Part shown: positions 1 through 64,000 of the stretch, piece by piece
How the letters are laid out: each line of letters opens with the position of its first letter
Numbering within the stretch: the first letter of the stretch is position 1
Origin: a bacterium
Lineage (GTDB): Bacteria; CAYTYR01; UBA6262
DNA length: 64,000 nt
Assembly (NCBI GenBank): GCA_028712895.1
Contig: JAQTPL010000001.1
Coordinates: 3,681-67,680, forward strand
Direction: 5' to 3'
Position numbers and translations under genes: made by a program
The notes under the pieces: generated by a model
Databases searched by the model: none
Told to the model about the DNA's origin: nothing
What the model saw: the letters and a program-made list of their open reading frames with translations, nothing else

Positions 1-275
1 CCTTCCAGCTCCAGCTTCTTTTTCACCAATTCGGTCATGTGTACAAAATCCCGGCGATCCAGGCCCAGATTATCAAAATCAAGATCCTCCGAGAACCGGT
101 TATGCTCATAAGCGATCCGCAATGCCGTACCACCCATAAAGGCTAATTCATGACCATATTTTGAATCAAAAATAATAGACAATATCTTATATTGCAGGTA
201 CTCCCGCATAATATTCTTCTTGAACGGCTTAAGATAGTCTGGATAAAAAGTTTCAATTTGTTTAAGATCAAGCAT
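1..275 (-). CDS. AbiEii/AbiGii-type nucleotidyltransferase toxin (DUF1814-like), N-terminal part; gene continues past window start
   Basis: Minus-strand translation from ATG at 275-273 reads MLDLKQIETFYPDYLKPFKKNIMREYLQYKILSIIFDSKYGHELAFMGGTALRIAYEHNRFSEDLDFDN..., a typical AbiEii N-terminus. Its start overlaps the stop of the upstream AbiEi-like gene by 8 nt. Confidence 0.6.
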   Translation of the reverse strand, partial: MLDLKQIETFYPDYLKPFKKNIMREYLQYKILSIIFDSKYGHELAFMGGTALRIAYEHNRFSEDLDFDNLGLDRRDFVHMTELVKKKLELE

Positions 276-885
276 TCTGCAGGTACTCCATAAAATTATT
301 TATTCTTCTCAAAAGCTGCTTCTGGCCCATTCTTTCCGCCAGTGCTCTCAGCTTGTCCCGATCACCTTCCTTCAGGAACAGCTCAGCGTTAAACCGGAGC
401 TTAGTAAAATCGTCACTGCTCTTTAGATCGGGATGGATATAGAAATAATCTAATATGGCCTTTTCCCGGCAGGCAATTTTGCCATGCTTGCCGTTATGAT
501 CGATCAGCTCATAGCCGAAAAAAAGGCCGGGCTTCAGCGAGTGATACTTAAAATTGGCCATAGGGGTCTTAAAAGCGCGCGTTACCAGGGTACTGGCAGA
601 GGTTATCCCATACACGCTTTCCGGGATGAGATGGTAAAAAGACAGGGCAGATTCAAAAGAAACATAGGAAGGGTCATATATTTTATTAGCCAAGATAAAC
701 AGGGCAAATTCATCCATCTTTACATCAGTGAAAATATAATAACCCCTGATCACCTTTCTGATATAACCCTTTTCCTGCCAGTTATTCAGTCTGCGGCGAT
801 GAAATTTCGGGTCTACGCTGTGTATATCTGCCAGCGAGAATATGGTAAAATCCTGTAAAGCCTGCTGAAACTCTAAAAACCTCAT
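268..885 (-). CDS. AbiEi-family antitoxin / COG5340-type transcriptional regulator (type IV TA system)
   Basis: The 205-aa ORF has the N-terminal wHTH-like MRFLEFQQALQDFTIFSLADI...FHRRRLNNWQEKGYIRKVIRGYYIF typical of AbiEi antitoxins. It overlaps the downstream nucleotidyltransferase gene. Confidence 0.6.
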   Translation of the reverse strand: MRFLEFQQALQDFTIFSLADIHSVDPKFHRRRLNNWQEKGYIRKVIRGYYIFTDVKMDEFALFILANKIYDPSYVSFESALSFYHLIPESVYGITSASTLVTRAFKTPMANFKYHSLKPGLFFGYELIDHNGKHGKIACREKAILDYFYIHPDLKSSDDFTKLRFNAELFLKEGDRDKLRALAERMGQKQLLRRINNFMEYLQNA

Positions 886-976
886 CTATTTCTCCAAACT
901 GCTATTAATAGCACTTTCAAGAAACAATATGCCATTATATCGTTCATTTGTCAAGTATTATTTTGTCCTGACCTCA

Positions 977-2323
977 TTACACATAATTATAAGCTACTTT
1001 CCTTAACATCCTGCCTGTCCAGATAACTCCTATAACCGCAGAAGATAGATCAGTTAACAATCTACCCCAAAAAATACCGGCGATGCCAAACAATTTCGCG
1101 CCGAAATAGGCCAAAGGTATCATCAACACAACCACACGGATCACGGTTAAATAAGTAGAAAAGACTGGCTTGTGGATACCTATAAAACAAAAAGTAGCAT
1201 AGCGGTGCACTTCCAGAAATCCATAGCCAAAACACGTAATATAAATATAACGCACCAGGATATTGATAACTGCGGGATCGGCAGAAAATAGTTTACCCAG
1301 AGGACGCGCGATGACCAGAAAAACTATCGCGATGACAAAGCCAAAGCCCAGCGCGAAGAGCATCGCCCCTTTGCGCACAGCGCGAATCCGGTCGAAACGT
1401 TTGGCCCCATAATTCTGGGCAATGAATGGCACCAGCGAAATACCTACAGTCATAGGGATCATGAACGCAAACATCTCGATGCGGCTGGCCACCCCGACCG
1501 CGGCTACCGCGCTGTCGCCAAATCCGGCGACTATCTTAATAACAATCGCGGCAGATAACGGAGTCAAAATAGAACTTAACGTAGTAGGAATACCGATATA
1601 CAGGATCCGGCGCCAGGAAGCAGCGATACGATTGATTGAATGGGAAACGAAAATGATCAAATGATATCTTTTATGGATGAACAGGAAGGCCCCGACCAAT
1701 ACGAGCGTTTCGGCAATAACCGTAGCCAGCGCCGCCCCTTGTATTCCCAGCCGTGGGAATCCCCACAATCCGAAAATCATTACCGGATCGAGAATGAAAT
1801 TCAACACTGTGCCCAAGACCATCAGCAAACTGACTGCCTTCGTATGTCCCGCACCAATAATAATGTCGGCAAACATCATATGCAAAACCCTGAAAATCAA
1901 GCCATAATACCAAATCGTCATGTATTGCCGCGTCAGCGCCAGCACCTCTCCTGCCGCACCCAAGCGCGTAAAGACAGGATCGATCGTTAAAAGTCCGGCC
2001 ACCATCAGGCACAAGGCCGCGCTGGAAGACAAAAAAACTGCGTGCGTAGTAATGCGTGCCGCCGTCTTCTGCTTCCCTTTGCCTAAGGCATGCGCCACTA
2101 CGGTCATGGCTCCGGTTCCCAGTCCGCGCATAATAAAACTAATCAGCATTACCACCGGAAAAGTAAAAGACATCGCTGCCAGGGCATTAGTCCCCAACCG
2201 CGACACAAACCAGGTATCAGTTAAGTTATAGGCGTTCATGGCGAATGTCCCGGCCAACATCGGGACAGCCATGCGTACAATTGTAGGAAATACTTTATCT
2301 TTAACTAATAGCGCATTATTCAT
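977..2323 (-). CDS. MATE family efflux transporter
   Basis: The 448-aa protein is hydrophobic throughout, with a 12-TM-like pattern. N-terminus VKDKVFPTIVRMAVPMLAGTFAMNAYNLTDTWFVSRLGTNALAAMSFTFP is typical of NorM/DinF MATE proteins. Confidence 0.85.
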   Translation of the reverse strand: MNNALLVKDKVFPTIVRMAVPMLAGTFAMNAYNLTDTWFVSRLGTNALAAMSFTFPVVMLISFIMRGLGTGAMTVVAHALGKGKQKTAARITTHAVFLSSSAALCLMVAGLLTIDPVFTRLGAAGEVLALTRQYMTIWYYGLIFRVLHMMFADIIIGAGHTKAVSLLMVLGTVLNFILDPVMIFGLWGFPRLGIQGAALATVIAETLVLVGAFLFIHKRYHLIIFVSHSINRIAASWRRILYIGIPTTLSSILTPLSAAIVIKIVAGFGDSAVAAVGVASRIEMFAFMIPMTVGISLVPFIAQNYGAKRFDRIRAVRKGAMLFALGFGFVIAIVFLVIARPLGKLFSADPAVINILVRYIYITCFGYGFLEVHRYATFCFIGIHKPVFSTYLTVIRVVVLMIPLAYFGAKLFGIAGIFWGRLLTDLSSAVIGVIWTGRMLRKVAYNYV

Positions 2324-2348
2324 TTAATATTATTATGTCCCCGGAATT

Positions 2349-2819
2349 TTAATTCAAATAAACGAGCGCTCCATTCAATATCCCTGCAAAACTGACCCAT
2401 ATTATGTAAGGTACCAACAGCCACGCTGCCGCTGTCGATACTTTTTTAAAAACCACTATCGTCCACAGTATGGCGCACCATAATACTATTATGACTCCCA
2501 TGGCTCCAGCAATAGAATGGAGCCCAAAAAACACCGCTGACCAGCTAACATTCAACGCCAGTTGCAAAGCAAATATCCACATTGCTTTCCTGGTACTTGG
2601 CTTCTCTGCTGATCTCGCCCATACCATATACAAAGCTATACCCATCAGGAGAAATAATGTGTTCCATACAGGCATAAACACCCAATCCGGTGGATTAAAA
2701 GCCGGCTTTTGTATAGTCGTGTACCAGGTTTTTACCGAATTAGCCGTAAAGAGCCCGCCTAATCCCCCTGCCAGTTCACATATAATGATGCTTAGTGTTA
2801 GTTTCAGCCACTTTTTCAT
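2349..2819 (-). CDS. tspO: TspO/MBR family tryptophan-rich sensory protein
   Basis: The 156-aa, 5-TM Trp-rich protein has the motifs KPAFNPPDWVFMPVWNTLFLLMGIA and LALNVSWSAVFFG characteristic of TspO. Confidence 0.8.
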   Translation of the reverse strand: MKKWLKLTLSIIICELAGGLGGLFTANSVKTWYTTIQKPAFNPPDWVFMPVWNTLFLLMGIALYMVWARSAEKPSTRKAMWIFALQLALNVSWSAVFFGLHSIAGAMGVIIVLWCAILWTIVVFKKVSTAAAWLLVPYIIWVSFAGILNGALVYLN

Positions 2820-2834
2820 CTAACTACCTACCCT

Positions 2835-3344
2835 TTATATCTTCCTGCTATCATAGGCCCAATGCAGTATTGCCTGTCTTTGTTTCGGACGGCAGGTAAT
2901 GCCACCAGGCGGGCAATTCTTTTTGACCTGGGCGATATGACGGGCCATCGCTTTCCATCTTTTGATTTGACGTTGGTCCTCGCGCGGCAGCCGTCGCCCC
3001 ATATAGTAGCGGCAATACCACTGGAACCAGCCACGGGGATCATCAGGATAGATCCATCCTTTTTTCCTCCAATATGAGAGCGGTTTGCTGGCATTCACTC
3101 CGAAGTAATTCAGCTTGGGGTCATGCTGTTCAGGGCAGAGTTTGGCTTTTTTGAACCAGTCAGCCGGGAATTCTTTCTGGCAATCTGTCATATATTTGCC
3201 GCCGAATATGCCCATAGCCAGCATTTGTTTCGGAGTTATTTCCGGTTTAAAGTCAGGCGTAAAATTCCAGCCCACAGGCTCTACCAACTGGTACCGGTAA
3301 TTCTTTTGCATCTTATCGTTGACCACCACGGTTTTCAGTTTCAT
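2835..3344 (-). CDS. conserved hypothetical protein (Trp/Tyr/Arg-rich, 169 aa)
   Basis: The intact ORF is bounded by the TspO gene and the island boundary. No family was recognised from sequence alone. Confidence 0.45.
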   Translation of the reverse strand: MKLKTVVVNDKMQKNYRYQLVEPVGWNFTPDFKPEITPKQMLAMGIFGGKYMTDCQKEFPADWFKKAKLCPEQHDPKLNYFGVNASKPLSYWRKKGWIYPDDPRGWFQWYCRYYMGRRLPREDQRQIKRWKAMARHIAQVKKNCPPGGITCRPKQRQAILHWAYDSRKI

Positions 3345-3434
3345 AACCTGCCTAATTTAATTAGTATTGCCTGCCCCCGCGGCTTTGATTTTCCAGTTTC
3401 TCGGACAAATCATCATGGGTGTTCCCGGATTTAA

Positions 3435-3512
3435 CCGGACACCTACGCGGTGTCTGAAAAGGGTCTACGATGTTGATAGTTTAGCCCTGACCCCGTTTTT
3501 CACAAGTTCCGG
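3435..3512. repeat. REP-like composite repeat (copy A), left boundary of the AT-rich island
   Basis: Contains the hairpin module gacacc-tacgc-ggtgtc and the module ggggtcagggctaaactatcaaca (as reverse complement). Its reverse complement recurs at 11984-12082, with module variants at 10696, 10800, 11634, 12779 and 14053. Confidence 0.7.
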
Positions 3513-3656
3513 AGCTTCTCAAGGTAACTGATGGGTGTGGCGCCGACTGGATAATCTTTATAGCAATCATTAAACTTAAGATTGTGGAAAATCTTTCAAG
3601 GGATATCTATCTCTTCCCTTGACAATCACCTAAATAGGTGACCCCGGTGTATTTCC

Positions 3657-4607
3657 TTACAGGTTTATAATTAATCCTTGAATCTTAGGAGGAATCGGGC
3701 CAAAAATATCCTTTAATTCCTTTGATATATACATGTTTCTTCTATGATTTCTAAATCCTTTATAAACTGCTTCGACATCAGAATCAATCAATATACCTAA
3801 AACCGCTTGAAATGGAGTAATTGAATGGGCAGATAAGATATATTTATATTTATCGGATTCAAAATTCTGTTCTAAATAAGTTACTTCCTTATTACAAATA
3901 TTAAGAACCTCATATATTTCATTAACTAATCCATGCATATTTTGAGGTAAATTAGGCAAGCCCCATGTCTTCTGTATAAGCACACATATTCTTGCTTTTC
4001 GAGCAAAGTCTTCGAAGTTATTATCAGGACAAATATTAGCCACCTCATCTATATGTCCAAGGATTTGATCTGATTGTTCAAGCATTGCTTTTATTTGATG
4101 GGCTATTCTAAAGCGAGGCCAAAGTAATTTATCTCCTTTATATAATATATCATGAGTGGCTTTTGCCCAACCATGCTGCAGGAATGTTTTAATTTGTAAC
4201 TCAAAAGGTCTCATCAAATATTCTTTTCCTGGCACACTTACTTGTGGATTATAGTTAATATGCAGATGTAAATCGTCATAGATGAAATTAGAATATTCTT
4301 TGCTACGGTTCTTAATTTGTTTAATCACAATGAACTGTTTTTCTACATCTCTTTTTATTAATTCAACCTGTACATGTGTCGCGACTACAATAGTAGCAGC
4401 ATACAAGTCAATAATATCGTCATGATTAGCATATTTGCCAGTCTCTATTTTTTGGGCAAAACTTTCCTTCTCCTTAATTCTGCTGCTAAATAAACCATCA
4501 AAACGTAAGGAAATTGAATCCAAAACAGGATCAATTTCCCTTTTTAATAATTCTAGTTTTTGCTGAATATTATCATATATTTCTGATATCCTGCTTGAAA
4601 TAATCAT
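3657..4607 (-). CDS. RelA/SpoT-domain nucleotidyltransferase (small-alarmone-synthetase-like, toxSAS-like) with a ~150-aa C-terminal extension
   Basis: The N-terminal half carries the ordered synthetase motifs SRIKEKESFAQK (R-x-K-x3-S-x3-K), DLYAATIVV (D-x2-G-x-R-ii), YDDLHLHINY and FELQIKTFLQHGWAKATHDILYKG (E-x-Q-x-R-T...W-A...H..YK). The start ATG overlaps the stop of the DUF262 gene (ATGA). The gene is very AT-rich. Confidence 0.6.
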   Translation of the reverse strand: MIISSRISEIYDNIQQKLELLKREIDPVLDSISLRFDGLFSSRIKEKESFAQKIETGKYANHDDIIDLYAATIVVATHVQVELIKRDVEKQFIVIKQIKNRSKEYSNFIYDDLHLHINYNPQVSVPGKEYLMRPFELQIKTFLQHGWAKATHDILYKGDKLLWPRFRIAHQIKAMLEQSDQILGHIDEVANICPDNNFEDFARKARICVLIQKTWGLPNLPQNMHGLVNEIYEVLNICNKEVTYLEQNFESDKYKYILSAHSITPFQAVLGILIDSDVEAVYKGFRNHRRNMYISKELKDIFGPIPPKIQGLIINL

Positions 4608-5602
4608 TTTGTTTTAATCAACTTTTTAATAATAATTTTTCTAGACTCTCTGTTAACTTTATCATTAGGTTGAGCGCTAATTGCGTTTTGATAAATTGTA
4701 ACATCTTTTTCTAAGGATTTTATATCGACTTTTTTAATAAACTTAAGTATATTCTTTCTAGAAGCTTCAAAATCAATATCTTCAGCTATTAATTCTAATA
4801 ATGCTGCCCATAAAGAGTAAAAATCAGAATAATTACTTAATCTATTTGAGCATGTATCCAATTTAAGCTTAATAATAGATCCTTTTACCTTATCAAACTC
4901 TTTTCTCGCTTTTTTTTCATTAGGAATTTCTTCATCATATTCAGCATAATAATTATCCAATAAGTCCTTATCTGTAGTGGAAATCCCATGCATCGTTAAA
5001 AAGAACAATTCTGAGATAAATTCAACATCTTTCATCCTTCTTATTGTTGCGGGCCTACTAATGCAAATATCTTCCCAAAAAGGATCGTCTGCAACTTCCG
5101 TTATAAGAGATATAAATCTTCCAGAATATTTAGCATGCCTTAATTCTTGAGCTGTCAACTTCAAAACATTTCTATTCAATCTATCAAATGTATCGTTAAT
5201 TATTTCTTCTTCTGCGCCCTGGAGATTTTCAACTGAAATTTCATATCCCCATAATTTACTTCTATTATCATTTGATAATTCTCCAAAATATTTACCATTC
5301 AGTTCTAAATTGCCAAAATCATCTGGTATAGCTATTTTACCCTGTACAAAATCCATAATAGATTCAAGGCGCTGTTTCCCATCAACTACATAATATGTAA
5401 CAACTCCATTTGGAGCAACAATAGTATTTAGAAATATTGAAGGAGAAGGATAATTTCTCATAATAGTATCTATGAAAAAGCGCTTATACGATTTGGTCCA
5501 AACACTTCTCCTTTGGTATGGAGGATCTAAAACCATTAACTTTCTATTAATTAAATCAATAAACCATGCAATATTTTGCCTGTTCAATGTTCTTTGTATC
5601 AT
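4604..5602 (-). CDS. DUF262 (ParB/Srx-fold, GmrSD N-terminal-like) domain protein
   Basis: The 332-aa protein carries DPPYQRRSVWTKSYKRFFIDTIMRNYPSPSIFL and VVDGKQRLESI, the DGQQR-type DUF262 signature. No DUF1524/HNH half is present. It is translationally coupled to the RelA/SpoT-like gene. Confidence 0.65.
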   Translation of the reverse strand: MIQRTLNRQNIAWFIDLINRKLMVLDPPYQRRSVWTKSYKRFFIDTIMRNYPSPSIFLNTIVAPNGVVTYYVVDGKQRLESIMDFVQGKIAIPDDFGNLELNGKYFGELSNDNRSKLWGYEISVENLQGAEEEIINDTFDRLNRNVLKLTAQELRHAKYSGRFISLITEVADDPFWEDICISRPATIRRMKDVEFISELFFLTMHGISTTDKDLLDNYYAEYDEEIPNEKKARKEFDKVKGSIIKLKLDTCSNRLSNYSDFYSLWAALLELIAEDIDFEASRKNILKFIKKVDIKSLEKDVTIYQNAISAQPNDKVNRESRKIIIKKLIKTK

Positions 5603-5708
5603 TTTAGTTCCTCCTCATTTTTCTTATTTTGAAAAATGTGTCTTATAACTGGGAATATAGCACTTATTTCTTTTAGATAGTATTGTTTGATGCCCCGGAT
5701 ATCCAAAA

Positions 5709-6827
5709 TTAAATTGTGCATTGTCCTTCATTGCTAATTACTACATTTTGTTTCTTCCAATCTTTAGGCAATAAAGTATCTTCATTATTACTAAAATAAG
5801 AAGCCCTTACTATTCCCACTAGATCTTGTATTTCATTTGCATATTGATTACCTTTGTTATATCGTTCTATAATTTCTCTTTCTAACCAATACTCTGATTT
5901 ATACATATCTTCTTTATTTTCATATTCTTTTAAAATATTATTATAGTCATAAAGTATTTTATTTACTCCAATTTCAACGCTTTTATTATCAGAAATTATT
6001 CTATCAGTTTTCACTTGCATAATACCTAATGTTTTTGAATGACCTACTTTAAATAGTAAAACCTCAAGCATACGAATAAGCTTAGGCCTATTAAAAGACT
6101 CATAAATCATAATTGAATAAATTAATGCTTTTAATTTTGCATTTGTTACTTTATCTTCTATTATAGATTTGTATTTATGCTGATAAGAGAGAAACTTATA
6201 ATCAATATATTTGCTCTTCCTTTTTTCTGTATCTCTTGGTGACAGTTTAATATTATTAAACAATTCATATAGAAAAAATATAATTATTAACCATAATTCG
6301 TTACCAATTGTTTGCATATCTGGAAATAAGTAACTTCTTACAACTATTAGCTTCCTGTATATAAAATATGATATAAATATTATTATTACTGCACATAATA
6401 ATTCCTTATTCCAGTCAAGTAACTTTGCTCTTCCGAGAGCTAAGTTAAATAGCAATCTAAATGCTACATAGTATACGCTTATCAAGTAAATACTATTTAC
6501 ATATATATCCATCGAAAGTGCATATAATATAACTGAAATTATAATTATATATACAACTGGCGAAAATATTCTATAAATAAAATTAAACATTGGTGCTTCA
6601 TCTGCCTTCATAAATATTGATAGTTCCATATATCCCTTTGAGTATGACTGTTTACCAATAATGTTAATCAGAATAAACTGAAGTAATGCTAATCCAAAAT
6701 GTAATGTATAAGTATCCCAACTCATTTTGATTTCACCTACTTTATTAAATAGACCATGCAACGTGGTCAGGCACTGAAACGTGAAAGTAATTCTTTGTCT
6801 GGATTCAGAATTAGTATTGTGTCTCAC
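5709..6827 (-). CDS. integral membrane protein with a C-terminal soluble domain (hypothetical)
   Basis: The 372-aa ORF likely starts at the internal Met (MSWDTYTL, ~6725). It has about 6 hydrophobic helices followed by a ~150-aa polar domain. The domain bears a weak ESF...GIMQ...YN.G resemblance to lytic transglycosylases, which is uncertain. A 10-nt gap separates it from the upstream protease gene. Confidence 0.5.
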   Translation of the reverse strand: MRHNTNSESRQRITFTFQCLTTLHGLFNKVGEIKMSWDTYTLHFGLALLQFILINIIGKQSYSKGYMELSIFMKADEAPMFNFIYRIFSPVVYIIIISVILYALSMDIYVNSIYLISVYYVAFRLLFNLALGRAKLLDWNKELLCAVIIIFISYFIYRKLIVVRSYLFPDMQTIGNELWLIIIFFLYELFNNIKLSPRDTEKRKSKYIDYKFLSYQHKYKSIIEDKVTNAKLKALIYSIMIYESFNRPKLIRMLEVLLFKVGHSKTLGIMQVKTDRIISDNKSVEIGVNKILYDYNNILKEYENKEDMYKSEYWLEREIIERYNKGNQYANEIQDLVGIVRASYFSNNEDTLLPKDWKKQNVVISNEGQCTI

Positions 6828-6836
6828 ATATTAATT

Positions 6837-7724
6837 CTAAATTTGTATAAATGAAGAACCTAAATGGTTTTCAATAATTTTACCTGCTTGTGTTGCCGAT
6901 AAGGTATGAATAAAAGTATGATGAACCGTTAAGACAGCATCTTGAAGTTCATTATCTTGCTCTAACATAGATATTCTTAATCCAACTTCTATACATCGTT
7001 CTGGAGGTAAATGTCTAGAATGGGATAAAGTTACATCATGACTACCTATTACTTCCACAATTCTATTAGCAGTATCGGAACGCAGTGGTTCTGACAAATC
7101 AGCTAGCATCCCTGTCCCTAGCCACTTTTTTACCAAATATTCAGACCAATTAATAGCTTTTTGGCATTCTCCAATAAAAGCAGGTGGGTATTTAGCTATT
7201 ATCGGTTGCCAAACTGGTATTTTTGCAGGGTTTGCCTTTATTTCATTATATGCTTTTTCAAACTCTTCAATAACGCCTTGGGCTGGAATACCATTAAATT
7301 GTGGGTCAATTGGACCAAGACTGGAGTGTTTACCCATTAATATTTCCTTGCAAGCGCAAGCAATCATAGTGCCCGCAGACATAGCAAGTTGAGGGACAAT
7401 TGCTCTTATATTTGTCCCAAACAAACTACGTAAATAGTCTACTAATGATTCTGTAGCAGCTGTTTCACCACCGGGAGTATGTAAAATTAAATCTAGTCCT
7501 TTCGATTTGTCCATACCTTTTAAAGTAGACATGAAACCATTTTTATCATTATCATTAATCGAAGCGACTAAAGGATGCATTTGTTTTTGAAGCCAACCAG
7601 AATAATACGCTATAACATTACGCCCTGTCAGTTCATAAAGCTTTTTGAGATATTTTCTTCTAATAATGTCAAAGGTGCTTCCTGATCCTTTTATTTCTTC
7701 TAATAACTCTTCCCAGTTTCCCAT
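6837..7724 (-). CDS. Clp-fold serine protease, SDH/S49-like family
   Basis: The 295-aa protein carries ILHTPGGETAATESLVDYLRS and AMSAGTMIACAC (a Ser nucleophile in a GxSxG-like context), typical of ClpP-fold SDH-type proteinases. Confidence 0.5.
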   Translation of the reverse strand: MGNWEELLEEIKGSGSTFDIIRRKYLKKLYELTGRNVIAYYSGWLQKQMHPLVASINDNDKNGFMSTLKGMDKSKGLDLILHTPGGETAATESLVDYLRSLFGTNIRAIVPQLAMSAGTMIACACKEILMGKHSSLGPIDPQFNGIPAQGVIEEFEKAYNEIKANPAKIPVWQPIIAKYPPAFIGECQKAINWSEYLVKKWLGTGMLADLSEPLRSDTANRIVEVIGSHDVTLSHSRHLPPERCIEVGLRISMLEQDNELQDAVLTVHHTFIHTLSATQAGKIIENHLGSSFIQI

Positions 7725-7882
7725 TTGCCACTCCTATCAGATAACGTATTATCCGTAATCAATATTTTCCACTTATCATCGGTTAGAAAATTACTAATAT
7801 TCCTTAAGTCTGTTTCTTTCCCATGGCCAATACCTAATATTTTGTATAGTTCTATTATCTTTGTTTTAGTAATATTGCGCAT
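7700..7882 (-). CDS. small hypothetical protein (60 aa), first gene of the protease/membrane-protein cluster
   Basis: This ORF-track entry is AT-rich like its neighbours and overlaps the protease start by 25 nt. No family was recognised. Confidence 0.3.
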   Translation of the reverse strand: MRNITKTKIIELYKILGIGHGKETDLRNISNFLTDDKWKILITDNTLSDRSGKWETGKSY

Positions 7883-7922
7883 TGATTACTCCTTAATAAT
7901 TATTTTAGGACAGATTTTTTGA

Positions 7923-8384
7923 TTATCTAGAGTTGTATTCTATCATTAATTTATCTACCAACTTAAAGACTCTTTTATTAATCTGACATTCCCAAAAAGT
8001 TAAAACCTTCCATCCTAAACTCTTTAATTCTTTATGTTTCCTTTTATCTCTCTCAATATTATTTCTAAACTTGTTGCTCCAAAATCTAATATGTGTCTTC
8101 GGCTTTGAAGGATTACAATATGGGCAGCGATGCCAATAACATCCGTTGACGAATATTGCAATTTTCTTATTTAGATAGCATATATCAGGCCTTCCTAATA
8201 CCTTTTTGCAGTGAAGCCTATACCCTCTTAATCCAGCCTCTCTTAGAGCCTTTCTAAGTATCAGCTCAGGCTTTGTGTTCTTTGCCTTAATAGCACTCAT
8301 TATACGAGATGTAATTTCTTTTTTAGGGATTGGAGCGCGACCATCTCTAATGTATTGATACCCCTTGTTACTATTTAAATACAT
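7923..8384 (-). CDS. vsr: very short patch repair endonuclease Vsr
   Basis: The 153-aa protein carries SRIMSAIKAKNTKPELILRKALREAGLRGYRLH and GRPDI...KIAIFVNGCYWHRC, matching the Vsr catalytic and zinc motifs. It lies directly downstream of the C5-MTase. Confidence 0.85.
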   Translation of the reverse strand: MYLNSNKGYQYIRDGRAPIPKKEITSRIMSAIKAKNTKPELILRKALREAGLRGYRLHCKKVLGRPDICYLNKKIAIFVNGCYWHRCPYCNPSKPKTHIRFWSNKFRNNIERDKRKHKELKSLGWKVLTFWECQINKRVFKLVDKLMIEYNSR

Positions 8385-9683
8385 TTATAAAGCCTCATCA
8401 AGAGTCTGGAATAGTGCTTTCCCAATTTTATCAACTACACCAACAACTAATGCATTTCCCATAAAAAAGGCACGTCTTGAATCAGGGACACCTTTTGTAT
8501 GATTAACCGGGAACATATTTAATTTTTCAAGCTCAATCGGAGTAAGCCGTCTATATTTACCAATCTTAGTTTTAATTACATGCTTAAATCTTGATGGTGT
8601 GGCTCCTCCCTCGCCCGTAATGATAGTCCTGGAAGGCTTATCAAGAAGATCTGGGAAAGACATCGAGCCTTCAGAATAATTGTATTCAAAACCTCCTGAG
8701 CTTTTTCGTAGTTCTTTTTTTGCACCTTTAAGATATTTCCATCTTGGGATATCCTTTTCGTCAATATAGTACTCTAGAGGCACTTCACTCTCTTTTTGTA
8801 ATATTTGTCCTAGCGTTTGCCTTTCCCCTGAATATTTTGGTGCAGTATGAATAGTGAATACTTCCCTATCTTTCATGATCCCTGTGTTCTGAAATGGTGA
8901 CATATTACGATCACCTTTAAAAACACCTGATATTTCAAATAAGTCTCCTTCCAATTTAAAAAATCCTTCGTTTATAGGTATGTCAGTTTTATTTTGGATA
9001 ATTGGGAAAGCCTTGGTAATAGGTCCATCTGATAAAAACCAATAAGCAAGATGCTCTCGTTCTATAATTCTTTTATAAATCTCTGAACCTTTTTTATATG
9101 CTAGTATATATACTCGCCTTCTTCTTTGTGGCATTCCATAGTCTGCAGCATTTATTACGCGCCATTCTACTATATATCCTAGGTCAGACAAGGAAGCTAA
9201 CATTATTCCAAAATCACGGCCTCGCTGTTTTGCAGGTGATTTTAGTAGTCTATCTACATTTTCTAAGAAGAGATAGTTTGGTGAATGTTGTCCTTTCTCT
9301 TTTAAAATTCTATGAATTTGCCACCACAGGACACCTTTTTTCCCTACAAGGCCCTCAGCCTTACTTAAAGTGCGCGCCACCGAATAATCCTGACATGGGA
9401 ACCCACCTACAAGCAAATCATGGTCAGGTATATCATTAATTGATACTTTTGTTATATCCTCATTAGAATGCCCCTTACTACTAAACCGCAATTTATAAAT
9501 ATCAGACGCGTGTTGCTGTTTTGTCGTCGGTTCCCATTGATTGCTCCAAACAACCTCATAATTTCCTTCGTTTTTCTTGCCAGGCTCTCCTTCTAGGCCA
9601 AGCCTAAAACCACCTACCCCTGCAAATAATTCTATTACCTTCAAAGGCTTTCCTTTTGTCATATAACAAGTCTCCATAATCAA
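8385..9683 (-). CDS. dcm: DNA (cytosine-5)-methyltransferase
   Basis: Motif I is LKVIELFAGVGGFRLGLE, motif IV is GGFPCQDYSVA, motif VI is FLENV, and motif X is GNALVVGVVDKI near the C-terminus. The true start is probably at MTKGKPLKV. Confidence 0.85.
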   Translation of the reverse strand: MIMETCYMTKGKPLKVIELFAGVGGFRLGLEGEPGKKNEGNYEVVWSNQWEPTTKQQHASDIYKLRFSSKGHSNEDITKVSINDIPDHDLLVGGFPCQDYSVARTLSKAEGLVGKKGVLWWQIHRILKEKGQHSPNYLFLENVDRLLKSPAKQRGRDFGIMLASLSDLGYIVEWRVINAADYGMPQRRRRVYILAYKKGSEIYKRIIEREHLAYWFLSDGPITKAFPIIQNKTDIPINEGFFKLEGDLFEISGVFKGDRNMSPFQNTGIMKDREVFTIHTAPKYSGERQTLGQILQKESEVPLEYYIDEKDIPRWKYLKGAKKELRKSSGGFEYNYSEGSMSFPDLLDKPSRTIITGEGGATPSRFKHVIKTKIGKYRRLTPIELEKLNMFPVNHTKGVPDSRRAFFMGNALVVGVVDKIGKALFQTLDEAL

Positions 9684-9700
9684 ATAATTAATAATGCTTT

Positions 9701-10561
9701 CTACTTATTTCCAATATAGAATATCTTGATGAGGTCCTCTGTTGAGATAGGTGATACCCCTCGTCCTCTAGCGAATCCATCTATGAATTTACCTATCATG
9801 ATTTGATTATCCTCAATTAAAAAAGCTAAAAATGCAATAAATGTAAGGACTGTATTTATTCTGCCTGTGTTACGAAGCCAATCTGGTTTTTTTTCTTTCT
9901 CTTGAGCTTTTTTTATGGTTCTATAGAAATACTTGCAGTCTTCATTCCATGCGATTAATTCAATATAATATAATAAAGCTTCAAATGACATATCTGCAAT
10001 TTGAGGTATAATTTTTGAAAATTGTTCATAAGCCTTTTGAGGTGGTATATATTCATAAAATGGCTCCATATATTTTGAACCTTCATTTTCTTGCATTGCC
10101 CCATATAAATAAGTAATATCCCTACTATCACATGCACATTCTTCATTTGCCTTTTTAGTATGATCACACATATATGCCATTCTATATAACATAACACCAA
10201 ATAATCTTATAAGCTCCTTTTTTGACTCATCGCATTCCTTCAGTTCTTGATACATTTTGCCTGCAATATTGCCAAACGATAAATTATCCATTCTTTTTTT
10301 ATCAAGCGTGATTAACTCTGGTCTAAAATCCCATGGCCGGGATGATGCTCTTTCTGCCTCTTTTCCTGGATATTGAATCCTTAAACTCTCGTTCTTTTTA
10401 GTAAACTTTATTAATATTTGCTTCTCTTTCTTTCCATAAATCAACCCTACTCTTGGTAAATCTCTAACCCATAAAATATTGTATTTTCGTTTTTCTGTAG
10501 ATGGTGCTCTTATTCCACTACTTTCTAAGTTAGTAGGCAAGATATCCCGAACATTAAGCAT
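9701..10561 (-). CDS. putative type II restriction endonuclease partner of the C5-MTase (no recognisable family)
   Basis: The 286-aa AT-rich ORF sits 17 nt upstream of the MTase in the same orientation. The call rests on position alone. Confidence 0.35.
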   Translation of the reverse strand: MLNVRDILPTNLESSGIRAPSTEKRKYNILWVRDLPRVGLIYGKKEKQILIKFTKKNESLRIQYPGKEAERASSRPWDFRPELITLDKKRMDNLSFGNIAGKMYQELKECDESKKELIRLFGVMLYRMAYMCDHTKKANEECACDSRDITYLYGAMQENEGSKYMEPFYEYIPPQKAYEQFSKIIPQIADMSFEALLYYIELIAWNEDCKYFYRTIKKAQEKEKKPDWLRNTGRINTVLTFIAFLAFLIEDNQIMIGKFIDGFARGRGVSPISTEDLIKIFYIGNK

Positions 10562-10873
10562 TTAATACTCCTCACCGTTTTTAATTAGCAGATTTAAGTG
10601 GTTTCATTTTTTTACTGCCCCATACACTGTACCTAATTGTATTCTACGCCAAAGTACATCGATATACTTGAAGCCGGCGGATTGCAGTGAAACCCAACGG
10701 GGTCAGCCCTTGAAATGTGAAATGATTCCCATGACTGTCAGTTCCAAACCGTAAACCCTCTGCTGTTAGATTCGTAATTAATTTTGACCCATTTCCCATC
10801 TACGCGGTGTAGAATCTGGGGACATAATACTCATTCTACTTAATTAGTATTGCCTTCCCGGAATTCCCAAGGA

Positions 10874-11590
10874 TTACACCATTGCTTTTATGTGAGAATC
10901 TACTATTCTTTCTCCTAATAGCTCTATAGCTTTCCTGGCAATTTCAATATCCATTGGAATCTTTTCAATAACACTTCTCTTAAATGACAAACCGAATCTC
11001 ATCCCCCCATTTGTTTCTATAGAAATAGCAATTGTTTTAGTTAAAAAATACTTTACTATCATAGCCAAACATAACACCCATCCAATTAAAGGTATAATAT
11101 CTGTAAAAATGATTCTATGCCAATTGCTTAATAGGTCAATTTGCATTGTATAAATATTATAATATCTCTGAAATAAGTTATATCCTATGCTTAATATCGC
11201 TATTATTGGCCCTATAATAATGAACTGTACTGGTTTTATAAATCCGCAACTAGCGCTTGCTACAGATTTAAGTGACACAACATGATTCACTTCACAAAAA
11301 AAGCTTTTACTTTTAAAACTAATTTCCTTATTTGTAACTAACAGCTGCGTTACCATATCAAATTTAAGCAATGTTAATAACCATGAAAATATACCGGGAT
11401 GTCTTCCTTTAATTTCTATTATTATATTCGATTCTACAGAAGGCGTGTCGTTTATCTTAAATTTCTTTAGAACAAATACTTTCCCAGGAAAGTTAAATTG
11501 ACTACTAGCTTTTTTAGCTAACCAGAATCCAATTATTAAGACTATTACTCCTATTGATATCAATACAATTAAATAAGTTTGTCCGTACAT
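10874..11590 (-). CDS. hypothetical membrane protein (238 aa)
   Basis: It has an N-terminal TM helix and further hydrophobic segments. It is AT-rich and flanked by REP-like repeats. Confidence 0.45.
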   Translation of the reverse strand: MYGQTYLIVLISIGVIVLIIGFWLAKKASSQFNFPGKVFVLKKFKINDTPSVESNIIIEIKGRHPGIFSWLLTLLKFDMVTQLLVTNKEISFKSKSFFCEVNHVVSLKSVASASCGFIKPVQFIIIGPIIAILSIGYNLFQRYYNIYTMQIDLLSNWHRIIFTDIIPLIGWVLCLAMIVKYFLTKTIAISIETNGGMRFGLSFKRSVIEKIPMDIEIARKAIELLGERIVDSHIKAMV

Positions 11591-11701
11591 TTGATTCTCC
11601 TTTCTAATTATTTGAAATCATAAATAACGAAAACAACGGGGTCAGCCCTTGAAACTTGAATCCGTAACCCTATTTTCCACTTCGGAAGTGGAAAGACGGT
11701 T

Positions 11702-11953
11702 CTATTCTAGCAGAAGAGCCTTAATCTCCGCAAGTTTCCTTTGATAATCAATTCTATCTTCAACAAAAGGCTTATATGTTTCCGGATCAATCTCCAGTAG
11801 TTCCGTAAATTCACAAATCTTAGGCTTATTATACGAAATAAACTCTTGGTACGATGATGAATGCCAGGAATTAGGATGTTCCACTAAATTTGCCGTGGCT
11901 GGATTTAAATGGATATACCTGGTCAAATGTAAGAGCTGGGCATCTGTCTCCAC
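11702..11953 (-). pseudogene. truncated RAYT/IS200-like transposase (C-terminal 83 aa only)
   Basis: QLLHLTRYIHLNPATANLVEHPNSW...YQRKLAEIKALL aligns at about 50% identity with the C-terminus of the full-length RAYT at 12089..12745. The HuH N-terminal half is absent. Confidence 0.6.
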
Positions 11954-11983
11954 TAAAACATTTTTGAACTTGACCTAATAATT

Positions 11984-12082
11984 GGGGTCAGGGCTAAACT
12001 ATCAACAAAAACTTCCCCCCGTACACCCTATCAGACACTCCTCCACCCCGTAGACCCTTTCAGACACCGCGTAGGTGTCCGG
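11984..12082. repeat. REP-like composite repeat (copy B), inverted relative to copy A with a 42-nt internal duplication
   Basis: This is the reverse complement of 3435-3512, apart from an inserted partial repeat (ccgtacaccctatcagacac...). Confidence 0.7.
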
Positions 12083-12088
12083 AGGGGT

Positions 12089-12745
12089 TCATGATTCTAA
12101 AATAAGATGCTTTATCTGTGCCAGCTCTCTTTGATATCCTACGCGATCTTTTACAAAAGATGTATAATCCTCAGCTTTAATATCAACGACATCTGTAAAT
12201 CTGCAGAATGATTTGCTGTTACTAATGCCAGTATATTCTTGATAAGAAGAATTTATCCACTCTTTTGGATCATTTACGATGAAAGATGTCACCGGATTCA
12301 AATGTACATATCTGGTCAGGTGCAATAATTGAGTGTCATCCTTAACCAGGACATTCTTAAATCTGCTCTCCCATAATGGACCCTTCCGTCCATGTTTTTT
12401 ATTGAAATATTTGGTATAGCTATTTAGAATATTATTCATGAACTTAGAAATACCTTCATCCTTTGTTTGTTTCAATATAAGATGCAGATGTGTAGGCATT
12501 AGACAATAAGCAATTGTTTCAACAGACTCTTCTTCGGCAGAGATTTGATCATTAAGTATTCTCTGCTTAGGCTCGGAGAGTTCTAGGAACTTAGCGAACC
12601 TTATTGCTGGTTTTTCCGCATGATAATAGCGGATCACTTCTATCATTCTGTTAAATTCTTCCTGGTCATTGAAAATCACATACCCGGCAATACTTTTCGT
12701 AAAAACATGGTAAACCTGCCCATTTGCCAGCGCTTCTTTTCTCAT
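12089..12745 (-). CDS. REP-associated tyrosine transposase (RAYT) / IS200-like TnpA
   Basis: The HuH motif is CLMPTHLHLIL and the catalytic Tyr region is LHLTRYVHLNPV. The protein is 218 aa. Confidence 0.8.
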   Translation of the reverse strand: MRKEALANGQVYHVFTKSIAGYVIFNDQEEFNRMIEVIRYYHAEKPAIRFAKFLELSEPKQRILNDQISAEEESVETIAYCLMPTHLHLILKQTKDEGISKFMNNILNSYTKYFNKKHGRKGPLWESRFKNVLVKDDTQLLHLTRYVHLNPVTSFIVNDPKEWINSSYQEYTGISNSKSFCRFTDVVDIKAEDYTSFVKDRVGYQRELAQIKHLILES

Positions 12746-12940
12746 TTATTAGTTTACATCCGCATCTATTATTCTTAAACCCTTTCAGACACCTATCCTC
12801 CACTAAAACGTTGGCGAACTCCCAAGGGTCGCGCGGTGTCTTAAGGGTTAATCTACAAGGTTGACAGTTTGCTATTATGAGCTATCCGGAATTCCCGGAT
12901 AACTCAAAACACCATGTGCAAAAATTGCACATACTTGATT

Positions 12941-13408
12941 TTATAATCTAAAATTAAGTTCTAGTTGCGGATTTTCCTTCTTAACTTCTATCAAGATTTG
13001 CTTCAATAGTTGTATGCCATCTTTAAAAGCCTTATGGCTCTCTTTTTTGCTCACTAATATGCCGGCTTCATAGGTCATTTCGTTTCTTTTCCTGCGCATA
13101 GTCTCGAATTGGTCAGTGATATCTCTGTAACGTTTCCCCAATATGGCACTGGTTATTTCTACCACAGTTCGATGTTGTGCTCCATCATCAGGAACATACC
13201 CGTTGCTCAATAATAAAGCTCTACCTGCCTTGAGCATGGCCATATACGCCATAACATAAGTTGCCCGTTCGGCAATCGGTAATGTCTTTTGCGCTTCCTG
13301 CAAATCCAATATTGATTGTTTCAGTAACGCCTCTATCTGAACTATACCGGCCTTCTGTTTTCTTAATTTTCCTTCCTTAAGCAGCCTTTCTATGAGTTTT
13401 TGCGGCAT
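12941..13408 (-). CDS. HEPN domain protein (partner of the adjacent nucleotidyltransferase)
   Basis: It carries a PF05168-like LKAGRALLLSNGYVPDDGAQH motif. It overlaps the MNT gene by 32 nt. Confidence 0.55.
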   Translation of the reverse strand: MPQKLIERLLKEGKLRKQKAGIVQIEALLKQSILDLQEAQKTLPIAERATYVMAYMAMLKAGRALLLSNGYVPDDGAQHRTVVEITSAILGKRYRDITDQFETMRRKRNEMTYEAGILVSKKESHKAFKDGIQLLKQILIEVKKENPQLELNFRL

Positions 13409-13964
13409 TTACCTCCCCTTTCAGTATTATTATTTTCCCGTTAGTGATCAGGTTAAGAAAACTGCCAGATTTAGCTGTTTCTTTCTTAAATTCGTCTTTA
13501 TCATAATGGGTGAAATTGATTTCGCGACCTATTTTGGATTCTAAATTGCGGACCTTGCGGGTGAATTCGTCCAAGGGGAATTGTCCAACTACTAATAGAT
13601 CTATATCCGAGGATTTATTTTCGTTTTCTTTGGCATATGAGCCATATATGAAAGCCAGGGATATACCTTTATATTTTGCTATTATATTTCTTAATGATCC
13701 CTCTATACCTTCTGTCTTGAAGATTATCTCTTTAATTTCTTTGTATAAAGGGTATTCTTTGCTGAGGGAATAATATTTTGAATTGCCGCGGATGAACGAT
13801 TTGAAAAGGCCTTCTTTTTCCAGCTTATTCAGCTCCCTGGATAAATTACCGGGGTCGTCATTGATAATGGCTGCTATTTCCCGGACATAATAATTCTCAT
13901 CAGGATGGCTAAAGAAATAGGTTAAAACGCTCTTTCTCAATTTGGTGTTGATAAGTATAGACAA
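13377..13964 (-). CDS. nucleotidyltransferase (MNT) with N-terminal wHTH
   Basis: It has the signature GSYAKENENKSSDIDLLVV (GS...DxD) and an N-terminal ArsR-like helix YYVREIAAIINDDPGNLSRELNKLEKEGL. Confidence 0.7.
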   Translation of the reverse strand: MSILINTKLRKSVLTYFFSHPDENYYVREIAAIINDDPGNLSRELNKLEKEGLFKSFIRGNSKYYSLSKEYPLYKEIKEIIFKTEGIEGSLRNIIAKYKGISLAFIYGSYAKENENKSSDIDLLVVGQFPLDEFTRKVRNLESKIGREINFTHYDKDEFKKETAKSGSFLNLITNGKIIILKGEVNAAKTHRKAA

Positions 13965-14159
13965 GCTTATATCCTCATATTGTATTTATTACATCATACG
14001 TTGTAAATAATACAACAGTCATGCTATTTTGTCAAGTTCTTCAGTCGGAAGAAACGGGGTTAGTCCTTGAAACTTGAAACTCTCTCCCCACCCAAAACTA
14101 CCCGCCAAGACCCTCCACCACCCTCCAATAAGCTTTGGCGGGCTAAAGAGCTATGGCGG

Positions 14160-14549
14160 TTATAATAGCCAGTACTCTTTAGGCGAAATAATCTTAATGC
14201 TTTTATACTGTTTTAATACAAGCAGATCCTTATCGCCAGTAATAATAACATCTATCCCATTAGCATCTGCATCTGCCAAGATATGATTATCATCCTTGTC
14301 CCGGCAGCAATCAGGGATGTTTTTCCCAGCAACACCTTCCTGGAAATGTTTTTCTATAAATACAGTCATATCCTTTATTATGGAAGCGGTAAACTTGAAT
14401 TTGGTCCTGAAATTATGGTGGAATTCTTTAAGGATATACTGGGTATAGAATACTTCGTGGGTGTTGACCGCGCTTTGAACTATGTCGTAACAGTTTCCAT
14501 TACTCAGGAAAGCCGCAATTAGGACATTGGTGTCAAAAAGGATCTTCAT
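14160..14549 (-). CDS. PIN-domain toxin (VapC-like)
   Basis: KILFDTNVLIAA places an Asp at position 6. DADANGIDVIITGDKDL supplies the C-terminal acidic residues. Confidence 0.7.
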   Translation of the reverse strand: MKILFDTNVLIAAFLSNGNCYDIVQSAVNTHEVFYTQYILKEFHHNFRTKFKFTASIIKDMTVFIEKHFQEGVAGKNIPDCCRDKDDNHILADADANGIDVIITGDKDLLVLKQYKSIKIISPKEYWLL

Positions 14550-14767
14550 GAGATCTTTTCCAGGATCTCATCTTCTGAAAGCACAATACCTCTCTTCGCT
14601 GCCTCCAGCATGGCTTTTTTGCGCAACTCATCAAATTCGGTCTTAAAAAAGTAATCCTTCAGGGCCTTGCGCACTACTTCACTGATATTGGCGTTTTCTT
14701 TCTTGCTATTATCTTTAAGCTTGCGGAGTATTGCGTCCGGCAGGCTTATGGATACACTGTTTCTCAT
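14546..14767 (-). CDS. ribbon-helix-helix (CopG-like) antitoxin
   Basis: The 73-aa ORF overlaps the PIN start by 4 nt. ISLPDAILRKLKD is a beta-strand followed by helices, as in RHH folds. Confidence 0.6.
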   Translation of the reverse strand: MRNSVSISLPDAILRKLKDNSKKENANISEVVRKALKDYFFKTEFDELRKKAMLEAAKRGIVLSEDEILEKIS

Positions 14768-14884
14768 ATTAATACCCTCCTGTATTACAATGTAGCACAG
14801 TATTGTCTATTTGTCAAGAAATAAACAATCATTTCGTTAATTATCTTTTTTGACTATTAGAATTTATCGAATAGTTGGTTACAA

Positions 14885-15199
14885 TTACTTCTTTTCTTTA
14901 AGTTTGGCTATGACATCGGCGGTTTTCATTAAATTCCTGCCTTCTTCGGTGACCACTAAATTAAAAAAGTCACATCGCATACAATTGCTGACCTTTCGGG
15001 CAAAAGAGCCCTGGATCTTGGAGTCACAAAAAGTCCCGGCGATCGCCCAGCAAACACGCCCGCCATTTATGCCGCCATGTACACCAAAGACACGAGTATT
15101 TGTGGCTGCCGGACATACGCCTAATTCATTAACCTTGCTGCCACCAGGCTCCCGGCCGCACCTTTTTAATTCCCAGCAGTTGATTTTCAATATTGGCAT
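14885..15199 (-). CDS. small cysteine-rich protein, paralog 1 (unknown family)
   Basis: The 104-aa protein has 7 Cys in the pattern NCWELKRCGRE...GVC...GVHGG.NGGRVCWAIAGTFC...NCMRC. It shares about 45% identity with 34140..34439. Confidence 0.55.
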   Translation of the reverse strand: MPILKINCWELKRCGREPGGSKVNELGVCPAATNTRVFGVHGGINGGRVCWAIAGTFCDSKIQGSFARKVSNCMRCDFFNLVVTEEGRNLMKTADVIAKLKEKK

Positions 15200-15289
15200 G
15201 TATAACCCTTTATTCCACTCTGAGGTGGACAGTTTGTTATTTAAGCTATCCAGAATGACTAAAGATTCATACCAAGGTGGCTAAGCTAA

Positions 15290-16549
15290 CTAATTATTCG
15301 CGGGAAATACGCTTTCGTAGAATTCTCTGGCCCTGGCTTGCTGCTGTTTTGTGCTGGCAGAGATATCCGCCAGGTTATGTTCCAGTACTTTGGCCACATT
15401 GTGGTCCAGCATGCCTTTTTCATCCAGGTTCTTGATAATGGCCATGGCTTCATCCAGGGTCATCCCTGCCCGATAAGGACGGTCCTCGGTCAAAGCGGTG
15501 AAGATGTCGGCTACAGCCATGATCCGCGAGATCATGCTTAATTTATTGGCCCGTAGATGGAACGGGTACCCGGACCCGTCGAGTTTTTCGTGGTGAAACG
15601 CGGCCCATTCAGCGATCTCTTCAAGTCCTTTTACTGTGCAAAGCGTCGTATAGGTGAAATAAGTGTGCTGTTTCATGATGGCAAATTCCTCGGTCGTAAG
15701 CTTATCCTGTTTTTCCAGGATAGTGTTGGGGACCATCAGTTTGCCCAGGTCATGCAGGTTGCCTGTTATTTCCATCAGTTCGATCTCCCATTCAGTCAAA
15801 CCGAAATATTTGGCAATGAGCCCGGCAGAGGTCGAGACCCCGGCTGAATGTGTCGAGGTGAACCTGGACCGGAAATCGATCAAGTTGCGGAATATTTTAG
15901 ATACTTCTTTCAGGTCCGAGAGGTCCAATACAACGCTTCTGTAGGTGGCCTCGCGGTAAAGGAGGGAATATATCCGGGGTGAAGTCACAGTCAGCCAAAA
16001 ATCTTCTCTCTTGGCGATATCTTTGAAAATATCGATTAAGCCAACCTGGATGTCAGTCGCAGCCAGCCGGGAGACTTGCTCGGCAATATTGCGGTCCTGG
16101 TGCAGAATGTATTTGGAGCGGTTGATGCTTCTTTCCACATAGTCTGCCAGGTTCAGTATTTGGGCTTGCGCAGTCAAAGGATTTTCAACTGTTTGTACCC
16201 AGTCCTGCCATTTGTGATGATGCAGCCTGATGATCTTCGCGGCATGCGCGAATACCGGTACGTCTTTGAGCAGGGATTCTCCCAGGATACAATGCGGCTC
16301 GGTCATGATCGTATCAGCCTCATGCAGATTGATCTTTTCTTCGGCAGTCAATGCCCCCACATCATGGATCAGGGCGGCGATCACCAGGTTTTCTATATCT
16401 TCCCTGCCCATACCGGTTTTTCTGGCAAGTTCCCAAGCGATATAGGCGGTCCTGATCTGGTGCTGCACAAGCTCCGGGCTGGCCAAGTCCAGGGCGTCGG
16501 AAAACGACAGGACCAGATTAAATAAATTGATGGATATTCCCCTATACAC
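15290..16549 (-). CDS. HD-GYP domain protein (tandem HD domains; c-di-GMP phosphodiesterase-like)
   Basis: The N-terminal HD is IAALIHDVGAL. The C-terminal HD-GYP is GNLHDLGKLMVP, HHEKLDGSGYP. Confidence 0.75.
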   Translation of the reverse strand: MYRGISINLFNLVLSFSDALDLASPELVQHQIRTAYIAWELARKTGMGREDIENLVIAALIHDVGALTAEEKINLHEADTIMTEPHCILGESLLKDVPVFAHAAKIIRLHHHKWQDWVQTVENPLTAQAQILNLADYVERSINRSKYILHQDRNIAEQVSRLAATDIQVGLIDIFKDIAKREDFWLTVTSPRIYSLLYREATYRSVVLDLSDLKEVSKIFRNLIDFRSRFTSTHSAGVSTSAGLIAKYFGLTEWEIELMEITGNLHDLGKLMVPNTILEKQDKLTTEEFAIMKQHTYFTYTTLCTVKGLEEIAEWAAFHHEKLDGSGYPFHLRANKLSMISRIMAVADIFTALTEDRPYRAGMTLDEAMAIIKNLDEKGMLDHNVAKVLEHNLADISASTKQQQARAREFYESVFPANN

Positions 16550-16578
16550 GAGTAGCCTCCTCTGTCCAGGATCCTGGC

Positions 16579-16956
16579 TTATTTTTTCAGTACCTTTTCA
16601 ATGGAGTGCATTATGATCAGTGCGCCCGGCAGTTGCAGGGTATATTTAAATCCCATATTTGCCAACCCTGTATAGAATACTGTATTCAGGCCCAACCAGG
16701 CAACAATTATTATTACTATTCCGCTAAAGGACAAGTTCCCCTTCCGGCTCAACAGGTAGGCTAACAGAGGTATGGGGAAAAAATAGGTCACGTAAGGCAG
16801 CAGATTTACAAAGCTGACCATGACCGACATCCAGATCGCCTGGCGCAACGGCTTGTCCACATCAAAGAAAAGAAACATGATCCATAAGCCGACAGTGGAC
16901 ACCGCTACCCCGGCCCAGAAATTAATGATATACGTGTGGATACTCGCGAACGGCAT
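16579..16956 (-). CDS. hypothetical small membrane protein
   Basis: The 125-aa ORF has four predicted TM helices. Confidence 0.4.
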   Translation of the reverse strand: MPFASIHTYIINFWAGVAVSTVGLWIMFLFFDVDKPLRQAIWMSVMVSFVNLLPYVTYFFPIPLLAYLLSRKGNLSFSGIVIIIVAWLGLNTVFYTGLANMGFKYTLQLPGALIIMHSIEKVLKK

Positions 16957-16966
16957 ACATTATCCT

Positions 16967-17941
16967 TTAGTCTTTGGCGCCGGCTTTTTCCAGTAATTTA
17001 TCAATTTCGGTATTTCTCTCTTTGGCTGCCACCATCCGTGCCGTCATCCCGGAATTATCCTTGGCGTTTATATCCGCGCCTGCGGCTAGCAGCAGGACCA
17101 CAATATCTTTATGGCCTTTCTGCGCCGCCACCATCAACGCGGTGCCGCTACCGGTATTTTCCTGCGCGTTTACATCAGCACCTTTGTCTATCAGCATCCT
17201 GGCGACATCTTTGTGCCCGTACATGGCCGCGATCATAAGCAGGGTATTCCCGGTATTATCCTTAGCCTTTACATCAGCCTCTTTGCCGATGAGCAGTTCC
17301 GCCATGGCTGAATTGCCCTCTTGTGTCGCTGCCATTAGCGCGGTGAATCCGTTTTGATCACTGGCATTTACGTCTGCCCCGCTGGCTATGAGCATTTCCG
17401 CTATTTCTTTATGGCCGTACATTGCAGCTGACATCAGGGCCGTAGTTCCGGTATTGGTCTTGGCTTTTACGTCAGCCCCTTTGGCAATAAGCAGTTCCAC
17501 TACTTCTTTATGTCCGATAGCCGCGGCTGACATTAGCGCGGAGATCCCGGCGCTCGATTTAACCTTGACGTCAGCGCCTTTGGCGATGAGCAGTCCGGCG
17601 ATATCTTTTTGTCCCGTTGCCGCGGCTGACATTAGCGCGGTGCCGCCTTTATTGCTCTTGGCGTTTACCTGCGCTCCCTTAGCGATGAGCAGTTCCGCTA
17701 TCTCCTTGTGACCCTTTCCCGCAGCCCACATCAATGCAGTGGTTCCGTCGCTGGACTTAGCCTTGACGCTGGCTCCCTGGTCGATCAGGGATTTTACCTG
17801 GGCCAGGTCACCATCCCCGGCTGCCTTTATCAGGGATAGGTTCTCCTGCTCTCCGGCAAATACAGAACCACTGATTATGAGCATGACGAATACAATGGCA
17901 GATATGAACAATTTCCTGGTTTCTCTCACTCTTCCCTCCAT
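16967..17941 (-). CDS. secreted ankyrin-repeat protein (~8 ANK repeats)
   Basis: It has a signal peptide followed by repeats of G.TALM.AA..GH..IAELLIAKGADVNAK. The nucleotide sequence is also tandemly repetitive. Confidence 0.85.
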   Translation of the reverse strand: MEGRVRETRKLFISAIVFVMLIISGSVFAGEQENLSLIKAAGDGDLAQVKSLIDQGASVKAKSSDGTTALMWAAGKGHKEIAELLIAKGAQVNAKSNKGGTALMSAAATGQKDIAGLLIAKGADVKVKSSAGISALMSAAAIGHKEVVELLIAKGADVKAKTNTGTTALMSAAMYGHKEIAEMLIASGADVNASDQNGFTALMAATQEGNSAMAELLIGKEADVKAKDNTGNTLLMIAAMYGHKDVARMLIDKGADVNAQENTGSGTALMVAAQKGHKDIVVLLLAAGADINAKDNSGMTARMVAAKERNTEIDKLLEKAGAKD

Positions 17942-18097
17942 TAAGTTTTTAATCTAATATAAAATACCATAATCAGTCCTATGCAGGCAATAAAAAATGT
18001 AGATAATAGTCAATTAAAAGCGGCGTCAGCCAATTACTACTTAATGGGAGATGAGGTAAGATCAGGATAGGCAATAAAAAAAATAAGGAGGGATCGC

Positions 18098-18241
18098 ATG
18101 AAAACGAAACATTGGCGTCAGGGAGTGATATTGAGTTGCGCGAGTTGGGAATTCCTTGCCAGTATCTTGTGGTCAGGTTCGCTGGCCCAGTCTACGGCAG
18201 GTAAGAAAAAATCTGAAAGCGAAAAATCAATTACCTCATAG
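18098..18241 (+). CDS. candidate small ORF (47 aa) with a strong Shine-Dalgarno
   Basis: AAGGAGGG at 18085-18092 lies 5 nt before ATG 18098. It encodes MKTKHWRQGVILSCASWEFLASILWSGSLAQSTAGKKKSESEKSITS. It is absent from the ORF track (<60 aa). Confidence 0.25.
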   Translation: MKTKHWRQGVILSCASWEFLASILWSGSLAQSTAGKKKSESEKSITS

Positions 18242-19655
18242 CCCTGATCAAATAACGGGACAATGTTTTAACCCATCCCGCAGACAGCAGATCAGTATAG
18301 TACTGGTCTGCTGACCTTTTTACGACCTGGCTGAGGGTAGGATAAATATGGAGAGTTGAACTTAATTGTCCGATCTTTAGTTTTGCCGACATAGCCAGGA
18401 CGCACTCGTGGATTATCTCTCCGGCATTGGCTCCTACGATATGAGCACCCAGGACATAACCTTTCCGGTCACAGATAACCTTGGCGAATCCTGTTTCCTC
18501 GAGGTCTGTTATTGCCCGGTCATTGTCACGGTAAAAGGAACGGTAAACTTTGATGTTCTTGTACCTGTTCCTGGCTTCATCTTCTGTTAATCCCGCGTGC
18601 GCGAGTTCAGGATCGGTAAAAGTGCACCATGGTACGGCCTGATAATTGGTTTTACGCTTAAACGGGAACAGGGCGTTGCCCACGGCTATGATCGCCTGGT
18701 ATTCTGCCATATGGCTGAACTGATAGGGACCAACCACATCCCCGCTGGCGTAAATGTTGTTGGCTGTGGTCCTTAACGTATTATCAACCTGTATTCCCTT
18801 GCCGGAATATTTAACTCCTGCTTTTTCCAGGTCTAATCCCGCGCAATTGGGAACTCGTCCTACTGCCACCAGCACTTTCTCCGCTTTTATAGTTGAATGT
18901 TCCTTATCCTTATTTTCCATGGTTATCGCTATGACCTGGTCTTCTGTGGAGAATTTGACTGCTTTCTGCCCCGCGTATATTTTCACGCCATCCTTGACCA
19001 GCGCCGCGGTAAGCACGGCGGCAGCTTCGGTATCCTCCCGGAAAAGGATCCTATCCGTCATTTCAATTATCGAGACCTCAACCCCCAATTTCGAAAATGC
19101 CTGGGAAAGCTCGACTCCAATGGGCCCGCCGCCCAATACTGCCAGGGACTTAGGCAGGTCCTGCAGGTCAAATATATTTTCATTAGTCAGGTAATTGATG
19201 TCTTGCAGCCCTTCTATGGGCGGCACTAAGGGTTGCGATCCGGTACAAATTATAAACCGTTTGGCGGATATCTTTAGTCCATTGAGCTCGATCGTATGGT
19301 TGTCCATGAATTTCGCGGCTCCGGTTAATAAACTTATGCCGCGCTTTTCAAAAAGGTCAGGAGGAATATGCAGGCTTGTCTGCCTGGCCACATCCCGCAC
19401 ATGAGCCATTACCCCGCTGGTTTTGATTTGAGCATTCCCGGTTAGGCCAAACTCATCGGTTCTTTTAAACAGGGAAAATACCTGCGCTGACCTAAGGAGC
19501 GCTTTTGACGGGATACAGCCATACCAGGTGCAGTCCCCGCCTAATTTATTTTTCTCGACCAGGGCTGTCCTGGCGCCCAGTCCGGCAGTTCCTGTGGCCG
19601 CGACTAATCCCGCGGCGCCGCCGCCGATAACTATTACGTCAAAGTCATGTTTCAT
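18231..19655 (-). CDS. FAD-dependent pyridine nucleotide-disulfide oxidoreductase (Lpd/MerA/GR class I family)
   Basis: The FAD-binding GxGxxG is DVIVIGGGAAGLVAA. The redox-disulfide region is GGDCTWYGCIPSK. The C-terminal dimerisation-domain His is present. Confidence 0.75.
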   Translation of the reverse strand: MKHDFDVIVIGGGAAGLVAATGTAGLGARTALVEKNKLGGDCTWYGCIPSKALLRSAQVFSLFKRTDEFGLTGNAQIKTSGVMAHVRDVARQTSLHIPPDLFEKRGISLLTGAAKFMDNHTIELNGLKISAKRFIICTGSQPLVPPIEGLQDINYLTNENIFDLQDLPKSLAVLGGGPIGVELSQAFSKLGVEVSIIEMTDRILFREDTEAAAVLTAALVKDGVKIYAGQKAVKFSTEDQVIAITMENKDKEHSTIKAEKVLVAVGRVPNCAGLDLEKAGVKYSGKGIQVDNTLRTTANNIYASGDVVGPYQFSHMAEYQAIIAVGNALFPFKRKTNYQAVPWCTFTDPELAHAGLTEDEARNRYKNIKVYRSFYRDNDRAITDLEETGFAKVICDRKGYVLGAHIVGANAGEIIHECVLAMSAKLKIGQLSSTLHIYPTLSQVVKRSADQYYTDLLSAGWVKTLSRYLIRAMR

Positions 19656-19664
19656 AAGTCTCCT

Positions 19665-20627
19665 TTACTTGGCCAGCGCGCCTTTACAGCTGGATCCTGC
19701 CCCGGCTGTACAGCTATAGCAGTGATCCTCGAAAACTATTTCCTTGTCCTCTATATCCTGCAGCCGTAGTCCTCTTATTTCCATTATTTTGCCGGCTTTG
19801 TCTCTCAGGCTCAGTCCCAGGGCCTGGTTGAAGTCACAGTCATATAGAACGCCGTCCCAGCCGATGCTTAAAAGATTACGGCACATTATATCTGTCACTA
19901 CCTCCCGGTTAAAATTATCCATTAACAGCTTCATATATTCGTCAAAAGTATTGTTAGCCTCCAAATATGTCTTGAACCTGTTGATCGGGGCATTGGTAAT
20001 AGTGATCAAATGGTTAAACACTATGCCGTGCCGGCTTAATTGTTGGTGGTAATCTTTTTCCAGCGCGTTTTGCGCGCCGGGCAGGCAGGCTCCTCCCGGA
20101 TTATACACCAGGTCTATTTCCAGCCCCGGTTCCCGGCCATAACCCAGGCTGTTCAGTAATTTAAGCGCGCTGATGCTTTTGTCAAAAACACCTTCTCCTC
20201 TTTGTTTGTCCACGTTCTCTGCGGTATAGCACGGCATAGAGCAAACCAGCTTAACCTTATTGTCGAGGTAAAAACCCGGCAGCCATTCCATACCCGGCTC
20301 AAACAGTACCGTGAGATTATTTCGGACCATAACTGTTTTTACCAGGGGTCGGGCTGTTTCCACGATATACCTGAAATTCGGGTTCAGTTCCGGACAGCCG
20401 CCGGTGATATCCAGTACCAGGCCTTTTGTTTTGGAAAGGAACATGATTATATCGTCAATGATCCGGCGGGACATTATTTTATCCCCTCCCGGCCCGGCAT
20501 TCACATGGCAGTGGAGGCAGCGCTGGTTGCACACGTTCCCGAGATTAACCTGCAATATCTCCAGGTTCTTTCTTCTCGCCAATTTCTTATCCACAGCCAG
20601 GACCGCGGTAGTAAAATTATTAGGCAT
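19665..20627 (-). CDS. radical SAM/Cys-rich-domain protein (ArsS-like, TIGR04167-type)
   Basis: It has CNQRCLHCH (CxxxCxxC) and a C-terminal Cys cluster HCYSCTAGAGSSC. It is co-clustered with DUF2064 and GT2 genes. Confidence 0.6.
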   Translation of the reverse strand: MPNNFTTAVLAVDKKLARRKNLEILQVNLGNVCNQRCLHCHVNAGPGGDKIMSRRIIDDIIMFLSKTKGLVLDITGGCPELNPNFRYIVETARPLVKTVMVRNNLTVLFEPGMEWLPGFYLDNKVKLVCSMPCYTAENVDKQRGEGVFDKSISALKLLNSLGYGREPGLEIDLVYNPGGACLPGAQNALEKDYHQQLSRHGIVFNHLITITNAPINRFKTYLEANNTFDEYMKLLMDNFNREVVTDIMCRNLLSIGWDGVLYDCDFNQALGLSLRDKAGKIMEIRGLRLQDIEDKEIVFEDHCYSCTAGAGSSCKGALAK

Positions 20628-21309
20628 TTTCCCCTCCTTTTCTTTTTAAGCGTTTGTATACGATTGGCGCCAGGATGGCTAACGCCAGGACTGCCAGGGC
20701 GATAACGAACTTGACCGAGGCCAGGTCCTTAAATCCCCGTATCTCGCCCAGGGTCCCGCCAAAATATGCTGATATTATCACGCCGGGGATTATCCCCAAA
20801 AAAGTGGCGGCAAAATAATCCCTGAACCTGATCTTGGAAAGTCCCCCGGCATAATTGAGCACTTCATAAGGCACCAAAGGAATGAGCCGGAAGAATAAAA
20901 TAGTGAAAAATCCATTTTTTTCCAGCCGGTCATCGAAGTTCTTAAATTTACCCCGCAAGATCTGTTCCGCAAAAGCCCGTCCGAAAGTCCGGGAAATAAG
21001 AAAGGTAATGCTGGTGCCGAGAATTGCGCCGGTCATTAGTAAAAGAGCTCCCCAGGTATGGCCGAAGGCCAAGCCGGCAGTCAATGACAGAATCGCGATG
21101 GGCGGAAATATTGATATTGTATTCAGCGCGTAGGCCAATACATATACGACTGCGGCCCACTGTCCATATATCTGGATACGATCCCTCATCGCTGCCGGGG
21201 TCAAAGACTGGGGATCGATATACCCGCTCCAGACTATCCACCAGATAGCAATAACAACCAGTATCCCGGTTGAAATCCTTATTATATTTTTAAAAATAGT
21301 CTTGTCCAA
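20620..21309 (-). CDS. TVP38/TMEM64 (DedA-like) family membrane protein
   Basis: It is a 229-aa polytopic protein with the SNARE-associated-like core FPPIAILSLTAGLAFG. Confidence 0.65.
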   Translation of the reverse strand: MDKTIFKNIIRISTGILVVIAIWWIVWSGYIDPQSLTPAAMRDRIQIYGQWAAVVYVLAYALNTISIFPPIAILSLTAGLAFGHTWGALLLMTGAILGTSITFLISRTFGRAFAEQILRGKFKNFDDRLEKNGFFTILFFRLIPLVPYEVLNYAGGLSKIRFRDYFAATFLGIIPGVIISAYFGGTLGEIRGFKDLASVKFVIALAVLALAILAPIVYKRLKRKGGENA

Positions 21310-21932
21310 GGCGCGGCCTTTGCATTTTTATGCAGATCTCTCTTGAGCCGGGCCAACCCGGCAGGATCATCTATATCATACCACTTCTTTAAAAACGATA
21401 TTTTCTTACGAAGCGCCCGGGCATTACGCACCGTGCGCTCCAGCACACTGGCTGAGCTCCATTGAACATCTTTGAACAGGCCGGGACAGGGCTGTTTGAG
21501 CCCTACTAAATAATACCCGCCATCAATACTCGGTCCTAAAACTATATCGCTGGTATCCAGCCGTTTAAACGCTTCTTTAATATACCGCGCGGGCAAGTTG
21601 GGAAAATCAGAACCTATGAGCACCGTCTTGTCACAGTTAATCCCGCGGGTAAACTTAAAGGCATTATGCATTTTCGCTCCCAGATCCCGGCCCCGCTGTT
21701 TGTAAAAGATGAAGTCCGGGGCTATGGTTCTCAGGTATACCGGACCGGCTGAGGTAGCGTCGTAGGCCAGTACTGTATTCAGGCCTTTTAATTTTCGTCC
21801 CAAGCTGACAATATCCTGCAAGAAAGCTTTGTAAAGCTCCACGCACTCTTGCCGGGATAAGCATCCCTGCAGGCGTGTCTTAACGCGCCCCGCTTCCGGT
21901 TCCTTGGCAAAAATGATCAGGCAATTCTTCAT
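21282..21932 (-). CDS. DUF2064 family protein (TIGR04282-type, rSAM/selenodomain-associated transferase 1)
   Basis: The conserved N-terminus is MKNCLIIFAKEPEAGRVKTRL. This start gives an ATGA overlap with the upstream GT2 stop. The ORF-track start at 22043 is probably too long. Confidence 0.6.
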   Translation of the reverse strand: MKNCLIIFAKEPEAGRVKTRLQGCLSRQECVELYKAFLQDIVSLGRKLKGLNTVLAYDATSAGPVYLRTIAPDFIFYKQRGRDLGAKMHNAFKFTRGINCDKTVLIGSDFPNLPARYIKEAFKRLDTSDIVLGPSIDGGYYLVGLKQPCPGLFKDVQWSSASVLERTVRNARALRKKISFLKKWYDIDDPAGLARLKRDLHKNAKAAPWTRLFLKI

Positions 21933-22600
21933 CTGAGATCGTCGTAAAACAGTTTTATTTTTTTTAAGGGGACTCTTAGCCAGGATAACACGATAATCAG
22001 GTTGTAAAGTAATACCGTCTTGAATATGCCGTTCTTTTCCCATCTCCTGGCTGAGACCATCACTTTTTCCGGCAACATGATCGTTTTACCGTATTTCCGC
22101 AATTTTTTAGTGAAAAGGACATCTTCCATGATCGGCACCAGGGGAAAGCCGCCGATACTTGAAAAAGTATTTTTCCTGACGAATATGCCTTGATCTCCGT
22201 AATACACCCTGGTAAGCCGGGCCCGTATATTCCCCTGCCATTCGATCAACCTGTAGATAGAGAGATCATTGTCTATTCTCTGGGTGAGGCAACCGCCGGT
22301 GTAGCCGGCGGCTATTGTTTTTTCGATCGCGGCCAGGGTGGAGCCGGAAATGATATTATCAGCGTGCAAAAATAACAGGACATCGCCTTTTGCCTGGCTG
22401 GCGCCGTAGTTCATTTGCGCGGCGCGGCCTTTTTCGCTATGCAGGACCAATCCATACTGCCAGGCAATTTCCCTGCTCCTGTCCGTGCTTCCGCCGTCAA
22501 CAAAATAAATTTCGGCGTTCGCCGATAGTTCCCGCAATTTAGCTGCGTTCCGCGCCAGGATAGTTTCTTCGTTATATACAGGGATAATTATGCTGATCAT
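21929..22600 (-). CDS. family 2 glycosyltransferase (TIGR04283-like)
   Basis: It has the GT-A N-terminus [12 protein letters not shown] and a DGGSTD motif. Confidence 0.7.
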   Translation of the reverse strand: MISIIIPVYNEETILARNAAKLRELSANAEIYFVDGGSTDRSREIAWQYGLVLHSEKGRAAQMNYGASQAKGDVLLFLHADNIISGSTLAAIEKTIAAGYTGGCLTQRIDNDLSIYRLIEWQGNIRARLTRVYYGDQGIFVRKNTFSSIGGFPLVPIMEDVLFTKKLRKYGKTIMLPEKVMVSARRWEKNGIFKTVLLYNLIIVLSWLRVPLKKIKLFYDDLR

Positions 22601-23691
22601 TATTTTGTCTGGAAAAACTTGGTATATTTCCCGTAACCTTCTTTTTCCAGGTCTTCCTTGGGTACGAACCTAAGCGCCGCGGAGTTCATGCAGTAACGCA
22701 ACCCGAGTGGCGGCGGACCGTCATTAAAAACATGGCCAAGATGCGAATCAGCATGTTTGCTGCGGATCTCTGTCCTCAGAACAAAGAAACCGATATCGGT
22801 TTTGTCCACGATATTTTCCGGCTCCAGCGGTTTGGTAAAGCTCGGCCAGCCGGTCTTGGAATCATATTTATCAAAGGAACTGAACAGCGGTTCGCCTGAT
22901 ACGATGTCCACGTAAATGCCATCCTGGTGATTATCCCAGTATTTATTGTCATAGGCTGGTTCGGTCCCTTCCTCCTGGGTAACGTAGTATTGCATTTTGG
23001 TCAGGCGGCTCTTCAGTTCTTCCTTGCTTGGTTTGGTGTAGGTGTTCGTTCCGGCGGGGGCGCTGACTTCATGATCCTGCTTGCCCCATATTTTTTCCAG
23101 GTAACGGTCGCGGCCGCAATTGTACCGGTAGAACTTGTAGCGGATCGGGTTCTTTTTGTAATAATCCTGGTGATACTCTTCGGCTGTATAGAAGGCCGAA
23201 GCTTTGATTATTTCAGTGATCACCGGCTGGTCATATCTTCCGGTCTTGCCCAGCTCGATTTTTGATCTTTCGGCAGCCTGTTTTTGTTCCTCATCCAGGT
23301 AAAATATAGCTGACCGGTATTGCGGTCCCCGGTCGCAAAATTGTCCGCCCTGGTCTGTTGGATTTATTTGTTTCCAGAAAATATCCAGGAGTTTGGCGTA
23401 GCTTATTTTAGAAGGGTCATAAATGATCTCTACGGCTTCGATGTGGCCCTTTTGCGCGTAATTATCATAGGTCGGGTTGGGGCCAGTGCCACCGGTATAA
23501 CCCGAAGAAACCGCCGTGACCCCGTTGAGCTTCTCAAAAGGCGGTTGCATGCACCAAAAGCATCCACCGGCAAATATCGCTTTATCCATTGTTTTCACTC
23601 CTTTTTCTCCTGCGGAAATCACCAGGCTTGGCATTACTGCCAATAGCGCCAAGACCAGCAAGAAGAACAGTCGTTTTATTGATCGTAACAT
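22600..23691 (-). CDS. msrAB: bifunctional peptide-methionine (S)/(R)-S-oxide reductase MsrA/MsrB, secreted
   Basis: It has a signal peptide. The MsrA motif is [21 protein letters not shown]. The C-terminal MsrB motif is [10 protein letters not shown]...[11 protein letters not shown]. Confidence 0.9.
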
Positions 23692-23799
23692 GACAAGTAC
23701 CTAACCTTTCTTGATATTTTAATTATAATTTACTCTTAAATGGTTTCCGGCGTAATTGTCTGCTTCTGTATTTTATTGACTATTTTCCACTTGCCGCAT

Positions 23800-23827
23800 A
23801 AATAAAAATGCCGGGCTGTTAACCCGG
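23800..23827 (-). terminator. putative intrinsic terminator downstream of the acidic secreted protein gene
   Basis: On the minus strand, the hairpin ccgggttaacagcccgg is followed by a T-rich run (catttttattt). Confidence 0.4.
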
Positions 23828-23866
23828 AATTTGCCTTAGTATGTGACACCATCACGAGTAACTTAA

Positions 23867-24508
23867 TTACTCTTCTTCGAACTCTTCTTCATCTTCTTCT
23901 AATTCTTCTTCAATCTCTTCTTCTTCGACTATAACGGCTTTCTTTGCTATTTTACCAAAGTAATAACCAAAGCCTATCGATATTTTAACAGCGCCGCCTT
24001 CTTGATGAGTGCCTTTGGGTTGATCATAGATTGGATACAATAAATCAAAATCCATACCTAATTTTCTGCTGACTTTCCAGTCAAATCCTAATCCAGGAGC
24101 AAATCCTTCAATAAAGCTATCACTTGATTTATTAATAGCGACAGTTCCTCGAAGTAAATTTATTCTAGGCCTGAAATGCGATTTCCTTGGCGCGAAATAT
24201 ATACGCCCACCGACAGAATAGCCTATCTCCAGATCGCCAAAATTGTCTACATCATTACCAGAAGGATATATCCCTATTCCAGCACAGAGACTAAGGAGAT
24301 CATTTAATCCTATTTCAAAATTAACACCTAATACTCCGTAAGGGATGCCAAATCCTAATCCTGCTCTCCATTTGGTTGCTGAAGTGGTCTTTTTGACAAC
24401 AATTTCTTCTTCATATTCATCATCTTCATAATCAGCCGCTATGATTGGTGAATGGGAAATAAATAGAATGACCAAAACTAATAAAAATAACAGTAATTTA
24501 TTCTTCAT
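23867..24508 (-). CDS. secreted protein with acidic N- and C-terminal tails (possible small beta-barrel), hypothetical
   Basis: It has a signal peptide, a Gly/aromatic alternating core and a poly-Glu C-terminus. Confidence 0.45.
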   Translation of the reverse strand: MKNKLLLFLLVLVILFISHSPIIAADYEDDEYEEEIVVKKTTSATKWRAGLGFGIPYGVLGVNFEIGLNDLLSLCAGIGIYPSGNDVDNFGDLEIGYSVGGRIYFAPRKSHFRPRINLLRGTVAINKSSDSFIEGFAPGLGFDWKVSRKLGMDFDLLYPIYDQPKGTHQEGGAVKISIGFGYYFGKIAKKAVIVEEEEIEEELEEDEEEFEEE

Positions 24509-24546
24509 AGCTCTCCTTTATACAAAAGAAATTGTCAAATACTTAT

Positions 24547-27075
24547 TTACTCACTAAGAGATTCTTCTCCTCTTTTGGCACTTAATCCCACTCCGGGGAT
24601 TTCCGGGCAGGGCACATCCCAAATATCCCGGGCATATTCGGCAATAGTCCGGTCGCTGGAGAACCGGCCTGATTTAGCTGTATTGATGATTGATTTCTTA
24701 GTCCACAGGTCTGGTTTCAGAAAATCTTCTGCCACCAGCTGCTGTGCCTGGCAATAAGCGTCGAAATCAGCGCAAACCATAAAGGTGTCCAGATAGCGCA
24801 GACTGTTTAGTATTGGGGTAAATAATCCCGGATCCCTTTGTGAAAAAAAGTCCCCTTCGATCAGTGACAATACTCTCTGCAGTATTGGCGAACGGTCAAT
24901 AAATTCCTGCGGCCGATAACCCCTGCTTCTGAGCTGATGCACTTCTTGCACGGTCATGCCGAAAACAAACAGGTTATCATCTCCAACCTCGTTCCTGATC
25001 TCAATATTAGCACCGTCCTGCGTGCCGATAGTCAGCGCTCCATTGAGCATGAATTTCATGCAGCCGGTTCCTGAAGCTTCGGTCCCAGCCAGGGAAATTT
25101 GCTCGGACAGGTCAGAGGCCGGGAATAGCCGTTCAGCCAGGGAAACCCGGTAATTGGGCAGAAAAATAACCTTTAACCGGTCATGTATACCGCGATCGTT
25201 ATTGATAACGTCGGCAATACTGGTGATAAACTTGATGATCAGCTTGGCCATGGCGTATCCTGGAGCTGCCTTGCCGCTGAACAAGAAAGTCCGTGGCGGC
25301 ATACCGTTACTCGGCGCTTCTTTAAATTTCACGTATTGGGATATCGTGTACAAGGCAAGGAGCAATTGCCGCTTATATTCATGGATGCGTTTGATCTGCA
25401 CGTCAAACAGGGACTCAGGATTGACGCTGATCCCGGATTGCTCATGAATATAGGCAGCCAGATTCTTTTTGTTCTGGGTTTTGACCTGGCGCCATTGTTG
25501 CCTGAATGCCGGATCATCGGCATAAGGCAGTAAAAGGGAAAGCTCTTCCAGGTTCGCTACCCAATGTTCGCCAATATTTTTGGTGATCAGGTCAGACAAG
25601 GCGGTATTCGACTTGCGCAACCAGCGGCGCGGGGTGATACCATTGGTTTTGTTTGTAAATTTCTCCGGCCACAATTCGTAAAAGTCCTTGAACAACTCTG
25701 TCTTCAGCAGCTCGCTGTGCAACGCGGATACGCCGTTGACAGAATGACTGCCTACGACTGCCAGGAAGGCCATGCGGATGTATTTGGCATCATATTCACT
25801 AATGATGGACATGCGCGCCAGCCGTCCTGTATCAAAGGGAAATTTATTCGCTACTTCCCGCAGGAAGCGGTGATTGATCTCATAAACCAGCTCCAGATGA
25901 CGCGGCAATAAAGCCTGGAATAGCGGGAGCGGCCATTCTTCCAGCGCTTCCGGCATCACAGTGTGATTAGTGTAAGCAAAAGTGTTGATAACAATGTCCC
26001 ACGCCGCATCCCAGTCGAGGAGTTCATCGTCAATGAGTATGCGTAGCAGCTCCAGGATGGCCAGGGCCGGATGAGTGTCATTGAGCTGGATGGCTGTTTT
26101 CCGGGGAAAGAGAGTGATGTCGCTATTATCCACCTTGAACCGGCGGACAATATCGGCAATGGAGGCAGCGGTGAAAAAATATTCCTGTTTCAGGCGCAGC
26201 TCCTTGCCCTGTACTACCATGTCATTGGGATAGAGCACCTTGGAAATGTTCTCCGAATAAACCTGGTCGTATACGGCGCGTTCATAATCGCCGTCGTTAA
26301 AATATTCGAAATCAAATTCCTCTGAGCTGCGGGCAGACCAGAGACGGAGTGTATTCACAGTATCGTTTTTATAGCCAGGCACCGGCATATCATATGGCTC
26401 AGCCAGTACATCCCTGGTATCCAGCCATTCCACGCGCAATCTGCCTTGCTGGTCACTATACATGCGCGTATACCCGCCAAACCGGATCTTTACAGTATAT
26501 TCAGGGCGGTTAAATTCCCAGGGATTGCCCAGTTGCAGCCATTCATCCGGCGACTCAACCTGGTAACCATTGATGATCTTTTGATTGAATATGCCGTAAT
26601 CGTAACGGATACCATAACCATAGGCAGGTATTCCCAGGCTCGCCATAGAATCGAGAAAACAAGCTGCCAGGCGTCCTAAGCCGCCATTGCCTAGTCCGGC
26701 ATCTGACTCCTGATCGCGAATCTCTTCCAGGTCAAAGCCCATTTCCTCCAGCGCCTGCCAGGTCTCGTTCCATACGCCGATATTCATCACGTTGTTGCTA
26801 AGCATCCGGCCGATCAGGAATTCCAAGGACAAGTAATACACCCGCTTGGCATTTTCCTTGTGATACCGTTGTTGGGTCAAGATCCAGCGTTCTACCAGGC
26901 GGTCACGGATGGAAACAGCAATGGACATAAAGTTATCATGGTTAGTCGCTGAGTGCTGATCCTTGGCCATAAAGTACTGGCGGGTTTCCTGGAAAGAGAC
27001 CTTGATCCCCTCTTTGCTCATTTCCCGGTGGACCGTTACCCATTTATTATTATGCTGTTTTTTGTGTGCCGGCAT
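24547..27075 (-). CDS. glgP: glycogen/maltodextrin phosphorylase
   Basis: The 842-aa protein has EFLIGRMLSNN. The PLP site is GTEASGTGCMKFMLNGALTIGTQDGANIE. Confidence 0.95.
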   Translation of the reverse strand: MPAHKKQHNNKWVTVHREMSKEGIKVSFQETRQYFMAKDQHSATNHDNFMSIAVSIRDRLVERWILTQQRYHKENAKRVYYLSLEFLIGRMLSNNVMNIGVWNETWQALEEMGFDLEEIRDQESDAGLGNGGLGRLAACFLDSMASLGIPAYGYGIRYDYGIFNQKIINGYQVESPDEWLQLGNPWEFNRPEYTVKIRFGGYTRMYSDQQGRLRVEWLDTRDVLAEPYDMPVPGYKNDTVNTLRLWSARSSEEFDFEYFNDGDYERAVYDQVYSENISKVLYPNDMVVQGKELRLKQEYFFTAASIADIVRRFKVDNSDITLFPRKTAIQLNDTHPALAILELLRILIDDELLDWDAAWDIVINTFAYTNHTVMPEALEEWPLPLFQALLPRHLELVYEINHRFLREVANKFPFDTGRLARMSIISEYDAKYIRMAFLAVVGSHSVNGVSALHSELLKTELFKDFYELWPEKFTNKTNGITPRRWLRKSNTALSDLITKNIGEHWVANLEELSLLLPYADDPAFRQQWRQVKTQNKKNLAAYIHEQSGISVNPESLFDVQIKRIHEYKRQLLLALYTISQYVKFKEAPSNGMPPRTFLFSGKAAPGYAMAKLIIKFITSIADVINNDRGIHDRLKVIFLPNYRVSLAERLFPASDLSEQISLAGTEASGTGCMKFMLNGALTIGTQDGANIEIRNEVGDDNLFVFGMTVQEVHQLRSRGYRPQEFIDRSPILQRVLSLIEGDFFSQRDPGLFTPILNSLRYLDTFMVCADFDAYCQAQQLVAEDFLKPDLWTKKSIINTAKSGRFSSDRTIAEYARDIWDVPCPEIPGVGLSAKRGEESLSE

Positions 27076-27096
27076 TATTCTTCACCTCTTGTTGCT

Positions 27097-28065
27097 TTAA
27101 TTGATATAGTCTGGGTTACTGTTAAAAAACTTGTTGACTATAATAATTAAGTAATTATTAAGATGCCTGGTTTTTGAGATCGCTTTAAAGAGCTTATTCC
27201 CGCCTTTAAATGACTTGGCCCAATACCGCCAAAGCTCTTTCATCTTATCCATTAAATGGCCCGGGCCACTTAATGTTTTTTGATATGCTGTAAGGATTTC
27301 ATCATGAAAGCTGATAAATCTCTTTAGCTTTTCCTGGGCCGTATCGCTGCGTAAATTCTTGATCTGTTCCGGTAAAAATGGATTGGTGATGCCGCTGCGG
27401 CCGATCATCCATCCGGTGATATCCGGGAAACGGCTGGCTAGCCGCTTAAATGTTTCCGGAGAATCAATATCGCCATTGTAAATGACCGGGTGTTTTGATA
27501 AAGAAAGAACCTCCGCGAAAGCGTCCAGGTCTACTTCCCCTTCATACATCTGGCTGCCGATCCGCGGATGAACAATAATATCTTTCAGCGGCAGATCATT
27601 CAAAAAGGAAAGCAGCTCTATAAATTCCCGGCTATTTTCGCTACCCAGCCTCACCTTAATAGAGAGCTGGTTAGGGATCGCCGGGATGATCTTATGCAGC
27701 ATCCCCAATATCTCAGAAGGATATGGCAGCAATCCTGCTCCCCGCCGCTTGCTTCTTATGTGCTTGATCGGGCAGCCTAGATTCAAATTTACAGTCTTAT
27801 AGCCCAGATCGTACAAGGCTTTAGCCATGGAAATAAAATCACTTGGGGTATTGCTTAAGATTTGGGGTATTAAGCCAATCTTCGTATCATTGCGCTCAGG
27901 AAAAAGATCGCGTAATGCTGTGCATGTATTACTGGTGACCACACAACTCCTGATAAATGGCGCAACAGCAAAATCATATCCGGCAAACATCCGGGAATAT
28001 ACATTTCTGTAATCGCAATTTGTTATTCCCTGGAGTGGCGCCATATAGAGATTAGGTTTATTCAT
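27097..28065 (-). CDS. tRNA-dihydrouridine synthase (Dus family)
   Basis: It has a TIM-barrel and the NLNLGCP motif. The N-terminus is MAPLQGITNCDYR. Confidence 0.75.
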   Translation of the reverse strand: MNKPNLYMAPLQGITNCDYRNVYSRMFAGYDFAVAPFIRSCVVTSNTCTALRDLFPERNDTKIGLIPQILSNTPSDFISMAKALYDLGYKTVNLNLGCPIKHIRSKRRGAGLLPYPSEILGMLHKIIPAIPNQLSIKVRLGSENSREFIELLSFLNDLPLKDIIVHPRIGSQMYEGEVDLDAFAEVLSLSKHPVIYNGDIDSPETFKRLASRFPDITGWMIGRSGITNPFLPEQIKNLRSDTAQEKLKRFISFHDEILTAYQKTLSGPGHLMDKMKELWRYWAKSFKGGNKLFKAISKTRHLNNYLIIIVNKFFNSNPDYIN

Positions 28066-28112
28066 GTAAATACCGCAAACCCTCTAACTGTCCCCTTCGC
28101 AGGGAACGACTG

Positions 28113-29363
28113 TTATTTCTTATTATCATTCCACGTTTTCTGATATTCGAAATAAACTTTTCTTAGCTGTCTCAAAAATGGGCTATTTGTTCCGTCACCT
28201 TGCGAAGTTATTCCATGCCATTCCCATAGATCGCCAGCCTTTGACTTAGGATCATGTATCAGGGGGGTGCCGTTAAGCGACCATTGATCACACCAGATAA
28301 AAGCAGTGCCTCCCAACGCATTTCCCTGCCCGCCTTGCCCATAACTATTGTCGCTGATAACTTTCCAGATGTTCCGGTGGTAAGCTGCCTGGGATTCTTC
28401 ATCTTCCCTGACTTGTTTCCAGGCGCTTGCGCCATATTCTGTCACTATTACTGGTTTGTCGCACTTTTCCTTGATATTTTTGTAAATACTTTCCAACCCA
28501 AAATAACTGGTATAAGAATTTATCCCGATAATATCCAAAGCCGGGGCAAATTCTTTTATTTCCGTCAAATTTCTCTGTCCATAATTACATAAGGCCACTG
28601 GATGAGTTGGATCAAGTGAATGAATCAATTCAGCGACTTCATTGACCAGGGACAAAAATGCCGGCACATTTTTCTCCGCATTATCATGATCCAAGGGATT
28701 AAAATTCTCATTACCGATCATCCACAGTAAAGTATAGGGTTCATTTTTATGCTCATTAACCATTATTTTAATACATTCCAGCAGGTTTTCCCGTTGTTTT
28801 GGATCGCTGTAATCCGTACCTTTATCCCAGGTAGCGCCGGAACCTATAGCCCATTCCCCAAAGAAATGTCCGATTATTACTCTAATGCCAAATCGTTCAT
28901 ATAGATCCCGAAGCAGTTTTTTGTTGGGAGGATGCCCAAACGTTAATTTATCTGCCAAACCAATTACCCGTTTATTATCGGTTGGTGTTTGGTAAACCCG
29001 GATAGTATTACACCCCATTTCTTTGAGTAGCTGCCAATCGCCAATTACCTTTTCGTCCTGGTCCTGGATATTATTTTGATTAGTATCTACCCAGGAATCA
29101 TAAGCCACATCGTTTTTACCATTACCATTTAAATCGAGGATGCTCCAATCCCGCAGAGTCCCTGCATCCGGATCGTCCCCGATCACCCAGAAATTATAGC
29201 ATACCCCTTTAATAATATAGGGTTGGTCATCTACCAGCAATTGCCATTGACCATCATTGTGCTGAACTACCTTGACCGTACTGCAAAATAATTCGCCTGT
29301 TACCGCAGCCAAGAAAATTAATATTATATGTAACAATAAATTTAATTTGCAGTGCCTCTGCAT
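28113..29363 (-). CDS. secreted glycoside hydrolase (GH-A clan TIM barrel, GH5/GH2-like)
   Basis: It has a signal peptide. IGNEN is the acid/base region and VTEYGASAW is a nucleophile-like region. Confidence 0.5.
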   Translation of the reverse strand: MQRHCKLNLLLHIILIFLAAVTGELFCSTVKVVQHNDGQWQLLVDDQPYIIKGVCYNFWVIGDDPDAGTLRDWSILDLNGNGKNDVAYDSWVDTNQNNIQDQDEKVIGDWQLLKEMGCNTIRVYQTPTDNKRVIGLADKLTFGHPPNKKLLRDLYERFGIRVIIGHFFGEWAIGSGATWDKGTDYSDPKQRENLLECIKIMVNEHKNEPYTLLWMIGNENFNPLDHDNAEKNVPAFLSLVNEVAELIHSLDPTHPVALCNYGQRNLTEIKEFAPALDIIGINSYTSYFGLESIYKNIKEKCDKPVIVTEYGASAWKQVREDEESQAAYHRNIWKVISDNSYGQGGQGNALGGTAFIWCDQWSLNGTPLIHDPKSKAGDLWEWHGITSQGDGTNSPFLRQLRKVYFEYQKTWNDNKK

Positions 29364-29438
29364 AAGTTTCCTTTCTTTGAGGTGAATCTGGATGTCTACT
29401 CGCAGGGGAACGGTTGATTATGAGAGGTCAACCTGGCT

Positions 29439-29813
29439 TTAAATAATAAAGCCGAAATAGCCGAATAAGAGGCCAAGGGCGAGCATCAGGATACCCAAGA
29501 TCCGGGTGTTTTTGTACCAACTCTTAAAAAGAGAGATATACTGTGGAAAGACGATGAGCATGATCCCTTTAAAGAGAGCAATCCAGCCGATGATAGTGAT
29601 CAGCATGGTCCAGCCGCATGTCCAGATATTATGATAGTGCACCAGCAGCATGCCCAGGACCAGGGTCATGAATCCGGAGACATAAGTAAGCCCTTGTGAC
29701 ATTTCAAAGTCAGCGACTATTTTGTCGAAGGATATCTTACCGGTAAGCGCAGCAATGCCAGCAGATAGGTAAACCAGCGCCAGTATCTTTGCTACCAAAA
29801 CTGAAAGTTCCAT
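29439..29813 (-). CDS. hypothetical membrane protein (124 aa, 4 TM)
   Basis: It is a hydrophobic ORF. Confidence 0.4.
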   Translation of the reverse strand: MELSVLVAKILALVYLSAGIAALTGKISFDKIVADFEMSQGLTYVSGFMTLVLGMLLVHYHNIWTCGWTMLITIIGWIALFKGIMLIVFPQYISLFKSWYKNTRILGILMLALGLLFGYFGFII

Positions 29814-29936
29814 TGTTCTGCCTCCTTTTTAGTATTAACCTGCATTTAGGGTAGAATAAAGTCAATTAAAAGTATCCTTACCCAATTATATATATTTCCC
29901 TGACCTATTATAATTCAAATATCCAGGAGGTGATTT

Positions 29937-30395
29937 ATGGAAAAAATAAACAAATATTTTACTGTTAGCTTTATCATCTGTGCTTGCTTCATGATAGCTG
30001 CTTATGGCTGGAGCCAGGATATCAAACCTTTACCGCAGTTAACGCCGGTACCTCAGCTGCCGTCGGCGACTACTTTTTTGCCGGTGAATCCATTGGACAA
30101 GGTCATTGATGATGTAGTAATTAGTACTGCCCCTGTGCAGTCTGCCCCGCCAGAACAGCAGCCAGGACAGACGATACAGGATAGACTCAATAAAAGCCAG
30201 CAAAAACGGCAAGATTTACTGGATAAGTCAAATGCCCCCCATCAGAAAATACTGGATAGGATCAACGAGAGCCAGCAAAAGCGGCAAGATATGCTGGATC
30301 GATCAAATGAGCCTCACCAGAAGATACAAGATAAAATAGACAAAAACCTGAAAGAGCAGCAAGACAAGCTGGATCAGTCACATAGTATCAATTAG
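29937..30395 (+). CDS. secreted Gln/Lys-rich repeat protein (hypothetical)
   Basis: It has a signal peptide. The unit SQQKRQD(L/M)LD(K/R)SN.PHQKI is repeated three times. Confidence 0.45.
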   Translation: MEKINKYFTVSFIICACFMIAAYGWSQDIKPLPQLTPVPQLPSATTFLPVNPLDKVIDDVVISTAPVQSAPPEQQPGQTIQDRLNKSQQKRQDLLDKSNAPHQKILDRINESQQKRQDMLDRSNEPHQKIQDKIDKNLKEQQDKLDQSHSIN

Positions 30396-30847
30396 AATCT
30401 TTTTTTACCGCGAAAAGGCGCGGCAGATCTTTTGCCGAAGCCGCGGCTGTCGCCGCCAAACTGGGGCCGCCCGTGGCGTTCACGGTTAAAACCGCCGGTT
30501 CTTGGCCGGCTATCCCGCCTACCCTCAAATGAACCACCCTCGCGCTTGGAGAAGCAATTCCGGCAATATACCGGGCGGTCTCCTGTAGGCTTAAATGGCA
30601 CTTCACAGGATTGTCCGCATTCGGCACATACTGCCTTGAAACCTCTTGGACTGAAGCTGCTATCCCTATCGCCTCGATCATGGCTAAAAGGGCGTTCCTG
30701 GTGCCTTTCCTGAGGTTTACTGGACAAGGCATCGATCTTTTTTTCCAAGAAAACCAACCGGGTTTTTATTTCCTGGAGCAAAGTTACAACATCTGTCTCT
30801 TCTTGCGGCATTTCTACTGGATCTTTGCGCTTGAATATCTTTTTCAT
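30392..30847 (-). CDS. CxxC-x17-CxxC zinc-ribbon protein with Arg/Gly-rich tail
   Basis: CAECGQSCEVPFKPTGDRPVYCRNCF is followed by RG/FG repeats. Confidence 0.45.
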   Translation of the reverse strand: MKKIFKRKDPVEMPQEETDVVTLLQEIKTRLVFLEKKIDALSSKPQERHQERPFSHDRGDRDSSFSPRGFKAVCAECGQSCEVPFKPTGDRPVYCRNCFSKREGGSFEGRRDSRPRTGGFNRERHGRPQFGGDSRGFGKRSAAPFRGKKRF

Positions 30848-30857
30848 AATACTCCTT

Positions 30858-31052
30858 CTATTTTGGTTCTTGTTTCTTGATCGTTGATATTTTTATCGGT
30901 ACATACAATGGGCACCAAGAGATCAACGCTGTAATGATCGGTATCAGGCCGAGAGCACCCCACCAGCTATCATAAAACAGGCCAGCAAAAATGATTGCCA
31001 CGCCGATGACCCATCTGACTACCTTATCCGCGCAACCGATATTCTTAACCAT
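30858..31052 (-). CDS. DUF2892 family small membrane protein (YgaP-like)
   Basis: MVKNIGCADKVVRWVIGVAII matches the DUF2892 N-terminal pattern. Confidence 0.55.
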   Translation of the reverse strand: MVKNIGCADKVVRWVIGVAIIFAGLFYDSWWGALGLIPIITALISWCPLYVPIKISTIKKQEPK

Positions 31053-31070
31053 AAAACTCTCCTTTCTTAT

Positions 31071-31280
31071 CTATTTCTTGCCGAGGGGCTTGCCGCATTT
31101 GGGACATTTTAGCGACGAGACACGGAAGCCCGGCTTTAATGGCACTTCTGTCTGGCAAGCAGAGCAGATCCCGGCGATCTTGGCTGTTTTGGTATTGACA
31201 TTGCCTTCATCAGTGACTTTGGGAGCGCCTTGCTCATACATTTTGACTGCTTTTACAGGATTCTGTCCATTTCTCTGCAT
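31071..31280 (-). CDS. small zinc-ribbon protein
   Basis: It has CSACQ...CPKCG. Confidence 0.4.
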   Translation of the reverse strand: MQRNGQNPVKAVKMYEQGAPKVTDEGNVNTKTAKIAGICSACQTEVPLKPGFRVSSLKCPKCGKPLGKK

Positions 31281-31309
31281 TTCTCGTATTACCTCCTAGT
31301 GAAAGTTAT

Positions 31310-31798
31310 TTATGCTTTAGATAGTTCTTCCAATGCTTCCTGGACACTTTCTTTGTGCTTGCGGCTTTCGTATCGGGACAGGATCTTGTAGGCGCAAGGC
31401 ACCACAAACAAGGTCATCAGGGTTGATAATGTCATGCCCCCGATCACCACAATGGCCATGGGGATGCGTGATTCTGAACCAGGACCAATGGCCAGTGCTG
31501 CCGGTATAGCCGCGACGATAGTCGTAATAGCGGTCATCATAATGGGCCGCAGGCGCAGAGGGCACGCATATAACAAGGCCTCGACGACTCCCAGGCCCTT
31601 TTCCCGCTGCTGGGACTGGAACAGCTGTTCCTGCTGTATTTTCAGGTCGCTGTTCTTAGCTGCAGCCAATGATATGCACTGCTCCAGGGTAAGTGGCGCA
31701 GGGTCAGCTGCAAAGGCTGAAGGCAGGATGAATAAGAGACAGAAGCCCAGGTATATGACCAATCTGTGATAAAATATCATATCGTAATTAGGCTCCAT
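31310..31798 (-). pseudogene. in-frame relic fusing an outer-membrane-factor (TolC-like) N-terminus to an RND permease C-terminus
   Basis: Residues 1-60 are a signal peptide plus LTLEQCISLAAAKNSDLKIQQEQL, the start of an OMF. Residues ~75-162 are PLRLRPIMMTAITTIVAAIPAALAIGPGSESRIPMAIVVIGGMTLSTLMTLFVVP, the last TM helices of AcrB-type RND pumps. Confidence 0.55.
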
Positions 31799-32022
31799 TA
31801 TTGGTTAGTGTTGTCGTATTGGCGCTCAGAGGCGTTTATCTTTTTATTGAGATTGTCCACTTTCTCCTGGGCTCTTTGCACTACACCTTGTGAGACTGCA
31901 GTTTCCCCGTTTTTCTGGACCGTGTCTTTTAATACAACTTTCATATAGACATAAACCATCAGCATGATGATGATCACTGCCACTAGCATTTCTACCAGTC
32001 CCACTCCTTTATTTCGGCTCAT
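31798..32022 (-). CDS. small protein with prepilin-like N-terminus (hypothetical)
   Basis: KGVGLVEMLVAVIIIML resembles the G-F-T-L-I-E class III signal. Confidence 0.3.
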   Translation of the reverse strand: MSRNKGVGLVEMLVAVIIIMLMVYVYMKVVLKDTVQKNGETAVSQGVVQRAQEKVDNLNKKINASERQYDNTNQ

Positions 32023-32034
32023 AATTTCCTCGGC

Positions 32035-32586
32035 TTAGTAATTTGAGCGGTTCTTGTTTCGTTTGATAACAGCCATAACATATACTACGGTGACGACTAT
32101 GACCAGAAGGCCAAAGATAATTGCTAATAATGGTATTGATGATCTAGCTGGTGCGGATACTGGTACTGTTTCCGTGCTTGCCGTCACATTTACGGGTGTC
32201 GTTGTATCTGCAGTTACCACTGGTTCAGCTACCGTCGCTACAGCTTTTTTAGGGGTAACCTTTTTCTTAACCGGGGCGACAGTCTTTTGCACCTTTTTCG
32301 GCGTAGTTTTAGAGGTGACAGCAGTGGTTTTAGCGGGTGATTTTTTGGCCGCCGCCGGGGCTGACAGTTTGCGACCGTTGATAGTATCGATCTCCGCTGG
32401 AGTAAAGGTTATAACCCCGTAACTGGTGACGACTTTGATCTCATTTTTAGTCCGTTCGGCTATAGTGCCATTAAGTACGCGCCCGTTTTTCAGCTTAATA
32501 GTCGCAGCCAGGGCTGAAACAGTGATGATCAGTAATAGTGCTGTACCGACAAGCACAGCTAATTTATTTTTCTTTGCGTTTATCAT
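32035..32586 (-). CDS. Thr/Pro/Lys-rich secreted protein with C-terminal TM anchor (hypothetical)
   Basis: It has a signal peptide, a low-complexity TPKK region and a C-terminal hydrophobic helix. Confidence 0.4.
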   Translation of the reverse strand: MINAKKNKLAVLVGTALLLIITVSALAATIKLKNGRVLNGTIAERTKNEIKVVTSYGVITFTPAEIDTINGRKLSAPAAAKKSPAKTTAVTSKTTPKKVQKTVAPVKKKVTPKKAVATVAEPVVTADTTTPVNVTASTETVPVSAPARSSIPLLAIIFGLLVIVVTVVYVMAVIKRNKNRSNY

Positions 32587-32672
32587 TAAAATATCTCCTT
32601 ACCTCTTTTGCCGGGCTTTTCAGGGGCACAATACTTATGATTAGAGTATTGTGCCCCTGCAGTAGCGCTATC

Positions 32673-33308
32673 TTATTTCTTTATTTTTGATTCATCGATG
32701 CTGATCTGGAGCTCAACCCGACGGTTCATCGCGCGGCCTTCTGCCGTATCATTGGAAGCGACAAAATTGGTTGCGCCCATGCCTACCGGCTCGATCGAGG
32801 CTGCTGGTACGCCGCGCGCGATCATGGCTAAACGCACAGCTTGCGCTCTCTGCATAGACAAGCGCTGGTTGAGGTCGCTGCCGCCAACACTGTCAGTATA
32901 ACCGACGACGATTATTTTGTCTTCGGGATACTTTTTGATAATGTCGGAGATCTGGTTCACGCTGTCTACAGCTGCCGGTTTCAGGTCAGCTTTGCCGGAA
33001 TCAAATAAAAGATTGCTCTTCAAAGTTGTGATGATACCGTTTTCAGTCCGTTTGGTTTCAGCGAGTACTTCAAGTTCCTTGGCTTGTTTGTCCAGGTAAT
33101 TGCCAACGCCGCCGCCCAAGAGCGCGCCAGCTGCCGCGCCGATAAGGGCGCCCTGGCCGGTTTTGCCGGATTGGTGGCCGATCACAGCTCCCGCGATGCC
33201 GCCTATGGCGGCGCCGGTGCCTGCCCCGATAGCGGTACGTTTGCCGGGTGTGGTGCAACCTGCGGCAACTAAGGCCAGCAAAAGAAATACTACTAATAGG
33301 TTCTTCAT
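32673..33308 (-). CDS. OmpA-family lipoprotein with glycine-zipper N-domain
   Basis: The lipobox is VAAGC. OmpA-C is FDSGKADLKPAAVDSVNQISDIIKKYPEDKIIVVGYTDSVGGSDLNQRLSMQRA. Confidence 0.8.
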   Translation of the reverse strand: MKNLLVVFLLLALVAAGCTTPGKRTAIGAGTGAAIGGIAGAVIGHQSGKTGQGALIGAAAGALLGGGVGNYLDKQAKELEVLAETKRTENGIITTLKSNLLFDSGKADLKPAAVDSVNQISDIIKKYPEDKIIVVGYTDSVGGSDLNQRLSMQRAQAVRLAMIARGVPAASIEPVGMGATNFVASNDTAEGRAMNRRVELQISIDESKIKK

Positions 33309-33391
33309 GTTTATTCTCCTTTTATTTTTTATTAGGTCATACGCAACTTGCTGTTATCGCCCCCCTTCACAGTTTATTTTGTGCTTATAAG

Positions 33392-33730
33392 CTATTGTTT
33401 GCTGTGACGGTATTTGATCACTTTGACTTTCTCCAGGGTGATCAGCCCTTCGGTGACTGTTTCATCAAGAAAAGGCATCAGCAGGTCTATTTTTTCCTGC
33501 ACATCCACCAACTCTATCACTATCGGCAGGTCATTGGATAATTGCAATATTTTGGAAGTATGCATACGGCTGTCAGCGCCGAAGCCCATGATCCCGCGCA
33601 TGACTGTCGCGCCAGCCATATTGAGTTCCCTGGCTTTAAGCACTATTTGTTCATAGAGAGGCTTACCCTGGTATTTATCAGTCTCGCCTACAAAGATCCT
33701 TAGCAGCATACCTTCTTCAGGTAGTTTCAT
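33392..33730 (-). CDS. DUF190 (PII-like) protein, CrcB-associated
   Basis: LLRIFVGETDKYQGKPLYEQIV...GATVMRGIMGFG...LPIVIELVD matches the DUF190 consensus. Confidence 0.75.
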   Translation of the reverse strand: MKLPEEGMLLRIFVGETDKYQGKPLYEQIVLKARELNMAGATVMRGIMGFGADSRMHTSKILQLSNDLPIVIELVDVQEKIDLLMPFLDETVTEGLITLEKVKVIKYRHSKQ

Positions 33731-33739
33731 GGAATTCTC

Positions 33740-34126
33740 CTATTTCAGCATGAATGACAATAATTCTTTGGATAAAATAACGCCAGCTACGACCAAAACC
33801 AAACCCAGGACATTGGTAGTGATGATATTGATAAAGGCATATCCGGTTTCGCCGGCGCGGAAAAGATTGATAGTTTCCAGGGCATAGCTGGAAAAAGTAG
33901 TAAATCCTCCCAGGATACCCACTAAAACAAAGACCCGCAGGTCAGGAGCTATGGAAACGCGCTCAGAGAGCTCCCATAAAATACCGATCAGGCAAGAGCC
34001 GATAAGATTTACCCACAACGTGCCCCAGGGAAATACCCCGGCAGTTTGTTTGTGGGTCCAGTCGGTCATCAGATACCGTAATCCTGAACCTATGCCGCCT
34101 CCGATGATGGCATATAGTAATGGCAT
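33740..34126 (-). CDS. crcB: fluoride ion channel CrcB/FluC
   Basis: It is a 128-aa 4-TM protein with GGGIGSGLRY and GFTTFSS motifs. Confidence 0.85.
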   Translation of the reverse strand: MPLLYAIIGGGIGSGLRYLMTDWTHKQTAGVFPWGTLWVNLIGSCLIGILWELSERVSIAPDLRVFVLVGILGGFTTFSSYALETINLFRAGETGYAFINIITTNVLGLVLVVAGVILSKELLSFMLK

Positions 34127-34139
34127 TCACATTCTCCTA

Positions 34140-34439
34140 TTATCTCAGATGCTGCAGCAATTCGCTGGTTTTCTTGATATTAAACCCTTCTTCACTTTTG
34201 ACCATCATGTAGAAACTGCACTCGAAGCAATTGTTATTAAGGAGCGCGAACGAACCTTGGGTTTTGCCATAACACAATGTCCCGGCTACCGCCCAACAGG
34301 CCCGGCCGGCATTTTTGCCGCCGTGCACGCCGTTCAACCTGGTTTCCGTAAAAGCCGAGCACACCCCTTTTTCATCCTCTTTGCAGCCGCCGTACTCCCG
34401 GCCGCATTGCATAAATTCCCAGCAATTAAGTTTGGCCAT
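34140..34439 (-). CDS. small cysteine-rich protein, paralog 2 (unknown family)
   Basis: The 99-aa protein has 8 Cys in NCWEFMQCGRE...GVC...GVHGGKNAGRACWAVAGTLC...NCFEC. It lies 13 nt upstream of crcB. Confidence 0.55.
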   Translation of the reverse strand: MAKLNCWEFMQCGREYGGCKEDEKGVCSAFTETRLNGVHGGKNAGRACWAVAGTLCYGKTQGSFALLNNNCFECSFYMMVKSEEGFNIKKTSELLQHLR

Positions 34440-34487
34440 ATTCGATCATCTTCCTCTGTTTAAAATGAGGGATGTTACTAAATAGAA

Positions 34488-35891
34488 TCAGTCTTTTGGT
34501 TCAGTGCCGCTCCAGCAGTAAAGGCAAAGTTGCTTGCGGGGCAAGCCAATGGCTTTGACCATATTTTCGATGGTCTGGTACCGCAGGGTGGTCACTTCTA
34601 TATCTCTGGCGATCCATTCCACCATCTTCTTGTATTTCCTGGAGTTAGGATCCAAATATTCGGAAACATCTTCTATATCCCTGCCTTCCAGCGCTTTGAT
34701 CGCGCGTCTGGCTACCAGCTCATTGATGTTGCGGGTAGAAAGGCAGAATTTGCACGGGAACATGAGCGGCGGACAGGCTGGCCGCACGTGCACTTCCTTG
34801 GCGCCGCAATCCCACAGCTTGTTGACCGTAAAATTCTTCAACTGGGTGCCGCGGACGATCGAATCTTCGCAGACCACGATACGGTTGCCTTTGATGATCT
34901 CTTTGATCGGCACTAATTTCATCTTGGCGATAAGGTCCCGGGTTTCCTGGGATGGCGGCGTATAGCTCCGGCCATAGCCGGGTGTGTATTTCACCAGCGG
35001 CCGGCGGAATGGCTTACCTGATTCCATGGCATAACCCAAAGCATGGGCTAACCCTGAATCAGGGACGCCGGTGACCACATCCACTCCTATATCTTTGTCT
35101 TTCCTGGCCAACGCCCGGCCGCAGCGTTCTCGGACCACTTCCACGTTGATATTCTCATAGTCAGACGCGGGAAATCCGGTATAGATCCAGAGGAAAGAGC
35201 AAATCTGGTTGGTCCTACCGCCCTTTTTTTTGGCGACCAGCCCTTTGTCGGTAATGAGCGTGATCTCTCCTGGCTGTAGGAATTTGACAGTTTCAAATCC
35301 CAGGTTCGGGAACGCGTGATTCTCGGCAGTGACGGCCCAGGTGTCGTTATTCTTGCCGATCACCAGCGGCGTGTACCCACGGCGGTCGCGGGCCGCGTAA
35401 ATGCCGTCTTTGTTGAGCAGAAGCAAGGAACATGATCCTTCGATCAGGCTAAACATCTTTTCAATACCGTCAACAATATCCTTGCCGGTGATGATCAGTT
35501 TGGCGATCAGCTCGGTCACATTCACGCCGTCTTTCCCTGCTTCGCTGAAAGAATAGCCTTTGTCAAACAGTATTTTAGTCAGCTTTTCCTTGTTTTCAAT
35601 GAGTCCTGAAGTTACCAGGCAGAACGGGCCGAACCGGGAGTTGATGTACATAGGCTGTTCGTTTGAGTCGCTGATCACGCCTATGCCTTTGTTGCCTTCC
35701 ATATGGCGATAATCTTCGTAGAATTTTGATTTGAACTGGGTCTGGCTAATATTGTGTATTTGCCGGGTGAAGTTTTGTCCCAGCACGGCCATGCCGCCGA
35801 ATTCAGTACCAAGATGGGAATGGTAGTCAGTACCGTAAAACAAAGTCTGGATGCAGTTAGATTTTGAAACAACCCCGAAGATTCCACTCAT
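34488..35891 (-). CDS. amidophosphoribosyltransferase (PurF)-like protein with Ser in place of the N-terminal Cys nucleophile
   Basis: It starts MSGIFGV (codon AGT where PurF has Cys) and has the PRTase motif VVCEDSIVRGTQ. C-terminal Cys pairs CKFC and CLYC are present. Confidence 0.7.
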   Translation of the reverse strand: MSGIFGVVSKSNCIQTLFYGTDYHSHLGTEFGGMAVLGQNFTRQIHNISQTQFKSKFYEDYRHMEGNKGIGVISDSNEQPMYINSRFGPFCLVTSGLIENKEKLTKILFDKGYSFSEAGKDGVNVTELIAKLIITGKDIVDGIEKMFSLIEGSCSLLLLNKDGIYAARDRRGYTPLVIGKNNDTWAVTAENHAFPNLGFETVKFLQPGEITLITDKGLVAKKKGGRTNQICSFLWIYTGFPASDYENINVEVVRERCGRALARKDKDIGVDVVTGVPDSGLAHALGYAMESGKPFRRPLVKYTPGYGRSYTPPSQETRDLIAKMKLVPIKEIIKGNRIVVCEDSIVRGTQLKNFTVNKLWDCGAKEVHVRPACPPLMFPCKFCLSTRNINELVARRAIKALEGRDIEDVSEYLDPNSRKYKKMVEWIARDIEVTTLRYQTIENMVKAIGLPRKQLCLYCWSGTEPKD

Positions 35892-35924
35892 TTCATCATA
35901 CTCCTTTGTATGAAGATGTAGTTG

Positions 35925-36719
35925 TTAGTTCTTTTGTTGGCTTATCATATCCTGTTCTGTGATGTCAGGGTGATGGTACCTCTTCCTAACCGCTGTCTTC
36001 TTGCCGGCTTGTATCGCTTCCTGCGGGCACCATTGCAGGCAGCCCACGCATTGTTCGCAATGATGCAGCCAGACAGGTTTGCCGTCACTCATTTTGATGT
36101 TTTTAACCGGGCATACTTTTTCGCAGACGCCGCAGCTATTGCACTTCTCATCTACCCAGAAAGCTTTATCTCCTTCGGGGATCTTAAGTGAGCCGTGTTT
36201 GTAGATAAAGCTACTGAATAAGGAATTAACCAAAGCATTGTTGGCGCTGATAGGCACGCTCTTGTTGGCTTTCACTATCTCCGCGATCTCCTTGATGGCA
36301 GCGGCTTCCCTGGCAAAATGCTTTTGCTGTTCTGCCGTTGATTTAGCGCCGTACATCGGCGTATAGTTGCCAGGCATCTTGATACCGAATCCGGCTGAGA
36401 GATCGATCTTGTTGGTTGCGAGGAGATCTTTCAACATCAGCAGTGTGCCTGCCGGGAATCCTCCATAATTAGTGATCCCAAAGACATAGGTTGCCGCAGG
36501 CACTTGCAATTTGCGGGCAAAGTTGGCGACGATCAACGGCGGTCCCCATATATATACAGGAAAGACTATGCCGACCCGGTCCGCGGACGGGGTGATGCTT
36601 GGCTGGTCTATTACTTTGGCGATCGGGATGATCTCAGTGTCACCCAGCTGGGCGGCCAGGTCTTTGGCTATTTTCAGGGTATTACCGGTACCGGTAAAAT
36701 AATACAATAGAGTTTTCAT
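35925..36719 (-). CDS. flavodoxin-like domain protein with C-terminal 2x[4Fe-4S] ferredoxin motifs
   Basis: The N-terminal flavodoxin-like region is KTLLYYFTGTGNT. The two clusters are CNSCGVCEKVCP and CEQCVGCLQWCP. Confidence 0.7.
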   Translation of the reverse strand: MKTLLYYFTGTGNTLKIAKDLAAQLGDTEIIPIAKVIDQPSITPSADRVGIVFPVYIWGPPLIVANFARKLQVPAATYVFGITNYGGFPAGTLLMLKDLLATNKIDLSAGFGIKMPGNYTPMYGAKSTAEQQKHFAREAAAIKEIAEIVKANKSVPISANNALVNSLFSSFIYKHGSLKIPEGDKAFWVDEKCNSCGVCEKVCPVKNIKMSDGKPVWLHHCEQCVGCLQWCPQEAIQAGKKTAVRKRYHHPDITEQDMISQQKN

Positions 36720-36759
36720 AAAATTGTTTCCCCATTTCCTGGACTGTGAACGGCAGTTA

Positions 36760-39700
36760 TTACCAGTTCTTAGCGATGGCCTCTGATAGCAGGGTGAGGT
36801 AGGTAGCAGGCTGGATCTTGTTCTGGTGGCAGATTTCCAGGATCAACTTCTCCTCCACGGTTTGTTGGTAGAATATTTTTTCCTGCAATTCGGATTGGCT
36901 TTTAATCGACGGGTATTTAATATTAGTATCAGTCATCGCCCGGTCCTTGGCATCAATGAGACTGTCGTAAATATCACGTCGTTTAGATTCGCCGGACGGC
37001 AGCTGCGGCGCGATATTTGATCCGCGGCACAGAGTCTTGCGGACGAATCTTGTTTCACCGGAGAATGTCAGTACATGGTACCAGCCTTTTTGCTGGCCGT
37101 TATATTTGAACACATCGCCTTTGAGGCCGATTAAAAGGGCTTGGGCATTCGTGTCAGGCACAGGCTTGATCTCGGCATAAGGCGCATTAATGACGACATA
37201 GCTGTATTCTGCCAGGTCTTCCCTTTCTTCTTCAGCTTTGGCTTTTAGTTCAGCTTCTTTGGCTATCTGTTCTGCTTCTATTTTAGCTTTCAATTCAGCT
37301 GCTGCTTTGGCTTTAGCGTCAGCTTCTTGTTTCATTTTTACTTCACTGGCTTTTCGTTCAGCTGACAGGCGTTCTTTTTCTGCCAGTGCTTTCTGTTCCG
37401 CTTCCTGTTTTTCGAGCTTCGACTTACGCTCAGCTTCCTGCGCTTGCCGCAGGACTTCCTGCTTGGCCCGGCGGTCGAGTTCCTGTTGTGCTTTTTGGGC
37501 TGCTTCTTCGGCTCTGGCTTTTAGTTCTGCTTCTTGGCGGTCTTTCCGTTCTTCAGCTTCACGCAGGATGCGTTCCTGCTCCTGTACTTTTTGCCAGGCA
37601 GACAGCTCATTCATGGTCATTGATTTGGCTGACGATACATCCACGAATCCCATGGCCATGGCTGTGCCGGTAGGTACTTTGATCTCATACCAGTTGTCCC
37701 TGATCCAATTCAGCTTAAAAGCTTCATTTTTTTCAGCTACGTGCAATACGCTAGCCCGAATATCAGGGGCAGTGCGTATCACGGCGTTGTTATCAGATAT
37801 CACGATATATTTATCATTGACATAGGCTTCCATTTTAGCTTTGGCTTCAGCTTCGATCCTGGCTTTGGCCTCGGCTGCTTCTTTGGCTTTGCGTTCAGCT
37901 TCAATAAGGGCTTTTTCTTCAGCTTCCTGTCGGGCTTTCAGTTCTGCCGTGGCTTTGGCTTTAGCCTCAGCTTCCAGTTTCAGTTTTTCTTCACGCGCTT
38001 TCTGTTCCGCTTCCAGCTTGGCGATCAGTTGAGCTTCTTTTAAGGCTTTCTCTTCAGCCTCTTTTTTGATCTTTTCCAGGCGCGCTTCTTCTTGCTGTTG
38101 CCTGAGGGTGGTTAATTCCGTGCTTGAGAGGACTTTGACGACTGTGTTGTGAATATAGGCAGAGCCGGTATTCAGGGCTATTTCATACCATTCCTTGCCC
38201 CTGGAGATGATCTTGAAGCTCTGGCCAGGTTGGGCTTTCTGCACTATTTCGGCAGTCTTGCCGGCAGTTTTCCTGATATTAGTATCCTTAGATTGTACGA
38301 ATACGTATTTGTCTTTGAGCCACTCTTCTTCAGCGGCTCTTTCAGCTTCGAGCTTCAACTTGCGCTCAGCTTCCTCTCGGGCTTTCAGTTCAGCAGCTGC
38401 CCGGAGCTGGCGGGCTTTTTCCTCATTTTCTTTTTGCTGCGCCAGTCGGTATTCATTAAGCTCCTGTTCAGTCATCAATTTAACCAGGGTAGATAAGACA
38501 TAGGCTGTCATTGTAGCTGTACCTTTAGGAACGGCAATCTGGTACCAGGGAACATTTTGCTTATTCGGGGCGATCCAGGTTACTTTAAGAGAGACATCAT
38601 TGTTCGCTTTGGCGATAATAGTTGCTGTTTGTTGTGGTGCCTCTCTAAGATTGGTATTTGCCAGGGTGGTCAGTATATATTTATCTTTTACATAATCTTC
38701 CATTCTGGCTTTTTCTTCGGCTGCTTGCTTTTCGAGCTTCGACTTACGCTCAGCTTCCTCATGGGCTTTCAGTTCAGCGGCTGCCCGGGCCAGCCGTTCT
38801 TTTTCTTCTTTGGCTTTCCTGGCAGTTTCTTCCCTGGCTATCCGCTCTGTTTCCTGTCGCTCTTTGGCCTCGGTTTCAAGACGGGCCTTCTCTGCCGCAG
38901 CTTTCTGCTGGGCTGAACGGTATTCATTAAGTTCCTGTATTGTCATTAATTTGGTCACGGTAGAAGATACATATGCCGGTATGGTCGCAGTACCTGACGG
39001 GATCGCTACCTGGTACCAGGGCACATTTTGCTTATCTGGGGTGATCCAGGTTACTTTCAGGGAAACATCGATTTTTGCTTTGGCTATGATCGCAGAGTTT
39101 TTATCCGGTGCCAGCCGGCAATTAGTATTATCCAGGGTAGTGAGGATATATTTATCTTGGACATAATCTTCCATTCTGGCTTTTTCTTCGGCTTCCTGCT
39201 TTTCGAGCTTCGACTTACGCTCAGCTTCCTCGCGGACTTTCAGTTCAGCGGCTGCCCGGTCAGCTTCCTGCCTGGCTCTAGATTCAGCTTCCTCACGGAG
39301 CTTTAGTTCTTCGGCCGCGCGGAGCTTGCGAGCTTTTTCCTCAGTTGCTTTTTGCTGCGCCAGGCGGTAGTCATTAAGCTGCTTCTTGGTGAGTAATTTA
39401 GCTAATGTGGAAATGATGTATCCTTCCACTGTTTGCGTACCAGAGGATAAACTCACTTGGTACCACGGCACATTGAGCCGGTCTTTGATTATCCAGGTGA
39501 CTTTGAATGATTCACCGCCGGCTACCTTCGTGAGCGGCGGCGCGTTTTCATCCGGAGCTGTCCTGACGTTTGTATTATCGACCATGGCCAGGGCATATTT
39601 ATCGGCGATAAAGGCCTTTGTTTTAGCATCGTCTTTGGCCTGTTGCCTGGCCTGCAGTTCCGCCGCTGCTTTAGCTTTCGCTTCGGCTTCCTGGCGCGCT

Positions 39701-42700
39701 TTCAGTTCTTTTGCCGCCCGGAGTTCACTTGCTTTGCGCTCTGCTTCTTCAGCGGCTGTTTTTTCCGCTGCAGTGATGATTTTGGTAACTCCGGCATGGA
39801 CAAAGACTGTACCTGAGGAAGTGCTGATTTCGTACCAGTCCCTCGTGCGTGAGTTTAGTTTGTAGGTTGTCCCAAGCTTGGCTTTTTCTAAGATCGCGGC
39901 ATTCTTGCTGGCTGACTTGCGCAAATTTGTATTATCAATAGTGATCAGGACATACTGTTCCGGCGCCGGGATTGGCGGTACGGGAATCCTGGCCAGGAGC
40001 AAAGCATCGAGTTCTTCCTTGGTGATCGGTTTGGCCAGCGATGAATGAACATAGGCTTTTATGCTTTGTTTACCAGAGGGGACATCGACCTGATACCAGG
40101 AATTCTTGCCTTCATTGTTTTCAATCCAGGTAAGCTTGTAATAATCCCCGGCTTTGGACCGGGTAATGATTGGTGATGATGTTGACGGGGCTGACCTGAG
40201 ATTGGCATTTTCCGCCTGGATCAGTATGTATTTATCCTGGACCTGGGATTCTATTTTGGCTTTGGCTGCAGCTTCTTTTTTGGCTTTTTCTTCCGCTGCC
40301 AAAGATGCTTTCAGTTCCAATTCTTCCTTAGCTTTGCGCTCAGCTTCCAGTTTAGCCTGTTGTTTAGCTTCCAGCCTGGCTTTTTTCTCAGCTTCTTCTT
40401 TTAGTTTTTCCTGGCGGCGCAATTCCTGCTGTAGGCGATAGTCGTTGAGTTCCTGTCCCGTCATCAGTTTGACCTGTTTGATGGGGACAAAGACCGTACC
40501 TGAAGACGTATCCACGCCGTACCATTCCGCGGTCCTGGTCACGATCTTGAAACTGGTGTCAGGCAGCGCCGTGCCGCTAACAAGAGCATTTTTATTCGGC
40601 GCCGGATAAACGCTGGTTTGCTTATTAACTAATATATATTTATCTTTGAGCCAGGCAATTTCCCGGGCTTTGCGTTCTTCTTCTTCCTTGGCTTTTAAGG
40701 CTGCTGCTTCTTTGCCCCGCAGGTCAGCTTCAGCCCGGAGTAGTTTTTCCCTTTCCAGTTTGGCTATGCGGGCTGCTTCCAGGCGGGTTTTCTCTGCTTC
40801 AGCTGCCCTGCGCTCAGCTTCCTCCTGTTTAGCCAGTTCTTCAGCTGCGCGTTGTTTGCGCAAAAGTGCCGCGCGCTCTTTCCTGATCCCTGATTCAACG
40901 TCAGCCTCGGTAAGTATGTCAACCAAGCCTCTATGGATGAAAGCGTTCTGGTCCGGAGGCAGGAATATCTCGTACCAGTCCTGGTTCCTGGATAGCAGCT
41001 TGAAAATATCAGCTCTTTTTGCGTTGGCCAATATATTTGCAGTGAGCTTCGGTTCAGCGCGCAGGTTGGCATTGGTAGATTTAACCGCTACATATTTATC
41101 TTTGCAAAAGGCTTCATCAATAGCTTTAGCTTCTGCTTCCTGGCGCGTTTTTAGTTCTTCTGCTTCACGTTTCTTCTGTACTGCTTCTTCGCGGGCCTTT
41201 TTAGCCGCTTCTTCTTTAGCCAGCTGTTCAGCTTCGCGTTTGGCTTTAGCTTCTGCTTCCAGGCGTTCTTTTTCTGCGGCGGCTTTTCTTTCAGCAGCCC
41301 GCTTTGCTTCCAAGTCATTAGCCGTGATGACATCAGCCAGGCTACTGGCTATAAAAGCGGTGCCGGAAGACAAACTGATCTCGTACCAGTCTTTGGCCCG
41401 GGAAACAAGCTTGAAAGATTCGCCATTCCTGGTTTTATTTATGATCGTCGCAGTTTTGTTAGGAGACTTGCGCAAGTTTATATTATTCTTGTTTATAATG
41501 ACATATTTATCAGCCAGCCATTCTTCTTCCCGGGCTTTAGCTTCATTTTCCTGTTTTTCGAGCTTCGATTTACGCTCAGCTTCCTCACGGACTTTTAATT
41601 CGGCCGCTTCCCTGGCCCGCTGGTCAGCAGCTTCTTTAATCCTGCGTTCATTTTCCTGCCTGGCTTTTAATTCTTTTTCTTTACGAGCTTTCTCTTCAGC
41701 AGCTTTTTGTTTTTGCTCAGCTAAACCGGTTTCGCTGAGTATTGTGCCCAGGTTATGATTGATAAAAGCTGTGCCGCTGGAGAAATTGATCTCATACCAA
41801 TCTGCCCGGCGCGAAACCAGCTTAAATGAATCACCGATATTGACCGTAGCAAGGATCTTGCCCTTGATATTCGGCACATTTTGCAGGACTGCTTTCCTGA
41901 CGTTGATGAGCACATATTTATCTTTGAGCCATTCTGCTTCCTGGGCTTTGATAGCGGCTTCCCGCTTAGCGGCATCTTCTTTGATCTTTCTTTCATTTTC
42001 CTGCTTTAATTTTAATTCTTCTTCTTTGCGGGCTTTTTCTTCCGCAGCTTTCTTTTCGAGTCGCAGTTTACGTTCCGCTGCCTGGCGCTCCTGTTTCAGC
42101 TGCGCCAATTTATTAGGACCAGCCAGGACATCAGCTTCGGTGATGATCTCCGCCAGGCTGGAGGCTATAAAGCCATTCTGTTCCGGCGGCAAGAATATTT
42201 CATACCAGTTATTCTGGCGTGCCAGTAATTTATAGGTGTTGTCTTTATTGGCCCGGTCCAGGATGCGGCTGTTCTTGTCCGGAGCTTCGCGCAGGTTGAC
42301 CATATTGGCAGTGACCAATACATATTTATCCTTGATCCAGGCGTCTTTTTCAGGTTCAGCCAGAACCTTTGTTTCCACTGCCAGGACCGGTAATGCCGGT
42401 GGAGCAGGCTGCGGCGCTAGCTGGGGTTCAACATCAGGCTTTTCGTTTTTCATCGGCTGGGCTAACTTGTCTGAGATAAAAGCCGTGCCAGAAGACGTGA
42501 GCACTTCATACCAGTCCTTAAAGACCCAGACCAGCTTAAAAACAGTCCCCTGTACCGCAGTAGTGATCACCTTGGATGTGTCATTGGCTTTAGTATATAA
42601 CTTTGCCGACTTTGCCGTCACGGCAACAGTATTCACTTTAAATTGTTTGGCGGATCTGGTAGCTTCATTGATCGCTGCTGTCAGTTCAGTTTCTTTAACG

Positions 42701-43542
42701 ATCTTTACTACTTTGGCCAGGACGAACGCATGCCGCTTGTCAGGAAGTAAGACCGTACACCAATCGCTTTCCTGGGAAAGTATACGGTAATGATCACCTG
42801 GTTTAGCAGTGACCATGATCTTGGCGGTAATATTTGGTTCTTGCCGCAGGATAATATCGTTCTTCATAGCTACAGCATATTGGGCTGCTGCTGGCTGAGG
42901 TTGAGGAGCTGTTTTAGGAGGAATGGCTGCTTTGCGCTGTGCTTTATGCTTTGCCAGCTGGGCCGGCGTGATGATCTTGGCTGCACTCACCGGGACATAA
43001 CTGATCTTATTATTGGGTAAAACTATTTCATACCAGGAACCGGAAACCTTCCGGCTTAATTTGAAGGCATTGTTGATTTTAGCCTGCGCGATGACCGGAC
43101 CGTTTGTTTTTGGGGTTTTGCGGATATATGAACCAGAACTGGTAATAAGCACATAGTCTTTTTCCTGCTCTATTGCCGTTGGCGCAGGTTTTGGTACAAG
43201 GATCTTGCCGCTTTTAGATTTATCCAGTTTTTTGACGCGGGCGTACTTTTTAGACAGGTACCCTTCTTTATTGGCAGAGAGTTCAATGAGGTACCAGTCT
43301 GGCAATTCTCTGAGGACTTTAAAGATCTCGCCTTTGAAAGCGATCTCGGAGATCTTGGCTTCCGGATCCGGGGCTGCCCTGACCTCAGCTTTTTTGATCT
43401 CAACAATGACATGGCCAGGCGCAGCTTGGTCAGGTTTGCGTTGGGCAGACCAAAGGGAGGTACAGAGCAAAGCGGCTACGCTGAGGGTGAGAAAAAAATA
43501 AAATATCTTGATGATACAAGTCTTATTTTTTGTCATATTCAT
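36760..43542 (-). CDS. giant secreted repeat protein (2260 aa): ~17 SH3b-like domains separated by Glu/Lys/Ala/Arg-rich coiled-coil linkers
   Basis: It has a signal peptide. The unit KY(V/I)L...N(L/I)R.AP....I.....G..FKL.....DWYEI....G.AFI is repeated. Linkers resemble EAERKSKLEKQ. Near-identical 31-nt DNA repeats occur at about 37408, 38728, 39200 and 41555. Confidence 0.85.
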   Translation of the reverse strand: MNMTKNKTCIIKIFYFFLTLSVAALLCTSLWSAQRKPDQAAPGHVIVEIKKAEVRAAPDPEAKISEIAFKGEIFKVLRELPDWYLIELSANKEGYLSKKYARVKKLDKSKSGKILVPKPAPTAIEQEKDYVLITSSGSYIRKTPKTNGPVIAQAKINNAFKLSRKVSGSWYEIVLPNNKISYVPVSAAKIITPAQLAKHKAQRKAAIPPKTAPQPQPAAAQYAVAMKNDIILRQEPNITAKIMVTAKPGDHYRILSQESDWCTVLLPDKRHAFVLAKVVKIVKETELTAAINEATRSAKQFKVNTVAVTAKSAKLYTKANDTSKVITTAVQGTVFKLVWVFKDWYEVLTSSGTAFISDKLAQPMKNEKPDVEPQLAPQPAPPALPVLAVETKVLAEPEKDAWIKDKYVLVTANMVNLREAPDKNSRILDRANKDNTYKLLARQNNWYEIFLPPEQNGFIASSLAEIITEADVLAGPNKLAQLKQERQAAERKLRLEKKAAEEKARKEEELKLKQENERKIKEDAAKREAAIKAQEAEWLKDKYVLINVRKAVLQNVPNIKGKILATVNIGDSFKLVSRRADWYEINFSSGTAFINHNLGTILSETGLAEQKQKAAEEKARKEKELKARQENERRIKEAADQRAREAAELKVREEAERKSKLEKQENEAKAREEEWLADKYVIINKNNINLRKSPNKTATIINKTRNGESFKLVSRAKDWYEISLSSGTAFIASSLADVITANDLEAKRAAERKAAAEKERLEAEAKAKREAEQLAKEEAAKKAREEAVQKKREAEELKTRQEAEAKAIDEAFCKDKYVAVKSTNANLRAEPKLTANILANAKRADIFKLLSRNQDWYEIFLPPDQNAFIHRGLVDILTEADVESGIRKERAALLRKQRAAEELAKQEEAERRAAEAEKTRLEAARIAKLEREKLLRAEADLRGKEAAALKAKEEEERKAREIAWLKDKYILVNKQTSVYPAPNKNALVSGTALPDTSFKIVTRTAEWYGVDTSSGTVFVPIKQVKLMTGQELNDYRLQQELRRQEKLKEEAEKKARLEAKQQAKLEAERKAKEELELKASLAAEEKAKKEAAAKAKIESQVQDKYILIQAENANLRSAPSTSSPIITRSKAGDYYKLTWIENNEGKNSWYQVDVPSGKQSIKAYVHSSLAKPITKEELDALLLARIPVPPIPAPEQYVLITIDNTNLRKSASKNAAILEKAKLGTTYKLNSRTRDWYEISTSSGTVFVHAGVTKIITAAEKTAAEEAERKASELRAAKELKARQEAEAKAKAAAELQARQQAKDDAKTKAFIADKYALAMVDNTNVRTAPDENAPPLTKVAGGESFKVTWIIKDRLNVPWYQVSLSSGTQTVEGYIISTLAKLLTKKQLNDYRLAQQKATEEKARKLRAAEELKLREEAESRARQEADRAAAELKVREEAERKSKLEKQEAEEKARMEDYVQDKYILTTLDNTNCRLAPDKNSAIIAKAKIDVSLKVTWITPDKQNVPWYQVAIPSGTATIPAYVSSTVTKLMTIQELNEYRSAQQKAAAEKARLETEAKERQETERIAREETARKAKEEKERLARAAAELKAHEEAERKSKLEKQAAEEKARMEDYVKDKYILTTLANTNLREAPQQTATIIAKANNDVSLKVTWIAPNKQNVPWYQIAVPKGTATMTAYVLSTLVKLMTEQELNEYRLAQQKENEEKARQLRAAAELKAREEAERKLKLEAERAAEEEWLKDKYVFVQSKDTNIRKTAGKTAEIVQKAQPGQSFKIISRGKEWYEIALNTGSAYIHNTVVKVLSSTELTTLRQQQEEARLEKIKKEAEEKALKEAQLIAKLEAEQKAREEKLKLEAEAKAKATAELKARQEAEEKALIEAERKAKEAAEAKARIEAEAKAKMEAYVNDKYIVISDNNAVIRTAPDIRASVLHVAEKNEAFKLNWIRDNWYEIKVPTGTAMAMGFVDVSSAKSMTMNELSAWQKVQEQERILREAEERKDRQEAELKARAEEAAQKAQQELDRRAKQEVLRQAQEAERKSKLEKQEAEQKALAEKERLSAERKASEVKMKQEADAKAKAAAELKAKIEAEQIAKEAELKAKAEEEREDLAEYSYVVINAPYAEIKPVPDTNAQALLIGLKGDVFKYNGQQKGWYHVLTFSGETRFVRKTLCRGSNIAPQLPSGESKRRDIYDSLIDAKDRAMTDTNIKYPSIKSQSELQEKIFYQQTVEEKLILEICHQNKIQPATYLTLLSEAIAKNW

Positions 43543-43599
43543 CCCTGTAGAGTTAATATTTTATTCTACACAAATTCCTGATTTAAGTCAATGAAAAAT

Positions 43600-43629
43600 A
43601 AAAAAACCCGCCAAGTTTAAATTGGCGGG
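43600..43629 (-). terminator. intrinsic terminator
   Basis: On the minus strand, cccgccaatttaaacttggcggg is followed by ttttttattttt. Confidence 0.7.
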
Positions 43630-43653
43630 TTAAGGTGATCATTTGCTGAGCGA

Positions 43654-43746
43654 TTATCCTTCCCTTTTTTTTAGCTCTTTATCTATAAATAACATTGCGG
43701 CATTGATCTGTGCGTTGATCGCATCTTGCATCTTCTTGCTGATCAT
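43654..43746 (-). CDS. candidate 30-aa small ORF with strong SD, followed by its own terminator
   Basis: On the minus strand, GGAGG lies 5 nt before the ATG. It encodes MISKKMQDAINAQINAAMLFIDKELKKREG. A terminator follows 20 nt downstream. Confidence 0.3.
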   Translation of the reverse strand: MISKKMQDAINAQINAAMLFIDKELKKREG

Positions 43747-43819
43747 AAAATCCTCCGCTAGATGGTTGTTTCTTTAGTTTCTATTTATACAATTTATAAG
43801 GTAATAAGTCAAGTTATCT

Positions 43820-44347
43820 TTACCGGTAATTGATACATTGTAAAGGCAAAGCAAAATCAAGACCATGCAGGTACTGTATGACCGCCTGTAGTTCATCTTT
43901 TTTAGCGCTGGACACTCTCAGTTTTTCGCCTTCGATCTGGACCTGGACTTTGACATTGAGTTTTTTGATCAGCTGGACCAGTTCTTTGGCTTTTTCTTTT
44001 TCCAGGCCGACAGCGATATTAGCCAGCTGCCTGATAGTTCCGCCAAGGGCTGTTTCTTCAGGTTTATAGGCCAGGGCTTTCGGCGAGATCTTCCGGGAAA
44101 CGAAACGGTTGGATAATATTTCCTTGAGAGCGCGGAGTTTGTAAGCGTCATCAGCAGTCAAGGTAATGGTTTTTTCAGTTTTGTTTAATTCTATTCCAGC
44201 TTTAGAGTTTTTAAAGTCATAGCGCTGGGAGATTTCCTTGAGCGCCTGGTTAACTGCATTATCGACTTCCTGCAGGTCAACCTGCGAAACTACGTCAAAA
44301 GAAAAAGTAGAGGCCACTAGTATCTCCTTTTTTTGGGTTTTGATCAA
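43820..44347 (-). CDS. yajQ: YajQ family (UPF0234) nucleotide/c-di-GMP-binding protein
   Basis: STFSFDVVSQVDLQEVDNAVNQALKEISQRYDFK is the typical YajQ N-terminus. The true start is probably internal. Confidence 0.75.
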   Translation of the reverse strand: MIKTQKKEILVASTFSFDVVSQVDLQEVDNAVNQALKEISQRYDFKNSKAGIELNKTEKTITLTADDAYKLRALKEILSNRFVSRKISPKALAYKPEETALGGTIRQLANIAVGLEKEKAKELVQLIKKLNVKVQVQIEGEKLRVSSAKKDELQAVIQYLHGLDFALPLQCINYR

Positions 44348-44350
44348 CTA

Positions 44351-45700
44351 TCAACTTAATTTGTTTTTAACTATGTCAGCTACTTTCTTGGCCAGCTTAT
44401 CAGCGATATCCTGGGTAGAAGCTTCCACCATTACCCGGCAGAGCATCTGCGTGCCCGAATAACGCACCAGGATACGTCCCTGGTCTTTCAGTTCATTCTC
44501 TGCCGCCCGGACTGCTTGCATGATCTCTGCCTCAGCGCTCAATTCAGGTTTGGACTTGACCTGCACGTTGATCGTGTTTTGCGGATAGATCTTCATCATC
44601 TGTGCCACTTGCGAGAAGGGTTTGTTTTCTTTCTTCAAGCTGGCCAGCAACTGCAGGGCTGAGATCAAACCATCGCCGGTATTATGATAGTCCAGGAAAA
44701 TGATATGGCCGGAATCTTCCCCGCCGATGACCGCCCCTTTTTTCAGCATTTCTTCCAGGACGTAACGGTCGCCGACATTGGTCGTGACATGCCCGATATT
44801 ATTTTGCTTGGAAAACACGGTCAGTCCCAGGTTGCTCATTACGGTGCTGACCAGGATATCATTCTTGAGCTTGCCTTCTTTTTTCAGGGTATTGGTGCAG
44901 ATAGCCAGCATGCGGTCGCCGGTGACGATCCCGCCCTTTTCATCCGACGCTATGCACCGGTCGCCATCGCCGTCAAAAGCCAGTCCGACATCAGCTTTTT
45001 CTTTGACCACTTCATTAGCCATGACCTCAGGATGCAAAGCGCCGCAGTTGGCATTGATGTTTTTACCGTCCGGATTGTTATTCATAATGACTACTTTGGC
45101 TCCCAGCTCTTCAAAAATGCACGGGGCTATTCTATAGGTGGCGCCATTACCGCAATCTATGACTATTTTCAATCCTTCCAGGTTCAATTCATTGGGAAAC
45201 GTTTTCTTCAGGAAGGTAATATACCTGCCGCGGGCGTCATCGATACGGAATGCTTTGCCCACTTCTTCCGCGGTTGGGCGCAGGGCATCGATACTTTTAG
45301 AGAAGATCATTTCTTCTATTTCGTTTTCCACATCATCCGGCAATTTGTAACCGTCGCGGTTGAAGATCTTGATGCCATTGTCCTGGAACGGATTGTGGCT
45401 GGCAGAAATGACAATGCCGGCATCAGCTTTGAGATCAGTGGTTAAAAAAGAAATAGCTGGCGTAGGCATGGGGCCGACCAACAAAGCATCCACACCCATG
45501 GAGCAAATACCTGCTACCAGGGCGTTCTCGATCATATAGCCGGATAACCGGGTATCCTTGCCGATGACGATCCTATGCCTGTATTTATGATGTTTGCAAT
45601 AGTGAGCCACTGCACGGCCGATCTGCATGGTGATCTCCGCAGTCATCGGATAGACATTGGCCACTCCTCTTACTCCGTCTGTGCCAAATAACTTGCCCAT
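44351..45700 (-). CDS. glmM: phosphoglucosamine mutase
   Basis: The N-terminus is MGKLFGTDGVRG. The active-site region is GIVISASHNPFQDNGIKIF. Confidence 0.9.
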   Translation of the reverse strand: MGKLFGTDGVRGVANVYPMTAEITMQIGRAVAHYCKHHKYRHRIVIGKDTRLSGYMIENALVAGICSMGVDALLVGPMPTPAISFLTTDLKADAGIVISASHNPFQDNGIKIFNRDGYKLPDDVENEIEEMIFSKSIDALRPTAEEVGKAFRIDDARGRYITFLKKTFPNELNLEGLKIVIDCGNGATYRIAPCIFEELGAKVVIMNNNPDGKNINANCGALHPEVMANEVVKEKADVGLAFDGDGDRCIASDEKGGIVTGDRMLAICTNTLKKEGKLKNDILVSTVMSNLGLTVFSKQNNIGHVTTNVGDRYVLEEMLKKGAVIGGEDSGHIIFLDYHNTGDGLISALQLLASLKKENKPFSQVAQMMKIYPQNTINVQVKSKPELSAEAEIMQAVRAAENELKDQGRILVRYSGTQMLCRVMVEASTQDIADKLAKKVADIVKNKLS

Positions 45701-45778
45701 TAGGCCTCCATAAAAAAGTCACGGGTCGTGAGTCGCGTGTCTTGAATTTTAATTTTATACCACAAAAAACCATCTAAT

Positions 45779-47029
45779 TCAACAGATATTTGCCAGAATA
45801 TGGTCGTCTTGTATTTTGCGCAGTTTTACCCTGATTAACTGGTTCTTCAGGTTCTGGGTTGAGCGTACCCTTATTTTCAGGTAATTATCAGTATGGCCTT
45901 CCCAAAAACCAGGCGCTTCTTTAACTCGGTCTTCAAAAAGCACCGGCATTATTTTGTTGATAAATCTTTTCATAAAAGCTATTTCGCCAGCCCGGGCCAA
46001 AGCTTTCATTTTATTAAATCGTTCAATAATAATATTTGCCGGAACTGGATCCTGAAAAGAAGCAGCTGCCGTACCTGTTCTTCGGCTATACGGGAAAATA
46101 TGGATGCGCATAGGTTTGACTGCTTTCAGCAGCTTTACCGTGGTTTTAAAATCTTCATTAGTTTCTCCGGGGAACCCGACCATAATGTCTGTGCTGATAC
46201 CGATACCAGGGACTTTCTTCTGTGCTGTTTTGAGCAGGTCAGAATAGAGTTTGAAACTGGCTCGGCGATTCATCCGGCGTAAAACACTATCAGCGCCGCT
46301 TTGGATAGGGATATGCAGGTGACGGCATAGTTTCCCGGATCGGGCCATCTGGTCGATTAAAGCGTTTGTTAGGTCCCAGGCTTCCAGGGAACTGAGCCTG
46401 ATACGCTCAAGACCTTTGATTTTTTCCAGGGCTTTTATCACCTGCAGCAAGCCAGTTTTTGGTTTCAGGTCTTGTCCATATAAACCCAGGCATACTCCGC
46501 AGAGCACTATTTCTCTAAATCCCCTGCCAGCAAGCTGTTTGGCTTCAGCTATCACATTGGCTAATGGTTTACTACGGGACCTCCCCCTAACGATATGCAC
46601 TTTGCAGTATGAGCAGGAATTATTACAGCCGTCCTGGATCTTCAGGAACGGGCGGGCATGGTCCTGGAAGCCGGAGATCGCCGGTAAGGCTGGCTTTATC
46701 GGGGTGACTTTGGTCACTCCCGGTATTTTAGCGAGAACCCGGGCATCTAACCGGGCATAGCAGCCGGTTACCACTATTTCGGCGTGGGGATTTTCGCGAT
46801 GGGCGTAGTGGATATAATGGCGGGATTTTTTATCGGCTGAAGCTGTTACCGTACAGGTATTGATTATGTATAGATCAGCCGGGCCGGCAGCAGTAATTTC
46901 TACGTATCCCCGGCGCTGGTAATCTTCCCTGATCACCTGGCTGTCATACTGGTTGATCTTGCATCCTAACGTATAGATCTTAAAAGTTTTCATACGTACT
47001 ATAATAACAAAAGAGACGCTAGTGCGCAA
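45779..47029 (-). CDS. MiaB/RimO/MtaB-family radical SAM methylthiotransferase
   Basis: The MTTase N-domain is KIYTLGCKINQYDSQ, with radical SAM CSYC and a C-terminal TRAM. The likely true start is at MKTF (~46993), because a hairpin at 47016-47045 overlaps the longer N-terminus. Confidence 0.75.
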   Translation of the reverse strand: MRTSVSFVIIVRMKTFKIYTLGCKINQYDSQVIREDYQRRGYVEITAAGPADLYIINTCTVTASADKKSRHYIHYAHRENPHAEIVVTGCYARLDARVLAKIPGVTKVTPIKPALPAISGFQDHARPFLKIQDGCNNSCSYCKVHIVRGRSRSKPLANVIAEAKQLAGRGFREIVLCGVCLGLYGQDLKPKTGLLQVIKALEKIKGLERIRLSSLEAWDLTNALIDQMARSGKLCRHLHIPIQSGADSVLRRMNRRASFKLYSDLLKTAQKKVPGIGISTDIMVGFPGETNEDFKTTVKLLKAVKPMRIHIFPYSRRTGTAAASFQDPVPANIIIERFNKMKALARAGEIAFMKRFINKIMPVLFEDRVKEAPGFWEGHTDNYLKIRVRSTQNLKNQLIRVKLRKIQDDHILANIC

Positions 47030-47079
47030 GCGCCTCTTTGATATTTTTTATGGTTGATCCCTGGATTAAGGTTTTTTGG

Positions 47080-47193
47080 TCAAGCTTTGCCGGTTAAACA
47101 GAAATAACCGTTGCCCAGTTTATATTGTTTAAAAATGTCGCACTGGCCGCAAATGCACTTGTTCATATTCTCTTGCGTATTTGGTACTTGCAT
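47080..47193 (-). CDS. candidate 37-aa Cys-rich mini-protein (DUF2769-like)
   Basis: On the minus strand, SD aaggag precedes the ATG. It encodes MQVPNTQENMNKCICGQCDIFKQYKLGNGYFCLTGKA. It is absent from the ORF track. Confidence 0.3.
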   Translation of the reverse strand: MQVPNTQENMNKCICGQCDIFKQYKLGNGYFCLTGKA

Positions 47194-47216
47194 AATGATC
47201 TCCTTGTAGTTTATCT

Positions 47217-48008
47217 TTATTTGAATATTTCCCGGAGAAACATTTTCAGGTCTTCCCAGGAACGTTTATCAGCCTGTTCATTATAGGCCGCTCCTTTGGC
47301 CGGGTCATTACCCGCGGCAGGATTGGTGAAAGCATGAACCGCGCCGCCATAAATATTCATCTGCCAATTGACCCCGGCATCCTTCATTTCTTTTTCTAAA
47401 GCCATCCGGGCCTCGGCTGGCACATTAGGGTCATCCGCCCCGTGCAATACCAGGACTTTACCTTTGATATTAATGGCATCCATAGGGCTGGGAGTATCCA
47501 GTGAGCCATGAAAAGCGACTGTGCCGACTACGTCAGCGCCGCTGCGGGCTAGTTCCAGGGCAACCATCCCGCCAAAGCAATAACCCATGATAGCGATCTT
47601 TTTCTGGTCAACCATTTTCATGGTTTTGAGCTCATTTAACGCTGCCATAGCCCTGCCCCTGGCCATTTTCCGGTCAGCACGGTAAATACTGGCGAGCTTA
47701 CCGGATTCCTCCGGAGTGTTGGCCCTGATGCCTTTGCCGTAGATGTCAGCGGCAAGAACCACATACCCCAAAGCGGCAACTTCCCGGGCTCTCCTTTGAG
47801 CGTAGTCACCAAGTCCGTTCCATTCATGGACAATGATCACTCCCGGGACTTTACCTTTGATCGAATCATCGTAGGCCAGATAGCCTTCCAGCATGATCTT
47901 GCCGTCATAGTATTCGATCGTTTTGGTTTTTATCGCGGCCTGGGACCGGGCGGCGAATAAGAGAGTTATAGCCAAAATGATAAAAACGATCTTGTTAGTA
48001 TTTTTCAT
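47217..48008 (-). CDS. dienelactone hydrolase family protein, secreted
   Basis: It has a signal peptide. The nucleophile elbow is GYCFGG and HGADD is in the His region. Confidence 0.75.
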   Translation of the reverse strand: MKNTNKIVFIILAITLLFAARSQAAIKTKTIEYYDGKIMLEGYLAYDDSIKGKVPGVIIVHEWNGLGDYAQRRAREVAALGYVVLAADIYGKGIRANTPEESGKLASIYRADRKMARGRAMAALNELKTMKMVDQKKIAIMGYCFGGMVALELARSGADVVGTVAFHGSLDTPSPMDAINIKGKVLVLHGADDPNVPAEARMALEKEMKDAGVNWQMNIYGGAVHAFTNPAAGNDPAKGAAYNEQADKRSWEDLKMFLREIFK

Positions 48009-48020
48009 GATTTACTCCTT

Positions 48021-49133
48021 TCAAGGTTTGTAGCTTATACGGTATATTGCACCGGCTTTATCATCTGATACCAGCAGTGTCCCGTCAGGCATAACCTGTA
48101 CGTCCACCGGACGGCCCCAGCTGCTTTTTCCCTGGAGCCAGCCTTCAGCGAAAGTTTCGTAACTGACAGCGCGGTCTCCCTGCAGAGTGACCAAGGTGAC
48201 GCGGTACCCTAAAGGATCCGCCCGGTTCCAGGAACCATGCTCGGCGATAAATATCTGGTTTTGGTATTTTTCCGGGAACATTTTCCCGGTATAGAAACGC
48301 ATTCCCAGGGCAGCTACGTGCGGCCCCAGGTCCCGTACCGGAGGAACAAAATTATTTTTAGGGAATTTTTTACCGAAAGCCGGATCAGGGAGGCCTGAGC
48401 CGTGATAATAAGGAAATCCAAAATGCAGTCCCGTCTTAGGCGCGCGGTTCAATTCGTCTGGCGGGACATTATCCCCCAGCCAATCGCGGCCATTATCCGT
48501 GAACCAAAGCTCTTTAGTCCGCGGATGCCAGTCAAACCCGACAGTATTGCGGATACCCCGGGCAAATATTTCAAAACCAGTGCCATCAGGGTTCAAGCGT
48601 GTGATACCGGCATAAACCGGTGCCGGAGGTTCACAGACATTGCAGGGCGCCCCTACCGGCACATAAAGCCGGCCATCAGGGCCGAATTTAATGAATTTCC
48701 AACCGTGCCAATTGTCCGTAGGATATTTGGCGTAGACTATCTCCGGCGCGGGAGGATCGTTCAGGCGGTTTTCAATATCCTTAAATTTCAGGATACGGCT
48801 GATCTCAGCCACATACAGGTCTCCCCGGTAGAAAGCCACGCCATTGGGCTCGTTCAATCCGCTGGCTATGGAGGTCACCTTACCTGCCTGTATGGCGTAT
48901 ACCTTGCCTTCCGGCCTGGTACCGGCAAAGACAGTTCCTTTTTCGCCGATAGCCAGTGAGCGCGCGCCAGGCACCTGGTCGGAATATACAGTGATACTGA
49001 ATCCTGGCGGCAGTTTTATTTTTTCTAACGGCAGATTGCGGTTTTGACCGGGCCAAAGAAGAAATCCCCCGGCAGCCATTAAAATTACTATTTTGTAATG
49101 CTTTGCTCTGCTTCCATCCATTCTTCTTCCCAT
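48021..49133 (-). CDS. PQQ-dependent sugar dehydrogenase (soluble aldose dehydrogenase family)
   Basis: It has beta-propeller motifs NEPNGVAF and DGTLLVSDDKAGAIYRI. The true start is probably MAAGGFLLWPG (~49079). Confidence 0.7.
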   Translation of the reverse strand: MGRRMDGSRAKHYKIVILMAAGGFLLWPGQNRNLPLEKIKLPPGFSITVYSDQVPGARSLAIGEKGTVFAGTRPEGKVYAIQAGKVTSIASGLNEPNGVAFYRGDLYVAEISRILKFKDIENRLNDPPAPEIVYAKYPTDNWHGWKFIKFGPDGRLYVPVGAPCNVCEPPAPVYAGITRLNPDGTGFEIFARGIRNTVGFDWHPRTKELWFTDNGRDWLGDNVPPDELNRAPKTGLHFGFPYYHGSGLPDPAFGKKFPKNNFVPPVRDLGPHVAALGMRFYTGKMFPEKYQNQIFIAEHGSWNRADPLGYRVTLVTLQGDRAVSYETFAEGWLQGKSSWGRPVDVQVMPDGTLLVSDDKAGAIYRISYKP

Positions 49134-49405
49134 TCTTTCAGATGATCAGCCAGCTCATACACGGCTTTGCTGTCTTTATTCTTATTAGCCCGGTACGCTG
49201 CTTTCCACATAGATTCGCTTAATAGTTGCGGTTTATATGAATCCTGAAAACCTTTCATTCTCCTCACCCCTTTCAGATGATAAAAATTGAAATATTAATT
49301 GATGACCACATTTTAGCCGTTCCTATAATAAAAGTGAATTGGGTGTTTCCACTTTTTTTTGACCTTTTTCCTAATCCTGTACAAACTCCGGGATACCCCA
49401 GGCAT

Positions 49406-49443
49406 AAAAAAAAGAACTCCCGTGATCGAGCACGAGAGTTCTT
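49406..49443 (-). terminator. intrinsic terminator downstream of serA
   Basis: On the minus strand, the long palindrome aagaactctcgtgctcgatcacgggagttctt is followed by tttttttt. Confidence 0.7.
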
Positions 49444-49471
49444 AATGGATTATTGTGCTTGTTCGTTTTTC

Positions 49472-50641
49472 TTATTTCAACGCCCTAACCTTGATGATGT
49501 TTTCTATCTTGGCAATACTTTCCACGGTTTTATCCGTGACTTCGCCGGCGACATCAATGATATTGTATGCCAGGTCACCTTTGCTCTTGTTGATCATTTC
49601 AATGATGTTCAGGCTGGCTTTGCTGAACACGGTTGAAAGCTGTGCCACCATCCCTGGTACGTTCTTGTTGATGATGGTCAGGCGAGTCGTGCCGGGATTC
49701 CTTTCCAGGGCACAGCCCGGAAAATTAACTGAATTGGTAATATTGCCGTGTTCCAAAAAATCAATGACCTGGTCTACTACCATACTGGCGCAATTTTCCT
49801 CAGCTTCTTCGGTTGAAGCGCCGAGGTGAGGGATGCAGATCACTTTGTCCATATTCAGCAGTTCGTCATCCGGGAAATCAGTGACATAGCAAGCCACGAT
49901 ACCGTCGGAAATGGCCTTTTTGAGATGTTCGTTGTTCACAATGCCGCCACGGGAGAAATTGAAAATGCGCACACCTTTTTTCATCTGCCCGAATTTTTCT
50001 GTATTCAAGAGGCCTTTGGTCTTGTCATTGAGCGGGACATGAAGAGAAATATAATCAGAGGTGGCGAGCAAACGATCCATGCCTTTGGCATTTTTGACTT
50101 CATTGGATAGTTTCCAGGCGCTTTCCACAGAGATGAACGGGTCAAACCCCTCCACCGTCATGCCAAAAGCCAGGGCATCGTTGGCGACCATGACGCCGAT
50201 GGCTCCCAGGCCGATCAGGCCGAGCTTTTTGCCTCTTAGCTCAGTGCCGGCGAACTGGCCTTTGTTCTTTTCGACCAGTGGCGGCACTTCTGCTCCTTTT
50301 CCTTTTAAGGTTTTGCAGTATTCTATGGCTGACGGCAAATTCCGGGCAGACAGGAACATGGCTCCAAGCACCAGTTCTTTGACGGCATTAGCATTGGCGC
50401 CAGGAGTATTAAAGACTACAATGCCTTTACCGGTGCAGATATCTACCGGGATGTTGTTAACCCCGGCTCCTGCCCGGCCGATAGCCCGCAGGGTTTCAGG
50501 CATTTCCATTTTCAGCATATCAGCGCTTCTCACCAGGATAGCTTCCGGCTGGCTGATCTCCGTGCCTATCTCATAGTTGTCCAAAGGAAATTTCTTTAAT
50601 CCGATCGGTGAAATTTTGTTAAGGGTCTTGATCTTAAACAT
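49472..50641 (-). CDS. serA: D-3-phosphoglycerate dehydrogenase
   Basis: The NAD fold is GKKLGLIGLGAIGVMVA, with catalytic R/E/H positions and a C-terminal ACT-like domain. Confidence 0.85.
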   Translation of the reverse strand: MFKIKTLNKISPIGLKKFPLDNYEIGTEISQPEAILVRSADMLKMEMPETLRAIGRAGAGVNNIPVDICTGKGIVVFNTPGANANAVKELVLGAMFLSARNLPSAIEYCKTLKGKGAEVPPLVEKNKGQFAGTELRGKKLGLIGLGAIGVMVANDALAFGMTVEGFDPFISVESAWKLSNEVKNAKGMDRLLATSDYISLHVPLNDKTKGLLNTEKFGQMKKGVRIFNFSRGGIVNNEHLKKAISDGIVACYVTDFPDDELLNMDKVICIPHLGASTEEAEENCASMVVDQVIDFLEHGNITNSVNFPGCALERNPGTTRLTIINKNVPGMVAQLSTVFSKASLNIIEMINKSKGDLAYNIIDVAGEVTDKTVESIAKIENIIKVRALK

Positions 50642-50652
50642 GGATTCCTCCG

Positions 50653-51741
50653 TTAAACTTTATTATTAATTTCGAAATTCTTCATAAACTCGACCAGTTT
50701 CTTCACGCCTTCAACCGGCATGGCATTATAGATGCTGGCTCTGCAACCGCCGACACTGCGATGGCCTTTCAAGGTGGTCAAGCCAAGCTTTTTGGCCTCA
50801 GCCAGGAATTTCTCATCCAGCGCTTCAGTCGGTAAGGCAAACGGCACATTCATGATAGAACGGAACTTCGGATTAGCGACCGGCGCTTTATACAGCTTGG
50901 AATTGTCGATGGCGTTGTAGAGCATGGCTGCTTTTTCTTTATTACGCGCTTCGATCGCTTTAACTCCGCCTTCCGCCTTGATCCATTCAAAGACCAGCTT
51001 GGAAATATAAATGGCATAGCATGGCGGTGTGTTGTATAAAGATCCGTTCTCAGCATGGATCTTATAGTCCAGCATGGTAGGTGTGATCGGCAAAGCTGAG
51101 CCTACCAGGTCTTTCTTGATGATCACGACAGTGACGCCGGCAGGGCCGATATTTTTCTGGGCGCCCGCATAGATCAAGCCGAATTTGGCGACATCGTATT
51201 GCTCCCCCAGGATATTGGAAGACATGTCTGCAACCAGTGGCACGGCGCCGGTATCGGGGAGCTCCCTAATGGTCGTGCCTTCAATAGTATTGTTCGTGGT
51301 AATGTGGAAAAAATCCGCATCTTTGGAGAACTTGGCCGGGTCCAGGACCGGGATCTCAGCGAACTTCTTATCTTCGGAAGATGCCACGACATTGGCTGTG
51401 CCATATTTCTTGGCTTCAGAGATGGCTTTTTTAGACCAGGTGCCGGTATTGACAAAGTCGGCTTTTTTGGAATTCTTGAACAGGTTCAGGGGAACCATGG
51501 CGAATTGCATTGAAGCTCCGCCTTGCAGGAACAATACATAGTAGGTATCAGGAATACCCATGATCTCACGTAGCGTGGCTTCCGCGCCGTTGATTATTTC
51601 TTCAAATGGTTTGGAGCGATGGCTCATCTCCATGACGCTCATGCCGCTGCCCTTGTAATCCAGCATTTCTTCTGCTGCTTTTTTTAATACCGGTTCGGGC
51701 AGCATTGCCGGTCCTGCGCTGAAATTAAATACTCTAGCCAT
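50653..51741 (-). CDS. serC: phosphoserine aminotransferase
   Basis: The N-terminus is MARVFNFSAGPAMLPEPVL and it has a class-V aminotransferase fold. Confidence 0.9.
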   Translation of the reverse strand: MARVFNFSAGPAMLPEPVLKKAAEEMLDYKGSGMSVMEMSHRSKPFEEIINGAEATLREIMGIPDTYYVLFLQGGASMQFAMVPLNLFKNSKKADFVNTGTWSKKAISEAKKYGTANVVASSEDKKFAEIPVLDPAKFSKDADFFHITTNNTIEGTTIRELPDTGAVPLVADMSSNILGEQYDVAKFGLIYAGAQKNIGPAGVTVVIIKKDLVGSALPITPTMLDYKIHAENGSLYNTPPCYAIYISKLVFEWIKAEGGVKAIEARNKEKAAMLYNAIDNSKLYKAPVANPKFRSIMNVPFALPTEALDEKFLAEAKKLGLTTLKGHRSVGGCRASIYNAMPVEGVKKLVEFMKNFEINNKV

Positions 51742-51833
51742 AGTTATTTCCCCCTTTTTATTTGAAATATGATTACACCGATTTAAAAAAAGATTACCCG
51801 CTACTAAGGCGTCGGCGGGCGCGGCACAGATAA

Positions 51834-52457
51834 TTATTTCTTTTGGCTGATGAGAGCTGAGACGATCCTGAGATAACCAGTATAGTCTATGTTCCTAATT
51901 ATTACCTCCTCCGGGACGCTGACCATGGCAGTAGTGCAGTTAATGATACCTTTAATGTGAGCATCCACTAACTTGTTGGCTGTCTCCTGTGCAGCTTCCG
52001 GCGGCGTGCAGATGAAACCGATCTCAATCCCCCTGGACTCGATAATTGATTTAAGTTCATGTATCAGGTGCAGGCTGACTTTGCTGACGATCATTTCGAT
52101 CTTATTTAAATTGACATCAAAGCCGGCAGCTATCTCAAATCCTTCTTCTTTGAATCCTTCATAGGCCAGGATAGCGCTGCCGATGCGGCCTAGTCCGATA
52201 ATACAAGCTTTACGCGGCTTAAAGAGCTTGAGATCCTGCCCGATATACTTTTTTAACTTGGCAATGTCATAATCCCGGCCAGCTACGCTGGGCATACTTA
52301 AATAGCTGATATCTTTGCGGACCGTAGCATTGGTGGTATTGATGTTTTTGCCGATCTGGGTGCTGGAAACAGTCTTAATACCGTTTCTTTCAAGCTTCTC
52401 CAGAAGACCGTATATGTTAGAGAGCCGTTCTATCGCCGGTAAGGGTATTTTTTTCAC
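51834..52457 (-). CDS. rex: redox-sensing transcriptional repressor Rex
   Basis: It has an N-terminal wHTH and the Rossmann motif CIIGLGRIGSAIL. Confidence 0.85.
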   Translation of the reverse strand: MKKIPLPAIERLSNIYGLLEKLERNGIKTVSSTQIGKNINTTNATVRKDISYLSMPSVAGRDYDIAKLKKYIGQDLKLFKPRKACIIGLGRIGSAILAYEGFKEEGFEIAAGFDVNLNKIEMIVSKVSLHLIHELKSIIESRGIEIGFICTPPEAAQETANKLVDAHIKGIINCTTAMVSVPEEVIIRNIDYTGYLRIVSALISQKK

Positions 52458-52500
52458 ACTCTAATACCTCGAATTGCAGCAAATTAAGCGAATATATACC

Positions 52501-52550
52501 TGTGAATTCTTTCACAGGTATAATATTACCACTATTGCTTAAACTTGTCA
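52501..52550 (-). promoter_or_regulatory. rex promoter (-35 TTGACA, -10 TAATAT) with a Rex operator TGTGAA-N4-TTCACA overlapping the +1 region
   Basis: Minus strand: TTGACA (52550-52545), 16 nt, TAATAT (52528-52523). The palindrome tgtgaattctttcaca (52501-52516) matches the Rex box consensus TTGTGAAnnnnTTCACAA. Confidence 0.6.
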
Positions 52551-52559
52551 AGAAATATT

Positions 52560-52970
52560 TTAAATGACGAGGATCCAGTCGGAAATGAGCTTTTGGCAGG
52601 GCACCCGGCCGTACCACGAGCAGTTGCGGCAGAAATTACGCAAAGAAAGCTTAGTTAGGAGTCGGATATGCTGGTGAAGCACCCCTATATTATATATCCC
52701 AGGGGTGATCTTAAGCAGTTTAAAGGCTTTTTTATCCAGGGCAATGATCCTGGAATTGGGGCTATCGATCGGGGAAATACAGGTGTTATTGGACAGGTGC
52801 GGGCACTTTTTACAGGCCATGTCCGGGCCAGCGACTACTTTGACCTTTTCATCCGGATTATTCAGGTATAGTTTCTGTAATTTCTTGAAGTTCCTGGCGA
52901 AGGCTTTAGAGTACCCTTCTCCCTGGAACGCTATTAAGCATATCAAATGATGTCCGCGTAATTTAAGCAT
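52560..52970 (-). CDS. DUF1284-like Cys-rich protein
   Basis: The N-terminus is MLKLRGHHLIC. The Cys pairs are CKKCPH and CRNCSWYG. Confidence 0.4.
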   Translation of the reverse strand: MLKLRGHHLICLIAFQGEGYSKAFARNFKKLQKLYLNNPDEKVKVVAGPDMACKKCPHLSNNTCISPIDSPNSRIIALDKKAFKLLKITPGIYNIGVLHQHIRLLTKLSLRNFCRNCSWYGRVPCQKLISDWILVI

Positions 52971-53064
52971 GTTAGTCCTTATATAAATAGTAATAGATAG
53001 CGATTTTATGAAACTTTTTGAAAGTAATTGTGTCTATAAGCTAAGTAAGAAACGGAGGAGATAA

Positions 53065-53412
53065 ATGAACAGCTTGCTACAGGAAAAAAGGAAATTTGAG
53101 AGGTTCAATACTGCGATTAAGGTCTTGTATCGGAATTCAGAGAATATCAATACCGCTATGTTGAAGAACATCAGTATGAACGGCATGCTTTTGCACAGTT
53201 CAGAAGCTTTGACGGCATATACTATACTGACGATCACTCTCTCTGTCGCAGGCATAACCGCGAATAGCCCGAAGATCGCGGCTAAAGTCCTATGGTGCAA
53301 AGAACTTAAAGATAACGGCTGGCTGATAGGTACCGGCCTGATCACTAACTTTTCCCAGAGCGCCCGGTTTATGACTGATATTTTTGCCTCACAGAATAGA
53401 TCTAATAATTGA
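53065..53412 (+). CDS. PilZ domain protein
   Basis: SD ggagga precedes the start. EKRKFERFNTAIKV is the RxxxR motif. D.S..G-like region is NISMNGMLL. Confidence 0.6.
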   Translation: MNSLLQEKRKFERFNTAIKVLYRNSENINTAMLKNISMNGMLLHSSEALTAYTILTITLSVAGITANSPKIAAKVLWCKELKDNGWLIGTGLITNFSQSARFMTDIFASQNRSNN

Positions 53413-53417
53413 TGTAG

Positions 53418-54155
53418 TTAGTCCAGTTCATACCGCAGTATCGCTGCTACTACTATCCCGGCAGTTTCAGTCCGCAAGATCCTCTGGCCGAGACTGACCG
53501 GGAGCACCCCCGCTTTTTGGGCTGCCGCTATTTCTTGCTCGCTGAATCCGCCTTCCGGTCCGATAAAATAGATAATATCCCGGGCCTCTGAACCGTTTAA
53601 AGCCTGCTTAAGACTGGTTGTTTTTTCATTTTCCCAGGGAATAATGGCCATCTGGCCTGGCTTAGCTTCGTTAAGCACTGCAGCCAGGTCAGTCACTGGT
53701 TCAACTTTAGGTATGGTGATTCTATGAGATTGCTCAGCCGCTGACTGGGCGATCTTTTGCCAGCGTTCCTGTTTCTTGACTGCTCCAGCCTGGTCTAATT
53801 TGATGATCGTCCGTTCACTTTTGCAGGGAATAAATATGTCTACTCCTATTTCGCTGCACTTCTGGATGATCAGGTCCATCTTATCGCCTTTGGCCAAGGC
53901 TTGGACCAGGGTAATCCTGGTTTTGTCCGGGGTACCTGCTATGTAGCGGCTCATGATCCTGCCTTCTGGTTCAGGAAAAATCTTTTCCAGGAGTAGTTCA
54001 TACTCGAAGCCAGTACCATCAAAAACAAGGCAATAATCTCCGGTTTTCATCCTGAGGACATTTTTAATATGGTTAGCATGCTCTGCCGGGAATATTACCG
54101 TATTATCCAGGATATTTTTCTGCGGAACATAAAACCGATGCAAATTCTTTTTCAT
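53418..54155 (-). CDS. rsmE: 16S rRNA (uracil1498-N3)-methyltransferase
   Basis: It has PUA-like N-terminus HRFYVP and the SPOUT C-terminus LVQALAKGDKMDLIIQKCSEIGV, IGPEGGFS. Confidence 0.85.
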   Translation of the reverse strand: MKKNLHRFYVPQKNILDNTVIFPAEHANHIKNVLRMKTGDYCLVFDGTGFEYELLLEKIFPEPEGRIMSRYIAGTPDKTRITLVQALAKGDKMDLIIQKCSEIGVDIFIPCKSERTIIKLDQAGAVKKQERWQKIAQSAAEQSHRITIPKVEPVTDLAAVLNEAKPGQMAIIPWENEKTTSLKQALNGSEARDIIYFIGPEGGFSEQEIAAAQKAGVLPVSLGQRILRTETAGIVVAAILRYELD

Positions 54156-54220
54156 GTTTTCCTCATTTAGAAGAACGATTACACAGATTTTGTAGAGAGA
54201 TTACAATGATTTTTTAATGG

Positions 54221-54595
54221 TTATTTTTTATTGCGCCACCAGATAAATAATGTTATCGCCAGGGCCGCGCCAACAGCGTCGCTGATCACGTCGCTTATGC
54301 CCGGGCACCTGGTTGGCTCGCAAAATTGCGCTAGTTCGTTGGCAATGCCCCAGGTTAGCGCGTAGATGAATGAAATAAGGGCGATAGAAAGCAAACCGTA
54401 TTTCCAAAATCTCAAGGCCAGGCAAAGCAAGGCAGCCAATACAAAATAAACCGCGGCATGGGCCAGGCTGGCCAGCAGGTCAAATGGCAGAAATTTTTCC
54501 ACTTCAGCGGCAGGCTGTAAAGAAAGGAAAAGTAGGAAAAGCGACCAGGCCAAGGCCAGTATCAGATATCTTTTAGCGCGTTTTTTGAAAGTCAT
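54221..54595 (-). CDS. VanZ-like family membrane protein
   Basis: It is a 4-TM protein with GIANELAQF...SDVISDAVGAALA, a VanZ-like C-terminus. Confidence 0.5.
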   Translation of the reverse strand: MTFKKRAKRYLILALAWSLFLLFLSLQPAAEVEKFLPFDLLASLAHAAVYFVLAALLCLALRFWKYGLLSIALISFIYALTWGIANELAQFCEPTRCPGISDVISDAVGAALAITLFIWWRNKK

Positions 54596-54597
54596 AG

Positions 54598-55395
54598 TTA
54601 AAGGTTTAATAAAGTGCCGGCATTGAGCGAGATGATCTTTTCCAGGTCAGTCTCATCCGTAATTAAAGCTCTTAACCTGGCGAGTTCCTGTTTCTGGTCC
54701 TGCCAAGGGGAATCTGTGCCGAATAAGATCAGGTCCGGATCATGCCGCTCGACCAGCTGGAGAAAAGCATGGCTGGACATATAGTCCATGGAGAATGATG
54801 TGTCAATGTAGACATCTTTGCCAATGACCTCTTCCCGCACTTCTTCCCACATCTGGAAACCACCCATATGTGCCAGCACCAGCTTCAGGCTGGGGAAAGC
54901 CTTGATCAGCCTGGAAAAATGAGCCGGTGTGCCATGAACGTTATCAAAAGCGATATCCCTGCCGGCGTGGAAAAACGCGATCAGCCTGGCTTTGGCTAGT
55001 TCTGCATAAACTGGGAACATGGCTTCGTCATCAGGAAAAAAATCCTGGTATTCAGGATGGAATTTAACTCCCTTGATGCCGCCGGCTTTTAGCCGGGAGA
55101 TCTCCTTCTGGTAATGGGGATATTTCGGATGCAGGGCGCCGAAAGACATGATCTTCCGGTCATTGACTTTAAGAGCATAGGAATTGATGCTTTCAACCTG
55201 GTCGGCCCGCGTGGCTACCGGGATCTGTACGCTGACCTGGATGCCGGAGCGCTGCATAGAATCGAGTAATCCCCGCCTGGTGCCGTCGGTAAAAGCTTTG
55301 CAGTCTGCTTCTTCTTCCAGGGCGGCGATGATCTTAGCGGCGCCATGGTCCGGGAAAATATGGGTGTGAATGTCAATAACCGGGGTCTGGGTCAT
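54598..55395 (-). CDS. amidohydrolase-2 family metal-dependent hydrolase
   Basis: It has IDIHTHIFP and a TIM-barrel metal-dependent hydrolase pattern. Confidence 0.6.
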   Translation of the reverse strand: MTQTPVIDIHTHIFPDHGAAKIIAALEEEADCKAFTDGTRRGLLDSMQRSGIQVSVQIPVATRADQVESINSYALKVNDRKIMSFGALHPKYPHYQKEISRLKAGGIKGVKFHPEYQDFFPDDEAMFPVYAELAKARLIAFFHAGRDIAFDNVHGTPAHFSRLIKAFPSLKLVLAHMGGFQMWEEVREEVIGKDVYIDTSFSMDYMSSHAFLQLVERHDPDLILFGTDSPWQDQKQELARLRALITDETDLEKIISLNAGTLLNL

Positions 55396-55797
55396 TTCTT
55401 TTTATCCGTTTTGCAGGTTTTTGACCCGCATAATATTACGGACGAATTATCATAAATGATCAGGAACAGGTCGTATACAAAGAGGACCGTAATTATATCA
55501 TTGAATTGCACCTTGACTGTTCCGTTCGGCAGGACCAAGTCGATGCCCCAAAGCACGAATATTATTCCCATGAACATACGCCAATGGTGGTTATCGCTCA
55601 TGGCACAACCGCGGAAACAGATCGAAAAAAGAGATAGGCCGATCAGTCCCAAAGCTAAGGCTATAAGATAATCATGCGCAGGGAAAGCATACCCGGAAAA
55701 GATCGTGATCATGGCTACGCTCAGGCTGAGGATGAGAGCGAATACAGCGGCTATTTCAGTCAGGAATAAGCGGGTGGTATGCAACCTCGACGGCATT
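55392..55797 (-). CDS. hypothetical membrane protein
   Basis: It has four hydrophobic helices. The start is trimmed to MPSRLH so that it does not overlap the upstream gene. Confidence 0.35.
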
Positions 55798-56959
55798 AAT
55801 TCTTCTCCAGGGTAATAAAGGTAATTTCCGGCGGCGCCCCTACTCTTACCGGCGGTCCCCAAGTGCCTGTACCGCGGTTGACATAAACAGTGGTATCACC
55901 AGACTTGAATAAACCATAAGGCATGGCAAAAATTCTTTTAACAATGTAAAGAAAAGGCCACAATTGGCCTTTATGCGTATGTCCGCTTAACTGCAGGTTC
56001 ACTCCCAGGCGCTGCAGTTCGTCCATGGTTGTGACCGGGGTGTGATAAAGCAGGATCACTGGTTTTTTCGGGTCAATACCTTTCATGATCTCGGACAACG
56101 GGGGTACATTTTCACCGATTACCCGCGTACTGACAGGATCATCGCGGCCCACGATCTGTAATCCGCCGGCTACTTCTATCCAGCGGTTACGCAACAGGCG
56201 CACTCCGCTTCTTTCAATGAAAGCTTCGGCTTTCTCGATACCGGCAAAATATTCATGGTTACCGGTGCAGGCAAAAACCCCATACTTGCTTTTTAAACGG
56301 CGCAAAGGTTCTACCAGTTCTTCCATGTGCAGGGCTTGCTCGTCCACCAAGTCCCCGGTAATGAAGATCAAGTCAGGATCGAGGTTGTTGGTGAGCGTTA
56401 CTATATTGTCCAGCTTTTTACCCTGGATGATCAACCCCATATGCACATCGGATATCTGGGCAATGGTAGTGCCGGCCAGATTTTCAGGCAGTTTGGGCAT
56501 TTTTACGGTAAGCCGGGTAATGCCGATACTCGTCGCTTCTGCCAGGCCGTAGATAGTGACAGCCAGGGCTATGCCTGAAACCAGGGAGGTGAATAAACGG
56601 GGATTTTGCAGGGCTTTATTGCCGCTGAGTTTTAGCGCCAGTCTGACCAGGTCGAATCCAACTGTCGCCAGTAAAAGGTACACGATCAAGCCCATCCAGA
56701 CAGAGGAAATATAATTAATGGCTTCAACCAGCGGGCCATTCTGCCCCCTGGTGACAAAATGCAGCAAGGGGAAAGAAAGGCACAGCGTAATAAATAAAAG
56801 CTTGACCAATAGGGATGTAAAACCAGTCAGCTTGAGGGGATGGATCAGCCTGGCGAAAACATACAGGTGACTGCCGCCATAGACGATAAGAAAAATAGTT
56901 AAAAAACTCATAAAAAGCCAAAAATATTGCCGCATGTTAACCTCGTAAAACAGGGTCAC
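55796..56959 (-). CDS. membrane-anchored metallophosphoesterase (calcineurin-like, YkuE-type)
   Basis: It has N-terminal TM helices. The phosphoesterase motifs are DVHMG, GDLVD and GNHEY. Confidence 0.8.
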   Translation of the reverse strand: MTLFYEVNMRQYFWLFMSFLTIFLIVYGGSHLYVFARLIHPLKLTGFTSLLVKLLFITLCLSFPLLHFVTRGQNGPLVEAINYISSVWMGLIVYLLLATVGFDLVRLALKLSGNKALQNPRLFTSLVSGIALAVTIYGLAEATSIGITRLTVKMPKLPENLAGTTIAQISDVHMGLIIQGKKLDNIVTLTNNLDPDLIFITGDLVDEQALHMEELVEPLRRLKSKYGVFACTGNHEYFAGIEKAEAFIERSGVRLLRNRWIEVAGGLQIVGRDDPVSTRVIGENVPPLSEIMKGIDPKKPVILLYHTPVTTMDELQRLGVNLQLSGHTHKGQLWPFLYIVKRIFAMPYGLFKSGDTTVYVNRGTGTWGPPVRVGAPPEITFITLEKN

Positions 56960-56996
56960 TAAAAAGGATCAATAAAGAGTGTCATAGTTAAAGCAT

Positions 56997-57647
56997 TTAC
57001 TTTGACCCTCTGACACTTTGACCCTTTTCTTTGACACTTAATATGTATGGTTTGATCTTATTATATACCCGTTGGGCGATAATACCGTACCCTGAAGCAT
57101 TCGGGTGTATTTCATCGCTCTTTTTCGAAGGGTCGGTAAAGATGTCTTTGATAATATTGGGAATATAAATACATTTGCGGTCGCTGGCTACCCGCTCAAA
57201 AACCTCATCATATTCATCTACCAATAAACCAATACGCACTCCGGCTATTGCTACCATGGCCCCTTTCTCCTGGATTTTCAGGACTATTTGGTCCAAGTTA
57301 TCCCTAGTCTCATTCTTGGGTATCTTGCGGAAAAAATCATTGGCACCGAACTGCACGATCACGAGTTTGGGATCCTTATCCAGGACATCTGTTTCTAAAC
57401 GTTCCAATGCCTGGCGGGTAGTATTGCCGCTGCTGCCGGCATTGATTACTGGCTGGCCTAGAAGTTTTGACAGGACAGCGGGATAGTCTTCACCTGGTTT
57501 GGCCCCATAACCTGCGGTCAAACTATCCCCGAAACAGATAATATTACTACCCTTGGCAGAGGTGTTGGCTACTTTTGGCCCGCACGCTCCCATAGGTAAG
57601 ATCATCGCCAGGAACAGTAAATTAATAGTTAGTTTGCACCAGGACAA
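56997..57647 (-). CDS. SGNH/GDSL hydrolase (arylesterase/TesA-like), secreted
   Basis: It has IICFGDSLTAGYG (GDS block I) and a DxxH-like region EIHPN. Confidence 0.8.
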   Translation of the reverse strand: MSWCKLTINLLFLAMILPMGACGPKVANTSAKGSNIICFGDSLTAGYGAKPGEDYPAVLSKLLGQPVINAGSSGNTTRQALERLETDVLDKDPKLVIVQFGANDFFRKIPKNETRDNLDQIVLKIQEKGAMVAIAGVRIGLLVDEYDEVFERVASDRKCIYIPNIIKDIFTDPSKKSDEIHPNASGYGIIAQRVYNKIKPYILSVKEKGQSVRGSK

Positions 57648-59049
57648 AAGTCTTTTTACCTTTTTTTACGGTTATATTGGAAATGATATCTTCCGCGGCT
57701 TTGACACTGCTACGGTTGAAATAGTTAACCTTTAGCTCATGGATACCTGCCGGTACCGCGAATCTGGCCATCCTGATAGTGTCAGGCAGGACCTGCCAGC
57801 ATCGTTTGTCTGCTTTTTCAGTCAGGGCTGCTGCCACTTTTACCGTGCTGGATAATAAAAATGCGCCCAGGGCGTTGTCGGCTTTTTTCTCTATGTTCCT
57901 GACTGCAGCCCGGGATAAGGCATACTTTACTGCAGCGCGGGCAAAAGCTTTGGCATAGATCCGGCCGATCCGGTCGTTCAGGCTCTTGACGGCGATCTTG
58001 CCTATATCTTCCACCAATTCGGTCGGCTTGCTTATATCTGGAAGCTCAATGATACTGGAAGTAATGGCATAGTTAGTAGGCACATATTGCGGAAAAGCAA
58101 CGACTACCTGCTGGTTAGCAGCTATGGACATGATAGCTGTTTTGGCAGTAGAAACACTTTCCGCTGCTTCTCCTTCAGTCTGCACTGCGCCGACATAACC
58201 CCAGGCTTTGTTAAAAGCTATTTCCAGGATATTATCTATTTTATGAGGTACCCGCCCGTTATAGTGCAGGACGATTATCTCGCCGAAGCTATTGGCCAGG
58301 CCAGCCTGTTTATAATTCTCTGCTAATGCCGGAAAATCTTTAAAAAGTTCTTCCTTCTCGCTGTCAAAATGCAACCTGGCTGCCGTAGCAATAGTGCTGT
58401 CGAATAACTCCTGCGGTATTGGCACACCCAGGGATTTTTGCTGGTCCCGGTACGTGTATAAAGCTTTACGGTAAGAAATGAAGGCGTCATTGGTCTCACC
58501 TTCATTTTCATAGATCAAGCCCATGAGATAACGTACAAAGGCATCTTCCTGGTAGGTATTTTTGTTACCGTAGTTGGTTTGCAGGAGCTTAAGGAAATCA
58601 TCTGCCGCCCTGGCTTCAACCAGGGCATCTTCACCCTTATTGAGGAAAATATAATTAAGCGCAGAGAACACGTGGACCAAAGCCTGTTCAAAATCTTCCC
58701 CATAATATGGACGCATATTATCGCTGATCAGGAAGGTGGAAGCTTCTCGGGAGATGCTTTTAGTGAACAGGTCCTTGGCCAGCTGGCTGGCTTCGTATAG
58801 CAGCAGGTTAGATTTGTTATAGTCTGCCCCGATATGATACAGGTAGCCCTGGTCAAGGTAATACAGCAGGAGATCATTTTCGCCATAGAACTTAGCAGTA
58901 TTGTCTTCAACCTGTTTACTGGCGGCAGCATAATCCTTCTGGGCTACATAATTGTTGAGGGTGTTATAATATGTTAATCTGTTAGCTCCGCAACCGGCCA
59001 AGGCAAAAGCCGCTAAAAACAGGAGAACGATATTTGTTTTTATCTTCAA
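57622..59049 (-). CDS. large lipoprotein of unknown function
   Basis: The lipobox is LAGCG. The 475-aa protein is alpha-helix-rich. Confidence 0.45.
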   Translation of the reverse strand: MKIKTNIVLLFLAAFALAGCGANRLTYYNTLNNYVAQKDYAAASKQVEDNTAKFYGENDLLLYYLDQGYLYHIGADYNKSNLLLYEASQLAKDLFTKSISREASTFLISDNMRPYYGEDFEQALVHVFSALNYIFLNKGEDALVEARAADDFLKLLQTNYGNKNTYQEDAFVRYLMGLIYENEGETNDAFISYRKALYTYRDQQKSLGVPIPQELFDSTIATAARLHFDSEKEELFKDFPALAENYKQAGLANSFGEIIVLHYNGRVPHKIDNILEIAFNKAWGYVGAVQTEGEAAESVSTAKTAIMSIAANQQVVVAFPQYVPTNYAITSSIIELPDISKPTELVEDIGKIAVKSLNDRIGRIYAKAFARAAVKYALSRAAVRNIEKKADNALGAFLLSSTVKVAAALTEKADKRCWQVLPDTIRMARFAVPAGIHELKVNYFNRSSVKAAEDIISNITVKKGKKTFVLVQTNY

Positions 59050-59102
59050 AGCTTATTCTTTCCGATCGGGTTTCGTTTCCGATAACCGATACCGGGATTT
59101 GA

Positions 59103-59708
59103 TTATGGTTTTACCTTTGGCCTGGTGACCAGTTTCTTGATCTTCTTCTGGCCGATCCAGACTTTTTCATTGGTGAGAATATTGATCATTTCCAGTTCTA
59201 CCTGGTAATACATGACCGCTTGTTTGCCGGCTGCATCCATGATAGTATTGATCTGCCCCTGCAGCATAAAATCAGCGCCCTTTTCCTTACCCATAGCTTT
59301 AATCGTGGCCGGGTCTGCAAAGTCAGCCTGGTCCATCTTTTCTTCGCGGACTTCGGTGCGTGGTTCCCTGGCAACGACGAATTTCACTTTGCCGGAATTG
59401 AGCAGTTCCCTTTCCAGGTCTTTGACAAAGGTTTCAGTATTAATGTGCTCGCTGGACCGGTTCCGCACTGTACCGACTATTACTGTCGGTGGCTTGCCCT
59501 GTGTAGAACGGAATTCACTGACCCATGGACGGCTGAGTGAATCATTGATCATCTCTGCTGATACTAGCTGGGAATCAGTATCATTCCAATTACCGCTCAA
59601 GTCGATCATTTCACCGGAGTCGACTCTTTCCACTTTCGTTCCGCCGCAACCAGCTAACAGGCTCAAGGCCAGCATAAAAAATACTATTCCTACCATATAC
59701 TTTTTCAT
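59103..59708 (-). CDS. lpoB: LpoB-like penicillin-binding-protein activator lipoprotein
   Basis: The lipobox is LLAGCGG. LSGNWNDTDSQLVSAEMIN...TVIVGTVRNRS...VVAREPRTEV matches the LpoB/YcfM pattern. Confidence 0.6.
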   Translation of the reverse strand: MKKYMVGIVFFMLALSLLAGCGGTKVERVDSGEMIDLSGNWNDTDSQLVSAEMINDSLSRPWVSEFRSTQGKPPTVIVGTVRNRSSEHINTETFVKDLERELLNSGKVKFVVAREPRTEVREEKMDQADFADPATIKAMGKEKGADFMLQGQINTIMDAAGKQAVMYYQVELEMINILTNEKVWIGQKKIKKLVTRPKVKP

Positions 59709-59855
59709 CTGCTTTTCCTCCTATTGTTAAGTATTTGGGTTATGGTTTTGGAAGTAGGTTTGGTCTTAGGTTAATGAGTTTAGGTCTTAAACCACAAACT
59801 TTAGACTTACTTCAATACTTACTTCTACAACCAACAACTTCTTACTAGTTATTAA

Positions 59856-61070
59856 TTAAAGGTGCCTTGATATCTTCCCTTTCAACTCGGTGAAGTTCGG
59901 CGTGATGTTTTCTTTCTTCCGCCCGAAACAAACGCCCATTCTTTCATGGAACTTGACCTGGTCCAGGTCAACAAAACGCTGTTTAATGGCTTCGGCCGTG
60001 GGGATATATTTTACATCCTTGCCTTCAACTCCGGCCACTGTTACCCCGGTAATACCCTTTTTCAAGAGTAGTACAGCGGCAGCACCCGCTTCTTTGCCGA
60101 AATTAACATCATACGCCGAGGAATGGCCAGCCCTAACCAGGTGGCCTGGTGTGACGGAACGGATCTCAGGGATCTCGTTGATGCCTTTGACGTACATATG
60201 GTTTTTGATCATGTGTTCTTTGGTTTTAGTGTCAGCTTTCATCCGCTTGGAAACTTCCTGCACCACATATTTGGCAGCGCCGGCCAGTTTCTTGTGGCCG
60301 AAAGCGTCTATACCTGACGATTCATCATAAAGCTCGGTTCCGTCCGAGTTCCGCAGGCCTTCAGCTACAACAATTGTATACGTCCCGGCCAGTACGTCGC
60401 TTTCCTCTATACGGCTCCAATAACGTTTGCTGATATGCTGGTACAGCAGATCAAAATCTACCGGTATCTCAGGGATCAGGATAGCATCAGCGTCAGCACC
60501 GATACCGCCACGGAAAGCCGTATGTCCGGCATAGCGGCCGAATACTTCGATGACCATGATCCGGTTATGGGTACGGCCGGTGGTCTTCAATTCCTGCACA
60601 AAATTGGTGATACGGTTAATAGTAGAATCAGCTCCGACTGAATAGGTCTGCAGGTCCAGGTCCATGGTTTTGGGGGCGTGGACGCAGGGAATTCCCTGCT
60701 GGATCAGGTCCACCATGACACTGCCGGAATCATCTCCGCCGCTGATGACCAGGCCATCGATCTTGAATTTATTCAGGCCGTCTTTGATCCTCTTGTATTT
60801 GTCCGGATCTTCGATCTTTTTGATCTTGACGCGGGAATGCCCGGCTTCACTGCCAGCCAGGTTCGATTCGACTGAATCAATACGTTCCGGGTCCAGGCTG
60901 ACCAGCTTGTCAAAGTCGATCAGGTTGTATAACCCGGCATAGCCGTTGGGAATAACAAAAACTTCGAGCCCTTCCTTATGTGCCATCTGGGCAGTGCCTT
61001 TTACGACCGCATTCAAGCCACCGCAATCACCACCGCTGGTAATAATGCCTATCCGTTTGATCTCGCCCAT
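59856..61070 (-). CDS. 6-phosphofructokinase, probably PPi-dependent
   Basis: It has GIITSGGDCGGLNA. GGDDS (Asp in the GGDG motif) and PKTMDLD are typical of PPi-PFKs. Confidence 0.8.
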   Translation of the reverse strand: MGEIKRIGIITSGGDCGGLNAVVKGTAQMAHKEGLEVFVIPNGYAGLYNLIDFDKLVSLDPERIDSVESNLAGSEAGHSRVKIKKIEDPDKYKRIKDGLNKFKIDGLVISGGDDSGSVMVDLIQQGIPCVHAPKTMDLDLQTYSVGADSTINRITNFVQELKTTGRTHNRIMVIEVFGRYAGHTAFRGGIGADADAILIPEIPVDFDLLYQHISKRYWSRIEESDVLAGTYTIVVAEGLRNSDGTELYDESSGIDAFGHKKLAGAAKYVVQEVSKRMKADTKTKEHMIKNHMYVKGINEIPEIRSVTPGHLVRAGHSSAYDVNFGKEAGAAAVLLLKKGITGVTVAGVEGKDVKYIPTAEAIKQRFVDLDQVKFHERMGVCFGRKKENITPNFTELKGKISRHL

Positions 61071-61152
61071 GATTCTTTTTCTTCCTCCTTAGTATTAGTT
61101 TGTTTTTGAATAAAAAAGTATAGCAAAAATGCGCTTAAAAGTAAATAAATTC

Positions 61153-61863
61153 CTATGCTTTTGCCAGGTCATAACTAATGAGCAGGTCTTTATTGGAAAG
61201 TATCTCAAAGGTAGGGCCGAAAGCTTTGAGCCTTCCCCGGTTCAGAATAGCTACTTTGTTGCAGAGAGTTCCGACCATTTCCAAGTCATGGGTAGCGATC
61301 AGTTTCGTGATATTCAGATTTTTCAACAAGTCGATCAATTCCCAACGGTGCTTGGGGTCCAGGTTGCTGGAAGGCTCATCCAATACCAGTATCTTGGGTT
61401 TCATGGACAGGACCGTGGCCAGGGAAATCCTTTTCTTTTCCCCAAAACTCAAATGATGGGAGGAACGGTGTTTTGCCGAAAGCATATCCACTTCTTGCAG
61501 GGCCAGGTCCACTTGCCAATTAACTTTATCTTTACTCCAGCCCATGTTGACCGGGCCAAAAGCGATATCTTCATATACAGAAGGCATGAACAACTGGTGT
61601 TCAGGATCCTGAAATACCAAGGCCACTTTCTCCCTGATCTGGCGGATGGTATCAGCAGTGATCTCCAGCCCGTCTATCAGGATCTGGTTATTACCGTGCA
61701 AAATACCATTCATATGCAGTAATAGAGTTGATTTACCGGCGCCATTAGGGCCGATCAAACCGACGCAATCCCCTTCTTCCACATCCAGGGAAACATTTTC
61801 CAGGGCCAGGTTACCGTCAGGATATGTATAGGAAAGATCCTTAATTTCGATCAAAGGGCTCAT
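61153..61863 (-). CDS. ECF transporter ATPase (CbiO/EcfA type ABC protein)
   Basis: Walker A is GPNGAGKST, the signature is LSFGEKKRISLATVL and Walker B is ILVLDEP. Confidence 0.85.
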   Translation of the reverse strand: MSPLIEIKDLSYTYPDGNLALENVSLDVEEGDCVGLIGPNGAGKSTLLLHMNGILHGNNQILIDGLEITADTIRQIREKVALVFQDPEHQLFMPSVYEDIAFGPVNMGWSKDKVNWQVDLALQEVDMLSAKHRSSHHLSFGEKKRISLATVLSMKPKILVLDEPSSNLDPKHRWELIDLLKNLNITKLIATHDLEMVGTLCNKVAILNRGRLKAFGPTFEILSNKDLLISYDLAKA

Positions 61864-62585
61864 CGCAGGCTATACTCCATGATCTTGATAATAATAAAAA
61901 TCATTAATGCTGAAACACCAAATAAATAATCCCTGTTCTTCAGGCTGAAATCGTCCAGGGTCCTGATCGTCCCGTCAAAACCGCGGGAAAGCATGGCCTG
62001 ATAAATACGCTCACTGCGCTCATAAGAAGAAATAAAAACTACACCAATAATATTGGCCAGGACTTTAGTATGGAACCACTTGGAACCACCTACTGTCCGG
62101 GCATCCTTGGCAGTCTTGACATTCATTAATTCGTCAGTGATCACAAAAAGATAGCGGTACATAAAAGAAAAGATCATGACCAGGACAACGGGTATTTTCA
62201 GTTTTTGCAGGGCTTTCAGGAAATGGGAGAAACTGGTAGTTGAGATTAGCAGGATCATGGTCAGGATCGACAGATAGGCTTTAACCACGATAATCCCGCT
62301 GAACCAGGGTTGCCGGTGATGATAAAATAACGAAAACAAGGCAAAGAAGATGATAAAAGGCAAACTCACCAAGGATTTCCGGAAAATACGGAGCAGCGGG
62401 ACATTAGCCAGCAGAGTGCACAGGACCAGGATAAAAGTATAGTAAATCAGGGAGAAAGAATTATTGAAAGAAGTAATGTTCACCAGCAATACAAATAATA
62501 CGGTAGAAATGATCTTTATCCTGGGATCAATCTTTTGCAGTACCCCGTTGATTTTGGAATATTCGTCGGCAAAATGGTGTTTCAT
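61860..62585 (-). CDS. ECF transporter transmembrane T component (CbiQ/EcfT)
   Basis: It has 5-6 TM helices and the KIDPRIKII N-region. It overlaps the ATPase start. Confidence 0.7.
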   Translation of the reverse strand: MKHHFADEYSKINGVLQKIDPRIKIISTVLFVLLVNITSFNNSFSLIYYTFILVLCTLLANVPLLRIFRKSLVSLPFIIFFALFSLFYHHRQPWFSGIIVVKAYLSILTMILLISTTSFSHFLKALQKLKIPVVLVMIFSFMYRYLFVITDELMNVKTAKDARTVGGSKWFHTKVLANIIGVVFISSYERSERIYQAMLSRGFDGTIRTLDDFSLKNRDYLFGVSALMIFIIIKIMEYSLR

Positions 62586-63256
62586 TAAATATACCCTTTC
62601 AGCAGGTAATACATAAACTTGATATATTCTTCACTGGTAGACATCATGGCTTTTTCCGAGTGCCACCAGTTGTTCCTGGTATACCAGCTGTCTTGCACCG
62701 GATAGATCATGACCTTGATCCCGGAGTTTTTGTAAACCTTTTTAAAAGCGTAAAATGCCCGCTTGGTATGAAATGGCTCTGAAACCACGATCAAGGATTT
62801 TAAATTACGTTTTTTGCACTCTGCCAGGCTCAAGGTAGCGTCATCATGCGTGCTCATAGAATCCAGGATAGGAATGATCCGGTCCCAGGGTACGCCGCGG
62901 TTATTGGCTAATTTCTGTCCCTGCAAAGCCCAATGATATACCGGGCCGCCCATGATCGGCGTGAATTCACCGGTCAGCATCATTTGATTGGCGTATTTCT
63001 CGCGGTAGAGCTGGGCTCCCTGTAATACCCGTTCGCCCCTGCCTCCGCCCAGCACCAGGATAGCATCAGCTTTTTCGATCTTGTTCTGGTAAATGAGCCA
63101 TCCCCCCACTTGTTTCAGCCAAAACTTGTAGAACAGCGGGAATTGGAGAATGATGAGGCACAGTATTAATAGAATATATTTTGTTGATTTCTTCATAATT
63201 CCTTTATAATTCAATGGTATAGTGGCTCGCTGTCTCGCTGCGCCGTTTTCCGCCAC
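62585..63256 (-). CDS. DUF218 (YdcF/ElyC-like) domain protein
   Basis: It has ADAILVLGGG and HTKRA. The true start is probably MKKSTKY (~63196), which has a TM anchor. Confidence 0.65.
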   Translation of the reverse strand: MAENGAARQRATIPLNYKGIMKKSTKYILLILCLIILQFPLFYKFWLKQVGGWLIYQNKIEKADAILVLGGGRGERVLQGAQLYREKYANQMMLTGEFTPIMGGPVYHWALQGQKLANNRGVPWDRIIPILDSMSTHDDATLSLAECKKRNLKSLIVVSEPFHTKRAFYAFKKVYKNSGIKVMIYPVQDSWYTRNNWWHSEKAMMSTSEEYIKFMYYLLKGYI

Positions 63257-63469
63257 TAATCCTCCAACAAGCTCTGGCGGACTAAAGAGCGTTGGCGGAC
63301 GCGGCGAAAATCGTGTATATAATAGCTTGAATTTGCTGTAAGCAAATTCACCCGCCGATCTTTTTTGAGGGCCGAACGTTTTCTACACTGGCATCAGCGG
63401 CCGCGCTCGCCTCTTATCCAATGTATAGATCAGGGAACCCGTCATTATTTTGAGCGAGCTTGTCGAGAG

Positions 63470-64000
63470 TTATTTAGGCAAATTCAGGGAAATGTCCACG
63501 TCTTTCTTTTCATCTTCCGAGATCCTGAACATCTCTTTTTCCCGATAGCTCAGCATATTGGCAATGATCATATCCGGCACCTGGTTAATGCGGATATTAT
63601 AAATATTCACGCTGTCGTTGTACAGCTCGCGCCGGTCAGCCAATTCTGATTCCAGGCCGCTGATGCGGGTTTGCAATTGGTGAATATTGTTGTTTGATTT
63701 AAGATCAGGATAAGCTTCCCCGACTGCCCAGATACCACCCAGGGCTTTGGTCAGATTGCCTTCCTTGACTGCCTTATCAGCTACGCCGGTAGCGTTCATG
63801 GCAGCAGTACGCAGTTCGATCACCCGCTCTAAAGTACCGCGTTCGTACTGGGAGAACTGTTCGCAGATCTTGATGAGCTTGGGGATCTCGTCATGCCGTT
63901 GTTTCAGAATGACATCAATATTGGCCCACGCCTTCTCAATATTACGCGACACCCGGATCAAGCCATTGTAAATAGTGAACGCATAGCTGATCAGCCCAAA
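63470..64000 (-). CDS. LemA family protein (N-terminus beyond window end)
   Basis: AWANIDVILKQRHDEIPKLIKICEQFSQYERGTLERVIELRTAA matches the LemA core. The TM N-terminus is missing, so the ORF continues past 64000. Confidence 0.7.
   Translation of the reverse strand, partial: FGLISYAFTIYNGLIRVSRNIEKAWANIDVILKQRHDEIPKLIKICEQFSQYERGTLERVIELRTAAMNATGVADKAVKEGNLTKALGGIWAVGEAYPDLKSNNNIHQLQTRISGLESELADRRELYNDSVNIYNIRINQVPDMIIANMLSYREKEMFRISEDEKKDVDISLNLPK

What the first reader, a model, noticed from the sequence alone, without database searches (positions are those of the whole stretch)
3345..14800. ~11 kb AT-rich accessory island packed with defense, TA and transposase genes
Seen in sequence:
- The interval has markedly lower GC than the flanking genes (TspO and MATE to the left, HD-GYP to the right).
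- It is delimited and internally punctuated by a shared repeat family.
- In minus-strand order it contains PIN/RHH, MNT/HEPN, RAYT plus a RAYT fragment, a membrane protein, R-M-Vsr, a small/protease/membrane trio, and DUF262/RelA-SpoT.

Inference:
- This is a classic defense-island architecture, so other uncharacterised ORFs here (10874..11590, 9701..10561, 7700..7882) are prime candidates for immunity functions.
- The AbiEi/AbiEii pair at 1..885 shows the left flank is also TA-rich.
Basis: seen in the sequence. Interest (0 to 1): 0.6.

Follow-up and report, generated by a model that had tools for sequence, protein, structure and literature searches.

The report
AT-rich defence island, undescribed DUF262–toxSAS pair
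This ~11 kb stretch is a real, foreign-looking cluster of anti-phage and toxin–antitoxin genes in an uncultured bacterium; the island itself is ordinary, but it carries a strictly conserved gene pair (a ParB-like DNA sensor next to a RelA/SpoT-type toxin enzyme) that usually sits beside DNA methylases and that I could not find described as a defence system.

Summary
The compositional island is real. GC is 0.344 at 3345-14800 against 0.470 elsewhere, and per-gene GC3 is 0.29 against 0.54 (p=2e-7). The domain calls hold: RelA/SpoT, DUF262, SDH protease, Vsr, Dcm, RAYT plus fragment, MNT/HEPN (PADLOC PDC-M05), PIN/RHH, and AbiEi/AbiEii on the flank.

- The repeats are two or three motif families. 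They mark the left edge and internal gaps, not the right edge.
- The foreign block probably ends near 14100.
- The 'small/protease/membrane trio' is not a unit. The membrane protein is a stand-alone, membrane-anchored lytic-transglycosylase-like protein that recurs in other defence islands.
- ORF 9701-10561 is very probably the restriction enzyme, judging from C-protein/MTase/Vsr context elsewhere.
- ORFs 10874-11590 and 7700-7882 have no evidence of an immunity role.

Main result: DUF262 + RelA/SpoT-like is an obligate pair. It was adjacent in 59 of 60 informative metagenomic loci and fused in the 60th. The Rel part has an intact alarmone-synthetase-fold active site and is closest to CapRel. 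In 36 of 42 loci the pair sits in a string with a DNA methyltransferase, and 14 of those have no recognisable restriction enzyme. It is not Menshen, PANGU, GmrSD or PD-T4-2.

No syntenic relative was available, so presence/absence and the exact junctions remain untested.

The parts
3345..3656 (.). Left junction spacer. It holds a 20-nt direct-repeat copy (3357-3376) and an inverted REP cluster (3435-3509), which includes the hairpin GACACC-N5-GGTGTC and the arm GGGGTCAGGGCT.
   Evidence: short-read contigs from three runs break at 3614-3640
3657..4607 (-). RelA/SpoT-like nucleotide pyrophosphokinase (toxSAS-type, 316 aa) with a C-terminal helical domain of unknown function
   Evidence: Pfam RelA_SpoT 1.2e-10. 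Profile against PDB: best match CapRel 7ZTB, 7e-6. AF2 pLDDT 89; Foldseek matches RelP/RelQ at TMt 0.6-0.73. Invariant K45, S49, D67, E136-x-Q-x-K-T (K53 >=90% conserved)
4604..5602 (-). ParB-like DUF262 protein (NsnA-like, 332 aa). Its stop overlaps the Rel start by 4 nt.
   Evidence: Pfam GmrSD_N 1.2e-20. PADLOC NsnA 1.7e-32 over the full length, PD-T4-2_A 2.9e-20. QRxxxW and DGKQR motifs read in the sequence. Obligate partner of Rel
5709..6725 (-). Membrane-anchored lytic-transglycosylase/lysozyme-like protein (338 aa, about 4 N-terminal TM helices)
6837..7724 (-). ClpP-fold SDH-type serine protease (295 aa)
   Evidence: Pfam SDH_protease 3.8e-20. phrog_11747 1e-96. 39-52% identical relatives in temperate phages and plasmids
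7700..7882 (-). 60-aa ORF overlapping the protease start by 25 nt; its status as a gene is uncertain
   Evidence: No hits. Positional analogues upstream of protease homologues show no sequence similarity
7923..8384 (-). Vsr very-short-patch-repair endonuclease
   Evidence: TIGR00632 1.5e-35, above cutoff; Pfam Vsr
8385..9683 (-). C5-cytosine DNA methyltransferase (type II)
   Evidence: Pfam DNA_methylase 3.7e-63; PADLOC MTase_II PDLC03329 2.5e-165; PCQ and ENV motifs read in the sequence
9701..10561 (-). Probable cognate type II restriction endonuclease (286 aa, unannotated family)
   Evidence: No family or PDB hit. Homologues sit in C-protein/R/M/Vsr or C-protein/R + convergent M arrangements
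10689..10859 (.). Spacer holding an AACGGGGTCAGCCCTTGAAA motif copy (10689-10721), a REP-like remnant CTACGCGGTGTAG (10808-10821) and the second 20-nt direct-repeat copy (10840-10859)
10874..11590 (-). Membrane protein (238 aa) of a large unannotated family; function unknown
   Evidence: 622 cluster representatives at E<=1e-3. 5 of 30 relatives weakly match DUF6232. No PADLOC or PDB hit
11628..11660 (.). AACGGGGTCAGCCCTTGAAA motif copy, 38 nt upstream of the 238-aa gene start
   Evidence: no hairpin predicted
11702..11953 (-). RAYT C-terminal fragment. It keeps the Y motif and has lost the HUH part.
   Evidence: About 60% nt identity to 12048-12361; sequence read
11966..12082 (.). REP cluster downstream of the RAYT; inverted partner of 3435-3509
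12089..12745 (-). REP-associated tyrosine transposase (RAYT); HUH (HLH) and YVHLNP motifs intact
   Evidence: Pfam Y1_Tnp 7e-9. NCBIfam REP_Tyr_transpos 68.8 bits, below the cutoff of 80. PDB 4ER8 TnpA_REP 9e-4 with both motifs aligned
12776..12845 (.). REP doublet (REPIN-like long hairpin) upstream of the RAYT
   Evidence: DNA fold -13.1 kcal/mol, z=-3.2, 1 of 200 shuffles as good
12941..13408 (-). HEPN-domain protein (toxin partner of the MNT)
   Evidence: Pfam HEPN 8.7e-5; PADLOC PDC-M05B 1.4e-15
13377..13964 (-). wHTH + minimal nucleotidyltransferase (MNT)
   Evidence: Pfam Polbeta 2.3e-11; PADLOC PDC-M05A 4.8e-49
14046..14078 (.). Last (diverged) copy of the AACGGGGTCAGCCCTTGAAA motif; the rightmost island-specific repeat
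14112..14159 (.). Host-type intergenic repeat, also present at 63250-63298; marks the likely true right end of the foreign block
14160..14549 (-). PIN-domain toxin
   Evidence: Pfam PIN_3 1.3e-12; GC3 0.43
14546..14767 (-). Ribbon-helix-helix antitoxin
   Evidence: Pfam RHH_3 8.5e-7; GC3 0.53, host-like

Best explanation
The interval is a horizontally acquired, mosaic defence/toxin-antitoxin island. It lies in the chromosome of an uncultured bacterium, between a 169-aa gene (next to TspO and MATE) and a 104-aa gene/HD-GYP.

It is a patchwork of independent modules, each with its own distribution elsewhere:
(1) DUF262 + RelA/SpoT-like pair
(2) a stand-alone membrane-anchored lytic-transglycosylase-like protein
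(3) an SDH ClpP-fold protease of a phage/plasmid-borne type, possibly with a small upstream ORF
(4) a type II R-M (R - C5-MTase - Vsr)
(5) a membrane protein of unknown function
(6) a RAYT with its own REP hairpins, plus an old RAYT remnant
(7) MNT/HEPN
(8) PIN/RHH, which is compositionally near-native and probably lies outside the foreign block.

Mechanism proposed for the most distinctive module (inferred). The ParB-like DUF262 protein has an intact NTP-binding DGxQR motif and an NsnA-type DNA-binding C-terminal half. It would act as a DNA or DNA-modification sensor that controls the co-translated Rel-like pyrophosphokinase. On phage infection the enzyme is unleashed. It then either pyrophosphorylates tRNA 3' ends, as CapRel does, or makes a toxic alarmone and drains ATP, as FaRel and Pag1B do. 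Either outcome aborts the infection.

Shown here: the obligate pairing, the fusion, the fold, the conserved catalytic residues, the altered acceptor site, and the linkage to DNA methyltransferases and defence genes. Inferred: sensing, activation, the substrate, and anti-phage activity.
For: Island:
- GC and GC3 shift.
- Island-restricted repeats.
- Every module has relatives in unrelated genomes and contexts.
- PADLOC hits for R-M, PDC-M05 and AbiE.

Pair:
- Adjacent in 4 of 4 exact-context look-ups, including an Omnitrophota MAG and Pedobacter.
- In 59 of 60 informative metagenome loci DUF262 lies directly upstream on the same strand; the 60th (L133) is a 693-aa in-frame fusion.
- The two genes overlap by 4 nt in the window.
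- RSH synthetase fold and catalytic motifs are conserved, while the acceptor motif GYRSxH is replaced by an invariant F..DD.
- 36 of 42 loci have a DNA MTase in the same gene string. 33 of 110 neighbour ORFs match one MTase_II family, and 13-14 are BsuBI/PstI REases. Other neighbours include AbiD, Abi_2, SIR2, DUF4238, MzaA and STALD.
- In known systems DUF262 is a DNA-modification sensor (GmrSD, SspE; PMC12065111).
- A DNA-binding sensor that activates a toxSAS has precedent in PANGU (bioRxiv 10.64898/2026.04.06.716658).
Against: - No relative lacking the island could be found, so acquisition rests on composition and on mosaic distribution only.
- There is no integrase, tRNA or Rfam element in the window.
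- The right third is compositionally intermediate.
- For the pair, no experiment exists. In the window itself the pair is separated from the R-M by two unrelated genes.
- The Rel C-terminal domain is not acidic (pI 5.9), unlike the PANGU DNA-mimic domain.
- PADLOC v2 does not classify the pair; the only hits are a weak PDC-S33 match and an orphan NsnA-like match.
- A plain toxin-antitoxin relationship would produce the same gene-order conservation.
Confidence: 0.75

Rival explanations
1. The core (about 3377-10840 or 3435-12082) is a single mobile unit that arrived in one event. It would be either an integrative element leaving 20-nt att-like direct repeats, or a RAYT/REP-bounded cargo element in which inverted REP clusters act as ends.
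For: - The 20-nt direct repeat at 3357 and 10840 brackets exactly the lowest-GC3 genes (0 expected by chance).
- Inverted REP clusters 96-100% identical over 24-35 nt bracket 8.5 kb.
- An intact RAYT sits next to one arm.
- In 64 kb these repeats occur only here.
Against: - There is no integrase or recombinase other than the RAYT.
- As I understand IS200/IS605-type Y1 transposases, they use same-strand subterminal hairpins rather than distant inverted clusters, and RAYT-driven cargo mobilisation has not been shown (my own knowledge).
- The modules inside have independent distributions elsewhere.
- GC3 inside ranges from 0.20 to 0.33.
- No second copy or empty site was found.
Confidence: 0.2
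2. The DUF262 + Rel-like pair is a classical type II toxin-antitoxin (addiction) module. DUF262 would simply neutralise the toxSAS and stabilise the island or the adjacent R-M, with no role in sensing phage.
For: - It is an overlapping bicistronic operon with strict co-occurrence.
- All toxSAS known before PANGU are TA toxins (PMC7229694, PMC11782079).
- The island is rich in TA modules.
Against: - The partner is 332 aa, with a conserved NTP-binding ParB/DUF262 core and a DNA-binding half, unlike small labile antitoxins.
- A stable in-frame fusion exists.
- In PANGU a DNA-binding partner is an activator, not an antitoxin (bioRxiv 10.64898/2026.04.06.716658).
- The tight, specific linkage to DNA methyltransferases is not expected for a generic TA.
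Confidence: 0.25
3. The low GC is native rather than foreign: an old resident AT-rich region, for example under relaxed selection or AT-biased mutation.
For: - No mobility gene or tRNA is present.
- All genes run in the same direction as the neighbouring host genes.
- No absence allele was found.
Against: - A GC3 gap of 0.24 across 12 consecutive genes, with sharp edges.
- The content is exclusively accessory (defence, TA, transposase).
- Each module recurs in unrelated phyla and on phages and plasmids.
Confidence: 0.05
4. The block is a prophage or phage-satellite remnant.
For: The SDH protease matches phrog_11747 at 1e-96 and occurs in temperate phages. A lysozyme-fold protein lies next to it.
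Against: - There are no capsid, terminase, tail, integrase or replication genes.
- The lysozyme-like protein has no PHROG match and is found alone in chromosomal defence islands.
- No DNA similarity to any phage record was found.
Confidence: 0.05

Closest known systems
PANGU type I (Pag1A YejK/NdpA-family nucleoid protein + Pag1B GRel toxSAS; bioRxiv 10.64898/2026.04.06.716658)
   Same: It is a two-gene operon in which a ~330-aa DNA-binding protein is paired with a ~320-aa toxSAS-fold enzyme that carries an extra C-terminal domain. It lies in defence islands, and the partner is plausibly a sensor or activator rather than an antitoxin.
   Different: The sensor here is ParB-like DUF262 (Pfam GmrSD_N), not NdpA/YejK. 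The Rel C-terminal domain is not acidic (pI 5.9). The acceptor-site motif differs from GTP-using synthetases. There is a strong linkage to DNA methyltransferases, which I did not see mentioned in the parts of the PANGU preprint I read.
CapRel(SJ46) and other toxSAS (FaRel2, PhRel; PMC9712102, PMC7229694)
   Same: It is the closest solved relative by profile (7ZTB, E 7e-6). It shares the RSH synthetase fold and has a role in anti-phage abortive infection by pyrophosphoryl transfer.
   Different: CapRel is a single fused toxin-antitoxin that senses capsid protein. Here there is no fused or small antitoxin. The partner is a separate DUF262 NTPase-type protein.
Menshen (NsnA-NsnB-NsnC; PMC12065111)
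   Same: The DUF262 protein matches the PADLOC NsnA model over nearly its full length (1.7e-32). That means it has both the ParB-DUF262 and the ParBDB-type DNA-binding halves, the predicted sensor.
   Different: There is no NsnB ABC-ATPase and no NsnC inPIN-nuclease. The effector is a Rel-like pyrophosphokinase, directly adjacent.
GmrSD / SspE / PD-T4-2 / Dazbog (other DUF262 defence systems)
   Same: All use a DUF262 N-terminal NTPase domain, which in GmrSD and SspE reads DNA modification. The pair here also shows a genetic link to DNA modification enzymes.
   Different: There is no DUF1524 HNH nuclease. No PD-T4-2_B or Dzb partner was detected.
Type II R-M with Vsr and C-protein (for example the EcoRII/Dcm-Vsr logic)
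   Same: The R - C5-MTase - Vsr order is the same, and Vsr would repair T/G mismatches arising from 5mC deamination.
   Different: The REase belongs to an unannotated family with no Pfam, NCBIfam, PADLOC or PDB match. The window copy lacks the HTH controller gene seen upstream of its homologues.
RAYT/REP systems (E. coli TnpA_REP, 4ER8)
   Same: It is an HUH/Y1 transposase flanked by GTAG-containing REP hairpins and a REPIN-like doublet.
   Different: The RAYT has foreign-like composition (GC3 0.34). In 64 kb its REPs are confined to the island, and one cluster sits at the island edge in inverted orientation.

Membership tests
Defence island (concept) | Several unrelated defence/TA systems clustered together | tested here: met
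   R-M+Vsr, PDC-M05 (MNT/HEPN), PIN/RHH and the DUF262-Rel pair lie within 11 kb, with AbiE on the flank
Defence island (concept) | Variable presence among close relatives | not testable with these tools
   The only relative (L006, HD-GYP 89% aa) is not syntenic. Public contigs of the same organism break at the island
Defence island (concept) | Atypical composition relative to the host | tested here: met
   GC 0.344 against 0.470; GC3 0.294 against 0.536, p=2.4e-7
Menshen (NsnABC) | NsnA: ParB-DUF262 + ParBDB | tested here: met
   PADLOC NsnA 1.7e-32, residues 13-330 on model positions 55-380 of 385
Menshen (NsnABC) | NsnB ABC-ATPase (AAA_15/DUF3696) immediately downstream | tested here: not met
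   The downstream gene is RelA_SpoT. There is no ATPase in the island
Menshen (NsnABC) | NsnC inPIN + nuclease effector | tested here: not met
   No such gene is adjacent
PANGU type I | Sensor of the YejK/NdpA family (IPR007358) | tested here: not met
   The partner matches GmrSD_N only; no NdpA hit in Pfam
PANGU type I | toxSAS-fold effector with an extra C-terminal domain | tested here: met
   SAS fold over residues ~1-195 plus a helical C-terminal domain at 196-316
PANGU type I | Acidic DNA-mimic C-terminal domain; GRel subfamily | tested here: inconclusive
   C-terminal pI 5.9, D+E 16 against K+R 14, so not markedly acidic. No GRel sequences were available for comparison
toxSAS toxin-antitoxin | RSH synthetase fold with catalytic RxKxxxSxxxK, D, and ExQ(I/V)(R/K)T | tested here: met
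   Invariant K45, S49, D67, E136, Q138, K140, T141; K53 conserved in >=90%. Foldseek matches to RelP/RelQ/CapRel
toxSAS toxin-antitoxin | Small cognate antitoxin, or fused antitoxin domain, that neutralises toxicity | not testable with these tools
   The partner is a 332-aa DUF262 protein. Neutralisation versus activation needs experiments
GmrSD type IV restriction | DUF262 fused or paired with a DUF1524 HNH nuclease | tested here: not met
   No DUF1524 match in the protein or its neighbours
PD-T4-2 | Both A and B components | tested here: not met
   The A-like component matches at 2.9e-20, but the Rel-like neighbour has no PD-T4-2_B hit
Type II R-M + Vsr | C5-MTase with catalytic motifs, plus a Vsr endonuclease | tested here: met
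   dcm TIGR00675 236.7 bits and vsr TIGR00632 122 bits, both above cutoff
Type II R-M + Vsr | Cognate restriction endonuclease | tested here: inconclusive
   No family or structure match. Context in 2 of 2 independent homologue loci is C-protein/R/M. The nuclease motif was not identified
RAYT/REP | HUH motif and catalytic Tyr | tested here: met
   HLH and YVHLNP align with 4ER8. The NCBIfam REP_Tyr_transpos score of 68.8 is below the cutoff of 80
RAYT/REP | Flanking REP hairpins with a GTAG | tested here: met
   CGTAGACCCTTTCAGACACCGCGTAGGTGTCC lies downstream. The REP doublet upstream folds with z=-3.2
RAYT/REP | REPs dispersed through the host genome | tested here: inconclusive
   No copies in the other ~52 kb of the window. 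The rest of the genome was not available
MNT/HEPN TA (PADLOC PDC-M05) | Both components adjacent | tested here: met
   PDC-M05A 4.8e-49 and PDC-M05B 1.4e-15; the genes overlap
Family-1 lytic transglycosylase / g-type lysozyme fold | Lysozyme-like fold with a catalytic Glu and GLMQ and AYNxG-type motifs | tested here: met

The most novel reading that the evidence does not exclude
The DUF262 + Rel-like pair is the killing arm of a methylation-linked abortive-infection system, a 'restriction-modification system whose R is a toxSAS'. An adjacent methyltransferase marks self DNA. The ParB-like DUF262 NTPase reads unmodified or damaged incoming DNA. It then switches on a pyrophosphokinase with a non-canonical acceptor site, which shuts down translation or drains ATP. 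This would explain why 14 of 42 loci are M-DUF262-Rel with no restriction enzyme at all. A secondary, less likely novelty is that the inverted REP clusters make the 8.5 kb core a RAYT-mobilisable cargo element.
Probability: 0.2. Interest if true: 0.8.

Novelty: new variant of a known kind. Interest (0 to 1): 0.55.

Why it matters
The island as such is an ordinary example of a well-known phenomenon. Its value is as a pointer to two families.

First, it carries a strictly conserved, widely distributed gene pair (252 tblastn-confirmed stretches in JGI metagenomes; also an Omnitrophota MAG and Pedobacter). The pair joins two well-studied immune parts, a DUF262 DNA-modification sensor and a toxSAS effector. 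I found this combination neither in PADLOC v2 nor in the searchable literature. Its tight coupling to DNA methyltransferases, often without a nuclease, suggests a way of turning self/non-self DNA marking into abortive infection. That idea can be tested directly with a three-gene clone.

Second, the island flags an unannotated, membrane-anchored lytic-transglycosylase-like family that recurs alone next to ApeA, nSTAND, AbiC and RES genes. It is a candidate single-gene lysis-type defence effector.

Tried and rejected
- Presence/absence test. The genome-contig scan with the flanking HD-GYP gave one species-level relative (L006), which has no synteny beyond HD-GYP and ankyrin. Exact-protein look-ups returned only fragmented contigs of the same organism, all breaking in or at the island.
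- Integration site. There are no tRNA/tmRNA genes and no Rfam families in the window.
- Known mobile element. No megablast match to plasmids or phages.
- Menshen, PANGU, GmrSD and PD-T4-2 membership were all rejected on missing defining components.
- The 'trio' as one system was rejected. The membrane protein occurs without the protease in 2 of 2 contexts, and protease homologues occur without it.
- Homology between the 60-aa ORF and the small ORFs upstream of protease homologues: none found.
- The AACGGGGTCAGCCCTTGAAA motif as a REP hairpin was rejected because no stable fold is predicted.
- The sigma-70 promoter and terminator scan was not enriched over shuffles.
- The 238-aa ORF had no informative Pfam, PADLOC or PDB link, even through 30 relatives.
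- REases hidden in the 'M-only' loci: 10 flanking ORFs were checked and none is a type II REase. They are AbiD, MzaA, a pAgo-associated protein or unknowns.

Full report
OBSERVATION

The compositional anomaly is real and strong. The interval 3345-14800 has GC 0.344 against 0.470 for the rest of the 64 kb, and it is the lowest of all windows of that length. On a per-gene basis, 12 island ORFs average GC3 0.294, and 48 ORFs elsewhere average 0.536 (Mann-Whitney p=2.4e-7).

The shift has two tiers. The eight genes from 3657 to 11590 have GC3 0.20-0.33. RAYT, HEPN, MNT and PIN have 0.34-0.43, and the RHH gene is host-like at 0.53.

A 48-nt element just downstream of the PIN gene (14112-14159) recurs at 63250-63298, in host-composition DNA. 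The clearly foreign block therefore probably ends near 14100, and PIN/RHH may be an older or native neighbour.

REPEATS

(a) A REP cluster of ~60-117 nt lies downstream of the RAYT (11966-12082). It contains the hairpin GACACC-N5-GGTGTC preceded by GTAG, and the arm GGGGTCAGGGCT. A shorter copy in inverted orientation lies at the left edge (3435-3509), and a REPIN-like doublet lies upstream of the RAYT (12776-12845; fold z=-3.2).

(b) A 20-33 nt motif, AACGGGGTCAGCCCTTGAAA, occurs at 10689, 11628 and 14046, with a weak copy at 6753. It is always 30-130 nt upstream of a minus-strand gene start, and no hairpin is predicted.

(c) A 20-nt direct repeat at 3357 and 10840 brackets exactly the lowest-GC genes.

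All of these are far above chance, and within these 64 kb they are confined to the island. None is at the right edge.

GENE CONTENT

AbiEi/AbiEii lies on the left flank. PADLOC adds that MNT/HEPN corresponds to both components of its candidate system PDC-M05.

The RAYT has intact HUH and Tyr motifs and aligns with E. coli TnpA_REP (4ER8). The fragment is an old paralogue, about 60% identical at the nucleotide level.

ORF 9701-10561 has no family or structure match. Its 65 homologues sit in classic restriction-enzyme positions. One set is HTH C-protein -> homologue -> C5-MTase -> Vsr (L180-182). The other is C-protein -> homologue with a convergent N4/N6 MTase (L183-185). I accept it as the cognate REase on context.

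ORF 10874-11590 is not an orphan: it has 622 cluster representatives. But neither it nor 30 relatives match anything informative, so there is no evidence of an immunity role.

ORF 7700-7882 has no homologue. Only its 25-nt overlap with the protease start, a geometry also seen on an Acidiphilium plasmid, argues that it is a gene.

THE 'TRIO' IS NOT A UNIT

The membrane protein (5709-6725; the true start is the ATG giving 338 aa, as also called in L086) belongs to a family of at least 127 unannotated proteins. In Flavobacterium it stands alone next to nSTAND3 and ApeA genes. In Marinobacter it stands alone next to HNH, AbiC and RES genes. Neither context has an SDH protease.

The SDH protease has full-length relatives in temperate phages, in moron-like positions (for example beside HicAB), and on plasmids beside MbcA/RES and IS1 (phrog_11747 1e-96).

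THE DUF262 + REL-LIKE PAIR

This is the most informative part. The two genes overlap by 4 nt. The Rel-like protein has 91 homologues. In the source, a JGI metagenome contig, an Omnitrophota MAG and Pedobacter miscanthi it is always preceded by a 332-357 aa DUF262 gene.

A metagenome scan with the family alignment returned 80 loci. Of the 60 with at least 900 nt upstream, 59 have a DUF262 ORF directly upstream on the same strand. The remaining one (L133) encodes both as a single 693-aa frame.

The Rel part has the RSH synthetase motifs conserved (K45, S49, D67, E136-x-Q-x-K-T, Y156-K157 invariant; K53 in >=90% of sequences). The acceptor-site GYRSxH of RelQ is replaced by an invariant F..DD. 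Its closest solved relative by profile is the tRNA pyrophosphokinase CapRel (7ZTB, 7e-6). The AF2 model (pLDDT 89) superposes on RelP, RelQ and CapRel over residues ~1-195, and is followed by a helical domain with no match.

The DUF262 protein matches the NsnA model end to end and keeps the QRxxxW and DGxQR motifs.

NEIGHBOURHOODS OF THE PAIR

Among 110 non-redundant ORFs within 3.5 kb of the pair in 40 loci, 33 match one PADLOC type II MTase family, and 12-15 match each of three REase families. Pfam calls these Eco57I-type MTases (20) and BsuBI/PstI REases (13-14). Abi_2, SIR2, DUF4238 and STALD genes are scattered among them.

Locus by locus, 36 of 42 have a DNA MTase in the same string:
- M-R-DUF262-Rel: 9 loci
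- fused M/R-DUF262-Rel: 4 loci
- M-R(ATPase type)-c5-DUF262-Rel: 3 loci
- Dcm-type: 4 loci, two with Vsr and two with Dcm fused to an HhH-GPD glycosylase
- rearranged: 2 loci
- M-DUF262-Rel with no recognisable REase: 14 loci

Checking 10 flanking ORFs of the M-only loci found AbiD, MzaA, a pAgo-associated protein and unknowns, but no type II REase.

In the window, the R-M lies 2.3 kb upstream of the pair, with the protease and the lysozyme-like gene in between.

COMPARISON WITH KNOWN SYSTEMS

- Menshen needs NsnB and NsnC (PMC12065111); both are absent.
- PANGU type I pairs a YejK/NdpA nucleoid protein with a GRel toxSAS and shows that a DNA-binding partner can be an activator (bioRxiv 10.64898/2026.04.06.716658). 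Here the sensor family is different, and the Rel C-terminal domain is not acidic.
- GmrSD needs DUF1524, which is absent.
- PD-T4-2 needs a B component, which was not found.
- Full-text searches combining DUF262 with toxSAS, RelA-SpoT, pyrophosphokinase or alarmone found no paper linking them. The toxSAS classification paper does not mention such neighbours in its main text.

I therefore treat the pair as a new variant of the 'DNA sensor + toxSAS effector' kind. It works like PANGU or CapRel in outline, but it is a member of neither.

LIMITS

No syntenic relative lacking the island was found, so acquisition and the junctions rest on composition and mosaic distribution. Short-read contigs from three runs all break at 3614-3640. 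This may reflect strain heterogeneity, but it was not tested. No function has been tested experimentally. The host phylum is unnamed: the NCBI record is titled 'MAG: bacterium'.

VERDICT

It contains one conserved module that I could not find described, and one unannotated lysozyme-fold family. Both deserve follow-up.

Noticed in passing
window 23867-24508 (-): A second low-GC3 (0.257) singleton gene sits in host-composition DNA. It has a weak outer-membrane beta-barrel match (below cutoff).
   Followed up: partly
window 14885-15199 (-) and ~34162-34442: The Cys-rich 104-aa ORF at the island's right border has a paralogue about 19 kb away (64% nt). Neither has any family match.
   Followed up: no
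window 14112-14159 and 63250-63298: A ~50-nt intergenic repeat (CCTCCAAyAAGCTyTGGCGGrCTAAAGAGC..TGGCGG) is shared between the spot just downstream of the PIN gene and a distant host region. It may be a host-type terminator or REP.
   Followed up: partly
window 1-64000: 57 of the 60 long ORFs listed across the 64 kb are on the minus strand, an extreme strand bias.
   Followed up: no
L133 314-2392: A natural in-frame fusion of the DUF262 and Rel-like proteins (693 aa, no stop codon).
   Followed up: yes
L136 ~878-2536 and L171 ~206-1981: A C5-methyltransferase fused to an HhH-GPD glycosylase lies directly upstream of the DUF262-Rel pair. This looks like a functional analogue of Dcm+Vsr.
   Followed up: partly
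window 3614-3640 (L005 versus L086/L087/L088): Short-read contigs from three independent sequencing runs all end here, at the hairpin TCACCTAAATAGGTGA. This could be an assembly-graph branch caused by strain heterogeneity at the island's left junction.
   Followed up: no
L180-L185: The unannotated REase family of ORF 9701-10561 pairs with either a C5-MTase+Vsr or a convergent N4/N6-MTase. In both cases an HTH controller protein lies upstream; the window copy has none.
   Followed up: yes
L186-L189 (phage and plasmid records): SDH-type ClpP-fold protease relatives sit in accessory positions of temperate phages (beside HicAB in Porphyromonas phages) and beside MbcA/RES + IS1 on an Acidiphilium plasmid. 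This hints at an accessory, possibly exclusion or defence, role.
   Followed up: partly
L094-L099: The membrane-anchored lysozyme-fold family occurs alone next to ApeA/nSTAND3 (Flavobacterium) and HNH/AbiC/RES (Marinobacter) genes.
   Followed up: yes
L093, L112, L137: In three loci, a ~220-aa conserved ORF (cluster c5) and a BsuBI-N-terminal/AAA-ATPase fusion protein lie between the methylase and the DUF262-Rel pair. This may be a larger variant of the cassette.
   Followed up: no
window ~950, 14007-14035, 14789-14817: The three TA operons (AbiE, MNT/HEPN, RHH/PIN) share a TTTGTCAAG box (the reverse complement contains TTGACA) at promoter distance from their first genes.
   Followed up: no
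window 17049-17691: Seven 99-nt tandem repeat units lie inside the ankyrin-repeat protein gene to the right of the island.
   Followed up: no

What the first reader, a model, noticed from the sequence alone, without database searches (positions are those of the whole stretch)
3435..14078. REP/REPIN-like repeat family associated with a RAYT transposase; inverted copies bracket the island
Seen in sequence:
- A composite repeat has two modules. One is a hairpin core gacacc-tacgc-ggtgtc. The other is an (a)acggggtcag(g/c)(g/c)ct core.
- It occurs at 3435-3512 and, as its reverse complement with a 42-nt internal duplication, at 11984-12082, immediately downstream of the RAYT gene.
- Partial copies lie at 10696-10720, 10800-10810, 11634-11659, 12779-12850 and 14053-14078, each in an intergenic gap.
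- A second short motif (taattagtattgcct) recurs at 3357 and 10843.
- A diverged C-terminal RAYT fragment (11702..11953) lies beside the intact RAYT.

Established knowledge:
- RAYTs mobilise REP/REPIN hairpin repeats.

Inference:
- Repeats sitting at the gene-cassette boundaries suggest they mark insertion or recombination joints through which defense cassettes were assembled.
Basis: partly seen in the sequence, partly recalled or inferred. Interest (0 to 1): 0.55.

Follow-up and report, generated by a model that had tools for sequence, protein, structure and literature searches.

The report
RAYT transposase with REP hairpin repeats
A small tyrosine-transposase gene flanked by its own hairpin repeats (a "REPtron") has seeded related hairpins into the gaps between defence and toxin-antitoxin genes of an uncultured bacterium; this is a known kind of element in a new lineage, not a new mechanism.

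Summary
The repeats are real and non-random, with three corrections.
- The long inverted repeat is 60 nt (3435-3494), not 78.
- The "internal duplication" at 12008-12048 is a truncated second repeat unit.
- The low-GC island runs to about 14.85 kb, so the inverted pair does not bracket it.

The gene at 12089-12745(-) is a Y1/HUH transposase of the RAYT type. It is flanked by inverted copies of one hairpin (GACACC-TACGC-GGTGTC), as are seven of seven homologue loci examined, each with its own stem.

The repeat unit is a hairpin plus a GGGTYTACGG tail, which is the classical REP "GTAG" tag on the other strand. It is often followed by an end module (…GGGCTGACCCC). Stems covary: 93% of cells paired, and all 6 pairs changed on both sides.

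The fragment at 11705-11974 comes from a second RAYT lineage. The hairpin after its stop is the one that flanks that lineage's intact gene elsewhere, so RAYT and REP form cognate pairs.

The exact subfamily is low-copy (2-3 per genome seen), units are solo or in direct tandem (not REPINs), and they cluster beside variable defence/TA cassettes in relatives too.

The idea that the repeats are cassette assembly joints is plausible but unproven. Verdict: a REPtron with BIME-like REP clusters, a new member of a known kind.

The parts
12089..12745 (-). Intact RAYT-type Y1/HUH transposase gene (218 aa). It has the HUH motif 'PTHLHLIL' and the catalytic-Tyr motif 'LTRYVHLNPV'.
   Evidence: Pfam Y1_Tnp 7e-9. 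NCBIfam REP_Tyr_transpos 68.8 bits, the only hit, below the cut-off of 80. The only PDB hit is 4ER8 TnpA_REP, E=9e-4, with the HUH, W-x-x-RF and Y-x-x-NP motifs aligned. Translation. There are 2084 homologues, mostly 216-225 aa, where named from Omnitrophota/Elusimicrobia MAGs.
12048..12088 (-). Downstream REP of the REPtron, starting right after the stop codon: ACCCCTCCG-GACACC-TACGC-GGTGTC-TGAAAGGGT-CTACGG. It is a two-tier hairpin followed by the CTAC tag (GTAG on the other strand).
   Evidence: CM R1 gives 42.8 bits, but it is a seed sequence. DNA fold -9 kcal/mol, z -1.8. 90.5% identical block with L004, including its downstream REP.
12779..12850 (-). Upstream REP of the REPtron, inverted relative to the downstream one (loop reads GCG..TA). 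A 36-nt nested hairpin module is inserted in the loop.
   Evidence: Read and compared with the L004 upstream REP 'acccttaaGACACCgcgtaGGTGTCcgaaggggt'. The fold keeps the outer and inner stems around the insert, -12.1 kcal/mol, z -2.2. The insert is 46/47 identical to L008:7198-7244.
12008..12048 (-). Truncated second REP unit in tandem: the 3' half of a long-loop unit with its GTGTACGG tail.
   Evidence: Reading, compared with L015:3660-3705. CM hit is marginal (7.2 bits).
11984..12007 (-). End module 2A (TGTTGATAGTTTAGCCCTGACCCC), which closes the REP array downstream of the RAYT gene.
   Evidence: 24/24 with 3471-3494. 31/31 with UBA6262 L015:4007-4037. Also present in L019.
3435..3470 (+). 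Solo REP unit (GACACC type) in inverted orientation, lying 55 nt inside the variable region at the island's left edge.
   Evidence: CM 43.5 bits, seed.. Homology to relatives L018/L019 ends at 3365-3379.
3471..3494 (+). End module 2A attached to the solo REP.
11705..11974 (-). C-terminal fragment (residues ~128-217) of a second RAYT lineage, truncated at its 5' end.
   Evidence: 86.5% identical to P0027/P0032 and 54% to the intact RAYT. Weak NCBIfam REP_Tyr_transpos hit.
11662..11701 (-). Cognate REP of the fragment, directly after its stop: TTTCCACTT-CCG-AAGTGGAAA plus the GGGTTACGG tail.
   Evidence: CM 32.8 bits, seed. Fold -9.7 kcal/mol, z -3.0. The same hairpin flanks the intact P0027 gene on both sides, with inverted loops, in L042.
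11634..11660 (-). End module 2B (CAAGTTTCAAGGGCTGACCCCGTTG). It can form a small hairpin CAA(C)GGG-GTCAG-CCCTTG.
10695..10813 (-). Decayed REP cluster: a degenerate hairpin (10795-10813), the tail AGGGTTTACGG (10749-10759) and module 2B (10695-10715).
   Evidence: CM marginal, 15.3 bits, E=0.045.
14046..14150 (-). Decayed long-loop unit (14085-14150) plus a module 2B variant (14046-14078), upstream of the HEPN-MNT cassette promoter.
   Evidence: The orthologous arrangement is at L015:2309-2400.
28073..28110 (-). Intact REP unit with a different stem (GTTCCC/GGGGAC) and tail GGGTTTGCGG, outside the island.
   Evidence: CM 28 bits, seed. Its fold is weak, z -0.8.
3357..3372 (+). 16-nt motif TTAATTAGTATTGCCT, copy 1. 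It lies at the edge of the conserved flank, in the 5' leader of the 169-aa gene.
10840..10855 (+). 16-nt motif, copy 2. It is a direct repeat of copy 1, 7.48 kb away.

Best explanation
The locus is a REPtron: a RAYT-type single-strand-DNA tyrosine transposase gene (12089-12745, minus strand) flanked by inverted copies of its cognate REP hairpin. A decayed second REPtron of another lineage lies next to it (11634-11974).

The other repeats are members of the REP family dispersed from such genes. Each unit is an imperfect hairpin followed by the conserved tail GGGTYTACGG. That tail is the 'GTAG/GTAA + palindrome' design of classical REPs read on the other strand.

Units occur alone or in direct tandem arrays. 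The arrays usually end in a conserved extra-palindromic module (…CAAGGGCTGACCCC / TAGCCCTGACCCC), giving BIME-like mosaic clusters in intergenic gaps.

Inferred mechanism, by analogy with E. coli TnpA_REP and IS200/IS605 enzymes:
- the RAYT binds the folded hairpin on single-stranded DNA;
- it cuts at the tag via its HUH/Tyr site;
- it rejoins the DNA, so units are copied into new intergenic sites, preferentially next to existing units.

The copy at 3435-3494 is simply a third member (unit + end module) that happens to lie in the opposite orientation at the edge of a variable defence/TA hotspot. It is not one end of a mobile 8.5-kb element.

The position of units between cassettes most likely reflects two things. 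Insertions are tolerated in the loose intergenic DNA of a variable island. Repeated arrays may also promote homologous exchange there.

What is shown: the architecture, covariation, cognate pairing and distribution in relatives. What is inferred: catalysis, mobility and any role in cassette exchange.
For: 1. **Protein.** Y1_Tnp domain. The only NCBIfam hit is REP_Tyr_transpos. The only PDB hit is TnpA_REP 4ER8, with the HUH, WxxRF and YxxNP motifs aligned.
2. **REPtron architecture.** The 93% homologue on L004 has inverted GACACC hairpins on both sides. The window shares a 750-nt block at 90.5% that includes both REPs. Homologues at 56-61% identity (L005, L034, L037, L041) and P0027 (L042) are each flanked by inverted hairpins with lineage-specific stems and inverted loops: 7 of 7 loci.
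3. **Cognate pairs.** The fragment at 11705-11974 is 86.5% identical to P0027. It is followed by the TTTCCACTT hairpin that flanks P0027 in L042.
4. **Hairpin under selection.** Across 17 units, 93.1% of cells are paired. All 6 pairs show changes on both sides. 0/500 shuffles reach the percentage paired or the covariation score, and only 1/500 reaches 6 pairs changed on both sides. Slid controls give at most 45%.
5. **Family spread.** Related units occur in UBA6262 (L006, L008, L015), STB_132 (L009), L018 and L026. A covariance model also picks up the REPs flanking distant homologues in L005 and L041.
6. **End module.** It follows a unit tail, in the same orientation, in 10 of 14 intergenic copies; 4 stand without an adjacent unit (window 10715, L018, L019 x2). 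The fifteenth hit, in L005, lies inside a gene and looks like chance. There are 0 hits in 123 kb of unrelated control loci.
7. **Homologues behave like single-copy resident genes.** P0023 sits in the same neighbourhood on 24 contigs, and P0020 lies among valS, the QRPTase (nadC-type) gene and uvrB.
8. **No sign of inversion.** All genes between the inverted copies stay on the minus strand and GC skew is monotonic.
9. **Literature.** GTAG-tagged REPs, REPtrons and REP clusters downstream of genes are described in PMC3733652. RAYT group properties are in PMC5581495.
Against: - Copy number is low for a REP family. The exact 18-mer core occurs 2 times in this 64-kb window and 3 times in the whole UBA6262 assembly. 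Scans of 185,579 species genomes and of JGI metagenomes gave otherwise single, mostly chance hits.
- The covariance model found no significant unit in the window beyond the four intact seeds.
- The NCBIfam score (68.8) is below the curated cut-off (80).
- No REPIN doublets occur in the window.
- This particular REPtron sits in different neighbourhoods in the window and in L004. That is more IS-like than the vertically inherited RAYTs of Pseudomonas and E. coli.
- The whole source genome could not be scanned, so genome-wide abundance and orientation are unknown.
- Fold z-scores of single units are modest (-0.8 to -4.0).
Confidence: 0.75

Rival explanations
1. IS-like reading. The RAYT gene with its two flanking hairpins (about 0.9 kb, 12048-12950) is still an autonomous mobile unit. 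It hops between or within variable islands, or rides with them. The few extra hairpins are its footprints, not a dispersed and maintained REP population.
For: - The same REPtron (90.5% nt identity) lies in unrelated neighbourhoods in the window and in L004.
- Two REPtrons of different lineages sit side by side, one of them truncated.
- The exact repeat is very low-copy.
- Many homologues lie on 1-2 kb contigs, as expected for repeated or polymorphic DNA.
- Bertels et al. describe IS-like RAYT groups with few flanking-repeat copies.
Against: - No identical second gene copy is seen.
- Other homologues are fixed among housekeeping genes across many assemblies.
- Units without any adjacent RAYT, with several different stems, form arrays in UBA6262. 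A REP copy is kept at an orthologous site in two species.
Confidence: 0.3
2. REP arrays are the joints at which defence/TA cassettes are inserted, excised or swapped, either by RAYT action or by recombination between arrays. The island would then have been assembled cassette by cassette at these repeats.
For: - The HEPN-MNT cassette (88% nt, 91-95% aa identity) lies between REP arrays in both the window and UBA6262 L015, with entirely different neighbours.
- At the syntenic ligA locus, the REP is 93% conserved while the adjacent gene differs: Mrr in L008, a PD40 protein in L009.
- REP clusters in all three UBA6262 loci adjoin TA or restriction genes.
- L018 has the REP + module between defence genes.
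- Each operon boundary in the 10.6-14.2 kb stretch carries a unit or a module.
Against: - The evidence is association only. The loci were found by searching for the repeat, so there is ascertainment bias.
- Several cassette boundaries inside the island have no repeat at all: 4604-4607, 5603-5708, 6827-6837, 7724-7923 and 14768-14849.
- No empty-site/filled-site pair shows a breakpoint at the tag.
- REPs generally accumulate downstream of genes in tolerant intergenic DNA.
Confidence: 0.2
3. The two inverted 60-nt copies (3435-3494 and 11984-12082) are the ends of an 8.6-kb composite mobile or invertible segment that carries the restriction/defence genes.
For: - The copies are near-perfect inverted repeats.
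- The left copy lies 55 nt from the point where homology to relatives ends.
- Logan contigs from three samples all stop at 11979-11989, the inner end of the right copy.
Against: - The right copy is the normal downstream REP array of the REPtron. Its true inverted partner is at 12779-12850, as in L004.
- The low-GC island continues 2.8 kb further.
- Gene strand and GC skew show no inversion.
- A contig from the same sample runs straight through the left copy (L021).
- No relative carries the segment as a unit.
Confidence: 0.05
4. The hairpins are host regulatory elements (terminators, mRNA stabilisers, protein-binding sites). They are unrelated to the transposase, or are integron-like attC sites.
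For: - Most units are co-oriented with the flanking genes and lie just downstream of stop codons.
- End modules lie 45-130 nt upstream of the next start codon, close to sigma-70-like promoters.
Against: - The same hairpins flank the transposase in inverted orientation in 7/7 loci, with lineage-specific stems.
- There is no T-run after the stems.
- Nothing matches Rfam.
- No integrase or recombinase is encoded in the island or in the genes immediately flanking it.
- Stems of 6-9 bp are much shorter than attC sites.
- A secondary regulatory effect of REPs is not excluded and is known for classical REPs.
Confidence: 0.05

Closest known systems
REPtrons: RAYT (TnpA_REP) genes flanked by GTAG-tagged REPs (Nunvar 2010; Ton-Hoang 2012; Messing 2012, PDB 4ER8; Di Nocera 2013, PMC3733652)
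   Same: - HUH/Tyr Y1 transposase.
- The gene is bracketed by inverted copies of an imperfect hairpin.
- A conserved GTAG/GTAA tag sits at the hairpin foot.
- Extra copies of the hairpin lie in intergenic DNA, mostly downstream of genes.
- There are several RAYT lineages, each with its own REP type.
   Different: - Only about 20-25% similarity to E. coli TnpA_REP (phmmer E=9e-4), and below the NCBIfam cut-off.
- A longer protein (218 aa against 165 aa) with an extra N-terminal region.
- Very low copy number of each exact REP type.
- This REPtron sits in a variable island, in different contexts in two populations.
- The host is an uncultured lineage, probably Omnitrophota-related (inference from which homologues are named). 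Two full-text searches found no paper linking RAYTs to it.
BIMEs (bacterial interspersed mosaic elements) of enterobacteria
   Same: Clusters combine several REP types with conserved non-palindromic motifs. They lie between genes.
   Different: Units here are mostly in direct (head-to-tail) order rather than alternating orientation. The arrays end in a specific module (…GGGCTGACCCC). That core fits the GGGGWSAS motif reported for TIRs of 'TIRYT' genes. No IHF-type site was recognised.
REPINs (Bertels & Rainey 2011)
   Same: The same class of transposase, and the same idea of non-autonomous hairpin repeats dependent on a single resident gene.
   Different: No inverted REP doublet with a short spacer exists in the window. 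One is seen only upstream of the 58% homologue in L041. There is no evidence here of populations of tens to hundreds of copies.
IS200/IS605 insertion sequences (IS608, ISDra2)
   Same: The Y1 HUH fold, subterminal hairpins, and an expected single-strand 'peel and paste' chemistry.
   Different: The two ends are inverted copies of one hairpin rather than distinct LE/RE ends. There is no tnpB. No PDB hit to IS608 or ISDra2 TnpA was found. Homologues sit as single genes among housekeeping genes.

Membership tests
RAYT / REPtron | Y1 transposase with an HUH motif and a catalytic tyrosine in a Y-x-x-N-P context | tested here: met
   'MPTHLHLIL' and 'RYVHLNPV' align with the corresponding motifs of 4ER8. 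Pfam Y1_Tnp 7e-9.
RAYT / REPtron | Sequence membership in the curated REP-associated tyrosine transposase model | tested here: inconclusive
   NCBIfam NF047646 is the only hit (4.4e-19), but 68.8 bits is below the cut-off of 80, and only residues 66-163 are covered.
RAYT / REPtron | Gene flanked on both sides by inverted copies of a REP hairpin | tested here: met
   Window 12048-12088 and 12779-12850. The same holds for L004, L005, L034, L037, L041 and L042, all with inverted loops.
RAYT / REPtron | REP = imperfect palindrome with a conserved GTAG-type tetranucleotide at one foot | tested here: met
   CCGTAGACCC/CCGTAAACCC lies next to the outer stem in nearly all units. Stem covariation.
RAYT / REPtron | Flanking hairpin is over-represented elsewhere in the genome relative to the gene | tested here: inconclusive
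   One extra exact copy in the window (3435). There are 3 exact copies on separate UBA6262 contigs, with no RAYT within the 8-kb stretches fetched, plus arrays of related units. The source genome could not be scanned as a whole. Counts seen are far below classical REP families.
RAYT / REPtron | Single-copy, vertically inherited gene | tested here: inconclusive
   Homologues P0023, P0016 and P0020 are fixed in conserved neighbourhoods. This gene and its 93% relative lie in different neighbourhoods.
REPIN | Two REPs in inverted orientation separated by a short spacer, forming one long hairpin that is the replicating unit | tested here: not met
   Units in the window are solo or in direct tandem. 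The inverted pair is 8.5 kb apart.
BIME-like cluster | Arrays mixing REP types with conserved extra-palindromic motifs | tested here: met
   L015:2196-2400 and 3581-4040 hold 9-10 units with 4 stem types plus end modules. Window 11984-12088 and 11634-11701 are smaller examples. Orientation is direct, unlike E. coli BIMEs.
IS200/IS605 insertion sequence | Multiple identical copies per genome, with distinct left and right subterminal hairpins (often with tnpB) | tested here: not met
   The ends are inverted copies of one hairpin. There is no tnpB. The second copy is a 54%-identical fragment of another lineage. Copy number in the full genome could not be tested.
Integron cassette array (attC) | An intI integrase next to the array, and 57-141-nt attC sites with R''/L''-L'/R' boxes | tested here: not met
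   No integrase or recombinase domain in any ORF from 977 to 19655. The repeats are 6-9-bp hairpins with a GTAG tag.

The most novel reading that the evidence does not exclude
REP arrays act as portable recombination boundaries for defence and toxin-antitoxin cassettes. A cassette bounded by arrays that share the common GTAG-tag/tail and end module could be excised, captured or swapped between islands, by RAYT strand transfer or by array-array recombination. That would be an integron-like cassette economy run by HUH transposases. A second miniature hairpin element that inserts precisely at TA|CGC of REP loops (window 12793-12835; L008:7198-7244, 46/47 identical in hairpins with different stems) would be part of the same ecosystem.
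Probability: 0.12. Interest if true: 0.65.

Novelty: new member of a known kind. Interest (0 to 1): 0.3.

Why it matters
RAYT/REP systems are known chiefly from Proteobacteria, with GTAG-tagged REPs also reported in Cyanobacteria, Chloroflexi and the PVC superphylum (PMC3733652).

This locus, with its roughly 2000 homologues, shows that the same design is widespread in uncultured Omnitrophota/Elusimicrobia-type lineages. That design is a resident Y1 transposase bracketed by its own hairpin, with lineage-specific stems and a shared tag.

Practical uses:
- It explains why assemblies break here.
- It gives annotators a recognisable non-coding feature.
- The side-by-side cognate pairs (GACACC and TTTCCACTT) are a natural specificity experiment.

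The link to cassette turnover in defence islands is only suggestive. If it held, it would bear on how such islands are assembled.

Tried and rejected
1. **The 36-nt loop insert as a RAYT remnant.** I first read the insert at 12793-12835 as a third RAYT gene remnant. It translates to 'WEFANVLVED', compared with 'WESRFKNVLVKDD' in RAYT, and shares a 12-mer with the fragment. I rejected this. Other copies of the module (L015, L006, window 14100-14150 and 63261-63285) have the consensus …CCGCCAAAGCTTGTTGGAGGA, which is not RAYT-like. The module itself is a hairpin (TCCTCCA/TGGCGGA).
2. **Integron/attC reading.** No integrase, and the wrong repeat anatomy.
3. **Known RNA family.** An Rfam E-value scan of 3200-15000 gave one chance-level hit only.
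4. **Genome-wide copy count.** The 18-mer scan of species-representative genomes gave 12 loci. Only UBA6262 (3 copies) and STB_132 (1 copy) are related. The metagenome scan gave 12 singletons, of which only L026 is related. The source MAG contig (NCBI, locus tag PHD29_00055, 111,652 nt) was not retrievable through the look-up, so no true genome-wide census was possible.
5. **Covariance-model census of the window.** It found no significant units beyond the seeds.
6. **Inversion between the inverted copies.** No support from gene strand or GC skew.
7. **IHF-type site in module 2A.** None was found by eye. This was not tested formally.

Full report

Yes, with corrections.
- The hairpin core GACACCTACGCGGTGTC occurs exactly twice, at 3438(+) and 12063-12079(-), against 0.03 expected.
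- AACGGGGTCAGSSCT has 6 matches at up to 2 mismatches against 0.28 expected.
- ACCCTTTCAGACAC has 4 matches against 0.26 expected.
- TAATTAGTATTGCCT has two exact copies.
- BLAST of the island's intergenic gaps against the window gave:
  - 3435-3469 = reverse complement of 12049-12082 (34/35);
  - 3471-3494 = reverse complement of 11984-12007 (24/24);
  - 10695-10715 = 11634-11654 (21/21);
  - 11635-11660 close to 14053-14078 (24/26).

Three details need correcting. The shared repeat is 60 nt, not 78. The 41 nt at 12008-12048 are a truncated second unit, not an in-situ duplication. One more intact unit lies at 28073-28110(-), outside the island.

**2. Context**

- Bases 3.5-14.85 kb form a low-GC island (27-39% against about 48% in the flanks).
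- All its genes are on the minus strand:
  - a RelA/SpoT-like gene with a GmrSD_N/NsnA-like gene;
  - an unknown gene with an SDH-type protease;
  - Vsr, Dcm and a 286-aa unknown;
  - a 238-aa unknown;
  - the RAYT fragment and the intact RAYT;
  - HEPN with MNT (PDC-M05);
  - PIN with RHH.
- No integrase is present.
- The 169-aa gene to the left (2835-3344) is conserved. In relatives at 91-96% identity (L018, L019), homology stops at 3365-3379. Entirely different genes follow: AbiEii, Fic, AIPR and HsdR in one, a GH130-like gene in the other. This is therefore a variable hotspot.
- The source is an NCBI MAG labelled only 'bacterium' (locus tag PHD29_00055). The homologues that carry names are mostly Omnitrophota.

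**3. The gene**

- 12089-12745(-) encodes a 218-aa Y1 transposase (Pfam 7e-9).
- Its only NCBIfam hit is REP_Tyr_transpos (68.8 bits, below the cut-off of 80).
- Its only PDB relative is E. coli TnpA_REP (4ER8). The HUH, W-x-x-R-F and Y-x-x-N-P motifs align.
- It has 2084 homologues.

**4. REPtron architecture**

In the 93% homologue locus L004, the gene is preceded by acccttaaGACACCgcgtaGGTGTCcgaaggggt. It is followed, directly after the stop, by accccttcgGACACCtacgcGGTGTCtgaaaagggtctacgg. These are the same two-tier hairpin in inverted orientation.

The window shares this 750-nt block at 90.5% identity. Its downstream REP is intact (12048-12088). Its upstream REP (12779-12850) carries a 36-nt insert in the loop.

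Five more distant homologue loci (L005, L034, L037, L041, L042) also have a hairpin on each side with inverted loops. Each lineage has its own stem: TGTCAATTT, CCCACC, TTACACCC, TCCACC, TTTCCACTT.

Some homologues sit among housekeeping genes in a fixed neighbourhood on many assemblies. That is the behaviour described for RAYTs (PMC5581495).

**5. The repeat unit**

Every unit reads: hairpin (6-9-bp inner stem, often an outer ACCC/GGGT stem), a short linker, then GGGTYTACGG. On the other strand this is CCGTAR-ACCC-hairpin, the GTAG-tagged REP design (PMC3733652).
- An alignment of 17 units from the window, L004, L006, L008, L009, L015 and L026 gives 93.1% paired cells.
- All 6 pairs show changes on both sides. 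0/500 shuffles reach the percentage paired or the covariation score, and 1/500 reaches 6 pairs changed on both sides.
- Slid registers give at most 45%.
- Single-unit DNA folds are -5 to -12 kcal/mol, with z-scores from -0.8 to -4.0.
- A covariance model built from this alignment also recovers the REPs flanking distant homologues in L005 and L041, and non-seed units in L018, L006 and L026.
- In the window it finds only the four intact seed units plus marginal decayed ones.

**6. Cognate pairs**

The fragment at 11705-11974 is 86.5% identical to P0027/P0032 but only 54% to the intact RAYT. Right after its stop comes TTTCCACTTccgAAGTGGAAA plus a tail.

I predicted that an intact P0027 gene would be flanked by this hairpin. 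L042 confirms it on both sides, with inverted loops.

The region 11634-12850 is thus two REPtrons in tandem, with the older one truncated.

**7. Arrays and end modules**

In UBA6262 (L015), 9-10 units with four stem types lie head-to-tail in two arrays.

Arrays usually end in module 2B (caagtttcaagggctgaccccgttg, itself a small hairpin) or module 2A (tgttgatagtttagccctgacccc).
- 10 of 14 intergenic copies follow a unit tail in the same orientation. The other 4 stand without an adjacent unit. One further hit inside a gene in L005 looks like chance.
- There are 0 hits in 123 kb of unrelated control DNA.
- The GGGGTCAG core fits the GGGGWSAS motif noted in the TIRs of 'TIRYT' genes.

This mosaic resembles BIMEs, but with units in direct order.

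**8. Abundance**

- The exact 18-mer occurs in only 12 places among 185,579 species genomes. Three are in UBA6262 and one in STB_132; the rest look like chance.
- The JGI metagenome scan gave 12 singletons, one of them related.
- Each exact REP type is therefore low-copy, and the family's diversity lies in its stems.
- I could not scan the source genome as a whole.

**9. Do the repeats bracket or build the island?**

The copy at 3435-3494 is a unit plus module 2A in inverse orientation, 55 nt inside the variable region. The right-hand copy is the REPtron's own downstream array. Its true inverted partner is at 12779-12850.

The island continues to 14.85 kb. Gene strand and GC skew show no inversion. 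So 'bracketing' is not meaningful here.

For the cassette-joint idea there is circumstantial support:
- The HEPN-MNT cassette (88% nt identity) lies between REP arrays in the window and in L015, with unrelated neighbours.
- At the syntenic ligA locus, the REP is 93% conserved while the adjacent gene differs (L008 against L009).
- REP clusters in UBA6262 and L018 adjoin TA or restriction genes.

Against it: half of the island's gene boundaries carry no repeat, the comparison loci were found through the repeat itself, and no breakpoint maps to a tag.

**10. Verdict**

This is a REPtron with BIME-like, GTAG-tagged REP clusters in an uncultured lineage, a new member of a known kind.
- Mechanism, inferred by analogy with TnpA_REP and IS200/IS605: the enzyme recognises the hairpin on single-stranded DNA, then cleaves and joins at the tag.
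- Confidence is 0.75 for this reading.
- An IS-like, still-mobile REPtron is the main rival (0.3). The two readings are not mutually exclusive.
- Interest is modest (0.3). The most novel reading not excluded is REP-bounded cassette exchange together with a loop-targeting mini-element, at a probability of about 0.12.

Noticed in passing
window 12793-12835; L008:7198-7244; L015:3632-3683; L006:~785-835; window 14100-14150 and 63243-63300; L009:~7050-7080: A 36-42-nt module (TCCTCCA-loop-TGGCGGACT-CCCAAGGGTCG, itself a hairpin) sits exactly between TA and CGC of the REP loop, in hairpins with different stems (GACACC in the window, TCAACC in UBA6262). The two inserts are 46/47 identical. It looks like a second miniature element that targets REP loops, or like conversion between REPs.
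   Followed up: partly
window 3357-3372 and 10840-10855 (+): An exact 16-nt direct repeat, TTAATTAGTATTGCCT (19/20 if extended). The first copy lies exactly where homology to relatives ends. The pair could be an att-like or target duplication around a 7.5-kb block (REP through the Dcm/Vsr genes). It could also be chance, given AT-rich sequence and only two copies.
   Followed up: partly
L018:8473-9436 vs window 1-964: In a 91% relative, the 205-aa gene plus AbiEii pair lies directly upstream of the 169-aa gene. In the window its homologue (93% nt) lies on the other side, beyond the MATE gene. This is a rearrangement or a mobile AbiE cassette.
   Followed up: no
L008:6152-7243 vs L009:5525-6876: At the syntenic ligA locus in two species, the REP and 30 nt of flank are 93% conserved, while the gene between ligA and the REP is Mrr in one species and a PD40/DUF1375 protein in the other.
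   Followed up: partly
L019:1330-1392: Three tandem copies of GGAAGTATTGGGGTC(AG) lead into module 2A with no REP hairpin nearby. Module 2A can therefore occur, and be amplified, on its own.
   Followed up: no
L041:2913-2967: Upstream of the 58% RAYT homologue, two inverted TCCACC hairpins 8 nt apart form a true REPIN-like doublet. This is the only one seen in any locus examined.
   Followed up: no
window 14885-15199(-) and 34354-34433: A small Cys-rich ORF at the island's right edge has a 70%-identical 80-nt stretch 19 kb away, so a paralogue is likely. A marginal REP-like hit (E=0.13) lies just upstream at 15198-15232(-).
   Followed up: no
window 36760-43542(-): A 2260-aa ORF built of many diverged internal repeats with Ala/Lys/Glu-rich periodicity. 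An ankyrin-repeat protein with 99-nt periodic repeats lies at 16967-17941(-).
   Followed up: no
L001-L003 (Logan contigs from SRR22315506/8/9): Three independent short contigs that carry the exact RAYT all end at window position 11979-11989, the inner end of module 2A. This suggests another near-identical copy or a strain polymorphism at that point.
   Followed up: no

What the first reader, a model, noticed from the sequence alone, without database searches (positions are those of the whole stretch)
3657..5602. DUF262 (ParB-fold) protein translationally coupled to a RelA/SpoT-like nucleotidyltransferase: candidate novel toxSAS-type defense module
Seen in sequence:
- Two AT-rich genes overlap by ATGA at 4604-4607.
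- The upstream product (4604..5602) has the DUF262 signature (DPPYQRR..., DGKQR) found at the N-termini of GmrSD/SspE/BrxU-type NTP-sensing defense proteins, but lacks any HNH/DUF1524 half.
- The downstream product (3657..4607) has the full ordered motif set of the RelA/SpoT synthetase fold: R-x-K-x3-S-x3-K, D-x2-G-x-R, H-l-vv and E-x-Q-x-R-T...W-A...H..YK.
- It also carries a ~150-aa Cys-containing C-terminal extension.

Established knowledge:
- Toxic small alarmone synthetases (FaRel, CapRel, PhRel) are abortive-infection effectors. They pyrophosphorylate tRNA or make (pp)pApp.
- They are held in check by small antitoxins or fused sensor domains.

Inference:
- A DUF262 partner is not among the known toxSAS antitoxins.
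- Its position inside a horizontally acquired island next to an R-M-Vsr operon suggests a previously undescribed two-gene system, in which a ParB/Srx-fold NTP-binding protein senses infection and gates a RelA/SpoT-like effector, or acts as its antitoxin.
Basis: partly seen in the sequence, partly recalled or inferred. Interest (0 to 1): 0.85.

Follow-up and report, generated by a model that had tools for sequence, protein, structure and literature searches.

The report
Restriction-linked DNA-sensor and alarmone-synthetase-like pair
Two tightly coupled genes, one for a ParB-like DNA/nucleotide-sensing protein and one for a relative of stress-alarmone synthetases, recur across many bacterial phyla, nearly always next to DNA restriction-modification genes, and look like an undescribed (but untested) anti-virus module.

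Summary

Two details are wrong. The "DxxGxR" motif reads D-L-Y-A-A-T (G→A and R→T across the family), and the C-terminal cysteines are not conserved.

In 80 reference-genome loci that encode a relative of the Rel-like protein, all 78 with upstream DNA have the DUF262 gene directly upstream on the same strand. In 74 of the 78 the stop-to-start distance is −26 to +11 nt.

In 26 loci only a methyltransferase is recognisable.

The module matches no PADLOC system, and I found no paper describing it.

Best reading: a DUF262+ParBDB (NsnA-like) DNA/NTP sensor controls a small-alarmone-synthetase-like pyrophosphokinase effector, forming an R-M-associated abortive-infection module. This is a new combination of known sensor and effector types. 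Function, substrate and trigger are untested.

The parts
4604..5602 (-). Gene for the 332-aa DUF262 (ParB/Srx-fold) protein with a C-terminal helical ParBDB-like domain (NsnA-like); proposed DNA/NTP sensor
   Evidence: PF03235 at E=1.2e-20. PADLOC NsnA at E=1.7e-32 over residues 13-330, and PD-T4-2_A at 2.9e-20. AF2 model pLDDT 91.5. Best PDB fold match is BrxU, then Noc/ParB/sulfiredoxin. The QR..W, DGxQR and F..N motifs are invariant.
5126..5557 (-). DUF262/GmrSD_N domain (aa 16-159), including DPPYQRR (aa 26-32) and DGKQR (aa 74-78)
   Evidence: Pfam envelope and invariant columns.
4607..5125 (-). C-terminal all-helical domain of the DUF262 protein (aa 160-332), equivalent to the NsnA-C 'ParBDB' domain
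   Evidence: The NsnA profile match extends to residue 330. Helical secondary structure in the model. Domain definition from PMC12065111.
3657..4607 (-). Gene for the 316-aa RelA/SpoT-type (small-alarmone-synthetase-like) protein; proposed effector
4128..4607 (-). Synthetase-fold catalytic domain (aa 1-160)
   Evidence: Structural superposition on RelQ/RelP over about 165-195 residues and motif analysis.
3660..4022 (-). Family-specific C-terminal helical domain (aa ~196-316) of unknown fold relationship; candidate regulatory or partner-binding domain
   Evidence: High-confidence helices H199-H312. Conserved L220, P221 and P265. No PDB match covers it. Not acidic: median pI about 9.
4604..4607 (-). 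ATGA stop/start overlap (translational coupling)
   Evidence: The same -4 overlap occurs in 19 of 78 homologous loci, and the junction is -26..+11 nt in 74 of 78.
5610..5616 (-). GAGGAGG ribosome-binding site 7 nt upstream of the DUF262 start codon
   Evidence: Read directly from the sequence.
8385..9683 (-). C5-cytosine DNA methyltransferase (Dcm-type), same strand, 2.8 kb upstream: the methyltransferase partner typical of this module's context
   Evidence: PF00145 at E=3.7e-63. The closest relative, L001, has Dcm -> unknown (376 aa) -> Vsr -> 165-aa ORF -> DUF262 -> Rel.
7923..8384 (-). Vsr very-short-patch repair endonuclease that accompanies the Dcm methyltransferase
   Evidence: PF03852 at E=1.5e-19.
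9701..10561 (-). 286-aa ORF directly upstream of Dcm; probable cognate restriction endonuclease (inferred from position only)
   Evidence: No Pfam, NCBIfam or PADLOC hit. Its position abuts the methyltransferase gene.

Best explanation
The two genes form an obligate, translationally coupled module.

The upstream protein (DUF262 ParB/Srx-fold NTP-binding domain plus a helical ParBDB-like DNA-binding domain, i.e. NsnA-type) is the sensor. The downstream protein is the effector: a small-alarmone-synthetase-fold pyrophosphokinase with a family-specific helical C-terminal domain.

Proposed sequence of events:
1. The sensor binds or scans DNA in an NTP-dependent way.
2. It detects foreign or abnormal DNA. 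Candidates are DNA with the wrong modification state, or DNA produced when the adjacent R-M system is evaded or acts.
3. It then switches on the partner enzyme, probably through that enzyme's C-terminal domain.
4. The enzyme transfers pyrophosphate from ATP to a nucleotide (making a toxic alarmone) or to the 3' end of tRNA.
5. Growth stops and the infection is aborted.

The module is normally placed at the 3' end of a methyltransferase or R-M operon as a second line of defence, but it can also stand alone.

Shown here: domain identities, folds, retention of catalytic and NTP-binding residues, strict gene pairing and coupling, and R-M adjacency.

Inferred: which protein is sensor and which is effector, the trigger, the substrate, and the defence outcome.
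For: Domain identity and fold:
- Both proteins pass their Pfam cut-offs.
- The models are confident and match RSH synthetases and BrxU/ParB respectively.

Residues under selection:
- In the Rel-like protein the catalytic Asp67 and Glu136 and the ATP-phosphate-binding K45, S49 and K53 are invariant or nearly so in 87 homologues.
- In the DUF262 protein the three motifs QR..W, DGxQR and F..N are invariant in 110 homologues.
- Both proteins therefore appear to be under selection as active NTP-using proteins.

Strict pairing:
- The order DUF262 -> Rel holds in 78 of 78 testable loci from at least 10 phyla and one archaeal MAG.
- The junction is -26..+11 nt in 74 of 78 loci.
- Pairwise distances of the two proteins correlate at r=0.90.
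- Pairing also holds when starting from distant DUF262 homologues and in RefSeq annotation.

Defence context:
- 69 of 78 loci carry Eco57I/N6-type methyltransferases and/or BsuBI/PstI-type or type IIG restriction enzymes.
- 103 of the 107 such genes lie within two genes of the pair, and in 45 loci the R-M cluster lies directly upstream on the same strand within 150 nt.
- L001 and the window have Dcm-Vsr instead.
- The window's island also holds HEPN/MNT, PIN and IS200-like genes.

Precedents:
- DUF262 acts as the DNA-modification sensor and NTPase switch in GmrSD, BrxU and SspE, and is the proposed DNA sensor in Menshen NsnA (PMC10952713; PMC12065111).
- A DNA-binding sensor allosterically activates a SAS effector through its C-terminal domain in PANGU, and that system is not a toxin-antitoxin pair (bioRxiv 10.64898/2026.04.06.716658).
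Against: - No experiment exists. Toxicity, phage protection, enzymatic activity and complex formation are all untested.
- Two canonical synthetase residues are replaced family-wide (Gly and Arg of DxxGxR become Ala and Thr), and the acceptor-site box YxSxH is [FY]DDL[RH]. The chemistry may therefore differ from (p)ppGpp/(p)ppApp synthesis or tRNA pyrophosphorylation.
- The DUF262 protein is acidic overall (median pI 5.4), which is unusual for a DNA binder.
- Different methyltransferase families with different specificities accompany closely related pairs. That is hard to reconcile with sequence-specific reading of one methylation mark.
- In at least 6 loci no R-M genes are nearby.
- I could not predict the hetero-complex.
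Confidence: 0.55

Rival explanations
1. Classical type II toxin-antitoxin (toxSAS-type) pair. The Rel-like protein is a constitutively toxic pyrophosphokinase and the DUF262 protein is simply its stoichiometric antitoxin. The pair stabilises mobile R-M cassettes and islands (addiction), or fires when antitoxin synthesis stops.
For: - The pair is bicistronic and translationally coupled, with the putative neutraliser encoded first.
- The closest solved sequence relative is the toxSAS CapRel.
- Independent disruptions of the Rel-like gene occur with the DUF262 gene intact: an IS5 insertion shared by four Rhizobium Ti-type plasmids, and truncated or frameshifted copies in L045 and L048/L049. This is as expected for a costly toxin.
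- The pair lies on mobile islands and plasmids.
Against: - A 332-aa protein with three invariant NTP-binding/hydrolysis motifs and a second conserved domain is far more than a neutraliser needs.
- Known toxSAS antitoxins are small proteins or PAD1/pseudo-ZBD-type domains (PMC10440598).
- In PANGU the partner of a SAS effector is an activator and neither protein is toxic alone.
- Some loci appear to have a truncated DUF262 gene with an intact Rel gene (L007, L069). That would be lethal under a strict TA model, although assembly errors are possible.
Confidence: 0.15
2. Reversed roles. The Rel-like enzyme is the signal generator and makes a nucleotide second messenger. The ParB/Srx-fold DUF262 protein is the receptor or effector: it binds that nucleotide and then acts on DNA, for example by clamping, spreading or silencing, or through a ParB-type nuclease activity.
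For: - ParB-fold domains are nucleotide-binding switches. CTP- and CDP-bound ParB, Noc and KorB are among the fold matches.
- The Rel N-terminal domain is not basic (median pI 6.2), which fits a nucleotide rather than a tRNA substrate.
- The Rel-like protein has its own conserved C-terminal domain that could be the sensor, as in CapRel.
Against: - The DUF262 protein has no recognisable nuclease or other effector domain.
- In every characterised DUF262 system that domain is the sensor or switch, not the effector (PMC10952713; PMC12065111).
- Signal generator and receptor need not be translationally coupled 1:1.
Confidence: 0.12
3. This is not a defence module. It is a housekeeping or regulatory alarmone synthetase with a DNA-binding partner, for example one that couples DNA methylation or replication status to the stringent response.
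For: - The fold and catalytic residues are those of small alarmone synthetases.
- In a few loci the pair sits among ordinary metabolic genes.
Against: - The phyletic distribution is patchy: 435 clusters at 50% identity among 1.84 billion representatives, scattered over many phyla.
- In the window the pair lies in a low-GC island with transposases and TA genes.
- It occurs on conjugative plasmids and next to integrative elements.
- It is adjacent to R-M genes in 70 of 78 loci.
- It shows pseudogenisation.
- All of these are hallmarks of accessory defence genes.
Confidence: 0.05

Closest known systems
CapRel-SJ46 and other toxSAS (FaRel, FaRel2, PhRel, PhRel2): RelA/SpoT-homologue toxins used in phage defence
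   Same: - The catalytic Asp and Glu and the aromatic G-loop residue are retained.
- The effector carries a C-terminal non-catalytic domain, as CapRel does.
- It lies in a defence context.
   Different: - Sequence similarity is limited to the roughly 135-residue catalytic core.
- The Gly and Arg of DxxGxR are replaced, and the acceptor box is DD-containing.
- The C-terminal domain is all-helical, not a pseudo-zinc-finger.
- The partner is a 332-aa DUF262 NTP-binding protein, not a small antitoxin or a fused antitoxin domain.
- Toxicity is untested.
PANGU type I (Pag1A YejK-like nucleoid-associated sensor + Pag1B/GRel toxSAS; bioRxiv 10.64898/2026.04.06.716658)
   Same: - It is a bicistronic pair of a DNA-binding sensor and a SAS-fold effector built as catalytic domain, helical linker and C-terminal domain.
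- The sensor activates rather than neutralises the effector.
- It is genetically linked to other defence systems.
   Different: - The sensor belongs to an unrelated family: DUF262/ParB fold rather than a YejK-like NAP.
- The effector's C-terminal domain here is not acidic or DNA-mimicking (median pI about 9).
- None of the 78 loci has a NAP partner.
- Linkage here is specifically to methyltransferases and R-M systems.
Menshen (NsnABC)
   Same: - The DUF262 protein matches the NsnA profile over its whole length (E=1.7e-32), so it has the same ParB-DUF262 + ParBDB architecture.
- Menshen is also often linked to R-M systems or solitary methylases (27.9%). Its authors raise the idea that ParB-DUF262 may target unmodified DNA (PMC12065111).
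   Different: - There is no NsnB ABC ATPase and no NsnC inPIN-nuclease.
- The effector is a RelA/SpoT-fold enzyme coupled directly to the sensor.
- Only L002 and L071 have an ABC ATPase nearby.
PD-T4-2 (DUF262 protein + HEPN protein)
   Same: It is a two-gene system with a nuclease-less DUF262 protein plus a separate effector. The PD-T4-2_A profile hits at E=2.9e-20 (PMC10952713).
   Different: The effector is a RelA/SpoT-fold pyrophosphokinase-like enzyme instead of a HEPN RNase.
GmrSD / BrxU / SspE type IV restriction enzymes
   Same: - They have the DUF262 NTPase sensor domain followed by a helical middle domain. BrxU is the best fold match.
- They are frequently embedded in BREX, type I R-M or Hma loci (bioRxiv 10.1101/2024.01.29.577857).
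   Different: There is no DUF1524/His-Me nuclease domain. The output is a separate enzyme that presumably acts on nucleotides or tRNA, not on DNA.
PrrC anticodon nuclease embedded in the EcoprrI type I R-M locus (from my own knowledge, not tested here)
   Same: It is an NTP-sensing abortive-infection effector encoded inside an R-M operon as a back-up when restriction is countered.
   Different: The protein families are unrelated (ABC-ATPase-like domain plus anticodon nuclease). Here several type II R-M and orphan methyltransferase families are involved rather than one type I system.

Membership tests
RelA/SpoT homologue (RSH) synthetase fold / small alarmone synthetase | Match to PF04607 above Pfam's gathering score | tested here: met
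   42.1 bits against a cut-off of 27, E=1.2e-10. All listed homologues but three (P0079, P0090, P0091) carry PF04607.
RelA/SpoT homologue (RSH) synthetase fold / small alarmone synthetase | Three-dimensional fold of the synthetase domain | tested here: met
   [not shown]
RelA/SpoT homologue (RSH) synthetase fold / small alarmone synthetase | Catalytic Asp (of DxxGxR), catalytic Glu (of ExQxRT) and the RxKxxxSxxxK ATP-phosphate motif | tested here: met
   D67, E136, Q138, T141 and K45 are invariant. S49 and K53 are at least 97% conserved in 87 sequences.
RelA/SpoT homologue (RSH) synthetase fold / small alarmone synthetase | Canonical Gly and Arg of DxxGxR, Arg of ExQxRT, and the YxSxH acceptor box | tested here: not met
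   The family has D-[FL]-[FY]-A-[AC]-T, E-x-Q-x-K-T and [FY]-D-D-L-[RH].
RelA/SpoT homologue (RSH) synthetase fold / small alarmone synthetase | ATP-dependent pyrophosphoryl transfer to a nucleotide or tRNA 3'-OH | not testable with these tools
   This needs an enzyme assay.
toxSAS toxin-antitoxin systems (FaRel, FaRel2, PhRel, PhRel2, CapRel) | Sequence membership in one of the named subfamilies | tested here: inconclusive
   [not shown]
toxSAS toxin-antitoxin systems (FaRel, FaRel2, PhRel, PhRel2, CapRel) | Growth toxicity neutralised by the adjacent or fused antitoxin | not testable with these tools
   This needs expression experiments.
toxSAS toxin-antitoxin systems (FaRel, FaRel2, PhRel, PhRel2, CapRel) | Antitoxin of a known type (small protein, PAD1-PanA, D27, pseudo-ZBD) | tested here: not met
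   The partner is a 332-aa DUF262+ParBDB protein. The effector's C-terminal domain is all-helical. The NetFlax paper lists no DUF262 partner.
GmrSD/BrxU/SspE type IV restriction enzymes | N-terminal DUF262 domain with the DGxQR motif | tested here: met
   PF03235 at E=1.2e-20. D74, G75, Q77 and R78 are invariant.
GmrSD/BrxU/SspE type IV restriction enzymes | C-terminal DUF1524 His-Me/HNH nuclease domain (fused or as a separate GmrD) | tested here: not met
   No DUF1524 hit in the protein or in the neighbouring ORFs.
Menshen (NsnABC) | NsnA: ParB-DUF262 + ParBDB | tested here: met
   PADLOC NsnA at E=1.7e-32, residues 13-330 against profile positions 55-380 of 385.
Menshen (NsnABC) | Adjacent NsnB ABC ATPase and NsnC inPIN-nuclease effector | tested here: not met
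   The downstream gene is PF04607 in the window and in 78 loci. No ABC ATPase is present except in L002 and L071.
PD-T4-2 | A DUF262 protein (A) plus a HEPN protein (B) | tested here: not met
   The A profile hits at E=2.9e-20, but the partner is RelA_SpoT, not HEPN.
PANGU type I | YejK-like nucleoid-associated protein sensor encoded next to the SAS effector | tested here: not met
   The partner is DUF262 in all 78 loci.
PANGU type I | Acidic DNA-mimicking C-terminal domain on the SAS effector | tested here: not met
   C-domain median net charge is +3 and median pI 9.0, with a range of -9 to +11.
PADLOC candidate PDC-S33 | Full-length match to the PDC-S33 profile | tested here: not met
   Only residues 35-150 match profile positions 63-177 of 349, at 30.6 bits. 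That is similarity at the level of the catalytic domain.

The most novel reading that the evidence does not exclude
The pair is a nuclease-free 'restriction' arm of a methylation-based self/non-self system. The adjacent methyltransferase marks host DNA. The DUF262+ParBDB protein reads the modification state of DNA, either unmodified or wrongly modified. Instead of cutting DNA, it switches on a RelA/SpoT-fold enzyme whose product shuts down the cell.

The main support is the set of 26 loci in which only a methyltransferase is recognisable next to the pair. These include a clade of 13 with a conserved three-gene unit, MTase -> DUF262 -> Rel, and no shared fourth gene.

If correct, this would be an R-M-like system whose output is a nucleotide signal or toxin rather than DNA cleavage.
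Probability: 0.2. Interest if true: 0.85.

Novelty: new variant of a known kind. Interest (0 to 1): 0.66.

Why it matters
If the module works as proposed, it adds a third way of wiring an alarmone-synthetase-type effector into bacterial immunity, after the fused sensor of CapRel and the nucleoid-protein sensor of PANGU.

It also adds a new output to the DUF262 sensor family, after the HNH nuclease, the HEPN RNase, and the ABC-ATPase-plus-nuclease arrangement.

Its near-constant attachment to methyltransferase or R-M operons of several unrelated types makes one question directly testable: how is 'restriction failure', or the modification state of DNA, converted into growth arrest?

The altered active-site motifs suggest that the enzyme's product or substrate may be new.

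The family is compact and well defined: proteins of about 320 aa, 435 clusters at 50% identity, present in many phyla. Experimental follow-up is therefore straightforward.

Tried and rejected
- Promoter and terminator scans of 3300-11000 gave counts no different from shuffled sequence, so they say nothing about operon boundaries.
- No tRNA gene marks the island edge in 1-20 kb.
- NCBIfam has no model for either protein.
- Single-sequence PDB searches were weak (E=0.016) or empty. The family profile was needed.
- Zinc-binding or Cys-rich C-terminal domain: rejected. The cysteines are not conserved beyond close relatives, and the domain is all-helical.
- PANGU-like acidic DNA-mimic C-domain: rejected on charge.
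- P0281 (N6-methyltransferase fragment fused to a Rel-like body) was considered as a 'Rosetta-stone' fusion. It is a single metagenomic contig, its locus lacks a DUF262 gene, and the methyltransferase is truncated. It is more likely a deletion scar.
- Phage-borne origin: essentially no hits in 50,697 phage records. There are only 6 plasmid records.
- A conserved endonuclease in the C2-methyltransferase clade was looked for and not found, but unrecognised endonucleases cannot be excluded.
- Literature searches for any prior description found nothing on this pair: DUF262+RelA, PF04607+PF03235, toxSAS+ParB, alarmone+DUF262, RelA_SpoT+GmrSD_N, GmrSD+SpoT, and alarmone synthetase+restriction-modification.
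- A hetero-complex structure prediction could not be run with the tools provided.
Full report
**1. What is in the window**

The two minus-strand ORFs exist exactly as described: 4604..5602 (332 aa) and 3657..4607 (316 aa). They overlap by ATGA at 4604-4607. The upstream gene has a strong GAGGAGG ribosome-binding site at 5610..5616.

They lie in a block of 27-36% G+C from about 4 to 14 kb, inside a window that otherwise averages about 48%. Every large gene from 10561 down to 3657 is on the minus strand:
- a 286-aa ORF with no family match
- a Dcm-type C5 methyltransferase (PF00145, E=3.7e-63)
- Vsr (PF03852)
- an SDH-type ClpP-like protease
- a 372-aa membrane protein
- the DUF262 gene
- the Rel-like gene

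Further along, the island holds an IS200-like transposase, a HEPN plus nucleotidyltransferase pair, and a PIN protein. The exact protein sequences occur in a public MAG ('bacterium', contig of 111,652 nt), where they are annotated 'DUF262 domain-containing protein' and 'hypothetical protein'.

**2. Identity of the two proteins**

The upstream protein:
- It matches PF03235 (GmrSD_N/DUF262) at E=1.2e-20 over residues 16-159 and has no DUF1524/HNH domain.
- Against PADLOC it matches the Menshen NsnA profile over its entire length (E=1.7e-32, residues 13-330) and PD-T4-2_A at E=2.9e-20.
- According to the Menshen analysis, NsnA consists of a ParB-DUF262 domain plus a helical 'ParBDB' DNA-binding domain (PMC12065111).
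- The AlphaFold2 model (pLDDT 91.5) has that layout. Its best PDB matches are BrxU, then Noc, ParB, KorB and sulfiredoxin.
- In 110 homologues the three DUF262 motifs (QR..W, DGxQR, F..N) are invariant.

The downstream protein:
- It matches PF04607 (RelA_SpoT) at 42.1 bits against a cut-off of 27.
- A profile of 87 family members finds CapRel-SJ46 (7ZTB/9ERV) as the best solved relative by sequence (E=4.8e-6), ahead of RelP and RelQ.

**3. Corrections to the motif reading**

The family keeps the ATP-phosphate motif (R43, K45, S49, K53, E55), the catalytic Asp67, and Glu136-x-Gln138.

The rest of the canonical signature differs throughout the family:
- DxxGxR is D-[FL]-[FY]-A-[AC]-T, so Gly becomes Ala and Arg becomes an almost invariant Thr72.
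- ExQxRT is ExQxKT, with Lys140 invariant.
- The acceptor-site box YxSxH is [FY]110-D111-D112-L-[RH]114.

The enzyme is therefore probably active, but its donor and acceptor pockets are not those of RelQ, RelP or CapRel. The product cannot be inferred.

Residues about 163-192 form a long conserved helix (W163, R167, Q171, E177). Residues about 196-316 form a helical domain (L220, P221, P265) with no detectable structural relative. Its cysteines are not conserved. Its charge is variable and on average basic (median pI about 9), unlike the acidic DNA-mimic domain of the PANGU effector.

**4. The pair is obligate**

A pattern-plus-tblastn scan of one genome per species returned 80 loci encoding relatives of the Rel-like protein (25-49% identity). 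They come from Bacteroidota, Acidobacteriota, Actinomycetota, Alpha-, Beta-, Gamma- and Deltaproteobacteria, Planctomycetota, Nitrospirota, Omnitrophota, Cloacimonadota and others, plus one Nitrosopelagicus MAG.

I searched these loci with HMMs built from the two homologue sets:
- 78 of 80 loci have a DUF262 gene immediately upstream on the same strand.
- The two exceptions have the match at the contig edge.
- The stop-to-start distance is -26 to +11 nt in 74 of 78 loci, and 19 have the same 4-nt overlap as the window.
- Pairwise distances between DUF262 proteins and between their Rel partners correlate at r=0.90.

Starting instead from DUF262 homologues of only about 41% identity (an Amycolatopsis genome and a metagenome contig), the next gene is again a 315-324-aa PF04607 protein.

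An exhaustive HMMER search of 1.84 billion cluster representatives finds 435 clusters at E<=1e-30. Almost all are about 320 aa, so the architecture is essentially fixed.

**5. The module lives on methyltransferase/R-M operons**

This is the main new finding. Clustering the four genes on each side of the pair showed one linked set of families present in 69 of 78 loci. Of its 107 members, 103 are in the first or second position next to the pair (U1 50, U2 30, D1 13, D2 10, against 4 in positions 3-4). That is position-specific adjacency, not just shared island membership.

Pfam identifies these families as:
- N6/Eco57I-type methyltransferases
- BsuBI/PstI restriction endonucleases (PF17728+PF06616), sometimes fused to the methyltransferase
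- Eco57I-like type IIG enzymes with M.Eco57I-like methyltransferases and an HTH controller protein
- a roughly 444-aa methyltransferase family (C2) with DpACGaGnLL and NPPF motifs

In 45 loci the nearest R-M gene is directly upstream, on the same strand and within 150 nt. The closest long-contig relative of the window (L001, Omnitrophota) has Dcm -> unknown (376 aa) -> Vsr -> 165-aa ORF -> DUF262 -> Rel, mirroring the window's Dcm-Vsr arrangement. That makes 70 of 78 loci, plus the window.

Of the remaining eight loci, three are on contigs of 3.8 kb or less, one has an unidentified neighbour, and four have no R-M gene within four genes.

RefSeq's own annotation shows the same pattern on Rhizobium plasmids:
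- 'N-6 DNA methylase' -> 'BsuBI/PstI family type II restriction endonuclease' -> 'DUF262 domain-containing protein' -> Rel-like gene
- DUF262 -> 'hypothetical protein' facing an 'N-6 DNA methylase'

Among the 69 loci, 39 have a recognisable methyltransferase plus endonuclease and 26 have a methyltransferase only. In the C2 clade (13 loci) the flanks are unrelated genes and no fourth gene is shared, so the conserved unit there is MTase -> DUF262 -> Rel.

R-M type partly follows the pair's phylogeny but switches several times. The pair can also occur with no R-M genes nearby.

**6. How it most likely works**

Shown:
- both proteins keep their nucleotide-handling residues
- they are always co-encoded and translationally coupled
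- they sit in defence and mobile contexts, predominantly at the 3' end of methyltransferase or R-M operons

Inferred: by analogy with every characterised DUF262 protein, the NsnA-like protein is the sensor.
- In GmrSD, BrxU and SspE the domain senses DNA modification and uses NTP hydrolysis to switch on an attached nuclease (PMC10952713).
- In Menshen, NsnA is proposed to detect phage DNA (PMC12065111).

Inferred: the Rel-like enzyme is the effector, as in two precedents.
- CapRel is a tRNA pyrophosphokinase released by a phage protein.
- PANGU is a DNA-bound sensor that, once released, binds the C-terminal domain of a GRel synthetase and activates pppGpp synthesis. Neither PANGU protein is toxic alone.

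I therefore propose an NTP-dependent DNA sensor that activates a pyrophosphokinase through its helical C-terminal domain and causes growth arrest. The module acts as a back-up to the neighbouring R-M system or, in methyltransferase-only units, possibly as its 'restriction' arm.

The slightly acidic catalytic domain (median pI 6.2) weakly favours a nucleotide over a tRNA substrate. I put this overall model at about 0.55. Within it, the trigger (unmodified DNA, hypermodified DNA, DNA ends, or anti-restriction factors) is open.

**7. Rivals**

- A plain toxin-antitoxin pair (0.15). Gene order and independent knock-outs of the Rel gene fit this: an IS5 insertion in four Ti-type plasmids, and truncations in L045 and L048/L049. 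The large partner with invariant motifs does not fit.
- Reversed roles, with Rel as signal maker and DUF262 as nucleotide-binding receptor or effector (0.12). This is compatible with ParB-fold nucleotide switching, but it leaves the system without a recognisable effector domain.
- A housekeeping role (0.05). The patchy, mobile, R-M-linked distribution contradicts this.

**8. Comparison with known systems and novelty**

The module is not GmrSD, BrxU or SspE (no DUF1524). It is not Menshen (no NsnB or NsnC), not PD-T4-2 (no HEPN) and not PANGU (no NAP sensor; the C-domain is not acidic). It cannot be filed under a named toxSAS subfamily (core-only similarity, different partner).

PADLOC-DB v2 recognises only the parts: NsnA-like for the sensor, and a weak catalytic-domain hit to candidate PDC-S33 for the effector.

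Full-text searches of about 8 million papers and preprints found no description of the pair. The queries were DUF262+RelA, PF04607+PF03235, toxSAS+ParB, alarmone+DUF262, RelA_SpoT+GmrSD_N, GmrSD+SpoT, and alarmone synthetase+restriction-modification.

Four closely relevant papers do not mention it either:
- the Menshen domain survey, which says only that 'multiple systems' centre on DUF262
- the review of conserved domains in defence systems
- the 'embedded defences' preprint
- the NetFlax TA network paper

Absence from the searchable library is not proof of novelty. I rate it a new variant of a known kind: a new sensor-effector combination with an unusually strict R-M linkage.

**9. Limits**

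- Everything functional is inference.
- Gene calls in the loci are simple ORF calls.
- Restriction endonucleases are hard to recognise, so 'methyltransferase only' is an upper bound.
- The 80 loci are a sample chosen by two conserved peptides of the Rel-like protein.
- No hetero-complex model could be made.

Noticed in passing
window 5709..7724 (-): Two genes lie between Vsr and the DUF262 gene: an SDH-type ClpP-like serine protease (6837..7724; PF01972, E=3.8e-20) and a 372-aa multi-pass membrane protein (5709..6827; only a weak SLT hint). They are separated by 9 nt and are very AT-rich. Neither has a PADLOC hit, and they are not conserved next to the pair in other loci. They may be a separate uncharacterised two-gene cassette inserted into the array.
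   Followed up: partly
window 9701..10561 (-): A 286-aa ORF directly upstream of the Dcm methyltransferase, with no Pfam, NCBIfam or PADLOC match. It is probably the cognate restriction endonuclease of the Dcm-Vsr system. L001 has an unassigned 376-aa ORF between Dcm and Vsr.
   Followed up: partly
window 11702..14549 (-): The rest of the low-GC island: an IS200-like Y1 transposase (12089..12745) plus an 83-aa fragment of a second copy (11702..11953), a HEPN (12941..13408) and MNT-type nucleotidyltransferase (13377..13964) overlapping pair, and a PIN_3 protein (14160..14549).
   Followed up: partly
window 268..885 (-): A 205-aa protein with a sub-threshold match to the AbiEi antitoxin family (NF047376, 32 bits against a cut-off of 150). 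No AbiEii partner was looked for.
   Followed up: no
window 10874..11590 (-): A 238-aa predicted membrane protein with no hit in any library, lying between the putative endonuclease and the transposase fragment.
   Followed up: no
window 36760..43542 (-): A giant 2260-aa ORF made of bacterial SH3 repeats (PF08239, 9 stretches, E=5.7e-105). It explains the strong AT skew (-0.32 to -0.41) at 37-42 kb.
   Followed up: partly
L002:4633-6925 and L071:4589-6868: In two Pedobacter genomes the R-M endonuclease position is taken by a protein that fuses the PstI-type N-terminal HTH domain to an ABC ATPase (AAA_21/AAA_15, 539-544 aa). It is followed by an unassigned 218-aa protein and then DUF262 -> Rel. 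This looks like a Menshen-, PARIS- or Septu-like ATPase-effector pair grafted between the methyltransferase and the module.
   Followed up: partly
L086 (pTiK1_93) 4364-6645; also hits H3-H5: In four Rhizobium Ti-type conjugative plasmids the Rel-like gene downstream of N6-methylase -> PstI-type endonuclease -> DUF262 is split by an IS5 transposase insertion.
   Followed up: partly
L087:1455-2945 (protein P0281): A 496-aa chimeric ORF: the N-terminal 184 aa are an N6-methyltransferase fragment (motif I and NPPY) joined in frame to a Rel-like body that lacks its first ~10 residues. The contig has no DUF262 gene. It is probably a deletion scar of an MTase -> DUF262 -> Rel unit.
   Followed up: yes
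L069:7959-10649: The Rel-like ORF is 896 aa long. About 570 extra C-terminal residues have no Pfam match, and the upstream DUF262 ORF is shortened (246 aa, 195-nt gap). This may be a fusion, a read-through or an assembly problem.
   Followed up: partly
L074:9068-9685 (-): A second, short (205 aa) conventional RelA_SpoT-domain ORF (PF04607, E=7.9e-13) lies on the opposite strand about 900 nt downstream of the pair.
   Followed up: no
L007, L045, L048/L049: Apparent decay of one partner. The DUF262 gene is truncated with an intact Rel gene in L007 (202-nt gap). The Rel gene is split into two ORFs in L045. The Rel gene is truncated to 184 aa in L048 and L049. These could be real pseudogenes or MAG assembly errors.
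   Followed up: no
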